Origin: Trypanosoma brucei | Taxonomy: Eukaryota | Reading direction: 5' to 3' | Assembly (NCBI GenBank): GCA_000002445.1 | Contig: CH464491.1 | Location: 800,001 to 864,000 of the forward strand | Length of the DNA: 64,000 nt | In this document: positions 1 through 64,000 of the stretch, piece by piece | How positions within the stretch are numbered: the first letter of the stretch is position 1 | How the letters are laid out: the number at the start of each line of letters is the position of its first letter | Translations under genes and position numbers: made by a program | The notes under the pieces: model-generated | What the model saw: only the letters and a program-made list of their open reading frames with translations | The model's database searches: none | Told to the model about the DNA's origin: nothing

Positions 1-1214
1 ACAAAGAAGTTACTGTACTACCTTACAAAAATAAATAAATAATGTGTTATAAGTAGTAGTGTGGAAATAAAACAAAACAAATATTGACAGAGAATTTACT
101 GCAATCAGCGGTAGGGAACACTGGATAAGCATAAACCCATAGGCACCAGTAAACAGAGGATGAGATAAGGAAGGGAAAAGCGCACAATTACAAAATACAC
201 AAGAAGACATCGTGTGTAATCATCACGCGTGTCAACATGTCGTGCAGCCAAGGGGAGTTCCCCTGTTTTTTTTCTTAAAAAAACAATTTGAAAAGTGGGT
301 GATTAAATAGTTTGACTTTTTTTTTCCTTGCTAATTTCTCATAGTGTTGGCCTGCTCTCAAATATAATGTTTCTTTCATGTAAAAGATGGGAAGGGAAGA
401 GAGTAAACGAAGGTATTTTTTTTAAAAAAAAAAGTACTGAGGTAAAGTAAGAGGGTAAAAATAAAGAAACGGTGAGCGAAGGGGGAAAAAAGGGAAAAAG
501 AATTTATGGCAAGTGCGGTAGTCAGTACAATAAATAATAATAATAATAAATAAACTACTGCACTACATCAAAGAAGTTGAGAGTCTACATACCGAACAAG
601 TAAAAAAAAAAAAGACAACAACACCAAACGCGCATTTTTATGAAATTCTTCTTTTTTTTTTTACCATTCGTATTATTACAATATTTCAAATAAAAATAAA
701 AATAATAGTAATAATATGAGTGGTAAAAGTGATAAGGGTACTAATGATAATTTTAAAAAACGGGAAGAGAAAAAGTAAGAAGAATAATAATAAACAAAAC
801 ATGTGGACTGCGGTAAAGGAAAATACATAACAACACACAAATACCTTCGAATACATAGGTAGAAAGTGTAGAAATAGAAGCAAAAAGAAATAAATAAAAT
901 GTGGGGGGGGAAAGAGAGAAAAAAAAAAGAAGAAAAGAAAGAAAAAAAACGGAGAGCACAATCAAATGAAGGCAGTTAATACTCAAACACCGTTTTCAGA
1001 TTATGTGTTTGTGTTCACTCCCGAAGCTCTTCCTTCAAATTCCCCCCCTCCCCCCCCCGCATTTACTCTATAATTTTCTTTTTCTTTTCTTATTCCTTCT
1101 TTACCGTCACTATTCCTCAGACTTCTACCGTTTTTTTTTCTCATCTGTTTTTTTTTTTAAAATAATTCTGATTTGCACTTTTCATTTTCTTCCTCAACCA
1201 ATAGACACACAGAA

Positions 1215-1260
<46 letters not shown>
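1215..1260. repeat. Compound microsatellite (AC)13(AT)10
   Basis: Read directly: acacac...acatatatat... Confidence 0.95.
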
Positions 1261-3613
1261 TAATTTATATTAATTTATATTTATATAGACAGACAGACAA
1301 ATATATGTATAAATACATATATTGTATTTCTTCATCTAATATAAATCCTCACAGGGTCGGGTATTGCATTGAAACACAAAGAAACCAAACCTGAACTTCG
1401 TCATAAAGGAGTAAAGCAAAACAATAAACAATAAGAATAATAATCTGAAGAAGAAGGAGGAGGAGAAGGGGGACAGAATGCGCATAAATAAGCATGCGGA
1501 CGCGTATTTGAACATTAATAAATGAAAAAGAAAAAGAGAAAAAACAAGAAACACAAATAACAGTTCATTGTGTTAAAGAGCGATTGACAACGTTCAAACA
1601 AACAAAAAAAACAAGAAGCTGAAAAGAAAGAAAACGAATATTCTGATAATGAAACAGTATCGTTTATCGATTCGTTTATTCATTTATTCCCGATGTTTCC
1701 ATCTTAAATACCCAAATACAAACACATTCTGCCCTGTTGTATTGCCTTGCTTGCTCTAATCACATATTTTCCTCTTTTTTTTTTTTCAAAAAAAAAAAAA
1801 GAAATTCTTTTCGTTACTTTCGTAACACTTCCCTAAAGTAAAGGTACCAAAACATAATCACTTTTATACTCATTAAATGAGTGGAGAGTCGTTTATTTCT
1901 CATTCCCTTCACTTCTTTCTGTTTTATTTCTTTCACACACACTTTGTTGATTGTTTAATTTATTGATTTTTTTTCATTAGCTAGTTTGGTACTCAAAGAG
2001 AAAACAAAAACAAAAACAAAAAAGAGAGTTGTCCAACATATTTTGGACAAAAAGATTTTTTTTTCTTTCGAATTAACCAAACTTAATGAAATATTTAAAA
2101 CACAAAATGAAAAGGAAAAGAATTCATCAAAACAAAAAAAAGTACAAAAAAACAAAAAAAGAAAAAAAGAAAAACACCACATCAGCAGTGCCAGCCAAAC
2201 ACGCGCATGAAATGTTGTGGAAAAAGGCAATGAGCATTGGTGAATATGAGGTGATCGGAAAAATAAAATAAAACAACGGTTACAAAAAAAAAAAGGGGGG
2301 GTGGAAAAAAAAAAAAAAAGAAAACATGTCACAACTAACTTATCACCACTTATTCATAAGGTTTACTTATACAAATACTATTTAACGGGGGGAAAGTAAA
2401 AAAAAACTCTATGTCATTTATTCATTCTTTAACTCACCTATTTACTTCATTTACTTTTTCTTCATACTTTACTTCACCGGTCACAGCCGTAACAAAAAAA
2501 AAAAAGAACAAACAAACAAACAAACAAATGGCAAGAACCACTTAAATAAACGCTCCTTCTCAAGCAAACACATACGCAGAAGCTGCCCGCATTCCTCTGC
2601 AATTCAACACGGAGCCTTCACAATAATAATAATAATAATAATAACAGAACGAGGAAAAACAAAAAAAAAAGCAACGAAAAGAAGAAAAGAAGAATAGAAA
2701 AAAAAAAAAGAGCATCGCTCACTGACTCTATGATAATAATAACAATAATGAAAATAAAGTAGAGAAGAAATTTGCCACATGGAATGGATGAAGCAGCGGA
2801 TCTTCATAACGCTGCCACTATTTATTTACTTCTCCCAACTCGGGCATTATTTTTCTTTTTTTTTGTCGTTGTTCTGTTTGTCCACCGCTGCGGTGAGTTG
2901 TAAGGGTAAAAATAAGGAAAGACTGGATGGGCGAGGGATTAAATAAAAATGGAAAGAAAAAAAAGTTAAAAGGCCGCACACAAATAATAAAAGCCTGAAG
3001 AGAGAACGAACTAAAAAAAAAGAGAGAGAAATGCAAACACACACACCTACATTTCTATTCGGTAAGCATCAACACTCTTGAAGTTACTCGCACGAGTTTT
3101 TGAATACATGTTATTTTTCCCTTCCCCCCTTTTCTCCGTCCCAACTATTTTACTGCACCAAAACACCGCGGTAAGGAGCTGCGGCACATCGCATAAGCAC
3201 CTGGAAGCGGCAGAGGTGTAACAATAAAGTAATAATCATAATAATAATAATAACAGTGGTGATAATTATTTTCATCCGCTTCCCACTTCACCTGTCACCT
3301 CTATTTCACTGGTGACGGTACAGTCGGCGGCTTAGAAATAAAACTGTCATCTCGTTCAGTTCACGCAATGCAACACAAACAAGCTTTCTTTATTTTTTTA
3401 AATTCATTTCACCCACTCCCTCCCCCATGCGTATGTACAAATATATATATATATATATATAAGAAGAAAGAGATACCCAAAGGCGATGATGAAAAAAAGG
3501 CGACAAACATGTGCGCGTATGCACCAATCGTGAGAGAAATGTACCATGAAACAAATACTCACATTGGTACATCAGACTCATTGAGGGGTGAAGGCGGCAC
3601 AATATGTGGTCAC

Positions 3614-6238
3614 TCAGCGAAACTGGCACGGGTCCACATGAGACGGCGCTTTGGTTTGAAAGGCACGCCACATTCGTATCATTGATTCAGGTCCTGCCGT
3701 TGCCAACTGGGTGTTATCGGGGGAAAGCGCCAAATAAATAGGACCATCTCGCAGGCCACCATAACCACTCAGCCGTTCCAGCACTTCACCGTCTTCTTTT
3801 AATTGATACATTTGGAGCAATTCCGCGACCTTCACGGGGGCACGGGATTGCCCGACAGTTGGAAGAGGTGGGAAACCATCAACTCGACTGGTAACGGTAT
3901 TGGGAGTGACACTAGCAGTGGTGTTGCTTGCGCTGTAGTTGCTTCCACTAGTGGCAGTGGTATTATTGGTTGTACCGCCGTTAGCACCAACGCCACCAAA
4001 CGGGTGATGACGATCAACATATGTCACATACCGCGTATCTTCCTCATCACTGGAGTTGTCAGGCGTATCCCACACACCACTAGCAACAAAACCTGAGCCA
4101 TCACCATCATTCTCTGCCGTGCCAAGATGCCCACCATTCGCTGGTGATTGTCGTAGAGCCACGACTGTGTTTTGACCGGAACCTGCAGGGGCAAGAGATA
4201 TTAATATCTCATCGGACGTTTCACTGCTGACAATGCCAAGGATTGGAGCGGCGAGGGGGTGCGCTGCCTTCTCCGATCGGCTGCCCACCGAATAAACAGA
4301 CAGAACAGATCCGTCTGCGCCACCGCCGTAGAGAAGGACAGATTGAAAAAAACTTCCGTGCTTGCCGCGATGCCCATCTGATGCCACGCTGCTGAAATCG
4401 CTGAATGGAAAACCCCACCAGCAGAATGCTCGCACTGGATGAGGGGCGTTCGCCCAAATCGTTCGTCGCTTTGAGCGGTCATCAGGCCCCATACGGCTCG
4501 TTTGGTACAGAAGAAGACTGTTATTTGTCCCAACAGCAATGTGCTCTTCATCTGGAGTAACTTCTAACCTGTAAATTGGCGCTCCTACATTCACAACACA
4601 CTGAGGTTTCCACGAACCACTCCCAGGGGGAAGATGCAGGGCAGTGTACCACTCCACCGACCAATCGCAAAGGTTATGAAGGGTTAGCGTGCCGGCCATG
4701 GACCCCGCGTACAGTGTATGCCCAACAACTTGCAACGTGCTCACGTGATTTGTGTGATCCCTGATAACTACTTGCACTGCCCGAGCAAACATTACATCCC
4801 CTCGCCTGCCCGGTCCCTCCCCACTTCCACAACGCGGAAGTGGCGCGACATCCCCCCAAACAGGGCAGCGGCTCACCACTATCCAACCATTTTCCATTCC
4901 GTATGCTATGTACACGTCCCCACTGTCGGTCGCCTGTCGTGACGAGGCAACCGCACTCACCACACCGCACGTCTGTGGAGCCTCAAAAATTAGTTGTGTC
5001 CTATCAGGTCCATGCCAGACGTAAACCCTGTTCTGCAGCGCAATTACGGCGCCCGCATATCCCCAACACAGTGGACTAAAGTTGGAATGTCCTTGCGAAT
5101 CACACGACGGAAGGCCATGAGCATCAAGGACTTTCTCATATGTTTCCACCTGCCGCCGTGGGGTCGGATGCTGCGAGTACAATGCGCCTCGTCGGAGTAG
5201 CGGACTGCCTTTCACCGACGCCCCGAAACCACTCATCTGCGCACTGAAGGCGGGTGTGCAGGCGAGGTCACTTTCATGTACAACGGGCGTACGGAGTACC
5301 GGCGGATCCGCGACTGACTGCCGGGGACCGAGAACAGGAGTGCGCAGAGTCGTGACGGGAGTCATCCGATGCGCATCACCGCACAATGAGGAAGCTCGTG
5401 GGGTGGCGCTCCGGCTCTCGCGGTGCACAATAGGAGAATGAGGTCCCTCCATGGGTGGCACCGAGATTGTACTTCCAACAGAAAACGTAGAACAATGGGT
5501 TGTTGAATGCAAATAACCCATCCCGCGTACGGGAACAGTTGCAGGTGTCACAGCGCTTTCCCGCGGAGGGCGAACAGGTGTATGACATCCTTCTCGGTGA
5601 TCAGCGGGCAACACACCCATCAGCGGGGCCGGTGCAAATCCCGCATTGGAACTCATCACTCCACCCAACCTCCTCGTTGGAGTGCTGGAAGGTGAACCCA
5701 TCAACGACGAGTGGCGGGTGAGAGACATTCTTGAGGTTTCCGACCGTTGACGCATACCCTCTGAATCCACGAAACATCGTTCACGCTCCTGCAAAATGGG
5801 AGGATGCCTTCCTCGACTTGGCGGTGACGATGGTGCCGAAATTAGCGCAGACGTCAGAGAAAACGGCTGTGACGATAGGGTAAGAGTTGAGTCTACAATA
5901 CCATGCGCTGGGGAAAAAGAACCATCGGGATCACCTTCACGAGAACGCGTTAACCGAAAGTAGTCCCCACCGTGAGAAAGCATGTGGCCAGTCCCCGTTA
6001 GCCCCATACAGGATTCCAGCGTCCGCCGATAGCGCGCCTCCGTAAGATCTTTGGAATTGTGCTGCAGCACGGCGAGCGGATCACGCAGGAATTCCTTGTA
6101 GTCGGCTACGCCAATAAACCGATCCTCTGCTGTCCGTGGGCTCACATCAGTGGACGACCCAACGGTGCATCCCTCTGTGGTGAAGGAACAGGGTGACGGA
6201 GCCGGTTGACTGCCGTGTCCGTGACGTGGCTGCCACAT
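3614..6238 (-). CDS. Hypothetical protein with a probable beta-propeller (WD40/Kelch-like) core and a Ser/Thr/Asn-rich region; 874 aa from the first ATG
   Basis: Long minus-strand ORF with GC-rich codon third positions. The track start at 6277 is a TTG, so I moved the start to the first in-frame ATG at 6238 (MWQPRHG...). Repeated GxxW/VW/WD-like motifs suggest a propeller. I did not recognise a specific family. Confidence 0.6.
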   Translation of the reverse strand: MWQPRHGHGSQPAPSPCSFTTEGCTVGSSTDVSPRTAEDRFIGVADYKEFLRDPLAVLQHNSKDLTEARYRRTLESCMGLTGTGHMLSHGGDYFRLTRSREGDPDGSFSPAHGIVDSTLTLSSQPFSLTSALISAPSSPPSRGRHPPILQERERCFVDSEGMRQRSETSRMSLTRHSSLMGSPSSTPTRRLGGVMSSNAGFAPAPLMGVLPADHREGCHTPVRPPRESAVTPATVPVRGMGYLHSTTHCSTFSVGSTISVPPMEGPHSPIVHRESRSATPRASSLCGDAHRMTPVTTLRTPVLGPRQSVADPPVLRTPVVHESDLACTPAFSAQMSGFGASVKGSPLLRRGALYSQHPTPRRQVETYEKVLDAHGLPSCDSQGHSNFSPLCWGYAGAVIALQNRVYVWHGPDRTQLIFEAPQTCGVVSAVASSRQATDSGDVYIAYGMENGWIVVSRCPVWGDVAPLPRCGSGEGPGRRGDVMFARAVQVVIRDHTNHVSTLQVVGHTLYAGSMAGTLTLHNLCDWSVEWYTALHLPPGSGSWKPQCVVNVGAPIYRLEVTPDEEHIAVGTNNSLLLYQTSRMGPDDRSKRRTIWANAPHPVRAFCWWGFPFSDFSSVASDGHRGKHGSFFQSVLLYGGGADGSVLSVYSVGSRSEKAAHPLAAPILGIVSSETSDEILISLAPAGSGQNTVVALRQSPANGGHLGTAENDGDGSGFVASGVWDTPDNSSDEEDTRYVTYVDRHHPFGGVGANGGTTNNTTATSGSNYSASNTTASVTPNTVTSRVDGFPPLPTVGQSRAPVKVAELLQMYQLKEDGEVLERLSGYGGLRDGPIYLALSPDNTQLATAGPESMIRMWRAFQTKAPSHVDPCQFR

Positions 6239-7798
6239 TTCGCCGCAAAGCGTCGGGTACCAGCGGAAAACAAACAAACAAACAAAGGGCGCTTAGTCAA
6301 GACTTTCGCGATAATAACGAGCGAAGTTACAGTATCGCCCCTCCCCTCAGCAATGCGCGTACACGCACAAAAAAGCAACTTGTGCGCTGTTTTGCTGATT
6401 TTGCCGCAGATACACCCTTTAATAATGGAAAAAAGACGAATGTTTCGCTTTATGGGTAAACAAGCACCACCAAAAATCAACGGGGGCACAAACAAACCCA
6501 ACCACCCCGTCGATTTCGAAAAAGTAAAAAAAAAAACGAAAACTCAACAAAAAAAAATATTCTTTCGATTGAAGGCTGAAAAGCCCCTGGTTTCCTTCCC
6601 TCCTGAAATTCAAATTTTTATCTCCCTCAAAATCAACGAGAGGAAAACGAACCGGCAGATAGTTGAAGAAGGGAAGTGAATATATGGGGAAGTGTATTCA
6701 AATATCTTATCCACCTTCCTTACCCTTACCCCCCTTTTTTTTCCACCGGCAGCTAACAAACAACAAAATCTGTGTAATGTGGCTGATGACACGCCCCTCT
6801 GGGTAGATTATCGTTGCTGTTGCTTTTGCCTTGATAAAGGTGAAGCGATGGAAGCAAAAAAAAAAAAACTGTATGAAATATATGTTCAAACTGTTATATG
6901 TTGAACTTACTCTATGGCAATGGTCCCTATGGTGGTCCGGAAGGGAGGAAGAGAGACAGAGAAATGACTTTCACTCGTATCCTCTACCGCTACGAATGTC
7001 GCAACCGAATTTAGTCACTGAAATGTACCAAATGCTATGCGTTTAAATAAATAAATATATATATATATATCCTTATATGACCTTAGCAGAAGAACGACGA
7101 GGATTGGCACAAGTGCTTTCCCTCTTTCCTCACCTTCCCCTTTTGTAACCACTATTAAATATTCCCTTTTATTAAAATATTTGTATCTTTTTTCCTCCTA
7201 CTGTGTTTCCTTCCCTTTCGGGTTTGCTCTCAAGTAAGTGCAGTCCTTTTTTTTTCTTTTTGCTTTTGGAAACAGGTGTATTTCTGTTGTTGTGGCTGTT
7301 GTTGACACAATAAGATAAAATATAAAATAATCTCGTTTTTCCCCCTTTAACCCAAAGAGAAGTCTCACGCTATACAGCAACAACACAAAAAAACGGTGAG
7401 AAAGTATACACAGAGTTGTCTTCCAATACAAAAAGAAAAAAGAAAAATGAAAACCGAAGGAGGGAAAAGAAACCACCTTTCAGTTGGGTTTCGTCGTGTT
7501 GAAATGTTGAGGTTGAGATAAAGGAGGGGGGAAAGAAAGAGAAAGAAGAGAAGAAATGGATTTAAATAAGAAAGCTGCAGATCGTATTAAAACAGGAAAG
7601 CATCGAGTAGCAGAGTTTCTGACATTGACATAATAAAGAAGGGTAATGCTTTACTTATGACAACAGTAACAGCAGTAGTACAAGCAAAACTCGCAACAAC
7701 AACAACAACAATCAAAAAATTAAATAGGCATGTTAAGGGCAGCACAGCAAAACGCACGCGCGCCCAAAAGCCGGAGTATCTGTTTATTCACTGCAATA

Positions 7799-8116
7799 TC
7801 ATTCATCTACCAATTCTGTAAAGAAACCGGGACGCCATTCGCCTTTTTGTGAAGGTGGAAGAGCGAAGAGGGGACTCGTCACAGGCAACACAATAAGCGC
7901 CACAACATACCAAAGCAACACCACAAGTCCACCCACGACAGACAGTCGCAGCGAAGTGTTGGTGTACCAACGTATTGCCGCGCTGTGCTGGGCGTGGTGG
8001 CGAAAGAAAAGCCACGTCGTGAACCACAACAATGGCAACCCCGCAAAACCACTGTAGAAATATATTCTACAGAGGCGCTCCGCTCGAGGAATATTCAACG
8101 GTCCAGTCGTAAGCAT
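7799..8116 (-). CDS. PEN2: PEN-2 (presenilin enhancer 2) homologue, the small two-TM gamma-secretase subunit
   Basis: The 105-aa ORF starts at an ATG. The stretch 'LCRIYFYSGFAGLPLLWFTTWLFF' aligns with human PEN-2 '[25 protein letters not shown]', and two hydrophobic segments have PEN-2-like spacing. The C-terminal DYLSF motif is not conserved. Confidence 0.65.
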   Translation of the reverse strand: MLTTGPLNIPRAERLCRIYFYSGFAGLPLLWFTTWLFFRHHAQHSAAIRWYTNTSLRLSVVGGLVVLLWYVVALIVLPVTSPLFALPPSQKGEWRPGFFTELVDE

Positions 8117-8522
8117 TTGTCCCCTTCGCTACCTCCTTCCGCGTGAAAAGGTTATAGTAAATGAACTCGCCGATACTAGAAATAGTCGTTCGACCGACTA
8201 ACAACTCCTTTTGATTTATTGAGCTTTTGGCCTTTATTTACCTTCAAACAACACTAGCAATAAGCAATTGCGCTCCTCCCCCGTTCCTTTTAATTGTGAT
8301 TGGGCAACACGCCTTCTCACCTATTTGAGAAAGAGCTGAATGAAAACAAAAAAAAAGAGCATTAGAATAATGGAGTGAGCGATCATGGTGCGAAGAGGGG
8401 TGTAAGTGAACAAATAACACGGGTCATAACAACGGTGCAGGCGGTTCTACAAGTCCTCAAACTGAAGTCGGCCACAAGAAACAGTGAACACTGAAAACGA
8501 ATGCACAAAGCAAGACAAAAAG

Positions 8523-8523
<1 letters not shown>

Positions 8524-8557
<34 letters not shown>
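8524..8557. repeat. (CA)17 microsatellite
   Basis: Read directly from the sequence. Confidence 0.95.
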
Positions 8558-8558
<1 letters not shown>

Positions 8559-9053
8559 GGAGCAAAATAAAGAAGGAAATAGCAGTTCAACCCACCGCAA
8601 CAACTACAACAAACATCTCTTTCCCCAACACATACATTTTTGGCTCACTTTGACCTAACGATACAAGAAAGGTCCCGCAGCAGTTACAGTCACCAAACCC
8701 GTACCGGGGTATGAAAGTACACATCTACTTTTTGTCGCAAAAAGAAAATAAATGTGGCGGTGAAATAAAGCTACATCTGCGGCAATTACAGCGTGGAGTA
8801 AATTGAAAAAACAAAAACGCCTCCCCACTATTGCACCAACAGGGGATCATATTTCACAAAAAGGTGATAGTAAAGGGAATTTGCGTCACCGTTGCACTAC
8901 CGTTGATGCTTAACCACCTGGACAAACACCCCAAGAATACCTATAACGTTGGTGCACCAACGGGTGAATAAAAAAAAAAAAATAGGAAAACAAAGAGGAA
9001 GACAAGAATCTATACATATGTTTTTTTTTTTACGCGCGCACCCCTCCGCCTCT

Positions 9054-9067
9054 CCCCCCCCCCCCCC
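9054..9067. repeat. C14 homopolymer (G14 on the minus, mRNA-sense strand), 5 nt past the stop codon of the 1036-aa gene, preceded by a T10 tract
   Basis: Read directly: tctcccccccccccccccac. Confidence 0.9.
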
Positions 9068-9071
9068 ACTG

Positions 9072-12000
9072 TCATTTACCTGAAGAAACTTCTGACTGAG
9101 TGAGGCATGGAAGACGGTACCTCAAGAAGTTTTCAGAAGGAATCTTTGCAGAGCATTGTGTAATAGAGCTCCCGGAGGTTTTAGCGTGCCCCTTTAACTT
9201 CGACGACAAATCCCGCACACGCGCACAGCGTTCCTCACCTGAAATTACAGATAATATTCGTGATTTCGGTTTAAGCATTTTCTCATCATCAAATATGCCT
9301 CTACGCTCGTGCTTTAAGGTAAGTGACTCCACAGCAAACAGCTCCTTTGTTTCCGCGGTAGGTTGATGTACTTCGGGATAAAATAGTCGAGCTTTTGGTG
9401 GCGAATTGATGCCGGTCTTTGGGAGGAGATCACGTTCCGGTGGTGGTCGAAATTTCATATTCCTCACTTTTATGTCTTGCACGACTCGCGGCGGGTGCAC
9501 CTCTTGCGTTATCGACTCCTCCTCAACCAACTCATTACCACTTCGGTTAGGGTGGTGTACAAGTGGAAGTGGCCTGTACGCTTCTGCTGGTGGTTGGTAC
9601 AGTTGTGGTATTGTAAGAGTTGAGTAATGAACACTTTTCTTACTCTCAGGGGTTGGTACACGGGTACACGTGTAAGGAACTTGAGTATTCTCCAAATCCC
9701 AACAAACGTTACGGGGTTCATCGGTGCCAACAAGTGGTCGACCAAGCTGCACACTGCGTGTGTAGTCCACCACAGAACCAGTGAAAAGGAACCGGGGACG
9801 CAGGGGTCGACGGCTGTTTCCATTAAATGTGGTGTAATCACTGCCTGTCAGCAGCGGCTGAGCAATTGGTATAACTTCTTCATTGAATACAATGTAACCC
9901 GTGCAGTTGTTCATGAGTGAATCATACACAGACCGCGCATGCTGTGCACTCACCGGCACTTGGACAAACACCAATTCCTGACCATCGCCGCCAATACAAC
10001 CAGCGGGGTTCACCAAGTATGGTGAAAAGAGAAGGTCCTTCTTGAAGTAGGCCATTTCACCATCCGATTCATCGTTGGTTACGCCAATAAGAGCCAAGAT
10101 CTTATTTATAGTACTTGTTGTACTTCTCACTTCGTCTTCGCGGTACCGTGCCTCGTCGAGTATATCCTGAAGCGCGTCTACCTCCCCGCCCTCGCGGCTG
10201 CAAGACGAAAGCCGTTTCATGCAATTCGAGAGGCGGGCCCGTAGTGCCACACGCCGCAGTCTTCGCTGCACTAACAACTTCAACAATTCCTCTCGCGTCA
10301 GAGATGCTAAGAACTCGTCTTCTTCGTCAGCCGACGGTGAAGCGCCTAATTCACTATCATACTGTTTGGTACCATTCATGTAGCCGACTCCTTCCTCACC
10401 CCCTTCACCAAAACATAAACCTCGCATACCTCGACGGCCAACACCCTGACCCAAGTACATTTTTCCACCTTTGAAAAGCCGCTTTACCGCACTGTACGAT
10501 GCAGCTTGCAACCTAGCAAAAGCATCCTTCGCCCCCAACACTACTTCGTTTTTCGCCCAGTAGTTGAACTCGCGTCGCCGCCCTGAGCGGCTGTTGACAC
10601 TAAATACATCCACTTTGTCGTCTGAAACTACACCACCGCCTTCCGCAGCGGTGGATGGATCCCCTTTATCGGAATCAATAAAATAGCTAGCAACCACGCG
10701 GCGACTACGTGGGTCCATCACATGTCCCTTTTCTCCATGCTTGCCTTTGAGATGCTTGACCGGGTCCTCCATAAAGTCAGTGATGAGTCGAACCTCAGCC
10801 GCATAAGTTTCTAGGAACCCGAGAAGGCTATTCACACGCCCCTGGATAATTTCAAATGCCTTCCGTAGGGCGTTCATATCGTCGTTGTATTGGCAACGCA
10901 GCATCTGTACACTGTGTCGAAGCTCGTCCAAACGCTCCCTCAGAAGCACCTGTGCATGACTCACTATGGTGGGGATCTGAGCCGTTATGACTGATGCACT
11001 GCATTGATCTAGCATAGACAACAATCCAGTGCGGCAACCGTCTCCCTTGTCAAGTATTCCTCCTAAAGCTCGACGAGCCAAAAATTCAGCTAGCGCTTTT
11101 CTTGCTGCCTCATCTGATAAACCAGGAGAGCTGATAGTGTCCGCTAGTTTCTTCCCCTCATCGCCAAGCAATCCCTCCATCGTCAGGGCTCGTACATACT
11201 GCTCGTAATCAAATATTGCATTAACTGGATCACCCCACACAGACTCTGCAGTTTGTGTGGCCACAGATACGGTACGGCGTGTCAACAGTTTTATCCCTTC
11301 CCTGTCGCCTCCGAAACGTGCACTTCGCGCCGAAAGTGAAACAGGGGTTGCTGGCGCTGTATCACCTGCCTTGCCTCCCGTTGATCTCCGGAACTGCGTG
11401 AAACGGGCTGAAACAACAGAAGCTCGCCGCTCTAAACCTTCACCATCCGCGTGCGAAGCCTCCTGCCGTGGACTGCTGCCACTCCAAATTGAACCAGGGC
11501 CCGGATGTGTATCCTCCATTCCCAGCGGCCCGGAAGTGCCACTTTCCTCACCCGAGAATGACGATGACCCTGATGGTAAAACTTCACCGCATTCCTCCAT
11601 TTTAGATTTGGAAGGGGCTTCAACGGTACGAACTACACCTGACACCGGCCGCGATGCACCACGCGCCGCCATGTTTAGCAACTCTGCCGGAACGCATTGA
11701 AGTGTGATCATCCGCCCCCAGCGTGTTCGTTGCATCACAGTCACGCAATCGTGCAACTGATGCCTCAGAATGAGCACTTCACGGAAGTAACTGTGCAGCA
11801 TTTCATCATGTACCGTGCGGAACCGTCCAAGCATCTCCTCCGCCTCGCTCCGTTCTTGTTCCCTGCGCTTGAGTTCAGCCTCTAATTCCTTTATACGTTC
11901 TTCTAATAAGACCCTTCGCCTCCCTTCTGTACTGAGTTCTACTAACGGAATGGCGCTGTTGATAACATTTTGCACTATCTCACGCACAAACACACCGCAA

Positions 12001-12182
12001 ATCTCTTCGGGGGCTTCGTCATACGCCGGTCGTTGTGTGTCGAGATGCTCCTGCACTTGATAAATGAGGGTGGCCAGTCGTCGCATAACATCTGCTCGTA
12101 CCTGTGGATGAACGTTGTGTATTGTTAGGATGTTATTCACATCGCGCACCTTACTCTGTACACAAAGGAGAATCTTTCCCAT
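9072..12182 (-). CDS. Hypothetical 1036-aa protein with a coiled-coil segment (ERIKELEAELKRREQERSEAEEM) and a Ser/Gly-rich central region
   Basis: Long ORF that starts at an ATG (cat at 12180-12182) and has coding-like composition. I did not recognise a family. Confidence 0.7.
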   Translation of the reverse strand: MGKILLCVQSKVRDVNNILTIHNVHPQVRADVMRRLATLIYQVQEHLDTQRPAYDEAPEEICGVFVREIVQNVINSAIPLVELSTEGRRRVLLEERIKELEAELKRREQERSEAEEMLGRFRTVHDEMLHSYFREVLILRHQLHDCVTVMQRTRWGRMITLQCVPAELLNMAARGASRPVSGVVRTVEAPSKSKMEECGEVLPSGSSSFSGEESGTSGPLGMEDTHPGPGSIWSGSSPRQEASHADGEGLERRASVVSARFTQFRRSTGGKAGDTAPATPVSLSARSARFGGDREGIKLLTRRTVSVATQTAESVWGDPVNAIFDYEQYVRALTMEGLLGDEGKKLADTISSPGLSDEAARKALAEFLARRALGGILDKGDGCRTGLLSMLDQCSASVITAQIPTIVSHAQVLLRERLDELRHSVQMLRCQYNDDMNALRKAFEIIQGRVNSLLGFLETYAAEVRLITDFMEDPVKHLKGKHGEKGHVMDPRSRRVVASYFIDSDKGDPSTAAEGGGVVSDDKVDVFSVNSRSGRRREFNYWAKNEVVLGAKDAFARLQAASYSAVKRLFKGGKMYLGQGVGRRGMRGLCFGEGGEEGVGYMNGTKQYDSELGASPSADEEDEFLASLTREELLKLLVQRRLRRVALRARLSNCMKRLSSCSREGGEVDALQDILDEARYREDEVRSTTSTINKILALIGVTNDESDGEMAYFKKDLLFSPYLVNPAGCIGGDGQELVFVQVPVSAQHARSVYDSLMNNCTGYIVFNEEVIPIAQPLLTGSDYTTFNGNSRRPLRPRFLFTGSVVDYTRSVQLGRPLVGTDEPRNVCWDLENTQVPYTCTRVPTPESKKSVHYSTLTIPQLYQPPAEAYRPLPLVHHPNRSGNELVEEESITQEVHPPRVVQDIKVRNMKFRPPPERDLLPKTGINSPPKARLFYPEVHQPTAETKELFAVESLTLKHERRGIFDDEKMLKPKSRILSVISGEERCARVRDLSSKLKGHAKTSGSSITQCSAKIPSENFLRYRLPCLTQSEVSSGK

Positions 12183-12772
12183 CTTTTCTGCTTATTCGCA
12201 CTTTGCCGTATTTCTCTCCTTATTTTCTTTTTTTTTCTTTTCTGATCTTTATCAACTAAAACCAACCACACCCACCCCTGACCCTTTTTTCAGTTGTGTT
12301 CGGTGCCGAATCTGACTCTCTTATTTAAGCTTATGTACAAATGAATGGTTGCTGAAGCAGGATTTCTCGACAATGATATGTACTATGAACTCCCAGGCCA
12401 AGTTGTAGGGTAAAGCGGACACAACACCGCACTACCCTTCTCTCAAACTTAACTACTTGGCAAACCACACTTCAAACACACACACTTACACTCAATGAAT
12501 CCAACGAAAATAAAAATATTAAAAAAAAAAAGAAACAGCATAGAAGAAATAAAATAAAAGGGATGGGATGGGATATGAATGGAAAAGAGGGAGTTCGCAA
12601 AACAGAAAAGTCCGAACAGACTTCTGGTTACTACATATGATTCTTCTTTTCTTCTTAGTCTGTTTTAACCGGATATCATGTATAAGACGCTACTCCTAGA
12701 GCACATGGATGCGATTCCTTATGCCCGTACGTGACAAAACCCACACACGCATTGTTTGGTAGAAATAACGTT

Positions 12773-12800
12773 ACACACACACATACACACACACACACAC
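12773..12800. repeat. Imperfect (AC)n microsatellite
   Basis: Read directly. Confidence 0.9.
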
Positions 12801-13030
12801 AATTTTTACCTCACCGATGCGAATCCCTCTTATTCACCGACGGTCTTAACCCATATGTGAATGCAAAAGTGAAAAAAAACAGAAAGAAAATTTTAACATT
12901 AAAAAAAAAAAGACAAACCGTATTGAAGGATCTGCTTCAGTCCTTTACCGACCCATATGATCGCAGGACAAAAAACCTTTAGGTGGTAACACCTGAAGAC
13001 AGGCCGCGCGAACACGAAAGAAATGGAGAT

Positions 13031-13075
13031 TATATATATATATATATATGCATATATATATATATATATGCATAT
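13031..13075. repeat. (AT)9GC(AT)9GC compound microsatellite
   Basis: Read directly. Confidence 0.9.
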
Positions 13076-13198
13076 AATTTCGTGTATGCCTATGAGGAAA
13101 TGAGACGAAACAAGACGAAAGACACTACAAAACAGACATGTGAACATTTCCCCTGGGCTTCAAACCCTCTTCATCCGCACCTTGCAATTCAGTATACT

Positions 13199-13783
13199 TT
13201 ACAAAGCGCGTTTTTTTTCCTTATCTCTCCACTCTTTAAGCCCTCGCTCAAAGACTCCACCCACCATTCCATTCGGGCAGTAAATGCTCGTAACGCCGAT
13301 GCTCGAGACGTGACCGATGTTGTCCTGCTGATTATCAAAGAAAATAAAGTCAGAAAAATCACCCCTTACAGTCGGATCGTGCTCTTTCACTTTCTTAAGA
13401 ATAGTACGGTGCTGATTTTTCTTGTTTGCCTTATATATTTCCACTAAATCACCGAACAGAGAAAGCATTGGCACATCATTTCCTCTCTTGTCTCTGAACC
13501 GAAACAATTGCAGCAGTTCCATCGCCCATCGCGGCTCATCACAAGTAGAAGATATCGCCAAATGGGTGTTCCGCCATTCCTCAGTTGTGCTCAGCATTTG
13601 CAGCAACTCCCGCGTTTGACCAATAAGACGCACTTCCGTCCCTTTTTTATCAATAGCAATGCTTGAGTTATCTTTCGACAGCATAAAGGGAGCGCCACCA
13701 CCCCAAAGTTCATACATCTCAGGCCTCCACAATGTGCCATCAAGATCAAAAACAATAACACGAGGGGTTGGCTCAGTACTCAT
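13199..13783 (-). CDS. MDP1: Magnesium-dependent phosphatase-1 (MDP-1), HAD-superfamily phosphatase
   Basis: HAD motif I 'VIVFDLDGTLW' lies directly after the start, and the overall layout resembles eukaryotic MDP-1. The track ORF began at a TTG at 13927; the first ATG (MSTEPTPRV...) is at 13783. Confidence 0.8.
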   Translation of the reverse strand: MSTEPTPRVIVFDLDGTLWRPEMYELWGGGAPFMLSKDNSSIAIDKKGTEVRLIGQTRELLQMLSTTEEWRNTHLAISSTCDEPRWAMELLQLFRFRDKRGNDVPMLSLFGDLVEIYKANKKNQHRTILKKVKEHDPTVRGDFSDFIFFDNQQDNIGHVSSIGVTSIYCPNGMVGGVFERGLKEWRDKEKKRAL

Positions 13784-15120
13784 TATGTCAGTGAGATCTC
13801 TCAAATGCAAGTAATTATAATATACAATACAATATATAATTATATAATTATATATTGTACAGTTATATTTATAGCGTATGCGCGTTTCCTTTCGTGTAAG
13901 GAGGAGATATATAGAAAGAGATGACAAAAGATAAAAATAAAGAAAGATAGAGAGCTAGGAGAATTTGGAGCGGAAGACCATACACAAATAGAACTGCGTT
14001 GAGAAAATACATAGAACAATCATTTGAAGGAAAAAAGAAAGAGGAAAAGAAGTAATTTTGAAGTGGTACGAAACCGTCAGCCACGTGGGTGACGCAGAAA
14101 GAAGAAGAAGATACGAAAAAAAAACTGAAAGTGACCAAGTAGGTGAGAAACGACAACAACAAAAAAAAATGTCTAACACATAATAATAAAATGGTGATAG
14201 TAGTGATTGCAAGGGTGGTAAAAATGATAACAGTAATGATAATAGTGATGGTAATAATAATAATAAGGTAAGGGGGGAGAAACCACTAATTCAGGGATAT
14301 AAAAAGTAGCAACTATTCTTTCAGTTGTTATTTTTCTTTTCTTCATTGGTTGTAGCATTCATTTTTCTTGTGTTCCCATATATATATTTTTCATGTTCTT
14401 GTTTTCTTTTCTTTTTTTTAAAAAAAACTGTACTGATCGCCTTTGTCTTGGCTTATTAGTGTTGTCGTTTCTTCCTTTTTTTTTTCCAAACCCTCTTCCC
14501 TTCCTTTTATTTGCTTTGTTTCACCCACTTTCGTATACAATCCCATCATACTTTGCCCAATATTTTATTTTTGTTTATTTTAATTCTTCTTTGTAAGTTG
14601 TTTTCTCGCCAGAAAGTGCGCAGTTTTGCAGCTGACTTGACTGACGATGGCACCGGAGCGATCAACAGCCCCTGGATATCTAAACATGATTGTAATTGGT
14701 TAATATCAATTTTAAAAAAAAAAAACATTTTGAATATTTACAACAGTGTTAAACATCACCAATATTAATATTAATAATAATAACAAGAAAGAAAAGAAAA
14801 GATGTAATAAGACCACTTACCCCCCTCCCCTCCCCTCCCTTACCAGTCATTAGTCTGATTTTGTAATTTCTTCCCTCCCCCCCTTTTTTTTTTATTTGCA
14901 CACGTGTGTGGAAAAGGGCGGGAAAAAGGAAACACAACACAACACAACAAAATAAAATAGAATAGAAGGAAAGAAAAGGAAAGGAGAAAATACTGATCAA
15001 AACCCGAATACAAAAAGAAAACGTCTTGAAGGCGGATGGAAGAGGCCAGACTCCGCAGGTAAAGTAAAGAAAAAGTATTTTTTTTTTTTGTGCAGGGAAA
15101 AAATAAAGGAAAATTTACCC

Positions 15121-15160
15121 ACACACAAACACACAAACACACACACACACACAAAGACAA
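15121..15160. repeat. Imperfect (AC)n / (ACAAAC)n tract
   Basis: Read directly. Confidence 0.85.
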
Positions 15161-15264
15161 CGAAACAGATCGAAAAATAGATAGAAAGACCACAGGAAAA
15201 AAAAACATACAGACAGACAGACACAATTTTTTTTTTTTTAAAGCTGTACATGTAAGCATAAGAA

Positions 15265-15267
<3 letters not shown>

Positions 15268-15296
<29 letters not shown>
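15268..15296. repeat. (AT)14 microsatellite
   Basis: Read directly. Confidence 0.9.
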
Positions 15297-15446
15297 CGCA
15301 TTTACACACAGTGAACGTGCTCATGAAACACTCACATAAACAAACACCAAAAATAACAGTTTAGTTTTCTTCCCTTTTAGTTGCTGTTACTGTTGCATGT
15401 TAATCTAATTATTCTTTCTTTTTTCTTTCTTCTTGTCGAGGCACGA

Positions 15447-15474
15447 TCACAAACACAAACACAAACACAAACAC
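15447..15474. repeat. (ACAAAC)n hexanucleotide repeat
   Basis: Read directly: cacaaacacaaacacaaacacaaaca. Confidence 0.85.
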
Positions 15475-17306
15475 CCAAATAATTAAAAAAAAAAAGAAAA
15501 CAAGCACAAGTAAATACAAAAGTGGAATTGAAAGATAGAAAAAAAAACAGATAAACAAATAAGCGAATGAGAGCACAATGCGGGTTTGACATATCACGAT
15601 AAAAAAAAAATTCACATCATATATTCACTTGGGAGAGTGTACTGCGGTAAACACCACAACAACAGAAGAAGAGAAAGAGAAAAAGGAGTGCTTTAAAAAT
15701 AATGAATAAATTAATCATTTAATTATCAATTTATTTATTCATTAAAATTAAAAAATTAAAAAAACAAAACGAAGCAAAATAGTTCAGAAACATAACAATA
15801 GCTACTTTTTTTTCTTATTTATTTATTTTTGATATCACCCATTGTTACTTTCGACCTTCTTTACACCATTATTATTATTATTATTATTTATGCATTAAGG
15901 ACGTCCCATTCCTTACGGGGCGACCCCTTTGATATCAAAGTGCTGTGGTTACCTTTCTTTATATTATATGATTTAATGTATATTATTTATCCTCCTTTTA
16001 TCTCTTTTTTTTTTTTTTAAGACCGTAATATTTTGTCTCATATCTCATTTATTACCGCATCTTTTCCTCCTCCTCCTTCTCCTTGTCCTTTTCGCGATAC
16101 ATACGCCCAATGACAAAAGAAAAAAAAAAAGGAAACAAATAAATAAATAAATATAAAAACACCCGTACAGTTACCGCCATTTACTGAAGAAAGGAGATTT
16201 GTTTGAGAAGGTATAAAAAGGGGGGAAAAAAGAAGAAAGATGTTACAGATAGGTGGTAAAAAGATCTGGGGAAAATAAATAAATATTTTATACGTATATG
16301 TCTACATACTTTTGAAACATATATGTACATCTACAAATTAAATAAAATTTTTTTAAAATGCCATGAGCAACCCTTTAAGAACTTAAATGGAGAGGGTTCC
16401 CCCTAATCAAAACAAAAATAACACAAAAACAATAATAATAATAATAATAATAACTCACTTCAACTGACGTACCGGCGGTTGCTTTGAACTTTTTTTAACC
16501 AAAAAAAAAAGGAAAATAAGCGCGTCGCCCCTCCAAACCCTCATACTTGTACTTTATCAATTTGTAATTCCTGATCTTCTGTCTTTACAGAAAAAAAAAA
16601 AGAATTATCATTATTTGTTTCTTCCTTCTATCTTCCTTTTTTTTTTACTGTTTGATCTCACCGTTTTAATTTTATTTCTTCTTTTCTTCCTGCTTTTGAC
16701 GGAAAGGCTGAATTCTACAAAATTTGCCTCTATACATGTGTCCACTAGAGGTATCATTTACGTGACTTTATTTACACGCCTTCCTTCCTTCCTTCCGTCA
16801 CACACTCTCTCTCTCTTTTTTTCTCCTTTTCTCCTCTTTTATATTTAAAAACAAAATAACATGTTGGCGCCGTTTTGTTTCGTTTTATTTCACCTCTTTC
16901 TTTTATATGATCCACACCTTTATTGTATGGGGGGGGGAAATAACTGGAAACAGACAAACAAAAAAAAAAAGAACCACCTATTTTGTATAAGTGTGCGGAT
17001 ATGCGCGTGTCCTGTGAGTATTTATTTCCCTCTCCTCAACGTTTCCCACTACTTTATTTATTCTTTTCCTCAAAAACAAAATCAAAAACCAAAAGCAATA
17101 CACACATATATAACATGTAAATATATATATATATATGTATGTATATAATGTCGCGACACATCGTTAATTATACCCATCGCTCAATCATCTCCCCGTTCAT
17201 GAAGTTAATTTCTCCACCACCTCTCCAGAGACAAGCATATCCATTCATATATAAATAAATATATAAATATATAATAAATTTAATATATATATATATTTAT
17301 ATGTGC

Positions 17307-17323
17307 GTGTGTGTGTGTGTGTG
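17307..17323. repeat. (GT)8 microsatellite flanked by AT-rich (TATA/AAATA) tracts
   Basis: Read directly. Confidence 0.85.
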
Positions 17324-17571
17324 CATGGATGCATATATAAATGTAAACATACACGTCAACGTATTCGCTTTCTCCACAGAAACACAGACACACATCACCA
17401 CACTATCATACAGCAGCAAAATAGTTTTTAAAGTATTTAAAAGGAAAGTTTATATACACAGCCACACTTCACACAATTGAAGTATCACATCACTTTTGTT
17501 TTAATTTATTTAAATAACGACTCCTTTACACTTTTTCACTCATTTACTCATCCACTTGTTCACTCGTTTCT

Positions 17572-17594
17572 TTGTTGTTGTTGTTGTTGTTGTT
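17572..17594. repeat. (TTG)8 trinucleotide repeat
   Basis: Read directly. Confidence 0.9.
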
Positions 17595-17804
17595 TTTTGA
17601 TTTCTTTATTTTTTTCCCCCCGTTTCTTTTACTCTTTTTCTTCGTTCCTTATATCACTCCGGAATTCTCCCTTTTCCCTTTTCCCTCCATTCACTACTTA
17701 AAAGTGTGACGATTGGAGAGAAAAATACTTTTTTTTAAAAAAAAAAAGGAACGGGGAATCCGTGGGAGAGACTAAAAGCGATTGAACTAATAAAAATGAT
17801 GATG

Positions 17805-17856
<52 letters not shown>
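17805..17856. repeat. (ATA)17 trinucleotide repeat preceded by (GAT)3
   Basis: Read directly. This is the longest perfect microsatellite in the window. Confidence 0.95.
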
Positions 17857-17857
<1 letters not shown>

Positions 17858-19754
17858 TGTAATTATAATAATTATTACAACTATTATAATTATAATAATA
17901 ATAATAAAGTGGTGTATAAATAAATATATAAATATATATATAAATATATATAGATATAGATATAAGTAAAACAGAAAAAAAAAGACATAAAAGTGAGCTA
18001 CTCGGTAATGGAGAAAAGAAGCGGAATATACGTCGCGCTCATTTCACACATCACATCCGCGACATAATCGAAAATAAAAGAAAAACAAAACAAAACGAAA
18101 GAAAATCATGAAAACGGAAAAAGGGAAAAAATGAGAAAAGGGTAAGTGATGTGCACAAAAAAAAAAAAATCGTGACAGCAAAAAAAAAAACAAAAGAAAA
18201 CAAAAGCGCACTCTTTGACTTCCTTCTGCGCATACATCATTAAGGTAAAAAAAAAAAGAGGGATAGAAGAGAAACAGTTAAAATAAAAAAAAGAAGGTAA
18301 AAATAACGAAAGAAAAACAACATCAATAACAATAAAAGTAATAATAATAATAAAGAAAAAAAAGAGTTTTCAAAGAGGTCACACAAATTTGGTCACACAC
18401 GTCCCTCTTCCACACCACTTGCCGCTTTTTTTTCTTTTACTTTTTCTCGTCCCATCACTTCTCTTCTTTTTCTTTGTTTTCCTCCAAACAAAACAAAACA
18501 AAAAAAAACCTCGCCCGCACCCAATCAAACATTTAGTTTTCTTTTACCTCATGCACCTTCCCTCACACCCATCCGGAAAAAAAAAAGCGTACACACGCAA
18601 CCAAAAACGCCAAAAAAAAAAATGAGTAAGTAAATAAATATAAATGAATGTAGATATAAATATAAATATTCATATAATAAACGTGATACTTTGATTTATT
18701 CATCTACTCCCTTCAACCGCTCATTGACACACGTAACATAAAACAAAAATAAAAAAAACACCAACACACTACTGAATACCCATCGATCCCAATTCCTCAC
18801 GTTAAGTTCCCCTCCTTCAATCATTATAATCTTAACAGTCACAGCGCAGGGAAATTTTAAAAAAAAAATAAATCAACTGCAAAAAAAAAACCGTTTCTTG
18901 TTGATACTGGCGTTGTTGTTGTTACAGTTTTCTTTTTTCTTCCAAGGTATTGTTACTGTTGTTGCTGCTCTTTCTTTTTGATTTGGCTCCGTTTTATTCT
19001 TTTCTCATTCATCTCCTTCATTTATCTCGCATCACACATTTTTCTCCGCTTATACGTCCTTCCTCTCTCTCTCCCTCTCTTCTTCACCTCTTGTTACCAT
19101 TGCAGGCATCTGTTGACGATGAATTAAAATGTGAGAAACGCAAAAAGATGAAAAAGTTGAATAACAAAAGACAAAAGCATAAAGCAAAAGCAAAAACAAC
19201 AAAAAACAAAAAAAACAACAAAGGAAAAAAAGATGGTGAAACAATAGGTAGGACGTAGAAGCCAAATTTAGTGAAGAAAATTTGAGTGGGGAAGCACAAC
19301 CTTGCATGCAAGTTAAGAGCGACAGGGTTAGATGGGGAAGGAGTAAAAAAAAAAACGAAAAGAACCCAGTTGAATTACATGCTTTGGAAAGTGGAAAGAG
19401 CTAGAGCAAAAAGAAAAAAAAGGAACAGATGCGTAAGAAAACAAGGAAACCGGTGAGGGAAATGATAAAAAAAAACAAAAGATAAAAGCGAGCGAAGAGA
19501 GAGAGAGAACCGGATGGGAAGAAGAGGGAAGGGAATGGGTGAAAACAGGGGCGAAAAAGCGAAGTGGGCAAATGGTGTGGGCCGAATGTGACACTGCCTC
19601 CGTCCACGACAATGACCGAGTTATTAATGAACATACCACACAAAAGGGAAGGGGGGGGGAAAAGCAAAGATGGAAAACAGGGAGAGAAAAAAGAAAACGA
19701 AGACAAAAAAAGTTATAAAGAAAAAAAAACAATGGGAGGGCGCATTGCCCTGCG

Positions 19755-22064
19755 CTACACGAAAGTCCACACCCGCGCAACGCCGTCCTGTGAAGCCGTT
19801 ATAATCCGCCGCTCCACAGAATCCACGCGAATGCCACGCGAAAGTCCCTTCCACGCTTGCACATGGCCACCCAACACTTCGCCCAGCTTCCTCACATCCC
19901 AGAGATATAAATTCTCGCCCACACTACCGGCCATGTACATATCGTTTACATGCAAACCAGTTACGTATCCTCTAAGCTTCAATGTATGTGTTATATCCGC
20001 AGTGGACGTGCTGTTCGGTGCAATACCAGCAACTGGTTTTGGTGTGCGGTAATCCCAGGACAGGATAGTACTATCAAACGAACCGGTGAAAAAGTTATTG
20101 CTGTTCCGCACCGTCAGGGCTGGAAGCTTGCGTGTGTGCGCGGCAAACTGTACGACAGACAAACCCACATCCACATTAACAGCCATCACCGTCCCATCAC
20201 TACCTCCTACGAGTGCAACGGGTTCATTCCCAAAAGCATCCACAACTTGTGCATTAGCGGGGATGGAAATCCGCATGGAAGTATTCCCACCGCCGCGGAG
20301 AAGAAGCAACTCATGTCGCAGCCCCCCGAGTAGTAAAAATGGATATTGCGAACCGAGGCTTTTTACGTACGACAGACAGTAGGCATCATTACCAAGTGAA
20401 GCCGTGTAAGATGGTGTTAGCACGACGTCCTCTCCGCAGTCCAAATCGAAGGCCCACTCAACACACGTGCCGTCTTCACACGCAGTGGCGAAATGAAACT
20501 TGTCGTGGGAACTGAGATCCCAAATGGAACTGTCATGGACGTGGGTTTGCAACAGAGACTTACCAAATCGGTCCACAAAGTACACATTTCCCATGGAGGA
20601 GCCCACGGCAAAACGCCCGTCCTCACCAGCCACGTCTACGCATAGAAACCTATCACCCGGTACACCCGAGAAAGTGGCGCAGAGGGCCAAACGGCCATCC
20701 GATAAATGTTCCTCCCTCACCAGTTGTGTCTCGATCACTTCACGAGGGGCGATCTCCACTACATCCACTGCAGCATTAATTCGCACACGCCGTTTGCCCC
20801 TGCCTTGGCGTCCCGGATCATCTCGGTTCTCAGAGGTTTCACCAATGGTACAAAAGGAGCCCCCAGTAACGACACGATCCCGCGTCATGGAAGCTGTCAT
20901 GGTGTGTGAAAGCACTGTTAACGATGTGGAGAGGGACGACCGGACCTTCACCACCCGAGCGTGGTTTATGAGAAACCGTGGGAAGTGTGGGTGTGGTTCT
21001 AAGCATATAATGACCCTCGCCTTCGGGTTAAACCCCTCAAAGTTGCGCGCCCTTGCTTCCCTCATCAGATCCTCAAGTACGCCACAAGTGGATATGGACT
21101 TGTGAGCGTTCACCATGACGAACCATTTACCCTCCGTCATGGCGGATACGAACTGCTCTCCAAACTCCTCCGGTCTTGTTCTCCGGCGAAGCTTCGCGCC
21201 GAGATCAACTGTCAGAACGCTAGCTCCCATCTTTGCTGCAGTGAACTCCAGCTCAGCAATTGGATTCACATCTTGGTAAACACAAATAATGCACGAACCT
21301 ATTTCAACGCCATCAAGAGCAGCGGCTAAACTTCGTCGAATGGTACGTGAAGAAGATGCGGGACGGTGGCTCGACGAAGTCACCCCATTCGCGGAGTTCA
21401 TGTCGGATCCCCTTCCCAAAACTTTTAGTTGCTCAAACTCCAAAAGTGATGGCGTCAGGCCCTCGGTAATCGACCCGGCTTCCTTTCCAGGAATTTGGTT
21501 GACTTTACCGCTTAGCTCTGGTAGAGAAAAATTACTGAATGAGAAAGCCAACTGGGAGCCGCCTTCGTCATGCCCCACTTCAACTTCGTCACTGCATCTC
21601 TTCGCCACACTCGGAAATGAGATGGCGGCAGAAACGGATTCCGCCGGTGAGGACGACGCAGAAGACACCAAACTTGATGGCTTCTCCACATCGCTCTGTC
21701 GCTTGCCATTGGCGACTCGATTCCGCTGTGTCTCAGTTGGATTCTGTGGAGCAACGCTACTGGACACACCATTACACTCCACACTACCCCTCAATTCAAC
21801 CCTCTCACCGTAGCAGTCAACCCTCTCGAATGCAATCAGTACTGTATTCCCCCTCCGTGAATGCAGAAGCTCCCGCAATTCACCGCTATCCGTTACCATA
21901 TGACCATCCACGCCCACTATGCGTGTGCCGAAGCAAAGTTTTGACTTAACATCCTTATCCCCATCGGAGGCATGACATTCGATACGACAGTCAGCCGAGA
22001 TACCTACAGTTGCCACTAGACGTTCTACAGTTGTTACCACAATGTCCTCCGTTCCGGGTTCCAT
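19755..22064 (-). CDS. WD40-repeat protein (C-terminal WD repeats: 'WDLSSHDK...', 'ILSWDYRTP', 'LYLWDVRK', 'ASQDGVARVWTFV'); 769 aa
   Basis: The track start at 22136 is a TTG. The first ATG is at 22064 (METGTEDIVV...). The C-terminal half has classic WD/GH-WD signatures; the N-terminal half is unassigned. Confidence 0.7.
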   Translation of the reverse strand: MEPGTEDIVVTTVERLVATVGISADCRIECHASDGDKDVKSKLCFGTRIVGVDGHMVTDSGELRELLHSRRGNTVLIAFERVDCYGERVELRGSVECNGVSSSVAPQNPTETQRNRVANGKRQSDVEKPSSLVSSASSSPAESVSAAISFPSVAKRCSDEVEVGHDEGGSQLAFSFSNFSLPELSGKVNQIPGKEAGSITEGLTPSLLEFEQLKVLGRGSDMNSANGVTSSSHRPASSSRTIRRSLAAALDGVEIGSCIICVYQDVNPIAELEFTAAKMGASVLTVDLGAKLRRRTRPEEFGEQFVSAMTEGKWFVMVNAHKSISTCGVLEDLMREARARNFEGFNPKARVIICLEPHPHFPRFLINHARVVKVRSSLSTSLTVLSHTMTASMTRDRVVTGGSFCTIGETSENRDDPGRQGRGKRRVRINAAVDVVEIAPREVIETQLVREEHLSDGRLALCATFSGVPGDRFLCVDVAGEDGRFAVGSSMGNVYFVDRFGKSLLQTHVHDSSIWDLSSHDKFHFATACEDGTCVEWAFDLDCGEDVVLTPSYTASLGNDAYCLSYVKSLGSQYPFLLLGGLRHELLLLRGGGNTSMRISIPANAQVVDAFGNEPVALVGGSDGTVMAVNVDVGLSVVQFAAHTRKLPALTVRNSNNFFTGSFDSTILSWDYRTPKPVAGIAPNSTSTADITHTLKLRGYVTGLHVNDMYMAGSVGENLYLWDVRKLGEVLGGHVQAWKGLSRGIRVDSVERRIITASQDGVARVWTFV

Positions 22065-22833
22065 AGTTTCCCCAAGGCAGCAAAAACCTACGTGCAGTAC
22101 GATGTTAATAAGCGAACCAGCAAGTGGGAATCGCAACGATGGTAATTAGAAGGGAGTGCTAATTTACTCTTCCCGTTTAATAATCCCCTTCCCCCAACGG
22201 CACACGCACAAATCGGCACAAATTTAGCTGCTTACGACAGCAGCACACCTCAAGGAACACAAGTCCCACAGTCCTTTCCTCACGGGAACCACCCACGGCG
22301 GCACTCTGTCGCTCCCGCTAATAACTATTGTTGTTGTTGTTTTTGTTTTATTTTCTCTCTGCTCTTCTGTTAGCCGCCTCTTTCGTTTTTCAGCCTGCTC
22401 GCCCGCGTGGTGGTAGCCAGACTGACGGGTACTTGGTGATTGGTATGACTTACTGTTTTGATATATATAACAAAGAAAAGGGAAGGAACGATGGTCAAGT
22501 TGGGAAGAAAATGGGTGAAAAGGCCCTAAAATGGGATGAACTAAAGGAAACACACCAAGTGCCACGGCGGGGTGGGGAGAAAGACGGCTGCGGTAGTGGC
22601 AAAGGCAGTGAAAAAGAAACAACAATTTGGGAAAAGGGAGAGGAAGCGGCTTATTGGATTGCAGCAAGGTACCCTCTGCCGCTCCTACCATACTCGTTCC
22701 CACCATTTCAGCCAAACAGTGGGAAAGTAAAAAAAAAAAAGAGAACTCCTCATCGCCTTTTTTGTCGCCCTTCACCACATTTGCCTTTTTTCATCTGCTG
22801 TTTCTTCTCTACAACTTTTTTTTCACCTTGTCT

Positions 22834-22844
22834 CCCCCCCCCCC
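22834..22844. repeat. C11 homopolymer (G11 on the sense strand) in the kinesin-to-WD40 spacer
   Basis: Read directly. Confidence 0.9.
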
Positions 22845-23528
22845 GTTTCGGGTTGCCATTTCGATCGCACAAATGTGTCCGCACGATAACGAAAGGTATT
22901 TTGAAACCTCCCACCGCCACAACATCATATTAGTTTCTTTATTTCTTCCCTCTTTCCATCCTTCATAACACGCCTCTAAAACGAAACAAAAAGAACAGCA
23001 GGGGTCGACTCAAGACATATACAGAGATAAAAAGAACAACAATTGCGTAGCAGGTGGGGGGAAAAAGAATAATGAGGTGGTGGGTAAAGAAAAGTGAAGT
23101 AAGGGGGGGGATGTGAAAAATAATTGAAGTAAGATGGCACACGTACAGATCTAGTCTACTTGATTTTCCATACAAATGAAGAAACAAAGAAAGTATGCAC
23201 GTAACAAAAGTTCAATGAACACTAAAGTCACGCTGAAAGGACGAAGGACAAACCCCATCCACAAGCGGCGTGTCCTTATAATGAGTGACTTGTACTTTCC
23301 CGCTTCACGGAGAACATAACCAAACAGGAGAAAAAAGATAAGAAAAAAGTGTTTAATGTTGCGCAGGTGGAGATATTCGCACGAAACGCAAAAATGTCAT
23401 AACAACACCATCATCATCAACACTCGAATAGTCGAAACGCTCATCATTCCCATCATTATGATCACAACCGCCCTCTCTGCTTTGTTTTCTGTCACCTTTT
23501 ACCTTAACACGTCTAAGGAAGTTAATGA

Positions 23529-23560
<32 letters not shown>

Positions 23561-23769
23561 CTTATATATACTAAAGATACACGGTAGTTGCACCAGTACA
23601 ACTGCGCTAACACGCAATAGTACTGTAAAGAGACGCGCAGTATCCCCTCCTACAAATACACGCACATACAAAAAAAAAAAAGAAAACAAGCAGGTGTCGG
23701 GGCGATAAATACTGCAGAAAGGAAAACAACAATGCAAAACCTTCACATGACTTCACAACGTGAACGAAA

Positions 23770-26358
23770 TCAACGACGGCGGGAGCGGCTACGCCCACTC
23801 TTCCCGGCGCGTTCACTACTAGGAGAAAGTGACAACCGCCACAACGCACGCTCGACGTTAGGTCGTGTGGGTGCACCCTCCAACCGTCTGCGTGCGGCAA
23901 TACCAATAACCGGTTCCTGTATCTTCGCGTTATTACGTTGCTTGCACACATCCGAAAAAGGCATGGCCTCATCATCACCGTTATTTTCTTCAATATTGAT
24001 TGGAGGAGAAGAATTCGTGCGGCGCCCACTTAATGAACCCGACCGCACATATTGAGGCAGTGGGGACGACGTCCTTAGAGCAGCCCTCGCACTCCCACGA
24101 GAAACACTCGGAACATTACGTCCCAAAGCGGGACGCAACAGTTTGCTCCTCACATCGCGCAACACACCCAACGCCCGGCGCATGCCGTCGGCCAAATTCT
24201 CGGTGCGCGGTGAGGCGCTACGTTTGGGACCCACCGGCACATTCACATCATCGCATAACTCCTCGTCGGCGGTAGGAAATACCGTACGGGCAGTACGTGG
24301 CGTGGGACTACGTTGGTGGGCCTGACTCCCATGGCACCTCGAACGATGCGCAATGTCTAATGGGGAGGAGTCAAGTACTTCCAACAGTTGCCCTCGCATG
24401 TCCCCGGCATCCTTATCCTGACGGGATGGCGTTGCGCTATGCAACCGCACAACCGAACGGCTGGTGCGAGGAGTCTCCCTTCGCGGGCTCGCTAAAGACT
24501 CCCGAACGCGGCGGGCGCTCTCACAGCGAGCCACGTGAATGGCTTGCGACATCAACAGCTTCTCCTCCCTTTCCAACTGGTGAATCCGTTCCTCAATCTG
24601 TGCATCCGACATGTGAGCACCTATAGGAATTGCATCTTCACTCATTTGTGGCCGTGGGGAAAGTGAGGTAGGAGTTAAAGTACCTCCTCCTGCACCCTCT
24701 GCCGCCGCTTGTACATTCGGCAGATCATCCTTGATCATATCATGTGCTACAGTGAGATCTTGCAGCTCCTCCCGCGCTTGCTCCAAGCGCTGACGCAACC
24801 GCTGGAGAGCCACCTTCTTGTCAGCAACTGGAGGGGTGGCGGGTCCTAAAGACTTGATCATGGGCACCCAGCGAGCGGCTATGCGCTCTATGCAGATGAC
24901 GTGTTTATACTGTAACTGGCACCGCGCTGCTTTCTCTGAAGACAAAAGCAGTTCTAGTTGGGTTACTCGTCTTTGCCGCGCCTCATAGAGTTGATACTCC
25001 CAATTCGCCAATTCAGTGTCTCCTTCAGCATCGCGCTCCTTCACACGTGCCTCCAGACGAGCAACCTTGTTGCGGCGGCACTCAATCTCATCCTCAATTT
25101 GACGTTGCCTCTTGCCCTCCCGTTCCTCAATATCGCGGTCCTGTCGCTGCTGCTGTGTCAACTCCTCTAGTCGACTGTAAAGCGGACCGATTTGATCAAT
25201 AGCCACAGAATGATCGTGCGCAATAAGAAGTCGCTGAGCATCCGCCATCGCCCGTATGGGTTCAGAGACCTGTCCCTTAAAGCTACCCACGATAGACGAG
25301 ACAGTTTTGTCGACGTACAAATAAGCATCACGCAGTCCACGTTGATAATAGGCATCACTTAACTCATCTATCCCTCGGACAATCTCTTCCGCACCTATGC
25401 TGTATTCGTGCGCGAAAAGCGGTGGCATGTTGAGTACCATAACCGGATCGTTTTTGATTTTCATGGCTCGCTGCGTAAAGCGCAGACTAGATACCGTTTG
25501 CTCAAAATTTTCCGTAGATGGGTTAATGCAACATAGAATGAAGGTCATACCGGACCCGCCCAGACAGTTCCGTAAAATACGGGTAAGTTTGGCATCACGG
25601 TAGGGTACATAAGTACGCTTGTCTACGATCGCATCCACCACATTACCAAGCGTTAGCAAGCTTTTGTTGATAAAGCCTCCTTCACGCAGCAGCATACCTT
25701 CTGTGTTTGCACGAGATGCGGATTCAGAGCCGGCAAGATCCACTAAGTTGATTGTACTCACTTGCCGGCTCGACCTGTGAATCTCAAATGTGAGAATCAT
25801 GTGCGAGCGACTACTGTGGTCATTGAGGTTCGTTACACCGTACTTGCGGTTGCGCTCCGCGGCGCCCTGCAGTTTCGTAAAACCCTCCAGAGAATCCAAT
25901 AAAACAGACTTTTTGTCGAAGTAAACCCCTCCGTCCGGCGCGTCATGAAGCGCAAGGTCACCCCGTTGAGGGTCTAACAGGTCCTTCACGGACTCATTAT
26001 ATATCTCCGTGAAGTAAACAAAAATTTCTGTTCCAGGGGAATTTTTCTTTAACTCAAAAAGCAACAATGCAGTTCGTGGCACAATGCCTGGGTCCGCGGC
26101 AGTTCCATTCATACTGTGCGTCTTCCCACTGCCCGTTTGACCATAGGCCATGACGGTGACATTCTTGCCGCCAAAACCGGCGTGTACTAGAGCCTCCAGA
26201 CCTTGAAAGATGGTGTGGTTGCTTGTGCCACCATGGTGTACTTTGTTGTACACGTAACGCACGTCAGGGTTATTTGTACTATACAACACCGTTTCTGCGC
26301 TGGACCACACGCTAGTGGGGGCGTTTGGTCGAATGCGTACATGAACCTCAATACTCAT
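23770..26358 (-). CDS. Kinesin with an N-terminal motor domain and a long coiled-coil/disordered basic RS-rich tail
   Basis: P-loop 'GQTGSGKT', switch I 'SSRSH' and switch II 'DLAGSE' are in canonical order from residue ~10. The tail contains coiled coil (EDEIECRRNKVARLEARVKERDAEG). The ORF starts at an ATG. Confidence 0.9.
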   Translation of the reverse strand: MSIEVHVRIRPNAPTSVWSSAETVLYSTNNPDVRYVYNKVHHGGTSNHTIFQGLEALVHAGFGGKNVTVMAYGQTGSGKTHSMNGTAADPGIVPRTALLLFELKKNSPGTEIFVYFTEIYNESVKDLLDPQRGDLALHDAPDGGVYFDKKSVLLDSLEGFTKLQGAAERNRKYGVTNLNDHSSRSHMILTFEIHRSSRQVSTINLVDLAGSESASRANTEGMLLREGGFINKSLLTLGNVVDAIVDKRTYVPYRDAKLTRILRNCLGGSGMTFILCCINPSTENFEQTVSSLRFTQRAMKIKNDPVMVLNMPPLFAHEYSIGAEEIVRGIDELSDAYYQRGLRDAYLYVDKTVSSIVGSFKGQVSEPIRAMADAQRLLIAHDHSVAIDQIGPLYSRLEELTQQQRQDRDIEEREGKRQRQIEDEIECRRNKVARLEARVKERDAEGDTELANWEYQLYEARQRRVTQLELLLSSEKAARCQLQYKHVICIERIAARWVPMIKSLGPATPPVADKKVALQRLRQRLEQAREELQDLTVAHDMIKDDLPNVQAAAEGAGGGTLTPTSLSPRPQMSEDAIPIGAHMSDAQIEERIHQLEREEKLLMSQAIHVARCESARRVRESLASPRRETPRTSRSVVRLHSATPSRQDKDAGDMRGQLLEVLDSSPLDIAHRSRCHGSQAHQRSPTPRTARTVFPTADEELCDDVNVPVGPKRSASPRTENLADGMRRALGVLRDVRSKLLRPALGRNVPSVSRGSARAALRTSSPLPQYVRSGSLSGRRTNSSPPINIEENNGDDEAMPFSDVCKQRNNAKIQEPVIGIAARRRLEGAPTRPNVERALWRLSLSPSSERAGKSGRSRSRRR

Positions 26359-26869
26359 CCCCTATGCTTCTCGACTGCTCTTTGCTTCTGCTTCCGGTGC
26401 TTGACTATCCGCGAACCAAAGGAGAAAAGACTGTTGCTTCGCGCGCGTAAATGTTAATGACTCTTACCAATTTCTGTGGAATACAACCTCGCACCTCCTT
26501 ACCACCAACAACAGTTCTACTTTTTATTTAGTCCCCTTATCTTGTCGCTCCAGTGGGTGCCTGTCCGTTCCGATGCTTACACGTTGGGAAAGTAGAAAGT
26601 ACAGTTTGTGTATAAAACACCTGTTTCCTTTTACAACCACGCTTAGTGGGAAGCGGGGTCAATTTCGAGTGCGTAACGCCTCCTCAGAGCAAACTGGAGC
26701 TCCTTTGTTCGCTCCGCCTCTGTTTTGCTTTTTCACCCCTTGATCTTTCTTACTTGTTTTTCTGGCTTCTGCACGTTTATCCCTTCCTCTCAATCAAACA
26801 CAAAACAAACAGACGTACGCCCCCGACAGAACTCCCTTGGAACTACCCCAAAAAAGAATATAAGGGTAA

Positions 26870-27200
26870 ATTGCGTGAAACAGAAAGAGGGAAAGAATGA
26901 GTAATAACAGCTGAATTAGTAAGCAAGAACATGACACGGCGAAATACAAACATAAATAAAAGTACGGCATAACTCTGCGAGTTGTACTAGAGGAGAAAAA
27001 CAAAATGAAGAATTTTACCAAAACGAATAAGGTCAACGACATGCGTGTGATGGTAATGGTGGTACACGTCTACCCCACTTAGCTTCTCTGTGCACTCAGC
27101 ATTGAAATAGTAAAAAACAAAAAGGAAAATACGGCAGAGACACCAAGTTGGGAGGTCAAAATACAAAGAGATAAAAGAGCAGCGGCTATTAAATAAGGGA
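26870..27200 (-). promoter_or_regulatory. Putative polypyrimidine/trans-splicing signal region upstream of the kinesin gene (implies a ~0.5 kb 5'UTR) or the 3'UTR end of the upstream RRM gene
   Basis: This is the first extended plus-strand purine-rich block (sense polypyrimidine) upstream of the kinesin ATG at 26358. The 26359-26860 interval is purine-rich on the sense strand. Confidence 0.25.
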
Positions 27201-28090
27201 TTATGGAGTCGTTTGCAAGCCACTCAATAGATGGTAAGAGGAGCGGAGTGATGAATGCCTTTAGCCAACTAAACTATTTGACGTGCGCATTCCCATCCCT
27301 GCACACTCACCCAACAGCGTAACAACAAACTCACAGGCAGTTGTACATACAAAATTTTGTGCATATTTAGCTTTGATTCATTTCCGTGTCTACCACACAC
27401 TTCCCTCTTGTGAATTTATATCCCCATCCCTATCCCCCTTTTTTTCCTTCCGGAATGGCTAGGTGTAGGTACTACCACCACCATCACCCATCAATCAGTT
27501 GAATAAAAACGCGAAGTAATCAAAAACAGAACAAAAAAAGGGAGCTAGAAGGTGAGGTAAAGCATCCTAACCAAAGATAAAACATACGTAAACAGCTTAC
27601 TTTTATGCCGTAATCACCACCACTACAGCCATCATTACCTCTACTTAGACTGCTTTTGCACAGCGCTCATGCAATGTCTGGCGCAGCAGTGTTTACTGGA
27701 CTTTCGAATACTTCAGAAGAAAAGGGGGAAAAAAGAATATACCTTCTGTTACTCCTCTCCCATTCGGTCAGCATTTGCGGTGGGGCTATACACGAAAAAA
27801 AAACTATTTTTTTTTATTTTTCTTCCACCGCAAATATACACACATTCACACTGCCACACAGCGCCGTGAAGGTGGCAATAAAGGATTTTACAAAAAAAAG
27901 TAACAGCGAGAACGACAACAACAATGCATATGAAAAATGTATGGGCACCTATTATTGCCTCCAAATACCCTTTAGCACTTATTTCCTTTTTGTTTTTCAG
28001 CTGGTGTCTTTAAAAGGTAAAAAAAAAAAGGATTGTCTGTCTTTTTTTTCCTTTTCAATTTTATTTTTCAAAGCAGGCACGTTCCCACAC

Positions 28091-30022
28091 TCACTGCAGT
28101 GGCGGAGGTGGGGGCGGCACAGCTTGGAACATCGGCTGAATAGGCGTCGGTACCATTCCTGGTGCTGTGATCACAGGTACCAACTGTAGTTGTATGCTTG
28201 CTCCAGCTGGCACCTGGTAATGCTGATGTCCAATGATCACGTTCGGCATGTAAGGTGGTGGAGGTGGCCGGCTGCTCAAATTTGCCTCCCGCAATGGCAG
28301 CAATGAGGGTCCGGGTGCTGCCGACTGAGAGCCATCCCACGCCACAGGGAGAGGCGCTGGAGGCAGCGGACCGCCTGGTGCTGCAGGGGCGCCAAGTGGA
28401 AGTGGGCCAGGAATGGGGATGGGGGCGGGGGCGGGGGCATCAACTGGGGCAACTCCAGTCGCAGGAACCAGTAAGGTGGAGGGACTAGTTGTAGTGGCGG
28501 AACCACATGGCACGCCTCGTCCCGCATCCAGGCGCTTTATGAAGAGTGGCCGCGAGGGAGGAGACGCCTTGTCACGGGTTGCCTGCAGGTTCAAAAGCGC
28601 ACGATGGGAATCGGCAAGGCACACACCTCCAGAGCTGCACAACACACGTTTAGACCAGCTGGTTGCCTTCAATACATCCGCCTCCTCAAGTCGCACAGAG
28701 GCGCAGCCACATTTCTCAGTAAAGTGTGAATCAACGCCCAGTGATACGTTTTTCGGATGAACAGGTACATTAATAAGGGAGAAAAACCAGGCGACGAACA
28801 CTGCGGTCACTTCGACAGGAAGACCTCCAAGAAACACGCCAGACGGGCAATTCAAACCTTCAGAAACGTGCTGTAAAAGCCGATTCGCCTCCCCATCGCC
28901 CGGGTACTGGACGTATCGGGGGTCCCCCCCACCTTGTTGTGAGGTCTGGTTAGATACTGACAAATCGGCGCCGCACGCCCCACTTACCGGAGCAGAAGGC
29001 AGAGACACGACGCTACTGAGAGACGAGGCAGTGCTACTAAACGTCGTCATTGATGGATCAAACGGCGACTGCGATTCCTTCGATACTACACCTGGTGTCA
29101 ATAGAGGTCGGGGCACAGGAACTCCACGAGAAGAGGCAGAGGCAGCGGAGGCAGCTCTGCTGTCGCGTGCAGACGGATGCCCAGCAGCACCGTACGCTCG
29201 CTCAATTACTATTGGGTGTGACGGACCCCGTTTGCGCCCGTCTGCGATATCCGTGATTGCTTCTTTCTCGAAGAGTCGTGCCATTTCCTCCGTGGAAGCC
29301 GCCACGTAAATCCCCCTGGTACCACAATAGATCCGCTGGTTCATGGAGAGCAGTGACTCCACGTCTTCCTCGTTTACCACGAATATCGAAGCACAACCAG
29401 TTGGGGAGCCGCAGCGTCCACCCTTTGCCTTACGGTGCACCAAGATGGAAGTGACCGGCACCTGAACACCACACGCGACCTCGAAAACCCAGCTTATCAA
29501 CCGCCTACCCGTCTGCACGACCTCAAAACGAAGACCACCAATAAACATTTTCGTGCCATGATGACCAGACGCAATTCCACCACCGCCGGTGCCGCACTCC
29601 TGCGCGCGGCTCTGTGGCGGCGGATTCGCCTTGAAGTAATCTGACGGTGGATACGCATGGAACGTCGCACTACTGTCCCCCCGCCCATCAATGGCCCCCA
29701 TGAGTGACCTCCATTCCTCATATTCACCACAGTCGAGGCAAGATATTTGAGTTCCACCACTAAACGCCTCATCGAAAACGCTGACGCCGACGCAGTCCTC
29801 ATTCGCCGTAGGAAACCCTAATGAACCGCACTCATTTGCGTCAGACCTCCAAATTCCAATACTGCTACCGGCTTCTGAGTCATCCAGACTAAGAAGGCGC
29901 ATTCTGTCCTCAAACTGTCGCGTTGCGTATGACTGACAGCTTGCCATACTCTCTTCACTGGATGAAAATCCATCCTGGTCCGCTAGGGAATTAGTCTCAC
30001 TTGCCGTTTCACGAAAAAGCAT
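28091..30022 (-). CDS. Putative RNA-binding protein with two divergent RRM-like modules and a proline-rich C-terminus containing a PPxY motif
   Basis: Two RRM-like segments are present: 'KMFIGGLRFEVV...ASIFVVNEEDVESL' and 'GVFLGGLPVEVTAVFVAWF...'. The C-terminus reads 'RPPPPPYMPN...AVPPPPPPLQ'. The ORF starts at an ATG. Confidence 0.55.
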   Translation of the reverse strand: MLFRETASETNSLADQDGFSSSEESMASCQSYATRQFEDRMRLLSLDDSEAGSSIGIWRSDANECGSLGFPTANEDCVGVSVFDEAFSGGTQISCLDCGEYEEWRSLMGAIDGRGDSSATFHAYPPSDYFKANPPPQSRAQECGTGGGGIASGHHGTKMFIGGLRFEVVQTGRRLISWVFEVACGVQVPVTSILVHRKAKGGRCGSPTGCASIFVVNEEDVESLLSMNQRIYCGTRGIYVAASTEEMARLFEKEAITDIADGRKRGPSHPIVIERAYGAAGHPSARDSRAASAASASSRGVPVPRPLLTPGVVSKESQSPFDPSMTTFSSTASSLSSVVSLPSAPVSGACGADLSVSNQTSQQGGGDPRYVQYPGDGEANRLLQHVSEGLNCPSGVFLGGLPVEVTAVFVAWFFSLINVPVHPKNVSLGVDSHFTEKCGCASVRLEEADVLKATSWSKRVLCSSGGVCLADSHRALLNLQATRDKASPPSRPLFIKRLDAGRGVPCGSATTTSPSTLLVPATGVAPVDAPAPAPIPIPGPLPLGAPAAPGGPLPPAPLPVAWDGSQSAAPGPSLLPLREANLSSRPPPPPYMPNVIIGHQHYQVPAGASIQLQLVPVITAPGMVPTPIQPMFQAVPPPPPPLQ

Positions 30023-30433
30023 TTGAAGCTTGAATCACTCTACCCCACTAGCGTGTATGGTCTGCTACTAACAAGGAGTAAGAAAGAAACTTTGCACTCA
30101 CTAGTTGTTCAAACCTTCTTCGAAAGCACAATAAAACAAGAGTAAATAAGGTGAAAAGTGGATGATAGAAATTTAAAGCAAGAGACAGGAATAACGACGA
30201 GGCAGCCAAAGGAAAAAGTACGGACACACGGGTGTACGTGGGCTGAAAAACACACCCTTAAACATAATTGTATAGTTGCGTTACCGTAGTGCGGAGAAGT
30301 AAACACGCCACGAATGGAATGCACCCCAACGAGGTTTAAAGGGGCGAAAGAAAATAGGGGCGGAGAAGCACCTCACATGCCCACGCGTAGGAAAAAGCGC
30401 ACACCGCCCATCCCCACCCCTCCCCAACTCAGG

Positions 30434-31018
30434 TCAGGAGTTAAAGTTTACATCAACCCTACCCAAAACCTCAAGTACATTTTCGCAGAACCCCTTGAAT
30501 TCCGGGACGTTGGCTAGCGCTGCCTCTAGTGCGTCAACACGCGAGCGACTGATGTTGACGATACGTAAGAGACGCTGCAGCTCCGCACTTCGAAGTTGGT
30601 TACGAAGCTTAGCGTCGCGTGCCAATGCTGCCAGATGTGCCTCTCCAAGAACAACAAGTGAGCCATCTTCGTCCCGCCTTCCATATACGGAATAATCGTC
30701 ACTCCTCCGAGCACCAGCGGAACAGTCAAGCTCCTTCTGCTCTTCCATAGTGGATGAATTGCCGGTGGTAGGTTCGGTGCAAACAGTAATATAGCCGTCA
30801 CGTGACGAATCGAGCTTCGGTTTCTTAGCAACCACATCCTCCCCACCGCCATCTTTAGGTTCCTTTAGTTGCTGTTGCTCATAAGAACAACTGCCAACAC
30901 CGCTGCCGTCGCGATGCTCTTTGAAACAATTCAAGGAACAATACATGCTACGACACTGGCGGCAGCGGTAGTGAGCTGAGTTTCCAGCACATATAATGCA
31001 ACGGAGCATCCCTGTCAT
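30434..31018 (-). CDS. ZNHIT3: zf-HIT protein, ZNHIT3/Hit1-like (box C/D snoRNP assembly factor family)
   Basis: N-terminal HIT zinc finger 'CIICAGNSAHYRCRQCRSMYCSLNCFKEH'. The C-terminal helix pair 'AELQRLLRIVNIS...VPEFKGFCENVLEVLG' resembles ZNHIT3 'PHLRQLMVNLD...EPLFVEFADCCLGIVE'. Confidence 0.65.
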   Translation of the reverse strand: MTGMLRCIICAGNSAHYRCRQCRSMYCSLNCFKEHRDGSGVGSCSYEQQQLKEPKDGGGEDVVAKKPKLDSSRDGYITVCTEPTTGNSSTMEEQKELDCSAGARRSDDYSVYGRRDEDGSLVVLGEAHLAALARDAKLRNQLRSAELQRLLRIVNISRSRVDALEAALANVPEFKGFCENVLEVLGRVDVNFNS

Positions 31019-32103
31019 TAAGTCTACCCCACCCTGCCAACAAGCGTCAACAAACCTTAAAAACTATGAAACGTAAATGGGAGTAATGCTGAGGAGGCCA
31101 CCAGCAACGAAAGCGTCTATTCAGGCTCCCTTCTTTACTGAGGATAAAAAAAGGCAACATAAATTCGGCAGCACCAGACAAAGCAAGTATAATATGATGC
31201 AAAAAGATTTTTAAAAAAGAAAAAGAAACGGGGGGAATTGAGGAGGAAAATGGAGAAGTGAAGAAGAAATGCGACATGGTTTCATCGGCTGCTCGTGCAG
31301 CTCTCATGGAAGGCTACCCTGTGTCTGGAACGAAACAAAAAATGAAGGACGGGTTAACGAAGTTGTTAATGGTGCGAACTTCACTAGAAGTGGCTCCACG
31401 TCTACGACGAATAAACTATAGAAGAAACATAACTTGGACCCGGGCAACAGTAATGCACTTTCTCACCGTTCCGCGGCCAACTTCCCAAGCGAACACAGAA
31501 CTGCGTAAGCGGATTAAATATCTACCCAGAGACGCATTGAATTTAAAGAGCTAAACGTCCAACCAATTATATGTATGTGCGCTGTCGGCCCTTAATTTCC
31601 TTTAAAACACACATACATTTATCCACAGGGAGAACACACGGGTCAAGGGATATTACAACAGTGCCACCGGTACCAAAACTGCCAAACCTGTAAAAAATAA
31701 CAACAGCAACAGTAATAACAATAAGTGCTAGAGCGGCGTAGGTAAAAATGAGGAGGAAAACTTGGGGATCTGTATACGTGGCTGGTCTTACATTTACCAA
31801 GTCGCTGTGGTCAGTGGCATAAAAGTATATCTCCCTGTACACTTCTGGCCATGGAAAACAAAAGTAAAGTAGAAGAACGTACCCATGTGCCAGGGAAGTC
31901 AAAATCCCCTACTTCCCTTTTCTCACTGGACCCTTCTAGTCCCTTTCGTTCCTCCCCATTAGCATCACCATTACGGGTGATTTCACCTTCACCTCCCCAA
32001 GAGTGTCGCTGCCGCCCACGCACAAAAACGTATCCGCACAAAAATCTCCTTTCCCAGGGAAGAAAAGAGCAAGGAGATCCAAGAAGGAAAGAAATGACGG
32101 AAT

Positions 32104-33255
32104 TCACATGAAAGGCGCTCCAGTACTCATGGATCCCAGTACCTGCTTGTTGCGATATTTGTACCCGTTATACTTATTAAGCGATGGGGGAAGACGCATC
32201 GACTCGATGCAAGCATCATCCAACCGAAACGAGCTGCGGTGATGCATACGCGTCAACGTACTAATGGACCCAGTGGGGGGCGACACCATGGAGTGATACG
32301 TGTCAACTGTCAGGTTAAACCAGCGCTTCACAAACATACGGATTGTTTGTCCGTGTGTTAATATCACCACATTTGTGTCCATGGGAAAGTCCATCCGCTC
32401 CCGCTGGAAGGCATCTAAGAAGCTTGTAACCCGATCACACACATCAGCGCCACTTTCGCCGTGGGGAAAGCGGTAATAGAACTTGCCATACTTTTCCCTT
32501 TCAGCTAGATGGTGCAGGAGCTCCCCCTTTGACTTATATCGTCCGATGTCTCCATCCCGCAGTCGAACATCCTCTCGCACCCCAACAATAGACTCACCTT
32601 CCATCTTGTGCTCACTTCTATAGGCATCATACCCGCGCAGCACATGCTTGAATGACTGACGGCACCGCACGTAGGGGGAAAGGTAGTAATACACTGGCTC
32701 ATCCCCAATGAGCTGAGCCAGCCGGCGGCCCGCATCATAAGATTCCTCCTCACCCTCAGGAACTATAGGAATACGCCAATCAGGAGTTGTCACGTGCGTG
32801 CAAACGTTGACGTTGGCCAGGCTTCTACCGTTGCGCAGGAATATAATGCGCTTCACAGGCTCAACAGGTTGCGTTGGGAACTTAAGCATTTGGCGGCGGT
32901 CACCACTGCGAATAGTAATGGACATCCTACCCTGAGACTCCGTGTGTGTTACGTAGGCCGAAGTTGGAGAAGGCACGGAGAACATTGATGAAGCGGGGTC
33001 CGTTGTGGCTGCATTTGCTGCAGTTTCACAAAGGTTAACAGCAACTGCAGGTTCTTCTACTAGTGCCTTGGTTTCCTTTGAGACTTCCAAGGGCCTCACT
33101 GTCTGGGTAGTTGGTTGAGGGTGAAGGTGAGGTGGCCACGTGGAAGACGTGAAGTGCATAACGTCGCATAGCGGTGCCTTTAGTGACCCACATGACACAA
33201 TACGATCCCACTGCTTGCAAATCCGGTGATGAGAGCACCTGCGTACAACTGCCAT
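32104..33255 (-). CDS. Histidine-phosphatase (PGAM-like) superfamily paralogue whose nucleophilic His is replaced (RNG instead of RHG), a probable pseudo-phosphatase
   Basis: The family core aligns with the neighbouring gene: 'IIFLRNGRSLANVN' against 'LLLVRHGESEANVD'. 'SPYVRCRQS' and 'VVILTHGQTIRMFVKRW' are retained. A long N-terminal extension precedes the core. The first codon in the track is GTG; the ATG is at 33255. Confidence 0.75.
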   Translation of the reverse strand: MAVVRRCSHHRICKQWDRIVSCGSLKAPLCDVMHFTSSTWPPHLHPQPTTQTVRPLEVSKETKALVEEPAVAVNLCETAANAATTDPASSMFSVPSPTSAYVTHTESQGRMSITIRSGDRRQMLKFPTQPVEPVKRIIFLRNGRSLANVNVCTHVTTPDWRIPIVPEGEEESYDAGRRLAQLIGDEPVYYYLSPYVRCRQSFKHVLRGYDAYRSEHKMEGESIVGVREDVRLRDGDIGRYKSKGELLHHLAEREKYGKFYYRFPHGESGADVCDRVTSFLDAFQRERMDFPMDTNVVILTHGQTIRMFVKRWFNLTVDTYHSMVSPPTGSISTLTRMHHRSSFRLDDACIESMRLPPSLNKYNGYKYRNKQVLGSMSTGAPFM

Positions 33256-33641
33256 CACGTAGGGGGGAACTCACAGACCACAACTAAAGCTAAAAGAAAC
33301 GATCCGCGACAGCAAAAACGTGAGACTAAACGATAAAATCACAGAGCTAAAATAAGAGCCAAGAGAAACAACTCAAGAGAAGAAAGTAAAACAAAGAAGA
33401 AGAGAGCACGCAAATGCCGCCGGTTAAAAAACAGCTAGCAGGTAAGCGTGTGATGTTGAAAAGAGTGACCTTGGGAGAGGAGTGAGGGGTGACACGCACG
33501 AAAATGAGTGAACACACACATATACCAGGTACGTAAATACGTGTTACGTACATTACACCACTTTGCAAAATCCTTCAACATCACCTTCCCCTCGGGTATG
33601 TACAAGCACCTCTGACTCAGCAAGCATTCACAACCATCAAA

Positions 33642-34517
33642 TTACCGGTCCGTTCCCTCGCCTGCGGAAAAGGAGTAGCCACCTTCAGCGAACAGGTGAC
33701 GAAACAGTTGAACATTATCCTTTCCGTCAAACTTCATCATCTCTAAGAGTGGATCACTGCCGAAAAGCTTCTTGCTAGTATCCGTCATCACCAGTCGCCC
33801 CGCCTCACGCCTCTCCAGCACGACAATCCCGCAGTTGGGTGGGTTCTTCATCGTTTCAAAGACTTCCATCGGCGCCGAATACCACCGCCCAACAAACAAC
33901 CTAATCAAAAGTCCATGCGATATTATCACAACATTATGATCATCGTCGTCCGGTACCGTAAACGAGGCAGGACCGACGTCGTTGCTACTGCCAGTGATCA
34001 TTTGCTTCCGCGCCGAGAGATAATTTAGTTCCACACGTTCGCGAAAGAGGGAATCGAAAAACTTGGACACGCGGTCGCCGACATCCACACTACTTTCACC
34101 ATCTGGAAATCTGTAGTACGAGCGTCCAAACTCACTACGTTCAGCCCACATCTCGTCCATCTTGTCCAGTGGTTGGAAATTGCCAATCTCCTGCTCCCGC
34201 AACCGCTCGTCCTCGCGCTCACCTTGCACCTGTGACGGCAGTAGACTCTTGCGCACCTCGGTTAGGGTCTGTCTGGTGCGCGTGTACGGAGAATAGTAGA
34301 CGTACAATTTTTCATTCTTTATGATCTTCCGGAGCCTCCGGCCGCACTCGAAGGCCTGCTCGCGGCCCCGCGCCGTCAGCGGTATCTTCCAGTCCGGAAC
34401 CTTGCTATACAATGCGCGATCCACATTTGCCTCGGACTCGCCGTGTCGCACAAGAAGCAGCCGCCGTGGGAGCCAGTAACCACTCGACATATCCAGCTTG
34501 CGCCCACATCGTGACAT
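33642..34517 (-). CDS. Histidine phosphatase (phosphoglycerate-mutase family), with the catalytic RHG motif intact
   Basis: Motifs 'LLLVRHGESEAN', 'SPYTRTRQT' and 'VVIISHGLLIRLF' are present. The track start at 34541 is a TTG. In-frame ATGs lie at 34517 (MSRCG...) and 34490 (MSSGYWLPRRLLLVRHG...); the second would give a more typical N-terminus. Confidence 0.8.
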   Translation of the reverse strand: MSRCGRKLDMSSGYWLPRRLLLVRHGESEANVDRALYSKVPDWKIPLTARGREQAFECGRRLRKIIKNEKLYVYYSPYTRTRQTLTEVRKSLLPSQVQGEREDERLREQEIGNFQPLDKMDEMWAERSEFGRSYYRFPDGESSVDVGDRVSKFFDSLFRERVELNYLSARKQMITGSSNDVGPASFTVPDDDDHNVVIISHGLLIRLFVGRWYSAPMEVFETMKNPPNCGIVVLERREAGRLVMTDTSKKLFGSDPLLEMMKFDGKDNVQLFRHLFAEGGYSFSAGEGTDR

Positions 34518-35972
34518 ATCACAACTCAAGTGCTGGCGCAATGGAGTGTATGGGGAAGCCTATATAAATGGTTCAACCTGCTTTCCTCAATATTGCGCTA
34601 ACAATCTGCTTCACAGCGAAGATAAATTAATCAAAAGAAAATATACTGTTATATTGTTCGGCTTACTTACCCGCACCGGACCAATTTCACAGCTTTCACA
34701 CATTTAGGGTTGGAAGAGACAAGAGCATCCAGTAGAAAGAAGAAGAATCAGGAGTTCATAGTGAAAAGGGTTTTCCGTCATGATGCAAGGATCAAAAATC
34801 CCATCAGCCCCCGGCTAGTGTTTGGGTGTGAGTAATTTACCTACTGTGGAGCCTTCCCACCACGCGGAAGGTATATGAGGCACTACAGTTCCAAACCCAC
34901 AGTAAGCGCGATATCTAACACATTCAACAGTTGAATCATCGGCATATGCGTGTGTACATGTGCATATGCATGTGCGTGGCCCTTAGAGCTTTTCCTTCAC
35001 ATGTACTACCAAGTTGAAAGGCAAAGGGAAAGAGATGCGAAACAATAAGGCAAAACAATGGCATAAAAGTGAAACACAGAATTAGTATGTGACACACAAG
35101 GGGAAGAAGCAGGCACCACTGTCGGCAGTTGCGCATAACAGCGTGTTGAAGATAATCGGTGATAGACAACCCACTGAGAACTTTCCGTACAAGCTCTCCT
35201 GGAGACAAGGGAAACAAGACAAAGTCAAGAAAGAATAACCTTTAAAAATGGCCGCTCAGTTTAGACTCATAGTCAGACAAATAAAGAAAAAAAAATACCT
35301 GGACATTGCTTTACCGTTTGCTCACCCAGCTTTTGTCATCACTGTAGATGAAAAGACTGCTATCCTTTCCTTCGCTAGCTTTGCCCCACTTGTTCTCATT
35401 CTTCAACTTCCATTTGTTACGGGTGCCACACACAACATATGATAGTCGCGGGTAGTGAAAGGTCACCGAAAAAACTTTGCATGAGAACACGTAAAAACGA
35501 AAAAATTGAAGGGAAGGGAAAGAAAAGTGGCAGGGGTGGCATTTGGTTAAGTTTTCTGAAGGGTCAAACCCTAACCCATTCGTTCCATAGACACGTCTTA
35601 CTTTCACTTCTCTGTCTCTTTCCTGCTACTTTGCTGTACATAAGGTGGAATTTGGAAATGTAAAATAGCGTGCGCAGAAAAAAAAAAAGAAAGGCACATA
35701 TATCAAACAACCAAGCAACTACAGTTTCTACTCGGCGACGGCCACTTTACACACAACTACGTATTGTGGATAGATAAGGGATGAGTGAATGAATGAGGAG
35801 AAGCGAACTTATTCTGCATAATAATAATAATATTAATAATAATAATACAGACCATGACAACGGATAACGCCCCGCCTCTTCCCCTTGCATCTCATGTCAC
35901 CCCTCCCCCGCTCCACTCCGCATGCTCCACATGTACAGTTCGAGCGAGCTTCCCACCCTATTCCATGCCTAA

Positions 35973-36338
35973 CTAAGCGAGGTCGGTATCCGCACCAGCG
36001 GCCTCAAGTTTTTCCTTAATATCATTCATAAAGGGCATGATGCGCTCGCGCTGGATGCGAAGGTTGGCAACAGCTTCCTCACCCTCCATTACTGTTCCAT
36101 CATCATCCCAAAGGTCTGTGCAATCCTGCACGTACTGGTTTTTCGTACCGTACCGCTCGAAAACAAAGTATCGAATGGCCAATGCCTGGACGAGGATCAC
36201 ACTGCAGGTGATCTTCAGTAGCGTCTTCATAGTAGCACCACTGATGCCCGTTTCACCAGGATTAGGGTAAAAGTACGTGCGTGCACCGGCGGCGGCGGTG
36301 CGTGCAAGTGGAGTGGAGCAAACGCAACGGCGGAGCAT
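35973..36338 (-). CDS. Small hypothetical protein (121 aa) with a presequence-like N-terminus (MLRRCVCSTPLARTAAAGAR), one TM segment and an acidic C-terminus
   Basis: Starts at an ATG, has coding-like composition and fills a gap between flanking genes. No family was recognised. An alternative start is at the internal Met MKTLLK. Confidence 0.4.
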   Translation of the reverse strand: MLRRCVCSTPLARTAAAGARTYFYPNPGETGISGATMKTLLKITCSVILVQALAIRYFVFERYGTKNQYVQDCTDLWDDDGTVMEGEEAVANLRIQRERIMPFMNDIKEKLEAAGADTDLA

Positions 36339-36695
36339 CTTCGTCTGGTATGTCTCTGCCTTGTTATTGTTTTTTTTTTTGATGAAGCTGATGTCTGTAC
36401 ACTGTTAGTAACTGTACAAACTCTTTCCTAACGCTACTACTAAATGTATCACGAAAAATACTACCTTCTATTTTCTTTTTTCTCGATATATGCTATCTCT
36501 TTGTGTATGCGGTTTAACCCTGTTGAGAACAAAGAAATTGTAAAGGGGTGAAACCGAGCTACCGTTTGCAACACGTTCCCAAGCGGACAGGTGTTCCCCC
36601 AAAATATGATCTCAGGAGCAGAGTGCGGCGAAGGGTGAAAAAAGTTAGAATAGAGTGAGTACGTATATATAATTACTCGGCATTAACCTTTTACT

Positions 36696-37823
36696 TTAGT
36701 CGAGTTCATCACCGCTAGTCATAACGTAGGCGTCGACGATATCGTCCAGAAGCGGCAGCACATGTTCGTTAAGGAATTTGCAGGTGTCAGCCTGAACCTT
36801 ACCCGCAGTTACCGATGCCTGAAGATGTTTCTTTGCATTTAACTCTTCTAGTAGCCCAATACCCGCCTCGGTTTGCATGAGATTCGCAGTAATTTCCGCG
36901 AGCAGCATCTCGATTTCCCCAATGTGTTCAGCGCCATCACTCAGGCGCTCAACACACACACGAAGGCAGCGGCTGCGCAGAATCCCAGGGTGTCGCTCAC
37001 GCTGGAAACTGCAGTTGCGAAAACACTGTGCTGCCAGCAACCGATGCCGCGGGTTCAAGGAACTAAGACAGTCTGAAAGAGCCATTAACCAGTCGTCATC
37101 TTCCAGCAGAAGCTCCTGTCCGTCTGCTACGCGCGTGACGTTTAGTAAGATCTGCAAAATCCACCGCTGAAGGTCACGGGGAACTGTCTTGTTCAACTCC
37201 TCACTCTTGTTTCCGCCACTGTTACTACGAACCGCATCCCCCTCGCTAAGTTTCTTGTTGTCATCTCCCCCATCTTCCTGCTGCTGCTCCCCAGCTACAG
37301 CAACCTCAACACTGCAACCATCGTCAACAGTAAATCGGGTGTAATATGTCAGCAACTTTCCCAAGTAAAATCCACGAAGATCTTCATCAGTCACCTGCAA
37401 CAGATCATCTACCGCGCTCACGTGACTTGCCGTCAGGTTGCTTAGGAGCATCAACGTCATTTCCTCCAACCCCCGCTGGAGCGACTGGGGATGATCAGAG
37501 GCCTCAACGCTGTCAATAAGTCGCATAGCCCTGCGCACAACCTTCTGGGTCACAAGAACCTCCGTGCATGTGCCATCCGCGGCGCAGTTGATGAGTACAG
37601 TCAAGACATCCCCCAACAAGGCGACGCTTCCCGCGTGCAAAAACTGGAGCAAGACGTCAATGCAACGGGGGCCGTGCGTAGAAGATGCGAGGAGAGCAAA
37701 GAGCTCCTTGTTGTCTTTGCTCTGTTGTGCAAGTCCCTGGACAGCCATTTTGCGCACATCCTCGCGTCCACTGCTAATGAACCCGAAGACCTCTACGAGT
37801 TCCGTCTCGCAGTCATCGCCCAT
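36696..37823 (-). CDS. HGH1: ARM/HEAT-like protein, probable HGH1 (FAM203) homologue
   Basis: 'HRLLAAQCFRNCSFQRERHPGIL' resembles human HGH1 'VRRGGVVGTLRNCCFEHRHHEWLL', and the N-terminal 'VRKMAVQGLAQQ' resembles 'LQAAAVRHVLAL'. The length (375 aa) is similar. The ORF starts at an ATG. Confidence 0.5.
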   Translation of the reverse strand: MGDDCETELVEVFGFISSGREDVRKMAVQGLAQQSKDNKELFALLASSTHGPRCIDVLLQFLHAGSVALLGDVLTVLINCAADGTCTEVLVTQKVVRRAMRLIDSVEASDHPQSLQRGLEEMTLMLLSNLTASHVSAVDDLLQVTDEDLRGFYLGKLLTYYTRFTVDDGCSVEVAVAGEQQQEDGGDDNKKLSEGDAVRSNSGGNKSEELNKTVPRDLQRWILQILLNVTRVADGQELLLEDDDWLMALSDCLSSLNPRHRLLAAQCFRNCSFQRERHPGILRSRCLRVCVERLSDGAEHIGEIEMLLAEITANLMQTEAGIGLLEELNAKKHLQASVTAGKVQADTCKFLNEHVLPLLDDIVDAYVMTSGDELD

Positions 37824-38466
37824 TTTCCCGATTTCCTCACACCTTCACTACTTCGTTTCTTCGCTCTTGGTGGAAGCAGCGTACGAGCAGATTGATAACG
37901 ATGAACGGTAACGAGAGAGTGCTAATAAATAAAAAGGTACAAAATTGGGAGAAGCGATGCGATGGGCGAACTGCCTGCGGTGGCAGTATATGTGCCCAAC
38001 AACAAAATCTACCACCCGATTTCCACGCTTAACGAACGGTGAGAGTGGTGGGACAAAAAGGGTGAAAAAGGGAGCAACCCAGCAAGAGACTGAACCAACA
38101 ATGCGGACGGGGCCTTGCACACCGCGGCTTTCCTACCCTCACAATACAGAACACAGCAGCGGAGGAACAAACGGGAGGAAAAACAAAGTGGGATTAGCGA
38201 ACCTAATGTGAACACCAGCCCCATTCTTGCGTCTAGCCATGCATTTCGCCCTTATTTTGTTACACGTACCCTTTCCAACTCACAAACAGGCGCCCAGGAG
38301 GCCCTTGTAAGCACCCGCAGACACATGTATGTATACAAATGTGTATACGTGCACGCATCCGTGCGCTCAGGGAAAGAGATCAAAAGAGTGAATAAGGCCA
38401 CCCACATCCTTCTGAGCTACATCAAGCGTACGAGCACCTCTTACCGTCTTATCTCCACCCCACACG

Positions 38467-40857
38467 TCACCATTTCGGTTGTGATGTCACAAAAAGCTGC
38501 TGTTGTGTTACAGCAACCTTTTTCGCCTCTTCCACTAAAAGATCATGCGCCTTCTGCCCGCATGCCATACGCAATGACCGCACTGCGGCGAAAAGATCCC
38601 GAGCGCTCTGCTGGGGCATGAGGGACGGCTCTACATAACCCGAGTCGTTTATCTGTTCAATAAGTTCAAAGACATGGCGCAGATACTCCACAATAACAGA
38701 GCTCCTCGATGCGGCAAGCCGAACGGAAAGCACAACCTCCTCTACGAAAACTTGCAGAAGCCATGTGACAGCAGTGACGCACGAACGGCTTCGGTGCACA
38801 ACAGCCCCGCCGTATGTAAGGGCCTTTCGTGCCAAGCTGTGCAGCTCACGCATAAGCGCAGCCTCGTCCTGCACCAACTGGAACTCAAGCGTACGGTCTG
38901 TCCCACCAAGAGCCAAGTCGAGTCGCGCAGTAGTCTTCGCGTGCTGGTCCGCTGCCGTCCGCAAAGCAGCAAACGTCATCCAAAAGTGCGACTCAGCGAG
39001 CTCCATTTCAGTGGGTGTGGCCGACAGGGCAATGCTATCCCTTCGGAGGTTTGGTAGGATAGTTCGACGTATTATCCCTGCCACGTCTGTAATAGCGTCC
39101 AGCTCCGCGCGTGGTTCCGCCAACCAGAAAGAGCCACAGGCCTCGAGTGAGTGACGCAAGGCGACGATGAAGTCGTCAGGTGAATCCGCATGCATCGCCC
39201 GCCACATCACAGCCTCTGCAAGGGGATTATGCGTCAGCAGGGTGGCGGGTTCCACCTTCTGGTTCAGCAACCGCATCACCTCGTCGTGTACTTCACTCAC
39301 TGGATCAGCCTTACAAAACATCTGTACCAGCTTTTCTTCTAGAGCTTCCACCTCTTCCCGTTTGGTTAGCTGCAGCTCTCGGCACCTACACGCAACAAGG
39401 AACGCAGCGTACACCGAGGCTCGCTGCCGTGCATCACGCAGACGTAAGTTCATCGCAATTACCGCCCTCATTGCGTCCTGTGGCGCGTAATGTGGAAGCT
39501 GCACAAGACTTTCGGCATATCGAGTGAGAGCCTCGGCAAGGCTAGTCGAGTACACTTGTACAGAACGTGAGTGTAACGCCTCACTGTACGCTGTATCAAG
39601 GCACAGTAACAAGTGGGAAACCAACCTAACGCCATTAGGGTCGCTTTGAGCAACACCTTTGACTCTGCTCAAATCATTCAACACATTTGTCCAATCCGCG
39701 TTGTCGGAGGAAAGAAAGTGAAGAATGACGCGCATTTGTAGCTTTTCCTCAAACGACACTGTGGCAAAGTAACTACTCTCAAGTCTATCGGCAAGACGAC
39801 GCACTACTGACTGTGCCGTTTCGTCTTGCCAAGAGTCATGCGATCCAGTGAGTCGCTCTACCAGAGCCCCATATGGTGCCTGGACATTATGGCGTGCAGC
39901 CATCAGCGTCTTTGTAAAGCACAGCACCAGTGCAGAGCGAAGGTGACACCACACCACGTCCTTCCAGTTTCCCGTAGCGAAGGCTGGCTCCATAACATCC
40001 AGGTTGCCGCACAGCACTGCCGCAATAAGCCCATCCAAGCCTCCGCCTGCTGTTTGTCCCTCACTTGATGTGGAAAGGGCCACAGAGTCTTCATACAGCT
40101 GAGAAAGATTATCAAGTCGGTGCTCATTGCACGCCCACTCCAGATCCACCTCCCCGTTGCCGTATTCCCCGAATAAGGGCACCAAAGGTGTTGCGTTAAA
40201 CCACGGTTCTGCCACCGTTTGCATCTGCGCGGCGCTCAGCAGGCAGCTGTACATGCAGTCTTTGGCCGTCACTGACAAATCTATGGCACGGTGAAGCTCA
40301 CCACCGCGTAAGCACGATAGAACAATCTGTCGCAGCAGCACAGCCTCTTCAGGGGTGCGAGACGAAGCCAACTTCAGGGGTGCGTTCCCGGTGCGGTAAA
40401 CCCGCTCCAGCCACCGGATAATAATGTTCATACGGCGGAGCAACGGTTGACGCTGCAGCAAGTCTTGGATATGGGCTTGATGAGAAACGTACCACTGCCT
40501 ATGGGGCTGTACTTTCGCTATGCCAATAGCATCGGGGTTGTACTTCACAGCTTGTTCCGCATCCAGTAGAAGTTCTAATAGCAAACTCCACAAATTAGAC
40601 TCCTCCACACGATTATCTCGTTTGGACCACCGCATGAACTGATCGGCTGTAAAGACAGAACGAACCACGGAGCCAAGATAAACTTCGGCAAAAGCCCGCG
40701 ATGGGTGCGCCGAAGTGCTGTTCGTGTCGTTTGCAGCTCCAGTGTCCAACCAATTATCGTGGACAGCAAATATAGAGCCACGATCATAAATACTGACCTT
40801 CTCACCAAGTGGCGGCAACTCCACCATGCCATGCTGCTGCTCAAATGTTGTCAGCAT
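38467..40857 (-). CDS. Hypothetical alpha-helical (solenoid-like) protein, 796 aa
   Basis: The track start at 40887 is a GTG; the first ATG is at 40857 (MLTTFEQQHG...). The ORF is long and coding-like with helical-repeat character. No confident family; I considered but cannot support a Nup107/Nup84-type scaffold. Confidence 0.65.
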   Translation of the reverse strand: MLTTFEQQHGMVELPPLGEKVSIYDRGSIFAVHDNWLDTGAANDTNSTSAHPSRAFAEVYLGSVVRSVFTADQFMRWSKRDNRVEESNLWSLLLELLLDAEQAVKYNPDAIGIAKVQPHRQWYVSHQAHIQDLLQRQPLLRRMNIIIRWLERVYRTGNAPLKLASSRTPEEAVLLRQIVLSCLRGGELHRAIDLSVTAKDCMYSCLLSAAQMQTVAEPWFNATPLVPLFGEYGNGEVDLEWACNEHRLDNLSQLYEDSVALSTSSEGQTAGGGLDGLIAAVLCGNLDVMEPAFATGNWKDVVWCHLRSALVLCFTKTLMAARHNVQAPYGALVERLTGSHDSWQDETAQSVVRRLADRLESSYFATVSFEEKLQMRVILHFLSSDNADWTNVLNDLSRVKGVAQSDPNGVRLVSHLLLCLDTAYSEALHSRSVQVYSTSLAEALTRYAESLVQLPHYAPQDAMRAVIAMNLRLRDARQRASVYAAFLVACRCRELQLTKREEVEALEEKLVQMFCKADPVSEVHDEVMRLLNQKVEPATLLTHNPLAEAVMWRAMHADSPDDFIVALRHSLEACGSFWLAEPRAELDAITDVAGIIRRTILPNLRRDSIALSATPTEMELAESHFWMTFAALRTAADQHAKTTARLDLALGGTDRTLEFQLVQDEAALMRELHSLARKALTYGGAVVHRSRSCVTAVTWLLQVFVEEVVLSVRLAASRSSVIVEYLRHVFELIEQINDSGYVEPSLMPQQSARDLFAAVRSLRMACGQKAHDLLVEEAKKVAVTQQQLFVTSQPKW

Positions 40858-41259
40858 GTCTTTAAGTGTCGTCGGCTTTCCTTCCACTATCCCCGTTGAC
40901 TGCCGCGGTTAAGCCGCTTTTCCACCTTCTTCACCTATTGTATACTCACGAGTCTGTTGTTTACCCACTATTTTCACACACGTGCGCGACGTCGAACAAC
41001 AAAAAAAAGGGGGAAAACTCTTTTTTCAAAAGGTAAAACACCCCAAGTTAAAAAGATATGCTTTACGGATGGCAGAGTTTTAAAAAAAGAAAAGGTGCAA
41101 CCACGCACTCATAATCACATATATGCATGACAGCAACGGCTACACTACTTTTTGTAGCGAGAACGGTGCAGCCAATGATGACGCCCCATCGGAAAAACTA
41201 CGCTGAAATGTGATGACACCGAAGTAGCCACATTCCGGACCCAATGAACGGCTCCCTCA

Positions 41260-41586
41260 TTAAAGTGCTTTCATTTCAGATTCTTCCCCCGATCCGCCCA
41301 GAAGTAGCCGCTCATAATCCTTTGCTGGTGGGACTTTATCACTCATAGGTGGTCCATTCCAAACTTCTTCAATCGGTCTGACGCGCTCCCACGCGAACCC
41401 AAGCGCGACCCGCCGCTTCACCGCTTCCTCATCACTAATCTTACCATCAAGGGTGGTGCTCACTACAACCTTGGAAAGTGACGGGAAGGTGCTCATAGGC
41501 GGTTCGCGTCTTTCCAGGTACCGCGGCTGATACCAACCGAACTGCGGACTAACATCTGAAACGCTAGCATCAGGAAGAGCACTCAT
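41260..41586 (-). CDS. Small hypothetical protein, 108 aa
   Basis: Starts at an ATG and occupies the gap between two longer genes with coding-like composition. No motif was recognised. Confidence 0.4.
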   Translation of the reverse strand: MSALPDASVSDVSPQFGWYQPRYLERREPPMSTFPSLSKVVVSTTLDGKISDEEAVKRRVALGFAWERVRPIEEVWNGPPMSDKVPPAKDYERLLLGGSGEESEMKAL

Positions 41587-41679
41587 TGCTAGAGATGATC
41601 CCTCTACGTCTCACCTTCCCTTCTCGTCACGCTCTGTAATACACATGAAAAAGAAAGAAGTTTCCACGAATGAGTTCAA

Positions 41680-41700
41680 CATATATATATATATATATAT
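41680..41700. repeat. (AT)10 microsatellite
   Basis: Read directly. Confidence 0.9.
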
Positions 41701-42087
41701 AAAGTTGTGAGGCAATGTCACCATACATGCAACCACACGTCCTCTCACAAGAGAGGAAAAGGGAAAAGCAGCTTAAGTACGTGTATATGTGTTTGGCATC
41801 AGTTTGAGAAGTTCCAACCACAGCACGTCAAACTTCACTTCGTATGCTGAGTGTCCGTTGATTGCCGCGCGACACGCCATTGCAGAGACCGGTGGAAATT
41901 CTCCACAATTGGGGAACGACGACGCCACACAGCAAAGCAAGGGGAAATCTCTATCCTTGAAAAAAAAACTGTGTATATTTATGAATATAACGTATAGAAC
42001 ATGCGCAAAACTGCATCAGCCATGTCAACAAAAAAAGGGCAAAACTGTAGCTTCGTGGTGGGGGTACATCAGAATCTATACCACTAC

Positions 42088-44064
42088 TCATAAAAGACCA
42101 CTGAGGTTAAGGAGTAGTTTCTCAACTACATCGGCTATTTGGTCCGTGTAGTTTGTGCCTTCTGGAGATTGACTGTTTGCAGAAGCTTGGAAATGCCTCA
42201 ACTCTCTCTCCTTCTCCAGGGCAATAGTTTCCGCGCGCGTGTACCTCGCGGTGTGCTGCAGCAGCATCTTTGTAAGTTCCGGATCTGCAGCAACCTGACA
42301 ACTGTCGGCTGCAGTAAGGTTCAGCAGCACACCAAAGCAATTGTACACAACGCGTGGGTCTTCATGACCAAGAAATACGACGCAAACCTCATCACATCGG
42401 TTCGATTCCATCCAATCACGCCCAGCATTAGTGAGACAAATGTTGCCCAGGACCCGGGTTGCCTCAACCGTTGCTTCGGTATCCCCATCAAAGAGGACGC
42501 CAGCAAGCATCGGTCCAAGAGTTTCGTACAACTGCTGGAGTTCCGCAGGGCCACCCTCGCTCTTTTCGAGGGAAGTAAAGAAAAATGAAAGATTGCTTAA
42601 GCACATCAGCGTATATATAAAGGTAAGGTGCCACTTCGCGACGTCAAAATCCTTGAGAAATCCCACCAAGAGCGGAGTTATCTTGCGAACGAACGCTGTC
42701 GAGCACCCAGGGCTCATTAATGCAACACCTACGAGCCATGTGACACTTTGCAGAAGATCTTCCTGCTCCGGATCCTCGAAATTCTGCGCGACCGGCTCGT
42801 CTTCCTTACCGTCCACTTTGAGCTGGGCAATGTGCGTCTGCACTAGCCGAAGCAATATTTGGTGATGGTTCTCCATGAACCAATCTCGCATTTCTTTACT
42901 GCATTCTACAAGACGTGCCAATACGCTGCACAACCGGGTGACTATTATGCCCCCCACCTCCATGCTTGACTCAAGCGCAGCAACCACCACGCGGCAAGTC
43001 CGAATGTTTTCCCGGTAGTGCTCCAAACAGGTATCGTTGAAGACTGTTTTGGACATTGTTCGTGCCGCGGCCTGTACGACGTCCATATCATCACGGAAGT
43101 GATCAAGCGTATCAATGACGCGGTCGAGGGAGCCAAGCTTTCGCAGGTGATGAGAGTACCCAGCACTGAAGTCCCGGAAGAGCAAACAGGTGGACGAAAG
43201 TAAAGAGCGGATCAGATTTTTATTTGCTGGAGAAACCTCGGGTTGAGGAGGAGACGATGAGTTTTGAAACAACTGTATAATGCGCTCCACCAGGGAATTT
43301 GTGCTGGGGATGGTTCCTAGGGTGACCATCTGAGATAGCATTGCCTCACTGCTACTGCACGAACGAAGCGCCTCAAGCGCATCCCACAACACGCAGGGCT
43401 GGCAAAGTAGAAGTTCATCATTTTTCAGCAGTTGTACAAGTGGTTGTAAGAGCGATTCCCGCACAACAACCTCCTCAAGTGATTGACCTTCAAGCCCAAC
43501 TTCACATAGCTCGTGCAAACGGCGTGTAACTACCGGAAGGGAGGGAAACCTATTAACATCGCAGTAGCGCAAAAGAATAGACGCTGCACACACCGACACT
43601 TGCGCGTCCGTCTTCGGGGACAACACAATATCCACCAAACGCCCAGTTAATGTGTCCCACAGAACGTGCTGGGGTTCACACAACCAGCGCTTTAACTGGT
43701 TAAGTTGCTCGAGTTGTTGTGGCGGTGCATCTTTCGCACTATCAAGAGAAGTAACAAACGCTATGGGATCCATCCGTTGCTGGTTAGTAGTTAACTTTGG
43801 CGGGTCGTTTCCACTAGTTGGGTTGAGTGCGGTGAGACGAGTTACGCGCTTGGGAGCGAACTTTGGTTGGGTCCTTGGTGGAGTGTTCGGTGGCCGCTGC
43901 TCGCGAATGACAGCACGCGCATCGCGCAAAAGACGCACAACACGCGACCCAACAACTGCTATCTCTGGATCTGATCCCTCTAAAGGTGGTGGCGCAGGGG
44001 GACGAGTTAGCGTACACACAGGTTTGCCCCCATCTGCCCTCCGCCCAACAGGGCGCGGTCTCAT
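42088..44064 (-). CDS. Armadillo/HEAT-repeat hypothetical protein, 658 aa, with a basic Pro-rich N-terminus
   Basis: Long ORF from an ATG at 44064 with repeated helical ARM-like units (LVQLLKND..., LEALRS...). An alternative internal start is at MDPIAFVTSL. Confidence 0.7.
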   Translation of the reverse strand: MRPRPVGRRADGGKPVCTLTRPPAPPPLEGSDPEIAVVGSRVVRLLRDARAVIREQRPPNTPPRTQPKFAPKRVTRLTALNPTSGNDPPKLTTNQQRMDPIAFVTSLDSAKDAPPQQLEQLNQLKRWLCEPQHVLWDTLTGRLVDIVLSPKTDAQVSVCAASILLRYCDVNRFPSLPVVTRRLHELCEVGLEGQSLEEVVVRESLLQPLVQLLKNDELLLCQPCVLWDALEALRSCSSSEAMLSQMVTLGTIPSTNSLVERIIQLFQNSSSPPQPEVSPANKNLIRSLLSSTCLLFRDFSAGYSHHLRKLGSLDRVIDTLDHFRDDMDVVQAAARTMSKTVFNDTCLEHYRENIRTCRVVVAALESSMEVGGIIVTRLCSVLARLVECSKEMRDWFMENHHQILLRLVQTHIAQLKVDGKEDEPVAQNFEDPEQEDLLQSVTWLVGVALMSPGCSTAFVRKITPLLVGFLKDFDVAKWHLTFIYTLMCLSNLSFFFTSLEKSEGGPAELQQLYETLGPMLAGVLFDGDTEATVEATRVLGNICLTNAGRDWMESNRCDEVCVVFLGHEDPRVVYNCFGVLLNLTAADSCQVAADPELTKMLLQHTARYTRAETIALEKERELRHFQASANSQSPEGTNYTDQIADVVEKLLLNLSGLL

Positions 44065-44559
44065 TACAGGCGGTGCCTATTTTGTTTCCCTTAATCTCCT
44101 ACTCGTACTACGTCTCTGCTTCCCAACTTCCAGTTTTACTGGTGGTCGGTCAAGAACTAAAACCTGAGAGGGGCCCCTTTTGGTGGTCAGGTAGCGAAAA
44201 ACAGCAACGGTTGCTGCCTGACCCCCCCCCAAAAAAAAAAATCGCTTAAAGGATATCAAAAAGAGAACCCGAAGAGGAGGTGGAAGGTTGAGACCCTATC
44301 TTGCACAACAGCAACTAATATGCATACAGTTTACGGCATCACACAAGCAATTTAAGATGGGGCGAAACTATATTCACGGTCGGCGGGAGCAGAAAGATGA
44401 GCAAGCCCTCTCCAAGGAACCTCAGGCACCGTCCTTCTCCTATTTCCCACAAATCAACCTCGGTCAAGCCATTCACCAGGGCGCAATGTCGGAAGAAGGG
44501 CACGTGTAGAAACGCAAGGGTTGGAGCCACTACACTTCCCAAGGTAAACGGGTGGTCAA

Positions 44560-45204
44560 TTAATCCTCAATCTCAATGTATTTCCTCATTTGATTTAGAA
44601 TGCGCAAGCGCTCGGCATCCCTAAGAACCCTCTCACCCGCGCGGTTGCCATCATCCGCTTCCGGATCCGCACTAGCGACGCCACCACACCGGTCTCCACA
44701 AACCGAAAACCACGACAAGATGTCCGACTCCGTGGCAGACATTAGTCGACAACTAATGTACACGGCACATAACCTACTCAGCCGCCCGTGGCCGACAAAG
44801 TCTGCAGTAGCCATCAACTCCATGAGCTTCTCCTGTTGCTCGACCTCCCAAACGCCCCCTGTTCCACCAAAGCGATCAAGAAAAGCGATGTCATGATCGG
44901 GGAGTAGCGAATGCACGTCGTACCCGAGTCCCCCACTTCCACTACATGTAGTGCATGAAATAGGCAATGTCACAGTTTGCCCCCCCTTACACTCGCCCTC
45001 TGCAACCCCAGCCATACGCTTGGCCTGAAAGGCCATGTACTCAACAAGGTTGTGCAGTGTTTCGGTGCTGGCAATCGGTACGACACCCTCGCGCTCGCCG
45101 AGGCCCTCCGCCGCCTGCAGCCACAACGACTGAGATGTGAAGACCGGGTCGAGGGATATAAACACACGATCCCCGTTCATCGAGATGAGCGCGAAATCAC
45201 CCAT
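44560..45204 (-). CDS. SKP1: SKP1-family protein (divergent), 214 aa
   Basis: The C-terminal dimerisation/F-box-binding region 'LMELMATADFVGHGRLSRLCAVYISCRLMSATESDILSWF' resembles SKP1 '[40 protein letters not shown]'. The N-terminal BTB/POZ-like part carries a Cys/Gly-rich insertion. The ORF starts at an ATG. Confidence 0.55.
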   Translation of the reverse strand: MGDFALISMNGDRVFISLDPVFTSQSLWLQAAEGLGEREGVVPIASTETLHNLVEYMAFQAKRMAGVAEGECKGGQTVTLPISCTTCSGSGGLGYDVHSLLPDHDIAFLDRFGGTGGVWEVEQQEKLMELMATADFVGHGRLSRLCAVYISCRLMSATESDILSWFSVCGDRCGGVASADPEADDGNRAGERVLRDAERLRILNQMRKYIEIED

Positions 45205-45501
45205 GTGATGAGGCTGGGTGTGCTGCGACGACGGAACGGAAGAAGAACCACCAGCGATGTACGAGCTGTGGGTCTAAACGACCGTTAAGGAAAGAAAAAA
45301 AAAACGAAGCACAAAACAGAGTGACAGTTGAAAGGAGTACAGCACATTCGGTAAACAGCGAAAGCCAATACTTTTGTTGAGCACGGACACACGTGCCACA
45401 ACAGCTGCCAAGAAGACTCCAGCGCATTTATAAACCAAATGAATGGCATAGTGGTGGAGAGAAGTCAGGCCACCACATGCCACACACACGCGCACAGGCG
45501 C

Positions 45502-46803
<1,302 letters not shown>

Positions 46804-47306
46804 TTAAAACGGGCAATACAGACACAGTACGCGGTCGCAAATAGAGTCTGAAGCGGTGCTACCAAAAGGACAAAACGTTTCCTCCCCTGAGTTCTTCGTC
46901 TAAATTACCACTCGTAACGAGTATACACTGCGCCGTCGTGTGTACATCCGCAACGTTGTGTACAACAGAGTGAACCAAATTATAGCCGGGATAGAAAGAA
47001 AAACAATTTCCCCAAAGTTTAATATAAGATGGAGACGCGAGAAACACCACTCAGAGCAAATGCAAAGCAGCGGAGAGAAACACAGATATTAAGGCTTAGG
47101 GGGACAAATCAGAAAGGAAAAAGAAAAACTGCAGCCATGTTGAGGCTAACAAAGAACTCACTGACTACGAAAACTGTCAGCATACAGCTAGCCATCGACA
47201 AGTGAGAACAGCGTTGAGGTCTCAAGGTAACACTTTTCATTGGTGTGTGCTTTTTCCATCCCACCCACCCAGCATCATATCCAGACACTGCACCACCTTG
47301 GGCTGC

Positions 47307-47561
47307 TTAGGCCTTGATGTCGGTCTTGAAGTGGTTCCTGATCCTGCGGTGGACGACCTTCAGGTAGCGGCAGCGGCCAGTACCGGTGCGACGGCGTTTG
47401 ATGGCCTTGACAGACCAGTTGTAACGTCGGCGCTGGGCGCGAGGGTAAGCGCAGGCAGCGCATCGCTCCCACTGCACATGGTAGGCGTTGCGCCCACAAC
47501 GGCGGCACAAAATGTGCGTACGCCCGTGGCGCTGCCCCATCGACGTGGTGCCCTTTGTCAT
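47307..47561 (-). CDS. RPL37: 60S ribosomal protein L37 (eL37), C4 zinc-ribbon
   Basis: 'MTKGTTSMGQRHGRTHILCRRCGRNAYHVQWERCAACAYPRAQRRRYNWSVKAIKRRRTGTGRCRYLKVVHRR' matches eL37 (human '[23 protein letters not shown]...KYNWSAKAKRR.TTGTGRMRHLK'). The ATG is at 47561; the track N-terminal extension is non-coding. Confidence 0.9.
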   Translation of the reverse strand: MTKGTTSMGQRHGRTHILCRRCGRNAYHVQWERCAACAYPRAQRRRYNWSVKAIKRRRTGTGRCRYLKVVHRRIRNHFKTDIKA

Positions 47562-47589
47562 TTCGTTTCTCTTCTCACAGCTACTTGAA

Positions 47590-47680
47590 TTACGAGAGAA
47601 ACACAAGATTCAAGGGAGCCAAGTAGAATAAAATAAAACGGTACAGTGAGGAGAGGAAACTTTGAGAATGGAATACGTGT
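47590..47680 (-). promoter_or_regulatory. Putative polypyrimidine tract plus AG splice-leader acceptor region upstream of RPL37, which also has to hold the polyadenylation site of the upstream PRORP gene
   Basis: The plus strand is purine-rich here (gagagaaacacaag...ggagaggaaac), so the sense strand is pyrimidine-rich, followed by AG dinucleotides 25-40 nt before the ATG. This is inferred from kinetoplastid mRNA processing rules only. Confidence 0.35.
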
Positions 47681-47808
47681 AAGCAATTATGGCATCTAGT
47701 CCTAACGCGTATATCACCGTAATTCAACATAGCAACCTAGAAACCGGAAAAAAAAAACAGTCGAGAACAGCGTAACGTGGGCCAACCAAATCGCCCTCAC
47801 ATCCCACC

Positions 47809-49524
47809 CTAGCGTACACATAACCAAGGCTGTGTAACTTGAAGGGGTGAGGGTTGAGTTGGATGGATAGGTCCACTTTCAGCACGTTCAGCGTGTCGGT
47901 CAGACTCAAATTGGTAACTGGTACTATCTGTGAAGGAATCTACAGCACTATGATGTTCCGTCTCATCGTCCTCCCCTCCACACTGGTTTGTCGAAATGGG
48001 AATATGCCAAGTGAGGGGGCTCAGCTCCTGTATGCACTGCGCGTAGGGTGCTGGCATTTCCCAATGAAGCAGCGTGCGATCGTCTACGCGCGAGCATTTG
48101 AACGCGATACGGTGGCGATCGCGCCAGCGGGAGAAATGACGGGGACTGAGAAGTCTGAAGTGATGATCACGCATCAAGTCGTTCGTCAAAACCAACACCG
48201 TCTTCCCCTTCTCCTCACGAGGAACGGCATCAGTCGGTGTGGTGAGCTCCAATGCGGCGTACAGCCAACAAAGGTCATCGTTGAGACCACTTGGAGTGCA
48301 ATACAGCACACCTTCGCGACGCCACCTCGACACTAATGCTTTCCCAACATCTGTGACGTTGTTTGGTTCGCAGTGTCGTTCGTGTAACAGAACCAGCGGT
48401 TGCATGCCGCGGCGATAAGCCTCCTGCACAGCGAGTTCAATAAGTTCAAAATTAACGGACACATCAACAAAGCGGCGCTTCGACCAAGCAACATCCTGTG
48501 GTGCAATGTCGCTTTCTTTTCTTCCACGCCTTAAAAGCAGCTCTCGCTTGGCCAAGGCATACCAACTACTGAGGCCATAGTAGCCAAGGTTAGCGCCGTC
48601 CACTAGAACATCGATAGAGTGTCCGTGTGAAGAAATAAATCGTCGCCAGGTCTCAAACGCCATCCGCGCACGTGGTGAATTTTTCCGCCCGCCATCCATG
48701 GCAATCTGCACCACGTCACTCAAAAGCTTACTCTTTTGCAACGCTGTGAAACGGTGCCCGCTCAACACGCTGGAGCAAGAACAGCACGTTCCAGCAGGAA
48801 GCATTGCGTCGCTGTGTGGAAAAGTAACGTCTGTTACCTCCATCCCACCCCTCAAAGCCCAAGGCCGAATCACCTCTTCCGCTACCGCTGCAGACACGCC
48901 ATCCGCGTGCCCCTGCATCTCCCGCAACAAGCAGTGGAGCGTGGCTAAAGGCTCACCTATATTTACACAGAGGCGACCGATTGCAAGGTAGTCTTCCATA
49001 CTCAGATCCATCCTCTGCCGTAGCGCCTCTTCGTACACAGCGAAAGCCATGCGGCGGTCCCGACGTTTGCACCAGAAAGAAAGAAAGACAGAAACACTCC
49101 GCAAACGAAGCAGCTGATGGGAAACCATATAGGAAAACATCTTCGTAGCTCCAGCAGCATCACCGGCGGCACACTGTAGTCGTAAGATAACAGCCAACAC
49201 ACTTTCGTCGTCCCATAACCCCACCAAACCTGACTCCTGTACCTGCTTGACAAGGTCCATGGCAGTGTCCTCGTTTTTGGTGCGCTCAAGAAGAAATAAC
49301 GCATTTGCAAACGCCTTCATCGAGAAGACAGACTGAGATAACCCCATGCGGATTTCATCAACCACCCCTCGCACGTCACCCGCCCCAACGAGTTGTCCGA
49401 CACGACGCTGCAACTCCTCCACAGGTCGAATACTCTTCCAACGGCATTGAATGCTAGCACGTGCCAGCGTCGGAACAGGAACAAAGCGTGAAAATGCGGC
49501 AAAACCGTTCAACACGGAGCGCAT
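47809..49524 (-). CDS. PRORP: Protein-only RNase P (PRORP)-like protein: PPR-like N-terminal half plus a C-terminal NYN metallonuclease domain; probably organellar
   Basis: NYN/PRORP-like 'IDVLVDGANLGYYG' is followed by conserved acidic residues (FVDVS..., LHERH). The helical N-terminal half is PPR-like. The track start is GTG; the first ATG at 49524 gives 'MRSVLNGFAAFSRFVPVPTLARA', a presequence-like N-terminus. Confidence 0.55.
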   Translation of the reverse strand: MRSVLNGFAAFSRFVPVPTLARASIQCRWKSIRPVEELQRRVGQLVGAGDVRGVVDEIRMGLSQSVFSMKAFANALFLLERTKNEDTAMDLVKQVQESGLVGLWDDESVLAVILRLQCAAGDAAGATKMFSYMVSHQLLRLRSVSVFLSFWCKRRDRRMAFAVYEEALRQRMDLSMEDYLAIGRLCVNIGEPLATLHCLLREMQGHADGVSAAVAEEVIRPWALRGGMEVTDVTFPHSDAMLPAGTCCSCSSVLSGHRFTALQKSKLLSDVVQIAMDGGRKNSPRARMAFETWRRFISSHGHSIDVLVDGANLGYYGLSSWYALAKRELLLRRGRKESDIAPQDVAWSKRRFVDVSVNFELIELAVQEAYRRGMQPLVLLHERHCEPNNVTDVGKALVSRWRREGVLYCTPSGLNDDLCWLYAALELTTPTDAVPREEKGKTVLVLTNDLMRDHHFRLLSPRHFSRWRDRHRIAFKCSRVDDRTLLHWEMPAPYAQCIQELSPLTWHIPISTNQCGGEDDETEHHSAVDSFTDSTSYQFESDRHAERAESGPIHPTQPSPLQVTQPWLCVR

Positions 49525-50040
49525 CAGCACATAAGCGATAAACTCAGCTGTCCCTTCCCCACCCCTTCTCTCTGCATGTAATCCTCGGTCCCCAACCACG
49601 GTACCGTATAGAAAGAGAAATGGATACTAAAGGGGAAGGAGGTAGAAGAAATGAAAGGAGGAAACACCTGGCAAGATTTTACATAAAATTTAAGTGGAGA
49701 GAGGAAGCAGTAGCGGACAGTCACTGTATCCTTCACGAAGTTTGATGGGGAAGGAAATACAAGTAGACGTCACGTAGTATAATACAAAAAACCAGTAAAA
49801 AGGTAAAAAAAAAACTCCCTGAAGCGCTACTTTTTCCCGCAGTTGCCCTCACCCACCGGGCGGCCAACCCGCACCCGTGAGGAAGGGCAAAGCAAAGGCG
49901 ATGATAAAGATGGGAATTTAAAAAAAAACACCAACTCGGCCGCTTCCAACAAGGCACCTCTCAGCGAGCAGATGGGGTTCGTCAACGCATGCGAACCAAC
50001 TTATAAAGTTCGCGGGGGAAAGTACATTTCCCCATATCAC

Positions 50041-52041
50041 CTAGAAGAGGGAACATATTCGCTTTTTCACGACGAACACGTAACAGAGTTGTAAAAGCCA
50101 TAACACCAAGAATAGCAGCGGTACAAAACAGACGAGTATTTGAAAATGGCGACCGTACTCGGGTGTTTCCCGGTTTTTCGGGCACTCGGGTGGATAGTCC
50201 TTCCCCTTGTGCACAACCAAAGCAATTTGAAGGCTCGTAAGGGGGATTAGTGCCCATGCGATACGAAACACGGTGTGACCGCGAAGCACCAGAAACACAA
50301 AAATCGCCACAAAAGACACTATGGACATTGCAGAAAGCACCATTTTTTCATAGTTGTGACATTGCTTTGCGCTGGTGACCGTCACAACGAATATGAAGAC
50401 GTTCAACTCGAGAAGAAAGAGCAATGCGGCGTAAACCATCCGCAAGAGGGCAGAGTACCGCTGTATGATTCGTTTGCTGTGGAAACTATAGCAAGCGAAC
50501 CCAAAATTGTTAATTGAGGTCTGCGTCGTAAAGATCCAGCACAAGCGCAGTAACGCTAACAAGTATGTGGTGCAAACGGCAGTGCTTAGCATACGAAAGG
50601 GGTAGCGTTTGTTAAACGCCAACTCGCCGTCCACGGTGGAAACCAAATACATCTGACACATAAACTGCGGCACCGCCAAACAAAGGCAAAAGCATACGGT
50701 AGACAAAACCTGGGCAGCTGTGATGTCATGTATAATGTCCACAAATAATCCACCTCTGTTTACAAAACAGTAGCGCACGTAAGTGACGATGCTCACAATG
50801 TTGTACAATGGCACCACTGGCAGGACATGAAGATGGGGTGACGGAAATGGAAATATCACGTTACCAAATACACGGTTACGCTCTCTCGCCCGCATCAAAA
50901 GTATCATAGCGATAAGATGTGAAGCATAGCCAGCACCGTATACAATGGCCGTGTATAACGCATAATAGCTCTCTGGATCCGAGGTTAGCCAATGCACCGA
51001 CACCAGAGCGATCCCCACGTTACAGAGAACCTCTGCGAGGGCGCTAATCACCATTACAAAAACAGCAAGATGCCACCCACAACATGCGTTGTTCATCCGA
51101 ATAAAGTGTTTGCTCCCAGTGAACAAGTGTGGGTATTCGTACAGGAGTTGAACAAACTCAAAGCCACTGTTCTCTACCACACTGTACTGTTCGGCATCGA
51201 GACGCACGAAACGGGGCTTAAATAGTGGGAGCAGGTACTCAAACACAGCCTGAGGAACCCGATCAACCTCCGTGGAGATGAGGGCATCGATGCAGCGCTG
51301 CAGCTCCTGTTGGACGTTGTAATCGTCCAAGTTGAGCTTATTTGACTCCAACAACATGCGCACAAGGTAGGGGTTGAGCCGTGCCTCTTTCAGCTCCTCA
51401 GCTGTGACAGGGTTCTCGACAGAGCGCCCAGCCAGAGCTGCTGCAACGAGGTGACCGAAACACTCGTTGGGACTCTTACGGTAGGCCCGCAAAGCAGATG
51501 ACAAGTCAACCCGTACATCAAGATCCTCCATATCCAACTCATCCTCTTCTTCTTCTTCATGGTATAAATAACTATTGTCATCATAAACTAAGCCTCGAGA
51601 CGCAACCGCACTGCCTGCACCCTGGGGAAAAGGTTCACTCAGACGGACAACCTCCAAAATGGGCTCGCTCCCGCTTGCATTAGTAGGCGGCCTGCTTGAT
51701 CTGTTAGGTTCCAGCATATTTTCCATTACACGATCCATGCCCCCCTTGATGTAACGCCATAATCTTGTAGCTACACCCTCTGCCGCGTCATCCTTCGCTG
51801 GTGGAGAGGACAACATCTCCGCCGGCGGAGCTATGGGAACCCAACGGCCGGGTGGTGGTGCGGCAACATTATTCACCGGAGAATCTGGGAGGGGTGAAAG
51901 CCCTCTGCTCGAAACCCTGGAGCCGAATCCAGTTTCTACGCCGGATGAGCAATAACGGTCTAAGTATTCAAATGCACCTGACACGTCGGTGGAAACGTTA
52001 GATGGTGACACGCCGGAACCCGCATTATTCCTCCCATGCAT
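50041..52041 (-). CDS. Hypothetical polytopic membrane protein: ~330-aa soluble N-terminal region, then ~8 predicted TM helices
   Basis: ATG at 52041. The C-terminal half shows repeated 18-24-residue hydrophobic runs. No family was recognised. Confidence 0.7.
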   Translation of the reverse strand: MHGRNNAGSGVSPSNVSTDVSGAFEYLDRYCSSGVETGFGSRVSSRGLSPLPDSPVNNVAAPPPGRWVPIAPPAEMLSSPPAKDDAAEGVATRLWRYIKGGMDRVMENMLEPNRSSRPPTNASGSEPILEVVRLSEPFPQGAGSAVASRGLVYDDNSYLYHEEEEEDELDMEDLDVRVDLSSALRAYRKSPNECFGHLVAAALAGRSVENPVTAEELKEARLNPYLVRMLLESNKLNLDDYNVQQELQRCIDALISTEVDRVPQAVFEYLLPLFKPRFVRLDAEQYSVVENSGFEFVQLLYEYPHLFTGSKHFIRMNNACCGWHLAVFVMVISALAEVLCNVGIALVSVHWLTSDPESYYALYTAIVYGAGYASHLIAMILLMRARERNRVFGNVIFPFPSPHLHVLPVVPLYNIVSIVTYVRYCFVNRGGLFVDIIHDITAAQVLSTVCFCLCLAVPQFMCQMYLVSTVDGELAFNKRYPFRMLSTAVCTTYLLALLRLCWIFTTQTSINNFGFACYSFHSKRIIQRYSALLRMVYAALLFLLELNVFIFVVTVTSAKQCHNYEKMVLSAMSIVSFVAIFVFLVLRGHTVFRIAWALIPLTSLQIALVVHKGKDYPPECPKNRETPEYGRHFQILVCFVPLLFLVLWLLQLCYVFVVKKRICSLF

Positions 52042-53194
52042 TTCTTATACTAGCACCTCTTTCTGTTCGCACCAGCTTATATAGGGGGGATAATGTGATG
52101 ATAGGATTCCTTTCCTCCGTATAACCCCGACTTGTTCCGTCCAGTGTATTCCTTCCTTTTATTCGCAAGAAGGCAACACCCACAATAAAACAAGCCACCA
52201 GTGCTCACTTTGGCTTCTGCTTGATGTATTTCATGAACAAAAGAGGGTAACCCCTCCAGTTCGTAACAGAAAGAGTTGCCACGAACTATCAGAAAGTAAA
52301 GCGTTTAGAAGAACCTGCAAAAAACAAAAATATAAAAGAGACGCAATTGGAAACAGAGACAGTGCCTACAGTTTTTTAAGAAGCATCTGAGGAACAGCAA
52401 CGTTATTGTTGAAGGGGGGGAAGAAACAGAGGTTTAAAAAAGATGGCAAAGTTAGATATTGTGTTTGTAGTGACAGCAGCACCTTTGCGTGGTCAGGAGG
52501 AGGGGAAACGGCAATACGAACACGCAGAGCTTCACTGTGCGCACACACACACACAACGTTTATATTTCTCCTTCATATGATATTAGGCTCACACTTTTAA
52601 GACAGTCTACCTTTAAACACATTTAATATTACCTTCCTTGCGCCGGTGCGACATCTGTGTCAACACTCATTCTGCTTTCACTTCCTTTTCTTAGCATGTG
52701 TTGGCATTTAGTGACTGGTCAAACAGCTTCTCATTGGAAGGAAGAAAATGAAAAGCTGTCGCTTACACGGTGGAGAAAATCGTAAATAACAACCGTTTCG
52801 TTTCCTATGTGTTTAGTCTTCACTCACTTTCATGTTCTTGTTGCTCTTCAATTGCCTTTTCTTCGCTTTCTAGCCTCCGGTATCTTGACTGAGCTATTCA
52901 ATATGTTATTCGCGATTAGTAGTAACAACGATACCTGAAACAGTGACAATTAAAAAAAAAATTGTGTCTCAAGAAACCCACCCTTTCAATCGCTTCTCAG
53001 TCCCTGATTTTCCTCACACCACACCCCCCCCCTCCCAAAAAAAAAATAATACCTTCTCCTTATTTCGTTTCTCCTTTCCCTCTTTATCCTATATAATCCC
53101 TCTCCTTATATTATATTGACATGGGTGCATCATCTATCGTTCCCAAGAAAATAAAAGAGGAGCAGCTTCGTTAGAACCCGCCAGACTTCATTCA

Positions 53195-53205
53195 GGGGGG
53201 GGGGG
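53195..53205. repeat. G11 homopolymer (C11 on the sense strand) in the PRS-to-membrane-protein spacer
   Basis: Read directly. Confidence 0.9.
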
Positions 53206-53771
53206 TCGAAGGAATGCACCCGCTTGTTTTTTTTTCTTTTCTTCGAGTGTTATTCTTTCATGATTCATATGCGTGTGCAAAAAGGGGGTTGATGTAGTGA
53301 TATTCTCGTCCTTTTTTTTTTTTACTTTACTTTTCTTTCCCTGTCCCCTCTCCCCGGTGCATGGCGTCGCCGGGTTCAAAGTACACGAAGAGAGAATTCG
53401 AATATCCATCCACCCACTCCCGTTACACGGGAGAAGCGCAAAGAACACACTAACAGTAACAACAACATTAGGATTAATCGTCGTCCTATGGTTTTTAAAC
53501 AACAAAAACAAAAAAATCCCCTCCCTCTCCCTCATCCGCACGTACGTATAAAATAGACGTAGATGTGGGGAGAAAAGATACATAAAAAGGGGCGGGAAAG
53601 GGACCACATAACAGCACCAAGTAAAATGAAAAAAAGAAAGGAAGGAAGGAAGGAACTGTGAGAACGAAAGATAAACTGAGGAAAAAACGAAAACAACGTA
53701 GGAATACTACGGAGAGGTACGTAATAAAATGGGGAAGGAGGCGGAGGGATCACCGTGAATTCTCCCACACA

Positions 53772-54842
53772 CTATGTGCGGAACAGAGAGGATAACGAGC
53801 ACTCGAAATGAAGATTGTAAATTGCTTGCACGAGGAGTGGCGCTATCGTCAGAACGGTGAGTTTGTTGCACTTTTGCGAGTTGATATTCTGAGCGATAGA
53901 GTCTGACACAACGAGTTCAGTGAGCGCATCGCACTGTGAAATGCGCTCACACGCCGGATCGGTGAGGATGCCGTGAGTTGCGCACGCCACCAACCGCAGT
54001 GCACCCATGTCTCTCAAAAGTTCGCACGCCTTACAAAGTGTTCCAGCGGTGTCTACTATGTCATCCACGATAACGCACGTGTAGCCCTCAACATTCCCCA
54101 CAGTCTGCATAGAGTCCACCTTACCGGGGCCGGAGCGGCGTTTGAGGATTGTCACGATGTGACTTGCACCGATACGATCTGCGAGCACATTCGCACGCTC
54201 CACACCACCTGCATCCGGTGACACAACCACAGTTCTCTCCCGGTCAAACCACGGTTGTCGCATGACATACGTGGCGAATTCTGGAAACATGAGGAGGTTG
54301 TCTACCGGCATGTTGCGGAAGAATCCCTGAATCTGGCCGCAATGCAGGTCGACCGTAACGACACGGTCCACACCCATGCACTGCAAAAGTTGTGCGACAG
54401 CTGAGGCAGAAATGGGGACGCGTGGCTCCGTTTTGCGGTCTTGCCGACTGTAAGCGAAGTAGGGCACAATAGCCGTGATGCGCTTGGCGGAAGAAAGCTT
54501 CAAGGTGTGCACGAGTAATAGAAGCTCCATCATGGCGGTATTGATATCGGTGTGCTCATTTGCTGCAATGGGTTGGAGAATGAAACAGTCATCGCCACGG
54601 ACATCATCTACCACCTTGATGTTCAGCTCACCATTTGCGAAGCGCTTGATCTCTGTCCGGCAGAGGTCAACCTTGAGATATTTCGCCACACTCTCCGATA
54701 GGGCATAGTTTGCCGTGCCGGATATGACGCGAATACGGTAGGATGTCTCCACCTGCGGCTTGCGGTGTTCACGGTAAAAATATGTCTCACCAGCAGCGAC
54801 ACGCTGGGCCTTTGGCGTAAGGGCGTCGGCTTGCCCCTGCAT
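53772..54842 (-). CDS. PRS: Ribose-phosphate pyrophosphokinase (PRPP synthetase)
   Basis: 'IRVISGTANYALSESVAKYL...FANGELNIKVVDDVRGDDCFILQP', 'VPYFAYSRQDRK', 'VTVDLHCGQIQGFF' and the PRPP-binding 'VIVDDIVDTAGT' are colinear with human PRPS1. The track start at 55136 is a TTG. I chose the ATG at 54842 (MQGQADAL...). An upstream in-frame ATG at 55097 would add a low-complexity Cys/Phe-rich segment that is probably UTR. Confidence 0.9.
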   Translation of the reverse strand: MQGQADALTPKAQRVAAGETYFYREHRKPQVETSYRIRVISGTANYALSESVAKYLKVDLCRTEIKRFANGELNIKVVDDVRGDDCFILQPIAANEHTDINTAMMELLLLVHTLKLSSAKRITAIVPYFAYSRQDRKTEPRVPISASAVAQLLQCMGVDRVVTVDLHCGQIQGFFRNMPVDNLLMFPEFATYVMRQPWFDRERTVVVSPDAGGVERANVLADRIGASHIVTILKRRSGPGKVDSMQTVGNVEGYTCVIVDDIVDTAGTLCKACELLRDMGALRLVACATHGILTDPACERISQCDALTELVVSDSIAQNINSQKCNKLTVLTIAPLLVQAIYNLHFECSLSSLFRT

Positions 54843-55347
54843 GTTTGAAATTGCGCGCGAGGGACTCTGTCTAACGTAACCCAATTTCTTATTATCACAA
54901 CGGTCAAGTCGGTAAACAAAATTTATAATGAGGAGAGGCAAGAACCAAATGGGATATGCAGGTGATGAGAGAACGCAAGTAACAGCAAAGAAGGCATATA
55001 AAGCAAAAGGGCAAAAACACGAATCGCACTGGAAGTAAGTTGGGGAGCGAAAAGAGAAAGAGAGATAGAGACGTGCGAAATGCATAGCACAACCCATACA
55101 TATTTTGCAGCAAGAGACAATCCCTTCCTTTGGCAACCCCTTGACTCTTTATAATACCTGCGAGTCAATAGTGATTTTTTTTCCCGGAGAAAGAGAACAA
55201 TATACCAAAAATGTCAAAAAAAAAAAAATAGTTCCGTCTTGCTTTTTTTTTTTGTTCCAAAGAAAACCTCTTTCTATTTCTGATTTATAATTACATATAT
55301 ATGTTAAAAAAAAATGAGGAAAAGAGGATGAAGCTATTCTCAGTTCG

Positions 55348-55662
55348 TCATGCGTAAATCCCTACAAAAAAAAAATGGCCTCCTTTGAGTTTCTGCACAA
55401 CCGCACGGAAAACCAGGAACCAAGCAAAATAAGATAAAATAAACAAAATGGTAACCGTGGAAACAGCTTCACATATCTTCATATAGGGATCGACACCCGC
55501 GAACTCTTCACCCCTCCTCTGCTGTGCAAACACGTAAACGGTTACGATAGATAGGACTGTTACTAACAGTAGTTGGTTCTCAAAAGGAAAAAAAACACGA
55601 AAACTAATACATGTCAAGACGGTAACGCCACCATTGAGGGATGGTTTCTCACCGGGTAGCAT
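55348..55662 (-). CDS. Possible small membrane protein (104 aa, 2-3 TM), unannotated-ORF candidate
   Basis: ATG-initiated ORF in an otherwise empty 1.7 kb spacer, with plausible TM segments. Composition is only weakly coding-like. Confidence 0.25.
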   Translation of the reverse strand: MLPGEKPSLNGGVTVLTCISFRVFFPFENQLLLVTVLSIVTVYVFAQQRRGEEFAGVDPYMKICEAVSTVTILFILSYFAWFLVFRAVVQKLKGGHFFFVGIYA

Positions 55663-55914
55663 CCCAACACGGATCCAAAAATTCCGGGTTATGAAGTAGT
55701 AGGAGAGAAGTAAGGAACAGAAGACAATGGAATAAACAGAAATGGAATTAAAGAGAAAGCAGTTATCACGGGTGAAAATAAAAACAATAATAATAATAGT
55801 GGCAACAACAGTATTGGGTGAGTGAGTGGGTGCCCAGCAAACGTTTCTTCAGTTCATCGAAACGCCTCCCACTACAGCGCCAAAGCGTCTGCTATAATGG
55901 AGTTAGTGAGACTG

Positions 55915-56145
55915 TTAATGCAGAAACCGCATGCGAAGCCTCACAGCTGGATTCGATACATTGAATTGCTCGTCTGTCATAAGTTGTCGGGCCCCTTCAC
56001 CCATTTTCGGTACATCCAACGGGTGCCGCTTTTCCAACACCACCCGCTGCGCCTCCAGTTGGGCCTCATGGGCCTCACGTAAAAGTCTGCAACAGCCACA
56101 TCCACTCACGCACTGCGGTCCACACTGCCGCAGCCTACGTCCCAT
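55915..56145 (-). CDS. Possible small Cys-rich protein (76 aa: MGRRLRQCGPQCVSGCGCCRLL...)
   Basis: ATG-initiated with G/C-rich third codon positions. The upstream part of the track ORF (from a TTG) is low-complexity. Other frames are also open in this GC-rich patch, so the call is uncertain. Confidence 0.25.
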   Translation of the reverse strand: MGRRLRQCGPQCVSGCGCCRLLREAHEAQLEAQRVVLEKRHPLDVPKMGEGARQLMTDEQFNVSNPAVRLRMRFLH

Positions 56146-56834
56146 CCTCTTACTTTCACCTAGTCGATGTGACGCTAAAAATAGTAATGATGCCGTTCGG
56201 ATACAAAGAATAACCAACACATAAGCCGAAAGGGGGAAAGGATAAAAATATCGAAATGTGGGAAGTGAAGATGGAAACCTGGTAGTCGCGGAAACAGACA
56301 CAAACATCGCTTCAGCAGCGACAACTGTAGAAGGGAATGTAGACGGGGTACTTAAAGGATGTGAACTCCAAAGATGAATTCGCCTCCAGCTCACACAATA
56401 ACAGAAAGAGTAAAGACCGTATGGCGGCACCCTCTCGATAAACAAAACAAAACAAAAAAACAATGTGTAAGGGGATGCTTACTTATTTCGCTAAGCATGC
56501 GGACAACTAAAAGAATGAATAAATGACTGAATGAAGAGAGAGAATTTCGTTTCCCTCCTGAGTTACCCTCCTAGGGCAAAACAAGGTAAACTAACTGAAA
56601 AAATATACGATCAATGCATACACACAATGAAACCGAGAGATAAAAAAGATTTTGAACGTCTTGACGAAAAGACGGCGGGTAAGTTGCCCGCTTGCACGAC
56701 AGTTACCAACCACCATCACATTTTGCTGGAAGGTGACAGTTCCCTTCGCATTCCCAATCTCGTGGATGCGCACCAACACTAATGGCAATGAGGTCAGATT
56801 ACGACACATTAGAATGATGTCGTCACTAAAGGGT

Positions 56835-57905
56835 TCATCTAAATACCATACCAATATCGGACGATTCGGAGGAAAAGGGAGAGGAAGGGGTTGAAGAAGC
56901 CCTGAGACGTGAGGGCCCCACCCCATCGGAGCGCAACCCCCGAAGTACGTTTGTGCTCAAAGGAATAATCTCTGGTGACGCCACACCGCTCGCTGCAACC
57001 ACATCCCATTCGCCGCTATCAGAACTGAAGTAAAGGGAAGTAAAGGACGAGCAGTGGCTCAAATGCGCGTCAACAGTGTTTCCCTCGTCCCCTTGCTCAG
57101 AAGACCATGCGAACTCCTCCGCCCGTGCGAGGAGTTTGGCCTGTTCAGCCAAGGCATACTCGAAGTAGCGCACACGGTTAGTGTATTCCTCTTGCTCCAC
57201 CGCGCTCCGCATAACATCTTCCCCTTCTGCTAAGTCATTGAACGGACTATTTAGGTCGACAATCTTTCCGTGGCTCCTGCACGCCGCCCCCGCACGTTCC
57301 ACTGTAGCGGAACCAACCACTGTTGTGCAAATACGAGGCTGGGTGCGAACACCTTTCTTAGACCACATGGACACCGAGAGCGAGTCGTAAGCACCCGCTT
57401 CAGCGCTGCTACGACTTGCCAATGACGACCCAGATTCCTCCCAGTGGTCAGTTTCTAAAGGGGCAACATCATTCTTCATGTCCCTCATAACATCACTATG
57501 CAACACCTCGCTGAGCCCCACATCAGTTTCCATACGACAAGGCTGCTCTGGGAATCCGGCTGCAGTTTGCTCAAGCACCACTAAAGCTTTCTTACTGCTC
57601 CCATCTCGATGTACTTGCTGACGAGGCTTTAGATGCGGCTCACGTGCCTGGAGGTGATTATTGAGGGTGTCTCGGCTGTGCTCCAGAAGCGTACGAAGAG
57701 ACACAGCCATTTGGCGTGGAACGGAGACGGTGTTGACGCTTCTCTCTGCAACGAGTATGGCTTCCTCAAGCTCAAATACGTCGGCTGACCTCAATGCCTC
57801 CTGTAGCTTCCTCATAGCGTTCAACGGCGAAAATAATGCATCTTTGCTGCCGTTGCTACGTTCGTCGTTTCGCAACCCTCCTGCCAAGTTAGTCTTGCAC
57901 TCCAT
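56835..57905 (-). CDS. Hypothetical protein, 356 aa, acidic and Ser-rich
   Basis: The track start at 57926 is a TTG; the first ATG is at 57905 (MECKTNLAGG...). The ORF is long and coding-like. No family was recognised. Confidence 0.6.
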   Translation of the reverse strand: MECKTNLAGGLRNDERSNGSKDALFSPLNAMRKLQEALRSADVFELEEAILVAERSVNTVSVPRQMAVSLRTLLEHSRDTLNNHLQAREPHLKPRQQVHRDGSSKKALVVLEQTAAGFPEQPCRMETDVGLSEVLHSDVMRDMKNDVAPLETDHWEESGSSLASRSSAEAGAYDSLSVSMWSKKGVRTQPRICTTVVGSATVERAGAACRSHGKIVDLNSPFNDLAEGEDVMRSAVEQEEYTNRVRYFEYALAEQAKLLARAEEFAWSSEQGDEGNTVDAHLSHCSSFTSLYFSSDSGEWDVVAASGVASPEIIPLSTNVLRGLRSDGVGPSRLRASSTPSSPFSSESSDIGMVFR

Positions 57906-58494
57906 CGGCTGTTGAACCAGTGACAAAACTCAGCGGGTTTCCTAGGGGGGAAATTGATGGAAAAGAAACAACGGAGGTTAAGTAAACTTAAAAATAACCT
58001 TTTGACGAAATGATAAGCCTGCTCCACCGTGAACAAAGAGCAAACGATCGTTTAAAATAGTAAAAATGTTGTCGGTCGAGAAAACAGGCGCCGAGGATTC
58101 GAAAGGGTGTCGACGTGCATCGCCCTTTGACTGAACGGTGGTCCAAAAAGAGTGGTGCGACGCAGAATTACCATGGGGTGGGAGGCAAACGCGTGTAGAA
58201 GGAGGGATCGAAAAGGCAAGCACACTTCCCGCCATCACTTAAGAGTCTTTGAAGTGTGACAGCGAGGTCAACGCGCACGCTGCAAAGTGTGCGCCGCGCA
58301 ATTTTGGTCCCCCATTTCATTATTTAGATTATCCAAAAACAGCCAGATGAATTTGCACACGAGTAAATCCCCTAAAAAAGGTATGGTTCCGTGCTTATCG
58401 CTCCACAGGCGGTGCTGAAAGGGTTATTAAACCAATGACATTTCCCATTCGACAAATCGTCACACGGCCCACGTTCATTTAACTCACGATGATG

Positions 58495-59037
58495 CTACTG
58501 GCCTTTCCTGCCCTTGGTGCCATTCTGCCCCGAGAGGAACTTGTCCTGTTCTTCCCGCGCCAGGCCAAACATCTCTCTCATCCACTCCACCGTCGCCACC
58601 TCATCCTTCCATGGCCTTACGAGCGGCCCTTCTTCCTTGAATCCTCGCAGGTACAGCTGCGTAACGGGGGCATTCCAAGCCACGATAGGGTTTGTAACGC
58701 ACTGGACTAGAAGCACAAGAGGCATCTCCCACCGCAAAGCAACAAAGAGTCCAATACAAACGGGAAGCATCATTTTCAGAAAAAACATCTCGCGCCACTT
58801 TCCAAAGTCGTAGTCTGATACCGTCATGCGTTCCCACTCACCAGTGTACGTATCCTTCACCTGCAGAATTCGTGTGTCCTTGGTATCCCAAATACGAGAA
58901 AACATGTAGATCATTACCGCAGCGAGCACTGCGTGCACTGAGTAAAACATGTATTGAACAACCGACTGCACTTCTGGATCTGTTTTGTCAATACTCCAGC
59001 CCGTTACCATAACGAGTCCTATTAGTATAATGTTCAT
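58495..59037 (-). CDS. SND3: PHO88/SND3-family ER membrane protein (SRP-independent targeting component)
   Basis: 'NIILIGLVMVTGWSIDKTDPEVQSVVQYMFY' resembles yeast Pho88 'NIIIMLVMMQLSRRIDMEDPTIIMYIRILY', and 'TVSDYDFGKWREMF...' resembles 'TVRDYDLKEIDSAI...'. Size is similar (180 aa). The ATG is at 59037; the track start was a TTG. Confidence 0.65.
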   Translation of the reverse strand: MNIILIGLVMVTGWSIDKTDPEVQSVVQYMFYSVHAVLAAVMIYMFSRIWDTKDTRILQVKDTYTGEWERMTVSDYDFGKWREMFFLKMMLPVCIGLFVALRWEMPLVLLVQCVTNPIVAWNAPVTQLYLRGFKEEGPLVRPWKDEVATVEWMREMFGLAREEQDKFLSGQNGTKGRKGQ

Positions 59038-59630
59038 GATTTGACGCAAAACTCAACACCCAATAGATACGCTGACACAGACAACTTTGCGAGCTTTAAG
59101 CTCCCTCAAAGTTCTTCACTCTTGCTGTGTTGCTCAAATCTTCTCAGTTACGCTGCGACACTTGTAGTTCCCTCTTCGGTGGGTTATGAATCTCTACTGG
59201 TGAAATAAACCGCAGTGCGCAGCCGATAAACACAATCCACAAAGAAAGAAGGCGAAAAGAAGGGGTTATGGTACCACAACGCGCAGACAACATAGTAACG
59301 GTAAGAGACAATGAGTGAGGAATTTAGCCCCGTGTGTTTGAGGGAATATCGTTGTAAAATGGCTGTTCAACGGGGGAAACCAGAGGTGACTACAACATAA
59401 GCACCCCGGAAGTTTCACTGCAGGATGCATTCCTGTCCTCCTCAACCCCCTTAAGGAAAACACACATTTGTGTGGTGGTCTGTGCTGCAGCAGGCATTTT
59501 CATTTATCCTTAGCAGTGTTTCCCTTCTCGTCACCAGCATTTCTTTATTTCCCACATTCATTTACCTTTTTGTTTTTACTCGATTCATTTTTCCTCCCCC
59601 CTTCCTACTCCTTATTCACTCTCGTCACCA

Positions 59631-61361
59631 TCACTTCATCAGTGACCGCCAATTCATCGGCCTAAAAAGATGCAGCCCAGCGTAGTCTGTTGTTATCATC
59701 ATGCCCGGTATCTGCGGATGCCAATGGGCCTCCTTCGGGTGCTCAAGACCTTGGTGTTGGAACATCAGCTGATCCGGGATCCCACTGAGATCGGGACGCC
59801 CAAAAAGTTCCCCAACAACCTCCTGCTCCTCACTGGGGTCACGCTCAAGACTCAGGTCCCAGAGTGTACACTGTCCATCGTCACCCGCGACGGCAAGGAC
59901 GCTCTCATTATGTAGTGAGAACTCAACGGACGTGATGCTTCCACGATGCCAGGGGAGCTGCTGGATCGGGACCCCGCTGCTCACATGGCGGAGATCCCAC
60001 ACAGCCACAGCACCGCTGTCAGCACCCGTCACAAGAAGGTGAGAAGCCTGCAGCGCCTTGTTCCAATTAGCAACGTTGATGTCAGTGGGATCGGCTTGCC
60101 AATGTATCTTCGAACCGCGCATATCACGCGTATCCCACACCTCAACCGTGCCGCCAACGCGGGTTGCGATGAGAACATCCGTCTGGGTAGGGCTCCACTG
60201 AACTTCCTCAACAGATGGTGCCCCTTTCTCGCTACCCACGGTATTACTAGCGACGGCAGTCCAGCGACCGTCCTCGGTTGGTTTCCACACAAATAGATCA
60301 CCATTGCAATCACCAGAGGCGAAGACACCCTCCGAAACGCTGCTCCAGTCAAGCCCATAACCCTCCGTTTTATGGGATGTTGACGGAGTGCAAAACAGTA
60401 GTGATGCTTGTTTCCTCTGTGCCCCCGAACGCACCTGCTCTTTTATCCAATTCGGGTAGTCGCAAAGCATCCCTATTTCCTTTGCAATATCGAACACCTG
60501 CACATTCCCCGCGTCAGACCACACCGCCACCAAATTTTGGTTGCGGTGTGCGCATCGTATACGGTTGGCAGTGCCGTGGTGGGAAATCGTCCGATGGTGT
60601 ACAATGGGCTCTCCGTTATTCACCTCAGGTGCCTCATCCTCATTGCTGTCTTCGCTTTCACCCTCGTCACCTATGTAGCTGTCATCACTGTCGCTATCGC
60701 TGCCAGCATCATGCTTCGTGCGACAAATGTTAGTAACACGCAAGATGTACAACTGATTTTTAGATGACTCCTCTGCTTGCGAACCACACACCAGGGTCAG
60801 TGAGAGTGGGTACTTTGTGGTGCAGCCGCCACCTGTAGAGGACTCTTGCTCCCGAACCACATGAAACGAGAGGGAAGGATATTCCGTCCGCAACTGAAAA
60901 AATGAGTCATACGCTTTGTTAGAGTAATCCAACTTCTGACATTGTCCCTCCGGGTCGTCAACGCAGTCACTGCGCCAGACCGTGGGGACCGTATCGTCTT
61001 CATCATTTTCCTGCTTGGTCGAATCGTCATCAAATGTTACCTTCCGCAACCCCTTTACCATGGCTTCTGCCTCGCGTTGAAACTCGGCATAATCTTCGTC
61101 GTCTTCGTCATAACTGTCAACAATCTCCTCCTCCACTCCATCATTAAAAGGCTCATCCACGCCGCTGCTATTACTCCCATCAGACTCTTCATCTTCTGAC
61201 ACATCTTCCCAGTCCTCGTCTTCCGTGGGTCCCTCTTTACGGGTTCCGGCGGCTCGCAGTCGCTGCCCTCCCTCCTCGTCCTCCTCAACACAACGCCGAT
61301 GTTTGCGTTCAGAGGAGGTGGTGTCCTCCGTCCGCTCCACACGTTTAGCGGCTTTCCGCAT
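59631..61361 (-). CDS. GRWD1: Glutamate-rich WD-repeat protein GRWD1/Rrb1 homologue (ribosome-biogenesis chaperone)
   Basis: Acidic N-terminal region (DEDEDDYAEFQRE, EEDEEGG), C-terminal WD repeats, and a terminal 'LMFQHQGLEHPKEAHWHPQIPGMMITTDYAGLHLFRPMNW' resembling GRWD1 '[40 protein letters not shown]'. ATG at 61361. Confidence 0.85.
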   Translation of the reverse strand: MRKAAKRVERTEDTTSSERKHRRCVEEDEEGGQRLRAAGTRKEGPTEDEDWEDVSEDEESDGSNSSGVDEPFNDGVEEEIVDSYDEDDEDYAEFQREAEAMVKGLRKVTFDDDSTKQENDEDDTVPTVWRSDCVDDPEGQCQKLDYSNKAYDSFFQLRTEYPSLSFHVVREQESSTGGGCTTKYPLSLTLVCGSQAEESSKNQLYILRVTNICRTKHDAGSDSDSDDSYIGDEGESEDSNEDEAPEVNNGEPIVHHRTISHHGTANRIRCAHRNQNLVAVWSDAGNVQVFDIAKEIGMLCDYPNWIKEQVRSGAQRKQASLLFCTPSTSHKTEGYGLDWSSVSEGVFASGDCNGDLFVWKPTEDGRWTAVASNTVGSEKGAPSVEEVQWSPTQTDVLIATRVGGTVEVWDTRDMRGSKIHWQADPTDINVANWNKALQASHLLVTGADSGAVAVWDLRHVSSGVPIQQLPWHRGSITSVEFSLHNESVLAVAGDDGQCTLWDLSLERDPSEEQEVVGELFGRPDLSGIPDQLMFQHQGLEHPKEAHWHPQIPGMMITTDYAGLHLFRPMNWRSLMK

Positions 61362-61860
61362 CGCTAAGACTTACAGCGAAGAGGAACTTGACAAACGACA
61401 GTTGGGGACGTAAGAGGGAAGAAGAAAAGAAAAAAGCATTTAAAAAAAAAAGAATTAAGGTGATTAAGACTGGGGAGCACATTTCCCATCTATCAGGTGG
61501 GTGGACACAGCAGCAGCAAAGGAAATACGCACGAAAGTAATCACAACAAAGGGAAGAACGAAGAGAACAAAGAAAGAATGGAATAAAAAAAAATCTATGC
61601 GTAAAAAAACGCATGTGATGTTATTTAAAGTAAAAAAAAACATGTAAAAATGAAGAAAGAAAGATAGATAGAAAGGCTGCAGAACGCGAAAACACGTCAC
61701 ATTCATTACCTCTGAGTGCTTTCCCCACACTCTCTATTCGGTTATCTTATGTTTGTTCGGCGACTTACGTTACGACCACCTGCTCTCCTACGATCCACGG
61801 CTCTGAAGGACCTTACCACACAGGCCGGAGTAAAAAAGCAGAAATTAAGTTACACACGAT

Positions 61861-61881
61861 TATATATATATATATATATAT
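61861..61881. repeat. (TA)10 microsatellite
   Basis: Read directly. Confidence 0.9.
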
Positions 61882-62305
61882 GTTTAGGTATAGATGTAGA
61901 CGGAAGGTAAGGGACGAATCTTTACACCGAATGTACAACGGTCAAAACACATAAAGGGTACACAAACACGTGAAAAATAAAATAAATAAACAAACAAACA
62001 ACAAAAGCCCAGGAGAGAAAATAAGGGCATAAAGGGGGAGAAAATGTAGCACATCGGTGGGGGAACGAGGTTTCGGTGAGTAAAGGAATACAAACATTTA
62101 AATTTTAAAAAAGGGAAAAGAACTTCTTTTCCCCACAAGACTCATACAAAGGAACATCATCAACCTTCTATTTATCACACCCCTTAATGCCCTTTGTATC
62201 GCCCTATTTCCCCCTCCCCGCACACATCCCCGATGAACAAAAATGAGTACATCATTACTTAAAGCGTACGTAAGTGCACGAAACACGGTCTTGCTTGGAC
62301 TGTTG

Positions 62306-62920
62306 TTACCGTGCACCGATGCTAATACGTTGCATCCTCTCCGTTATTCCCACATCATCCCCCACCTCCGTGGCAGCCGGCCGCTTCTTCAGGTAGTTGG
62401 TGGCGACGGCTATTTGCTCGCTTATATCTATTTCATTGTCTGGCGTAATCTGCTCGAGAAAGGACTCCACCTCTGCCGCTGGCACTGCCGAGGCACGTGA
62501 CCTCTCGAAGGTGCCGTCCATCGCGTTCGCATTAACTGCAACAGTGTCAACATGCCGTTCGAACGCATCCATTGCCGTCGTGATCTGCACAGGATCCAGT
62601 GAATGAAGAACCTTACTTATTCCACAAATCGCCTTTTCAAGCGACCGCGTCATCGCGTGCATCTGCATGGCAGATTGAATGCGTTCGGCGGCGGCATCAA
62701 CACGAGAGGCAAGACGAAGATAACTTGTTCCTTCATCCTTCTTCCGTATGGCGTTCTCGGCGTAGACGCGGGCGGCTTCAATATTGTCCTTGTTAAGGGC
62801 TTTTTTAGCCTTTATCTTCTCCCTCTCGCTCGCTTTGTCTGAGGCGGCGGCAGAGTTAGTCAACTCCTTCACTGCAAGCCTCATGTTTAACACGACATCG
62901 AGTGGGTTCGTAGTGCTCAT
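62306..62920 (-). CDS. CHMP1: ESCRT-III protein CHMP1/Did2 (Vps46) homologue
   Basis: 'ARVYAENAIRKKDEG' is identical in register to CHMP1A 'ARVYAENAIRKKNEG', and 'LRLASRVDAAAERIQSA' resembles 'LRMASRVDAVASKVQTA'. The start at 62920 (MSTTNPLDVVLNMRLAVKEL) gives a CHMP1-like N-terminus. An upstream in-frame ATG at 63052 would add 44 non-conserved residues. Confidence 0.85.
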   Translation of the reverse strand: MSTTNPLDVVLNMRLAVKELTNSAAASDKASEREKIKAKKALNKDNIEAARVYAENAIRKKDEGTSYLRLASRVDAAAERIQSAMQMHAMTRSLEKAICGISKVLHSLDPVQITTAMDAFERHVDTVAVNANAMDGTFERSRASAVPAAEVESFLEQITPDNEIDISEQIAVATNYLKKRPAATEVGDDVGITERMQRISIGAR

Positions 62921-63353
62921 GTCGTTCCAATACTCCCGCTTTCTGAGTACAGAAGAAAAAGAAAGTGTAGAACTGCAGCCAACACAAATGGGATGGTCGA
63001 ATGGCGACACACGAATAGGAACTTTTCTATGGCCTACACAAAATAACTTCATGGGAAAAGAGGCAGTTTGAAGAGGGCATAGAACAATCCACGTCGAATA
63101 GCGGGTAAACTGGGCCCTAATTTAGACATCTAACAATCAACTCGATAGGAGGAAAAAGAAGTAGGGAACAAACGATGGTGGGAGCTACACCGAGAGTAGG
63201 GAAGGAAGCGGTGTGCAATGAAGCCCCCCAAAACTTCTATTACTGGCTCCAACACTTGCTGCGCAAATTTAAACTTTTTTGTCGGAAAGAAATCACGTCA
63301 CTAAACAGCGTCCCCCTTCCGACATGCCACACAGCCCCCAGCAAAGGCATGAT

Positions 63354-63809
63354 TTACGAATTTTCGCTGCAGATACGAAGCTCATGCAACATCGCGTAGA
63401 GCAAAGGCACAGACGCGGGTGCCCCTGTCAGTCCCAACTGCGAAGCCAATATTGCGCGCGGCATGATTGCAGAGGTCGCCTCCTTTCCTGCACCCGACTC
63501 GGCCTTGAAAACCGACAGCGAGTGCTCCATCCCGTTAAAAGCCATGTAATCCTTAATTAGTTCATTCAGAAGCAAGTTCTCCGGTGGTATAGGTGGCCGC
63601 GCGGACTCGATGTCGTCCCCCTGTGAATTAGACTCCTGCAGTGAATGGAAAATGGCTGCACGTAACTCGGCCTTTACGTGGTCAATGACGCCTTTCGTCT
63701 CCAGTACTTGCCTCATTGCATCCTTCAACGATCCGTGTTTCGACATTGTAGTCGCCTCGGGTGCGTTAAAGCTTTCTCGCCGCACCTCTCCCTCCTCCCT
63801 TTCCTCCAT
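63354..63809 (-). CDS. FOPNL: FOPNL/FOR20-like LisH-FOP N-terminal domain protein (centriole/basal-body family)
   Basis: 'SLKDAMRQVLETKGVIDHVKAELRAAIFHSL' resembles human FOR20 'ELKAVLKDTLEKKGVLGHLKARIRAEVFNAL'. 'ENLLLNELIKDYMAFNGMEHSLSVFKAESG' resembles 'ENLLINELIREYLEFNKYKYTASVLIAESG', and 'VPLLYAMLHEL' resembles 'IPLLYGILAHF'. The ATG is at 63809; an alternative ATG at 63746 (MSKHGS...) matches the human N-terminus better. Confidence 0.75.
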   Translation of the reverse strand: MEEREEGEVRRESFNAPEATTMSKHGSLKDAMRQVLETKGVIDHVKAELRAAIFHSLQESNSQGDDIESARPPIPPENLLLNELIKDYMAFNGMEHSLSVFKAESGAGKEATSAIMPRAILASQLGLTGAPASVPLLYAMLHELRICSENS

Positions 63810-64000
63810 GCTAAAATCCTGCAGATCTACTTTACCAAAAAAAAAAAAAGAAAAGCGATCAAAAAAGTGGAAAGAAGATATTGTAACTGAGGCAAGGGCG
63901 GGGAAGAAACGTAAATGTGCGAGCGTCCACCTTCTCTTGCGTTAGTAATCATGGCACGCCGGAGTCCTGTCCCGCCTCTCGTTTCCTTTACGTCCTTCTC

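Follow-up and report, generated by a model that had tools for sequence, protein, structure and literature searches.

A long spacer in a same-strand gene cluster

Why should almost 6 kb without a coding sequence separate two adjacent genes on the same strand of a Trypanosoma brucei gene cluster? We examined this question in a 64,000 nucleotide stretch of TREU927 chromosome 11 (the window; 800,001-864,000). Published tables and two microarray probes match the window exactly, and version 4 probe and gene coordinates of chromosome 11 exceed window coordinates by exactly 800,000. The interval without CDS spans positions 13784-19754 (5,971 bp) and is read here as a minus strand, non-coding spacer between Tb11.02.0380 and Tb11.02.0360. 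The upstream flank is the WD40-repeat protein gene Tb11.02.0380 (19755-22064, minus strand; Q386M5, 769 aa), published as complement(819755..822064), whose 3'UTR enters the spacer. Its protein is matched exactly in T. brucei TREU927 and T. equiperdum, and positions 19894-19963 match the WD40 ORF microarray probe exactly. The downstream flank encodes magnesium-dependent phosphatase-1 (MDP-1; Acid_PPase, 194 aa; 13199-13783, minus strand), which we assign to Tb11.02.0360 from gene order rather than from a published table. A first-pass annotation had begun the gene-free interval at 13928. The absence of genes between MDP-1 and WD40 was borne out, but 13928 is merely where an extended TTG ORF ends, and the true start is 13784.

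The spacer is 3.4 times the length of the next complete spacer in the window (1,732 bp) and, by a hand estimate over 26 spacers, about 8 times the median. Thus, its length is indeed unusual here. The range previously given for typical spacers (0.25-1.7 kb) is only roughly right; the incomplete spacer at 1-3613 is a comparable AT-rich stretch (GC 0.33, 12.6% low complexity). The long spacer has a GC content of 0.32, against 0.38-0.50 for most window spacers, and 14.5% of it is low complexity by a strict count, the window maximum; it was rightly described as AT-rich and of low complexity. The suggestion of a collapsed or mis-joined assembly fails, as the locus is colinear in three independent assemblies. 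The spacer measures 5,971 bp in the window, 6,108 bp in T. b. gambiense DAL972 and 5,918 bp in T. equiperdum OVI.

No credible gene emerged from the interval, as had been proposed. The longest ATG ORF (14840-15259, minus strand) is 139 aa, with a GC content of 0.35 and a low-complexity translation. Pfam domains were found in none of the six frames, and no tRNA or snRNA gene was found in or near the interval. The Rfam search that had been recommended gave nothing at gathering score; with E up to 10, the only matches are microsatellites that resemble miRNA families and score far below threshold. It had also been supposed that small GC-richer islands hide a non-coding RNA. This was not upheld: across seven islands, folding did not surpass that of shuffled sequence (z -0.9 to +1.8), and the spacer yielded no C/D-box pattern.

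Comparison with T. b. gambiense gave 27.2 substitutions and 10.3 indels per kb. The corresponding figures are 7-20 and 2.5-5 for other spacers, and 2-8 and 0 for CDS. We found no island within the spacer that is conserved between subspecies, and no conserved block common to it and any other kinetoplastid. By sequence comparison, the spacer is the fastest-evolving and least constrained feature locally.

The WD40-MDP-1 slot in other kinetoplastids

The gene order kinesin, WD40, [X], MDP-1, ..., PEN-2 is kept from Bodo saltans to T. brucei. Here, X denotes a coiled-coil gene of 355-442 aa that occupies the slot between WD40 and MDP-1 in B. saltans, Leptomonas and other trypanosomes (gene X). The B. 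saltans order is WD40, X (355 aa), MDP-1, and gene X of Leptomonas pyrrhocoris encodes 442 aa (hmmsearch E 5e-18). Trypanosoma theileri, T. grayi and T. rangeli carry gene X in the slot; T. conorhini has the protein, known from a protein-level match only. The slot of Leishmania sp. Namibia holds a frameshifted relic (E 4e-9). The same method detected no trace of gene X in the slot of T. brucei, T. b. gambiense or T. equiperdum (best E ~0.9). No T. brucei-type homologue was present among the 20 full-length-like matches looked up from an exhaustive profile search, and word-indexed searches gave none; loss from the genome beyond the slot is read from these limited database searches, with T. congolense and T. 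vivax outside the comparison.

Of the checks previously recommended, synteny was the informative one: in most relatives a real gene fills the slot. The comparisons suggest that the kinetoplastid ancestor had gene X and that T. brucei lost it, without a detectable relic. The spacer would then sit at a gene-loss site, which we consider probable jointly with the explanation of the interval given below. The pattern resembles lineage-specific gene loss at a conserved trypanosomatid slot, with gene X kept in most lineages. In Angomonas, X was cleanly deleted and the slot shrank to 486 bp. Conversely, the T. brucei slot did not shrink: in other trypanosomes the interval that includes X measures 2.7-3.6 kb, and the T. 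brucei spacer exceeds that whole interval by 2-3 kb. This excess is not explained by gene loss alone. After the loss, the slot probably drifted and grew to ~6 kb of sequence that is AT-rich, laden with microsatellites and little constrained.

RNA signal and processing of the interval

A 70-mer microarray probe matches positions 14998-15067 exactly (minus strand) and reports stumpy-enriched RNA. Relative to stumpy forms, its log2 signal was -0.73 at 1 h, -1.14 at 6 h, -1.47 at 18 h, -1.35 at 48 h and -1.85 in slender forms; for slender against stumpy, this one probe gave only modest statistics (P 0.003, adjusted 0.095). In stumpy forms the spacer probe is at its maximum whereas the WD40 ORF probe is at its minimum. 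The authors of the microarray study observed that many 'unlikely' ORFs go up in stumpy forms, possibly as noise.

The interval retains a sense-strand bias, with 38.7% T and, counting tracts of 15 nt or longer, 37 polypyrimidine tracts on the sense strand against 18 on the antisense strand. A rule of polypyrimidine tract followed by AG places the 5' ends of Tb11.NT.32 and NT.33 exactly where they are known to lie; in calibration spacers only about one third of tracts serve as splice signals. Three minus strand clusters stand out. The first (13926-14282; tracts at 14282-14265, 14111-14096, 14052-14026 and 13954-13926), whose tracts precede an AG, is the presumptive MDP-1 trans-splicing signal and 5'UTR region. 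The second (14785-15688) surrounds the probe site, and its modules are candidates for the splice acceptor and poly(A) site of an internal non-coding RNA. The third (19334-19712) is a dense block of ~380 nt that starts 43 nt past the WD40 stop codon. Its nine tracts are 15-71 nt long, several reach an AG within 0-42 nt, and the block may act as a proximal processing module that yields a short WD40 3'UTR.

Published mapping sets the interval within one minus strand RNA polymerase II unit that has no start site inside it. Taken together, we favour the view that the interval is intercistronic non-coding DNA of this unit, at the slot from which gene X was lost. It is probably an ordinary long 3'UTR or intercistronic region that is processed to non-coding, stage-regulated RNA. 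Transcription would read through the interval as it does for the remainder of the unit, and the transcript would be cut at some of the many sense-strand polypyrimidine/AG modules. Such cutting would form the 3' end of the WD40 mRNA and free at least one spliced-leader-capped, polyadenylated non-coding fragment. At least one fragment, spanning position ~15.0 kb, would build up in the quiescent stumpy stage as the WD40 mRNA drops. Published findings are in line with this: in 394 genes, 3'UTRs are alternatively processed to a shorter mRNA and a non-coding fragment (Kolev et al., 2010; PMC2936537), and stage-specific choice of poly(A) site is widespread.

Another possibility, which we think less probable though a serious contender, is that the WD40 mRNA carries one continuous 3'UTR of ~5.4 kb, reaching to position ~14.3 kb. 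There would be no separate RNA species, and the spacer would be only a long regulatory or destabilising tail. Measured 3'UTRs do reach ~6,000 nt, so the spacer is inside the reported range, at its extreme top. Annotated ORFs without a transcript often lie in a neighbour's UTR, and a former gene model in the interval, Tb11.02.0370, is listed among these ORFs. Furthermore, no novel or independent transcript was called in the interval in procyclics, and Tb11.02.0380 is not among the genes with alternative 3'UTR processing (Kolev et al., 2010; PMC2936537). These procyclic negatives are as compatible with one long 3'UTR, or with signal that is very low or not mappable, as with the fragment model. 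However, spacer and ORF probes shift oppositely across stages, and it would be unusual for the 380-nt block and about five further clusters all to be ignored. Apparent 3'UTRs longer than 5 kb have also been taken as probable independent intergenic transcripts (Siegel et al., 2010; PMC2926603). The spacer shares with long 3'UTRs and 'UTR-internal' non-coding transcripts its place on the same strand of a polycistronic unit, AT-rich low complexity, multiple polypyrimidine/AG modules and an embedded bogus ORF (PMC2936537; PMC2926603). It differs in that Tb11.02.0380 is unlisted, unlike Kolev's alternatively processed genes, and in being known from sequence rather than from transcript ends.

It is unlikely that the interval encodes one or more functional lncRNAs acting in slender-to-stumpy differentiation, as grumpy does. 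The stumpy-enriched signal would suit such a role, and a published RNAi screen ties many lncRNAs to differentiation. The ~1,400-1,500 annotated T. brucei lncRNAs are mostly intergenic, trans-spliced, polyadenylated and AT-richer than mRNAs (Guegan et al., 2022, PMC9200285; Kruse and Goringer, 2023, PMC10048164). The spacer is likewise intergenic, low in GC and coding potential, and has a stage-regulated, stumpy-linked RNA signal. However, rapid divergence, the lack of conserved islands or blocks and of stable structure, and the lack of a called procyclic transcript all count against this role. The active part of grumpy is an embedded snoRNA, whereas the spacer has none, and its RNA is known from probe signal rather than as a transcript bounded by spliced leader and poly(A).

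Boundary, gene model and retroposon alternatives

The first-pass annotation had raised the idea that transcription starts or terminates internally at so long a same-strand spacer, or that the spacer marks a chromatin boundary or an origin of replication. We regard this as very unlikely. T. brucei does have internal start sites, and Table S14 of Kolev et al. (2010; PMC2936537) lists many 'Internal' units; none is at Tb11.02.0360-0380, and the table gives Tb11.02.0730 through Tb11.22.0001 as one minus strand unit. Unusual length is the only likeness to internal RNA polymerase II start sites and strand-switch-like boundaries. The spacer lacks a neighbouring tRNA or snRNA gene. Nor is its length conserved: it varies from 0.49 to 6.1 kb across relatives, most of which have a gene in the slot. 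Repeated flips of strand asymmetry had been offered as a further peculiarity. Taking as a flip each change between a block with 65% or more pyrimidine and one with 65% or more purine, we found 12. The flips are thus real, but their rate (2.0 per kb) is not exceptional: it is 2.2 in spacer 1-3613, 2.9 in 22065-23769 and 1.7 in 26359-28090. Nor is the premise supported that a UTR spacer is pyrimidine-rich throughout its sense strand, for other window spacers flip as often per kb.

Formally, an annotated gene had been overlooked. Tb11.02.0370 (14771-15259, minus strand, published coordinates) was once annotated as a 'hypothetical protein, conserved' for which a GPI anchor was predicted, and T. 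b. gambiense also has a model at the site. That it is a real small GPI-anchored protein gene, leaving the interval not gene-free, is scarcely credible, and we reject the model as a spurious ORF. It crosses pyrimidine-rich (TG)n-type low-complexity sequence (GC 0.35), has no Pfam match, and in the window sequence a stop at 14840 interrupts the version 4 model. Against T. b. gambiense there are 28 substitutions in 485 nt and seven indels, six of which are not multiples of 3 and break the frame; start and stop of the counterpart model both differ. No separate procyclic transcript was seen for it (PMC2936537). Its exact sequence is missing from the protein collection and the flanking genes have consecutive GenBank accessions; hence, the TREU927 deposition did not include the model.

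A degenerate retroposon (ingi/DIRE/RIME/SIDER) or other pseudogene is equally implausible: the size is near that of an ingi element (~5 kb), but no reverse transcriptase, endonuclease or other Pfam domain occurs in six frames, no dispersed repeat is common to the spacer and the rest of the window, and the composition is microsatellite-like. The microsatellites and C-rich runs listed in the first-pass annotation were all located. The biggest of the many simple repeats is a (TAA)n microsatellite of ~40 copies (17788-17907, no strand assigned). Others are (TTG)7.7 (17572-17594), (CA)17 (15120-15153), (AT)14.5 (15268-15296) and (CACAAA)4.5 (15448-15474), and the C-rich runs lie at 14811-14880.

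Locus and composition of the desert

The desert, the CDS-free interval 13784-19754 between the genes for MDP-1 and a WD40 protein, is fast-evolving non-coding DNA within a single transcription unit. It occupies the place where an ancestral gene was lost, and its RNA signal varies with stage. The WD40 protein (769 aa, 19755-22064, minus strand) has the same sequence as XP_828368 (Q386M5) of T. brucei brucei TREU927 and as its T. equiperdum OVI counterpart. MDP-1 (194 aa, 13199-13783, minus strand) is identical to XP_828367. In published tables the WD40 gene, Tb11.02.0380, is placed at complement(819755..822064) of Tb927_11_01_v4, Tb11.02.0390 at 822224-822706 and Tb11.02.0370, a former gene model in the desert, at 814771-815259. 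Two 70-mer array probes, placed at 814998-815067 and 819894-819963, have exact matches in the window, at 14998-15067 and 19894-19963. The published gene coordinates and the probe matches therefore place the window at chr11 800,001-864,000 and the desert at chr11 813,784-819,754. The minus strand carries all credible genes of the 64 kb, and the coding strand is unchanged across the desert.

The 862-aa kinesin neighbour at 23770-26358 is probably KIN-A, which by gene order would be Tb11.02.0400. The models for WD40, the spurious ORF and MDP-1 would presumably be Tb927.11.2860, Tb927.11.2850 and Tb927.11.2840, extrapolated from Tb927.11.2880 for KIN-A. The KIN-A identifier is published; we found no mention of the extrapolated ones in paper text, and the inferred series Tb927.11.2840-2880 was not found in Naguleswaran 2018. 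Beside its beta-propeller matches, the WD40 protein (19755-22064, minus strand) has a weak Pfam match to Dynein_heavy (PF03028), which one source names 'Dynein heavy chain region D6 P-loop domain'. All its kinetoplastid orthologs have the same match.

From the MDP-1 ATG to the WD40 stop the desert measures 5,971 bp, with a GC content of 0.32. It is the longest complete spacer of the window, 3.4 times the next longest (1,732 bp), and its low-complexity share (14.5%) is the highest among the window's spacers. The simple repeats listed in the first-pass annotation are all present. The only match between the desert and the rest of the window is a 26-nt low-complexity (AAT-type) stretch, and no true dispersed repeat is shared. 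The AT-rich spacer at 1-3613 lies 3' of an 874-aa gene (3614-6238, minus strand) and is cut by the window edge, so that its length is at least 3.6 kb. It resembles the desert in GC content (0.33), low complexity (12.6%) and flips of strand asymmetry per kb. Hence, the desert is not unique even within the window.

The strand asymmetry of the desert does flip repeatedly, as first reported, with 12 transitions. The accompanying expectation of uniform pyrimidine richness along the sense strand of a UTR spacer does not hold for the T. brucei genome. Other long spacers of the window flip 1.7-2.9 times per kb, and the desert, at 2.0, shows no excess. The transcription-strand bias is kept: polypyrimidine tracts of at least 15 nt number 37 on the sense strand and 18 on the antisense strand, and the T content of the sense strand is 38.7%.

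Gene X and the history of the slot

The first-pass annotation had proposed a check of synteny and spacer length in related Trypanosoma genomes, and this was the most informative test. Relatives carry a coiled-coil protein gene, gene X, in the slot between WD40 and MDP-1. We measured the slot between the WD40 stop codon and the MDP-1 start codon and noted what it holds in each species. The slot holds a 355-aa gene in Bodo saltans (1,838 bp), a 442-aa gene in Leptomonas pyrrhocoris (4,598 bp), and genes of 367, 413 and 367 aa in T. grayi (2,694 bp), T. theileri (3,584 bp) and T. rangeli (3,073 bp), respectively. It is empty in Angomonas deanei (486 bp), where gene X is cleanly absent, and is without a called gene in Leishmania sp. 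Namibia (5,843 bp). In the T. brucei group (5,918-6,108 bp) there is no credible gene; T. b. gambiense has a 149-aa model.

The slot genes of the relatives are orthologous, and the motif FY..YNP.KIP...II.EY.G.EEEL...LE..Y.A.G.F is conserved in the C-terminal part of their products. Gene X is CUG86267 in B. saltans, ABB37_04454 in L. pyrrhocoris, DQ04_02281050 in T. grayi and TraAM80_04854 in T. rangeli. Against the Trypanosoma profile, the Leptomonas protein scores an E-value of 5e-18. The Bodo protein was found by exhaustive profile search and its gene is located in the WD40/MDP-1 slot. This free-living species has kinesin, WD40, gene X, MDP-1, ..., PEN-2 in the conserved order, with very short spacers. 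Since gene X occupies the same slot in Bodo, Leptomonas and other Trypanosoma species, the WD40, X, MDP-1 arrangement is ancestral to kinetoplastids.

A six-frame profile search of the Leishmania sp. Namibia spacer detected a frameshifted relic of gene X on the sense strand (locus about 17044-17921, plus strand), with an E-value of 4e-9 for the C-terminal motif and 0.03 for a colinear N-terminal piece. This could be a true pseudogene, or an intact gene masked by assembly frameshifts. The relic (E 4e-9) served as a positive control for the six-frame profile-HMM search, which found none in the slot of T. brucei, T. b. gambiense or T. equiperdum (best E about 0.9); tblastn found none there either. 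Word-indexed searches gave no full-length homolog of the T. brucei type, nor was there one among the 20 full-length-like matches of the exhaustive search that were looked up. In blastn comparisons of the desert with the syntenic loci of T. theileri, T. grayi, T. rangeli, Leishmania, Leptomonas and Angomonas, only (AAT)n matches were obtained. The desert is also the fastest-evolving feature among 22 kb compared with T. b. gambiense. It has 27.2 substitutions and 10.3 indel events per kb, compared with 7-20 and 2.5-5 for other spacers and 2-8 and 0 for CDS. Such fast divergence fits a slot released from coding constraint.

The desert is one of the well-known long, AT-rich intercistronic/3'UTR regions of trypanosomes, with spurious ORFs and variable non-coding RNA. 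What sets it apart is that it arose where a gene was lost from a deeply conserved syntenic slot, and that it grew after the loss instead of shrinking. The odd spacer size thereby gains a concrete evolutionary origin, the slot gene having been kept from Bodo saltans to Leptomonas and the non-salivarian trypanosomes. Absence from the slot in T. brucei, a relic in one Leishmania and a clean deletion in Angomonas make a small set of cases that show how polycistronic units recover once a gene is lost.

The gene X family has no Pfam model. Its C-terminal motif of about 45 aa (FY..YNP.KIP.V..II.EY.G.EEEL...LE..YGA.G) occurs in up to 24 copies per protein in large, mostly metagenomic proteins. There were 732 matches at E < 1e-3 and no Pfam family covers the motif, which may be an undescribed repeat domain.

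Transcriptional context and proposed processing of the desert

Kolev et al. (PMC2936537) mapped Pol II units by 5'-triphosphate ends, with 'Internal' start sites included. The desert falls in a single minus-strand unit from Tb11.02.0730 to Tb11.22.0001, with no entry at Tb11.02.0360-0380. Three of their 1,114 novel transcripts from procyclic forms are in the window: Tb11.NT.31 (6382-7491), Tb11.NT.32 (7619-8335) and Tb11.NT.33 (34729-35005). None lies in the desert (813,784-819,754). Tb11.02.0380 is absent from their list of genes with alternative UTR processing, and the supplements of Nilsson 2010 have no entry for the genes flanking the desert. Tb11.NT.32 coincides with an ORF of 105 aa for PEN-2 (presenilin enhancer; 7799-8116, minus strand) within an apparent 2.8 kb spacer. 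No ATG ORF of 100 aa or longer lies on the sense (minus) strand of the adjacent Tb11.NT.31, which looks non-coding.

It is quite possible that the desert is a single long WD40 3'UTR, because the procyclic data show no separate transcript. The 3'UTRs of Kolev et al. have a median length of 388 nt and reach about 6,000 nt (PMC2936537); Siegel et al. took apparent 3'UTRs longer than 5 kb as probable intergenic transcripts (PMC2926603). The simple single-UTR reading is in tension with the microarrays of Kabani et al. (PMC2753553), which cover in vivo slender and stumpy forms and a differentiation time course. The desert probe (14998-15067) was classed as stumpy-enriched. Relative to stumpy forms, its log2 values were -1.85 in slender forms (P 0.003, adjusted 0.095) and -0.73, -1.14, -1.47 and -1.35 after 1, 6, 18 and 48 h. 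Conversely, a probe for the WD40 ORF, 4.8 kb upstream on the same strand, was positive in all five contrasts (0.12 to 1.21), and its signal is therefore lowest in stumpy forms. The desert signal comes from one probe with modest statistics. The authors noted that many 'unlikely' ORFs rise likewise in stumpy forms, and suggested noise or an unrecognised feature as the cause (PMC2753553).

The desert might also encode a functional lncRNA, which is possible. Its coding potential is low, as ORF, divergence and Pfam evidence agree, and this fits the class. However, procyclic forms have no discrete SL/poly(A)-bounded Tb11.NT transcript in the desert, and a function is unsupported by any conservation or structure.

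We favour a model of proximal processing, because a 380-nt dense polypyrimidine block begins 43 nt past the WD40 stop and the desert array probe lies within a further cluster. Read-through transcription would cover the desert, and the RNA would be cut at some of the polypyrimidine/AG modules, which form roughly six clusters on the sense strand. Processing at proximal sites would yield a shorter WD40 mRNA. The rest of the desert would be released as one or more SL-capped, polyadenylated non-coding fragments, relatively more abundant in quiescent stumpy forms. Such fragments would match the 'UTR-internal transcript' class of Kolev et al., in whose data 394 genes yield, besides the full-length mRNA, a shorter one and a non-coding piece of the 3'UTR (PMC2936537). 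Stage-dependent processing of this kind would likewise match the stage-specific choice of poly(A) sites that Bard et al. 2024 found to be widespread.

Upstream of the MDP-1 CDS, four sense polypyrimidine tracts followed by AG lie at 13926-14282. A naive splice-acceptor rule, which takes the first AG after any sense polypyrimidine tract of 12-15 nt or more, hits the published 5' ends of Tb11.NT.32 (8335) and Tb11.NT.33 (35005), both on the minus strand, exactly and comes within 14 nt of that of Tb11.NT.31. Only about a third of the tracts in these calibration spacers are used. The rule is a useful quick predictor for the T. brucei genome.

A bolder proposal, which we consider highly improbable, is that after the loss of gene X the T. 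brucei slot was kept and expanded as a source of stumpy-enriched, spliced and polyadenylated non-coding RNA. This RNA would act in quiescence or differentiation, or in stage-specific control of the WD40 or MDP-1 mRNAs. If true, an lncRNA would have replaced a gene while the syntenic position stayed fixed. For mechanism the desert carries little weight: long AT-rich, low-complexity intercistronic and 3'UTR regions with bogus ORFs and stage-variable RNA are already known in T. brucei. The locus will not surprise a specialist and opens no long-standing question. It does offer two small annotations that can be checked: the reading of Tb11.02.0370 as a non-coding signal enriched in stumpy forms, and the disappearance of gene X from the T. 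brucei slot.

Other candidate features

Direct tests disfavour an internal transcription start or termination site, a hidden non-coding RNA, a genuine protein gene, retroposon remains and an assembly artefact. The first of these, suggested in the first-pass annotation, is argued against by the published unit map, which lacks an 'Internal' entry here, and by the lack of an adjacent tRNA or snRNA gene. The suspicion that GC-richer islands hide a short non-coding RNA fared no better. At gathering thresholds Rfam gave zero matches in the whole window, and at E up to 10 the only matches in the desert were (AT)n/(TG)n stretches that mimic miRNA families. These microsatellite-driven matches score 15-37 bits, compared with thresholds of 50-100. 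A tRNA scan found no tRNA, and no C/D-box pattern (TGATGA...CTGA) occurs in the desert. Seven GC-richer islands, including the three first singled out, fold no better than dinucleotide shuffles (z -0.9 to +1.8). Regulatory motifs were tried and dropped. On the sense strand of the desert, counts of AUUUA and of UAUUUUUU, the RBP10 motif, are at or below those of mononucleotide shuffles. The rare TTATTTATT pattern (3 vs 4 on the two strands) and the PUF-like UGUANAUA pattern (4 vs 3) have no strand preference.

Searches with Pfam of X-masked translations in all six frames of the desert gave no match. Together with the absence of any known RNA and the spurious nature of the sole old gene model, this upholds the description of the desert as gene-free. 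That model, Tb11.02.0370 (14771-15259, minus strand), is annotated as 'hypothetical protein, conserved' with a predicted GPI anchor, and corresponds to the longest ATG ORF of the desert (14840-15259, minus strand, 139 aa). Its GC content (0.35) is the lowest among ORFs of at least 100 aa, its translation reflects low-complexity sequence that is pyrimidine-rich and of (TG)n type, and it has no Pfam match. An internal stop interrupts the v4 model in the window. Comparison of the region with T. b. gambiense shows 28 substitutions over 485 nt (58 per kb) and 7 indels, 6 of which are not multiples of 3. Start and stop differ, and the reading frame is not conserved between these close relatives. Kolev et al. 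(PMC2936537) list Tb11.02.0370 among annotated ORFs without their own transcript. The GC content, low complexity, internal stop, frame-breaking indels and lack of an own transcript rule it out as a protein gene. What has been reported as a stumpy-enriched 'GPI-anchored' gene is better read as a non-coding RNA signal.

No reverse transcriptase or endonuclease remnants of a retroposon (ingi/DIRE/RIME/SIDER) were detected by Pfam in the six frames of the desert. Three independent assemblies are colinear across the desert (5,918-6,108 bp), so the collapse or mis-join that the first-pass annotation wished to check is contradicted.

Between the WD40 gene and the kinesin, Tb11.02.0390 (160 aa, 22224-22706, minus strand) is listed without its own procyclic transcript. 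It is modelled with 120 aa in T. b. gambiense but 159 aa in T. equiperdum, and is probably another spurious gene model.

Follow-up and report, generated by a model that had tools for sequence, protein, structure and literature searches.

In the window, the 64,000-nucleotide stretch of DNA that was analyzed here, two adjoining open reading frames on the minus strand encode members of the histidine phosphatase superfamily that we designate copy A and copy B (Table 1). Both were found where a sequence-only reading of the window had placed them, and their products match annotated proteins of the T. brucei group, 291 aa (P0064) and 383 aa (P0001) in length, respectively, at 100% identity. In the databases, copy A is named 'glycerolphosphate mutase, putative', with a mass of 33.7 kDa according to the ImportOmics supplement that also provides the gene ID, and copy B, with a mass of 43.7 kDa, is listed as 'phosphoglycerate mutase, putative (iPGAM)'.

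Table 1. Positions of the two genes and of their features in the window.
Feature	Position	Strand	Remarks
Copy A, Tb927.11.2920	33642..34517	-	ORF, 291 aa, intact branch-1 histidine phosphatase
His25 codon CAC, nucleophile of copy A	34443..34445	-	
Copy B, Tb927.11.2910	32104..33255	-	ORF, 383 aa, paralog lacking His and Glu
N-terminal extension of copy B, residues 1-132	32860..33255	-	presequence-like start followed by a variable disordered linker
Pre-domain motif MSITIRSG of copy B, residues 111-118	32902..32925	-	conserved in B orthologs of Trypanosoma, Phytomonas and bodonids
Histidine phosphatase core of copy B, ~residues 135-345	32221..32853	-	Pfam, AF2, Foldseek
Asn142 codon AAC of copy B, former nucleophile site	32830..32832	-	
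Asp234 codon GAT of copy B, former general-acid Glu site	32554..32556	-	
C-terminal tail of copy B, LPPSLNKYNGYKYRNKQVLGSMSTGAPFM, residues 355-383	32107..32193	-	specific to the B clade

The paralogy of the two proteins, proposed earlier on the basis of three aligned blocks, is borne out by a BLASTP comparison that recovered these blocks and yielded 79 identities in 228 positions (35%, E 4e-48). Both match the profile PF00300 above its cut-off of 21.7 bits, copy A with 98.8 bits and copy B with 56.4 bits, and in the latter case the match relates residues 137-342 to positions 1-187 of the 194 in the profile. The AF2 model of copy A alone is confident (pLDDT 86.9), the core of copy B reaches pLDDT values of 95-99, and Foldseek relates both copies with a probability of 1.00 to the folds of dPGM, TIGAR, GpgP and FBPase-2, with E ~1e-11 for the core of B. 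The names PGAM, iPGAM and glycerolphosphate mutase are unsupported, in view of the results obtained with Pfam and with the NCBIfam equivalogs. For copy B, PF00300 was the only significant match in Pfam, and neither a Metalloenzyme nor an iPGM_N domain was found. Note that iPGAM belongs to the alkaline-phosphatase superfamily and has another fold. The dPGM models of NCBIfam gave at best 15-43 bits for A and B versus equivalog cut-offs of 82-409, and no NCBIfam equivalog cut-off was reached by either copy. Correcting these three misleading names is of some consequence, as they could misdirect metabolic reconstructions.

As had been stated before, the RHG motif is intact in copy A. The catalytic set of this copy is complete and comprises R24/H25/R80/E108/H201. 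The corresponding positions in copy B are R141/N142/R197/D234/H301. In a HMMER alignment with yeast YKR043C, N142 coincides with the nucleophilic histidine, the residue that was mutated in PDB entry 3ll4 ('H13A'), and D234 with the glutamate. The sequence-only reading was thus correct both in that the phospho-accepting histidine of B is replaced by asparagine, where the AAC codon differs from CAC by a single base, and in that the second histidine and the arginines are kept. The listing of catalytic residues adds a second replacement that it had not included, as the general acid, E108 in A, is an aspartate in B. What both copies have in common is the phosphate pocket formed by the arginine of the RHG motif, the second arginine and the second histidine. 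These residues are invariant throughout the A and B clades with the sole exception of P0270, a member of the B clade in which the second histidine is gone as well. Judged from these positions, copy B is a structural, not a catalytic, member of branch 1 of PF00300.

Two further segments set copy B apart from copy A. The N-terminal extension had been given a size of about 130 residues; the extension itself is real, and with the domain starting near residues 135 in B and 19 in A it exceeds the pre-domain segment of the latter by ~116 residues. Its start is basic and resembles a mitochondrial presequence (MAVVRRCSHHRICK), and it is predicted to be disordered, with pLDDT values below 50 for residues 1-84 and of 49-57 up to ~residue 120. 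In aligned Trypanosoma orthologs of B the M-x-R-R/W start is conserved and the linker is variable, and the length of the extension ranges from ~30 aa in Bodo to ~300 aa in Leishmania. Note that the methionine of the pre-domain motif serves as the start of several B gene models in other species. At the other end, copy B terminates in ..NGYKYRNKQVLGSMSTGAPFM, in line with a tail consensus of ..NGYxxRN(K)xxLGSxSxGAP[FY][MLVI]-COOH, within which R368, N369, L373, G374, S375, G379, A380 and P381 are invariant in 22 B-clade proteins. The tail is present in all proteins of the B clade and in none of the A clade or the outgroups, and matches extending through it were obtained for only ~16 of 1.84e9 representatives. 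By virtue of this consensus copy B falls into the tail-bearing B clade as it is defined here. AF2 models the tail of copy B with low confidence (pLDDT 38-49).

A precedes B on the same strand in 11 of 11 genomic contexts, i.e. in the window and at loci L001, L003, L004/L005 and L006-L011, which represent T. brucei, T. cruzi (two strains), T. c. marinkellei, T. rangeli, T. grayi, L. donovani, Phytomonas, Bodo saltans and two uncultured bodonid-like contigs. The combination of this tandem with a B copy devoid of the histidine was found across the Kinetoplastea examined, including Leishmania, Phytomonas, Bodo saltans, Trypanoplasma and uncultured lineages. A recent duplication specific to T. brucei is ruled out, as the A and B clades span the Kinetoplastea and the tandem exists in Bodo and in the uncultured bodonid-like contigs. 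Every A-clade protein retains the pattern R-H..R..E..H. In 43 proteins of the B clade, the nucleophile is replaced by N, S, G or C, and in Phytomonas by T. The acid column of these proteins holds D or, in one subclade, G, and the two arginines, the second histidine and the sequence YRFPxGES are retained. In B, the loss of both the histidine and the acid predates the diversification of the kinetoplastids.

With the tail columns excluded from the tree, the tail-bearing proteins form a clade (89/100). Its basal members P0184, P0186 and P0188 have kept the RHG motif and carry A or P in place of the acid, and since these relatives possess the histidine without the glutamate, gain of the tail and loss of the acid preceded the loss of the histidine. 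The family thereby provides a clean natural series for the change of a phosphatase into a binding module, in which loss of the acid is followed by that of the nucleophile and, in a single lineage, also by that of the second histidine. The earlier proposal of a tandem duplication is sustained with respect to the paralogy and the conserved adjacency, but not by the sister grouping of A and B, for which neighbor-joining gave a bootstrap value of only 46/100. It is only the conserved adjacency that suggests such an origin.

Substitution rates (NG86) were determined for each paralog. For the pair of T. cruzi and T. c. marinkellei, B has a dN/dS of 0.043 at a dS of 0.154 and A one of 0.045 at a dS of 0.135; for T. 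cruzi and T. rangeli, the ratio is 0.12 in B and 0.10 in A. Both genes are constrained, purifying selection on B is as strong as on A, and copy B is clearly functional. In this respect it resembles the trypanosomatid prozyme-type pseudoenzymes, which are catalytically impaired paralogs of active enzymes kept by purifying selection. There is practically no chance that B is a decaying pseudogene or that its asparagine codon reflects an error in sequencing or assembly. Such a view can invoke the missing histidine and a frameshifted gene model in Phytomonas EM1, and nothing else. The frameshift is confined to a low-complexity insert, the downstream half of the protein is 77% identical to Leptomonas and the tail is intact, so that the apparent truncation does not signify decay of B in Phytomonas. 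Further arguments against a pseudogene, in addition to the low dN/dS, are the open reading frame, a core that is 73-81% identical across Trypanosoma, and the detection of copy B peptides by mass spectrometry. Asn142 is not a sequencing error, because at least 40 orthologs from independent assemblies lack a histidine at this position.

We consider it likely, with a probability of roughly 0.7, that copy B is an ancient, selectively maintained mitochondrial pseudo-phosphatase that acts by binding, not by catalysis. As asparagine, serine, glycine, cysteine and threonine are all tolerated at position 142, no particular chemistry is needed there, and with the histidine lost B should be unable to form a phospho-histidine intermediate, the defining one of this superfamily. 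Judged from its sequence, the protein is probably catalytically inactive, and because nucleophile and glutamate are lost and pocket and core are kept, it most likely works by binding. In the mechanism that we propose, B would have arisen from an A-like enzyme, staying directly downstream of A in one polycistron. Its general-acid glutamate would have been lost and the invariant C-terminal tail gained in the first steps, and the phospho-accepting histidine would have been lost later. The well-folded core has kept its anion pocket of Arg141, Arg197 and His301, which would hold a phosphate-bearing ligand, as the conservation of these three residues suggests, and contact with a partner protein would be made through the tail. 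By analogy to the 'prozyme' pairs of trypanosomatids, the favored candidate for this partner would be copy A.

That B is still an enzyme of a non-canonical type, either by the attack of a water molecule assisted by His301 and Asp234/Asp236 or by means of a relocated nucleophile, appears quite improbable. The arginines and the histidine of the pocket are conserved, as are the acidic residues D234 and D236, and a passage in the pseudoenzyme literature cautions that catalytic residues may migrate (PMC10211241). However, five different residues (N, S, G, C and T) occur at position 142, the acid site is a glycine in one subclade, the second histidine is lost in P0270, and the core alignment did not reveal any new invariant histidine, cysteine or serine that would be specific to B.

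Published proteomics and tagging data establish that A and B are both mitochondrial. Both belong to the mitochondrial reference set, and upon knock-down of ATOM40 they dropped to 0.274 and 0.277 of the control in purified mitochondria and to 0.49 and 0.52 in the organelle fraction, showing that import of copy B depends on ATOM40. In TrypTag, copy B was localized to the mitochondrion and at the kinetoplast. A literature search by gene name or ID retrieved only a table from a gain-of-function screen, and no entry for the genes was found in the supplements of TrypTag, Crozier 2017, a kDNA screen and the mitoproteome review. Under melarsoprol, copy B scored as a gain-of-function hit for survival, which provides a starting phenotype for this protein.

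Tentatively, B may constitute the non-catalytic half of a pre-trypanosomatid enzyme-pseudoenzyme pair in the mitochondrion that uses pocket and tail either to switch A on or off, as a 'prozyme' system that would be without precedent in the histidine phosphatase superfamily as well as in this organelle, or to act at the kinetoplast or the RNA-editing machinery as the reader of a phosphorylated ligand. In the more specific form of the first option, A and B would be an obligate heteromer in which B controls the activity or the stability of A, an arrangement that is possible, but short of probable. It would be in line with the A-then-B tandem and the co-occurrence of both genes in every kinetoplastid context examined, with their presence in one organelle and their near-equal response to ATOM40, with the trypanosomatid precedents AdoMetDC and DHS, and with the fact that many branch-1 histidine phosphatases are dimers. 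Nevertheless, none of the interaction-type records found joins A and B, and the only one found for B is a single co-fractionation edge to KREPA3 in a network of 13,865 edges. Moreover, copy A has all catalytic residues and a confident stand-alone model, with no indication that it requires an activator, and the adjacency of the two genes is weak evidence for a partnership in kinetoplastids, whose polycistronic synteny is generally stable. Both proteins are absent from the supplements examined of a second complex-profiling study, and membership of either in a solved trypanosome complex is ruled out, as neither was found in the PDB.

The edge to the editosome protein KREPA3, together with the kinetoplast signal in TrypTag, could also indicate that B functions apart from A, as a subunit without catalytic role that recognizes phosphate in the nucleic-acid metabolism of the kinetoplast or the mitochondrion, which we regard as rather unlikely. 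B would then resemble RESC1/2, described below. Pseudoenzymes are plentiful in the mitochondrial RNA complexes of kinetoplastids, and in Trypanosoma and the bodonids the core of B is more basic than that of A (pI 7.3-9.2 versus 5.4-7.1). Yet in the Leishmaniinae the core of B is acidic, so that charge was dismissed as a hint at nucleic acid binding. The link to KREPA3 remains one edge out of 13,865, and B is missing from the solved complexes and from the components of RECC, RESC and REH2C listed in a 2026 review.

Among known systems, the active branch-1 structures TIGAR (3e9c), PhoE (1ebb/1h2e), YKR043C/Shb17 (3f3k, 3ll4), Rv2419c GpgP, the FBPase-2 domain and dPGM have the fold and the phosphate pocket in common with A and B at an identity of only 15-25%; copy A shows the full R-H-R-E-H set, whereas copy B lacks nucleophile and glutamate and has acquired the tail. 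The nearest relatives outside the kinetoplastids are P0058 from Porphyridium and P0216 from Andalucia, annotated at the source as 'phosphoglycerate mutase-like protein AT74 / AT74H', and they share the motifs RHGES.aN, PDW.IPL and YRFPxGES. The outgroup proteins examined have kept RHG and glutamate and do not contain the tail of the B clade. In Arabidopsis AT74H, too, an asparagine replaces the catalytic histidine, which would be an independent parallel to B.

In pseudophosphatases of the STYX, MK-STYX and OCA types the nucleophile is replaced and the phosphate-binding loop is kept, as in B, and these proteins act by binding, some of them as heterodimers with active paralogs, but they possess the cysteine-based PTP/DSP fold. 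RESC1/2 (GAP1/2) are mitochondrial pseudo-phosphohydrolases that, like B, have lost their catalytic residues and kept the phosphate site, used in their case for recognition: this dead RNA-triphosphatase fold binds the 5'-triphosphate of guide RNA. They differ from B in their triphosphate tunnel fold and known ligand, and B is no documented subunit of RESC or RECC. With the AdoMetDC prozyme and the dead DHS paralog, B shares the property of being a dead paralog of an active enzyme that is conserved across trypanosomatids. For those pairs, a heteromer and a large activation have been demonstrated, whereas in the A/B pair a heteromer is hypothetical and the A copy looks fully competent; unlike them this pair is mitochondrial and, with its presence in bodonids, older. 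Dead paralogs that regulate live enzymes are recurrent in trypanosomatids and, with AdoMetDC and DHS, a proven drug-target theme. Should this pair be regulatory, it would extend the theme to a new superfamily and to the mitochondrion, and trace its origin back to the base of the Kinetoplastea.

The two minus-strand reading frames that the sequence-only reading had described as tandem PGAM-like paralogues were both found in place, each 100% identical to an annotated protein of the Trypanosoma brucei group, and gene identifiers were assigned via the supplementary data of Peikert et al. 2017. Copy A and copy B share 35% identity over 228 columns (BLASTP, E 4e-48), including the blocks from which their paralogy had been read, and both exceed the PF00300 gathering score. 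The AlphaFold2 core of B (residues 133-330) is confident with a pLDDT of 95-99, the model of A has a mean pLDDT of 87, and the PDB matches of both are branch-1 histidine phosphatases only, at 15-25% identity (dPGM, Rv2419c, TIGAR, YKR043C, PhoE and FBPase-2). The database names of the two proteins are misleading, as neither reaches the NCBIfam threshold for dPGM, or indeed any NCBIfam equivalog cut-off, and as iPGAM has a different fold from PF00300 proteins. PF00300 is the sole domain of B, with no iPGAM metalloenzyme fold, and nothing was found to support 'glycerolphosphate mutase' for A. The nearest named relatives outside the kinetoplastids bear the automated names 'PGAM-like protein AT74/AT74H'.

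Features of the window and of two orthologous loci, each in its own numbering
Feature	Sequence	Position	Strand	Description
Copy A ORF	window	33642-34517	-	Tb927.11.2920, 'glycerolphosphate mutase, putative'; 291 aa, 33.7 kDa
Copy B ORF	window	32104-33255	-	Tb927.11.2910, 'phosphoglycerate mutase, putative (iPGAM)'; 383 aa, 43.7 kDa
MSITIRSG motif	window	32902-32925	-	B residues 111-118; conserved, just before phosphatase domain
KREPB4 / MP46 ORF	window	45502-46770	-	PDB 9dei_D, E 1.8e-278
PRORP-type ORF	window	47809-49599		protein-only RNase P; next ORF upstream of KREPB4
Gene-poor stretch	window	12200-19700		AT-rich, GC 0.30-0.40
(TAA)40 microsatellite	window	17788-17907		within gene-poor stretch
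Leishmaniinae B orthologue	L003	6001-7863		P0022
Phytomonas sp. EM1 B orthologue	L009	12216-13279		R-T-G motif

The catalytic set of copy A is complete (R24, H25, R80, E108 and H201), in keeping with the RHG motif noted earlier, while copy B presents R141, N142, R197, D234 and H301; A thus shows every catalytic feature of PF00300, and B, deviating in two, is a structural member. In the HMMER alignment N142 falls on the nucleophilic His of yeast YKR043C, the residue mutated in PDB 3ll4 'H13A', so that the RNG segment does occupy the phosphohistidine position, and D234 falls on the acid Glu. The replacement of the phospho-accepting His by Asn, with the second His and the Arg residues kept, was thus read correctly, but the change from Glu to Asp had been overlooked, and by this alignment two catalytic residues have been lost, not one. 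The phospho-histidine chemistry of the superfamily would then be impossible for B. Note that the Asn142 codon, AAC, is a single base away from CAC, the His codon of A.

Homology searches yielded two orthogroups, each present in Trypanosoma, Leishmaniinae, Phytomonas, Bodo saltans, Trypanoplasma borreli and many uncultured kinetoplastid-like sequences. R-H..R..E..H is found in every A-clade protein. At the nucleophile site of the B clade most members have N, with S in T. cruzi, T. rangeli and T. melophagium, G in T. grayi, C in an uncultured subclade and T in Phytomonas, and the acid site is D or G. Loss of the His therefore extends across the sampled kinetoplastids, but its replacement by Asn does not, and such free variation argues against a replacement nucleophile at position 142; residual non-canonical catalysis by B is unlikely. 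Both Arg residues, the second His and a YRFPxGES block are kept in every B-clade protein, the one exception for the His being P0270, a tail-bearing protein described below. A is followed by B on the same strand in 11/11 genomic contexts (the window and loci L001, L003, L004/L005 and L006-L011, from T. cruzi (two strains), T. c. marinkellei, T. rangeli, T. grayi, L. donovani, Phytomonas EM1, Bodo saltans and two uncultured contigs). In trypanosomatids the gene after B is a zf-HIT gene, and a DUF383 gene lies upstream of the pair there and likewise in Bodo. As both the tandem and the His-less B span the sampled kinetoplastids, they are older than the radiation of these organisms, which rules out a recent event in T. 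brucei; a sequencing error at the Asn codon is refuted by the same His-less state throughout the B orthologues. The Phytomonas EM1 gene model contains a frameshift within a Ser/Thr-rich insert, which is probably due to misassembly and not to gene decay, as the C-terminal half, in another frame, retains 77% identity to Leptomonas and an intact tail.

For T. cruzi CL Brener versus T. c. marinkellei, a pair with unsaturated dS (0.135 for A, 0.154 for B), the Nei-Gojobori dN/dS of A is 0.045 and that of B 0.043; T. cruzi versus T. rangeli gives 0.10 for A and 0.12 for B. The B core is 73-81% identical across Trypanosoma, a conservation at least equal to that of A. With its low dN/dS and conserved core, copy B is clearly a functional gene constrained like A, and a pseudogene reading is refuted. 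The sequence-only picture of a live A and a retained dead paralogue is thus upheld by residues and dN/dS, and refined by the age of the pair and the loss of the Glu.

All B-clade proteins end in an invariant tail, LPxSLxxxNGYxxRN(K)xxLGSxSxGAP[FY][MLVI]-COOH, that neither the A clade nor any outgroup examined possesses. When a B-clade profile was searched against 1.84 billion representatives, only about 16 aligned through the tail, after which the score fell sharply to generic family members. The tail-bearing proteins form a clade (89/100) even with the tail columns excluded. In its basal members P0184, P0186 and P0188 the RHG is intact and the acid-site residue is Ala or Pro; the tail was thus probably gained, and the acid lost, before the nucleophile disappeared. 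P0042 (locus L002, JGI metagenome 3300031465) combines tail, RHG and an acid-site Asp, and its position inside the His-less group, beside the RNG protein P0035 (83/100 bootstrap), suggests a retained or reverted His; it may reflect an Asn-to-His reversion by a single base change, or independent losses. The most degenerate member seen, P0270 from the representative library, carries R-C-G together with an acid-site Gly, and T-D-G stands where T-H-G is expected, the second catalytic His being lost too.

The N-terminal extension of B comprises a short basic start, similar to a trypanosomatid presequence, a disordered linker of variable length and the conserved MSITIRSG motif. Gene models of Leptomonas pyrrhocoris (P0015) and of bodonid-like contigs (P0024 and P0037) start at the conserved Met of MSITIRSG, which might be an alternative start, giving an isoform without presequence, or be close to the mature N-terminus. 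In Leishmania and Leptomonas the B proteins have N-terminal extensions of ~170-320 aa and a large insertion, acidic or of low complexity, of ~60-70 aa with 'EWWEDEE' that separates the SPYxR helix from the RLRD motif, bringing them to roughly twice the size of bodonid B.

Both proteins belong to the mitochondrial reference set, and upon knock-down of the import pore ATOM40 the two drop to almost equal levels, with values of 0.274 and 0.277 for purified mitochondria, 0.49 and 0.55 for whole cells and 0.49 and 0.52 for organelle fractions (Peikert et al. 2017). TrypTag places B at mitochondrion and kinetoplast (as quoted in PMC7568655), and in a single high-throughput observation its overexpression was 23-fold enriched among melarsoprol survivors of an ORFeome gain-of-function screen (PMC7568655). 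One edge of a co-fractionation network connects B weakly with KREPA3 of the editosome, again a single high-throughput observation (Gazestani et al. 2016; PMC4798371, S2 Table). The literature searched contained no discussion of the function of A or B, or of the missing His in B.

As compared across the orthologues, anion pocket, fold and new tail of B are strongly constrained, and non-catalytic binding via the retained pocket and the tail would be its best-supported mechanism. B might be a prozyme-like partner of A, a tentative proposal in line with their universal co-occurrence and adjacency in the contexts examined, the common organelle and the trypanosomatid precedents. About as tentatively, B may instead read phosphate as a subunit independent of A, at the kinetoplast or within the RNA machinery, where this mode of action is already established for dead phosphohydrolase folds, RESC1/2 among them.

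The polycistron of the pair also encodes, ~11 kb upstream of copy A, KREPB4 / MP46, an RNA editing core protein already known as an RNase III-like pseudoenzyme. The gene-poor stretch lies inside an otherwise dense minus-strand polycistron and has no ORF of at least 250 aa.

A pseudoenzyme kept beside an active paralogue is a known phenomenon of which A and B are an instance; its novelty lies in the family and compartment concerned, in its age, in the tail confined to one clade and in the stepwise series of losses. The pair, uncharacterized, misannotated and deeply conserved, is directly testable, if not astonishing to the specialist. Arabidopsis AT74H, which we take to have Asn in place of the catalytic His, would be an independent parallel to B.
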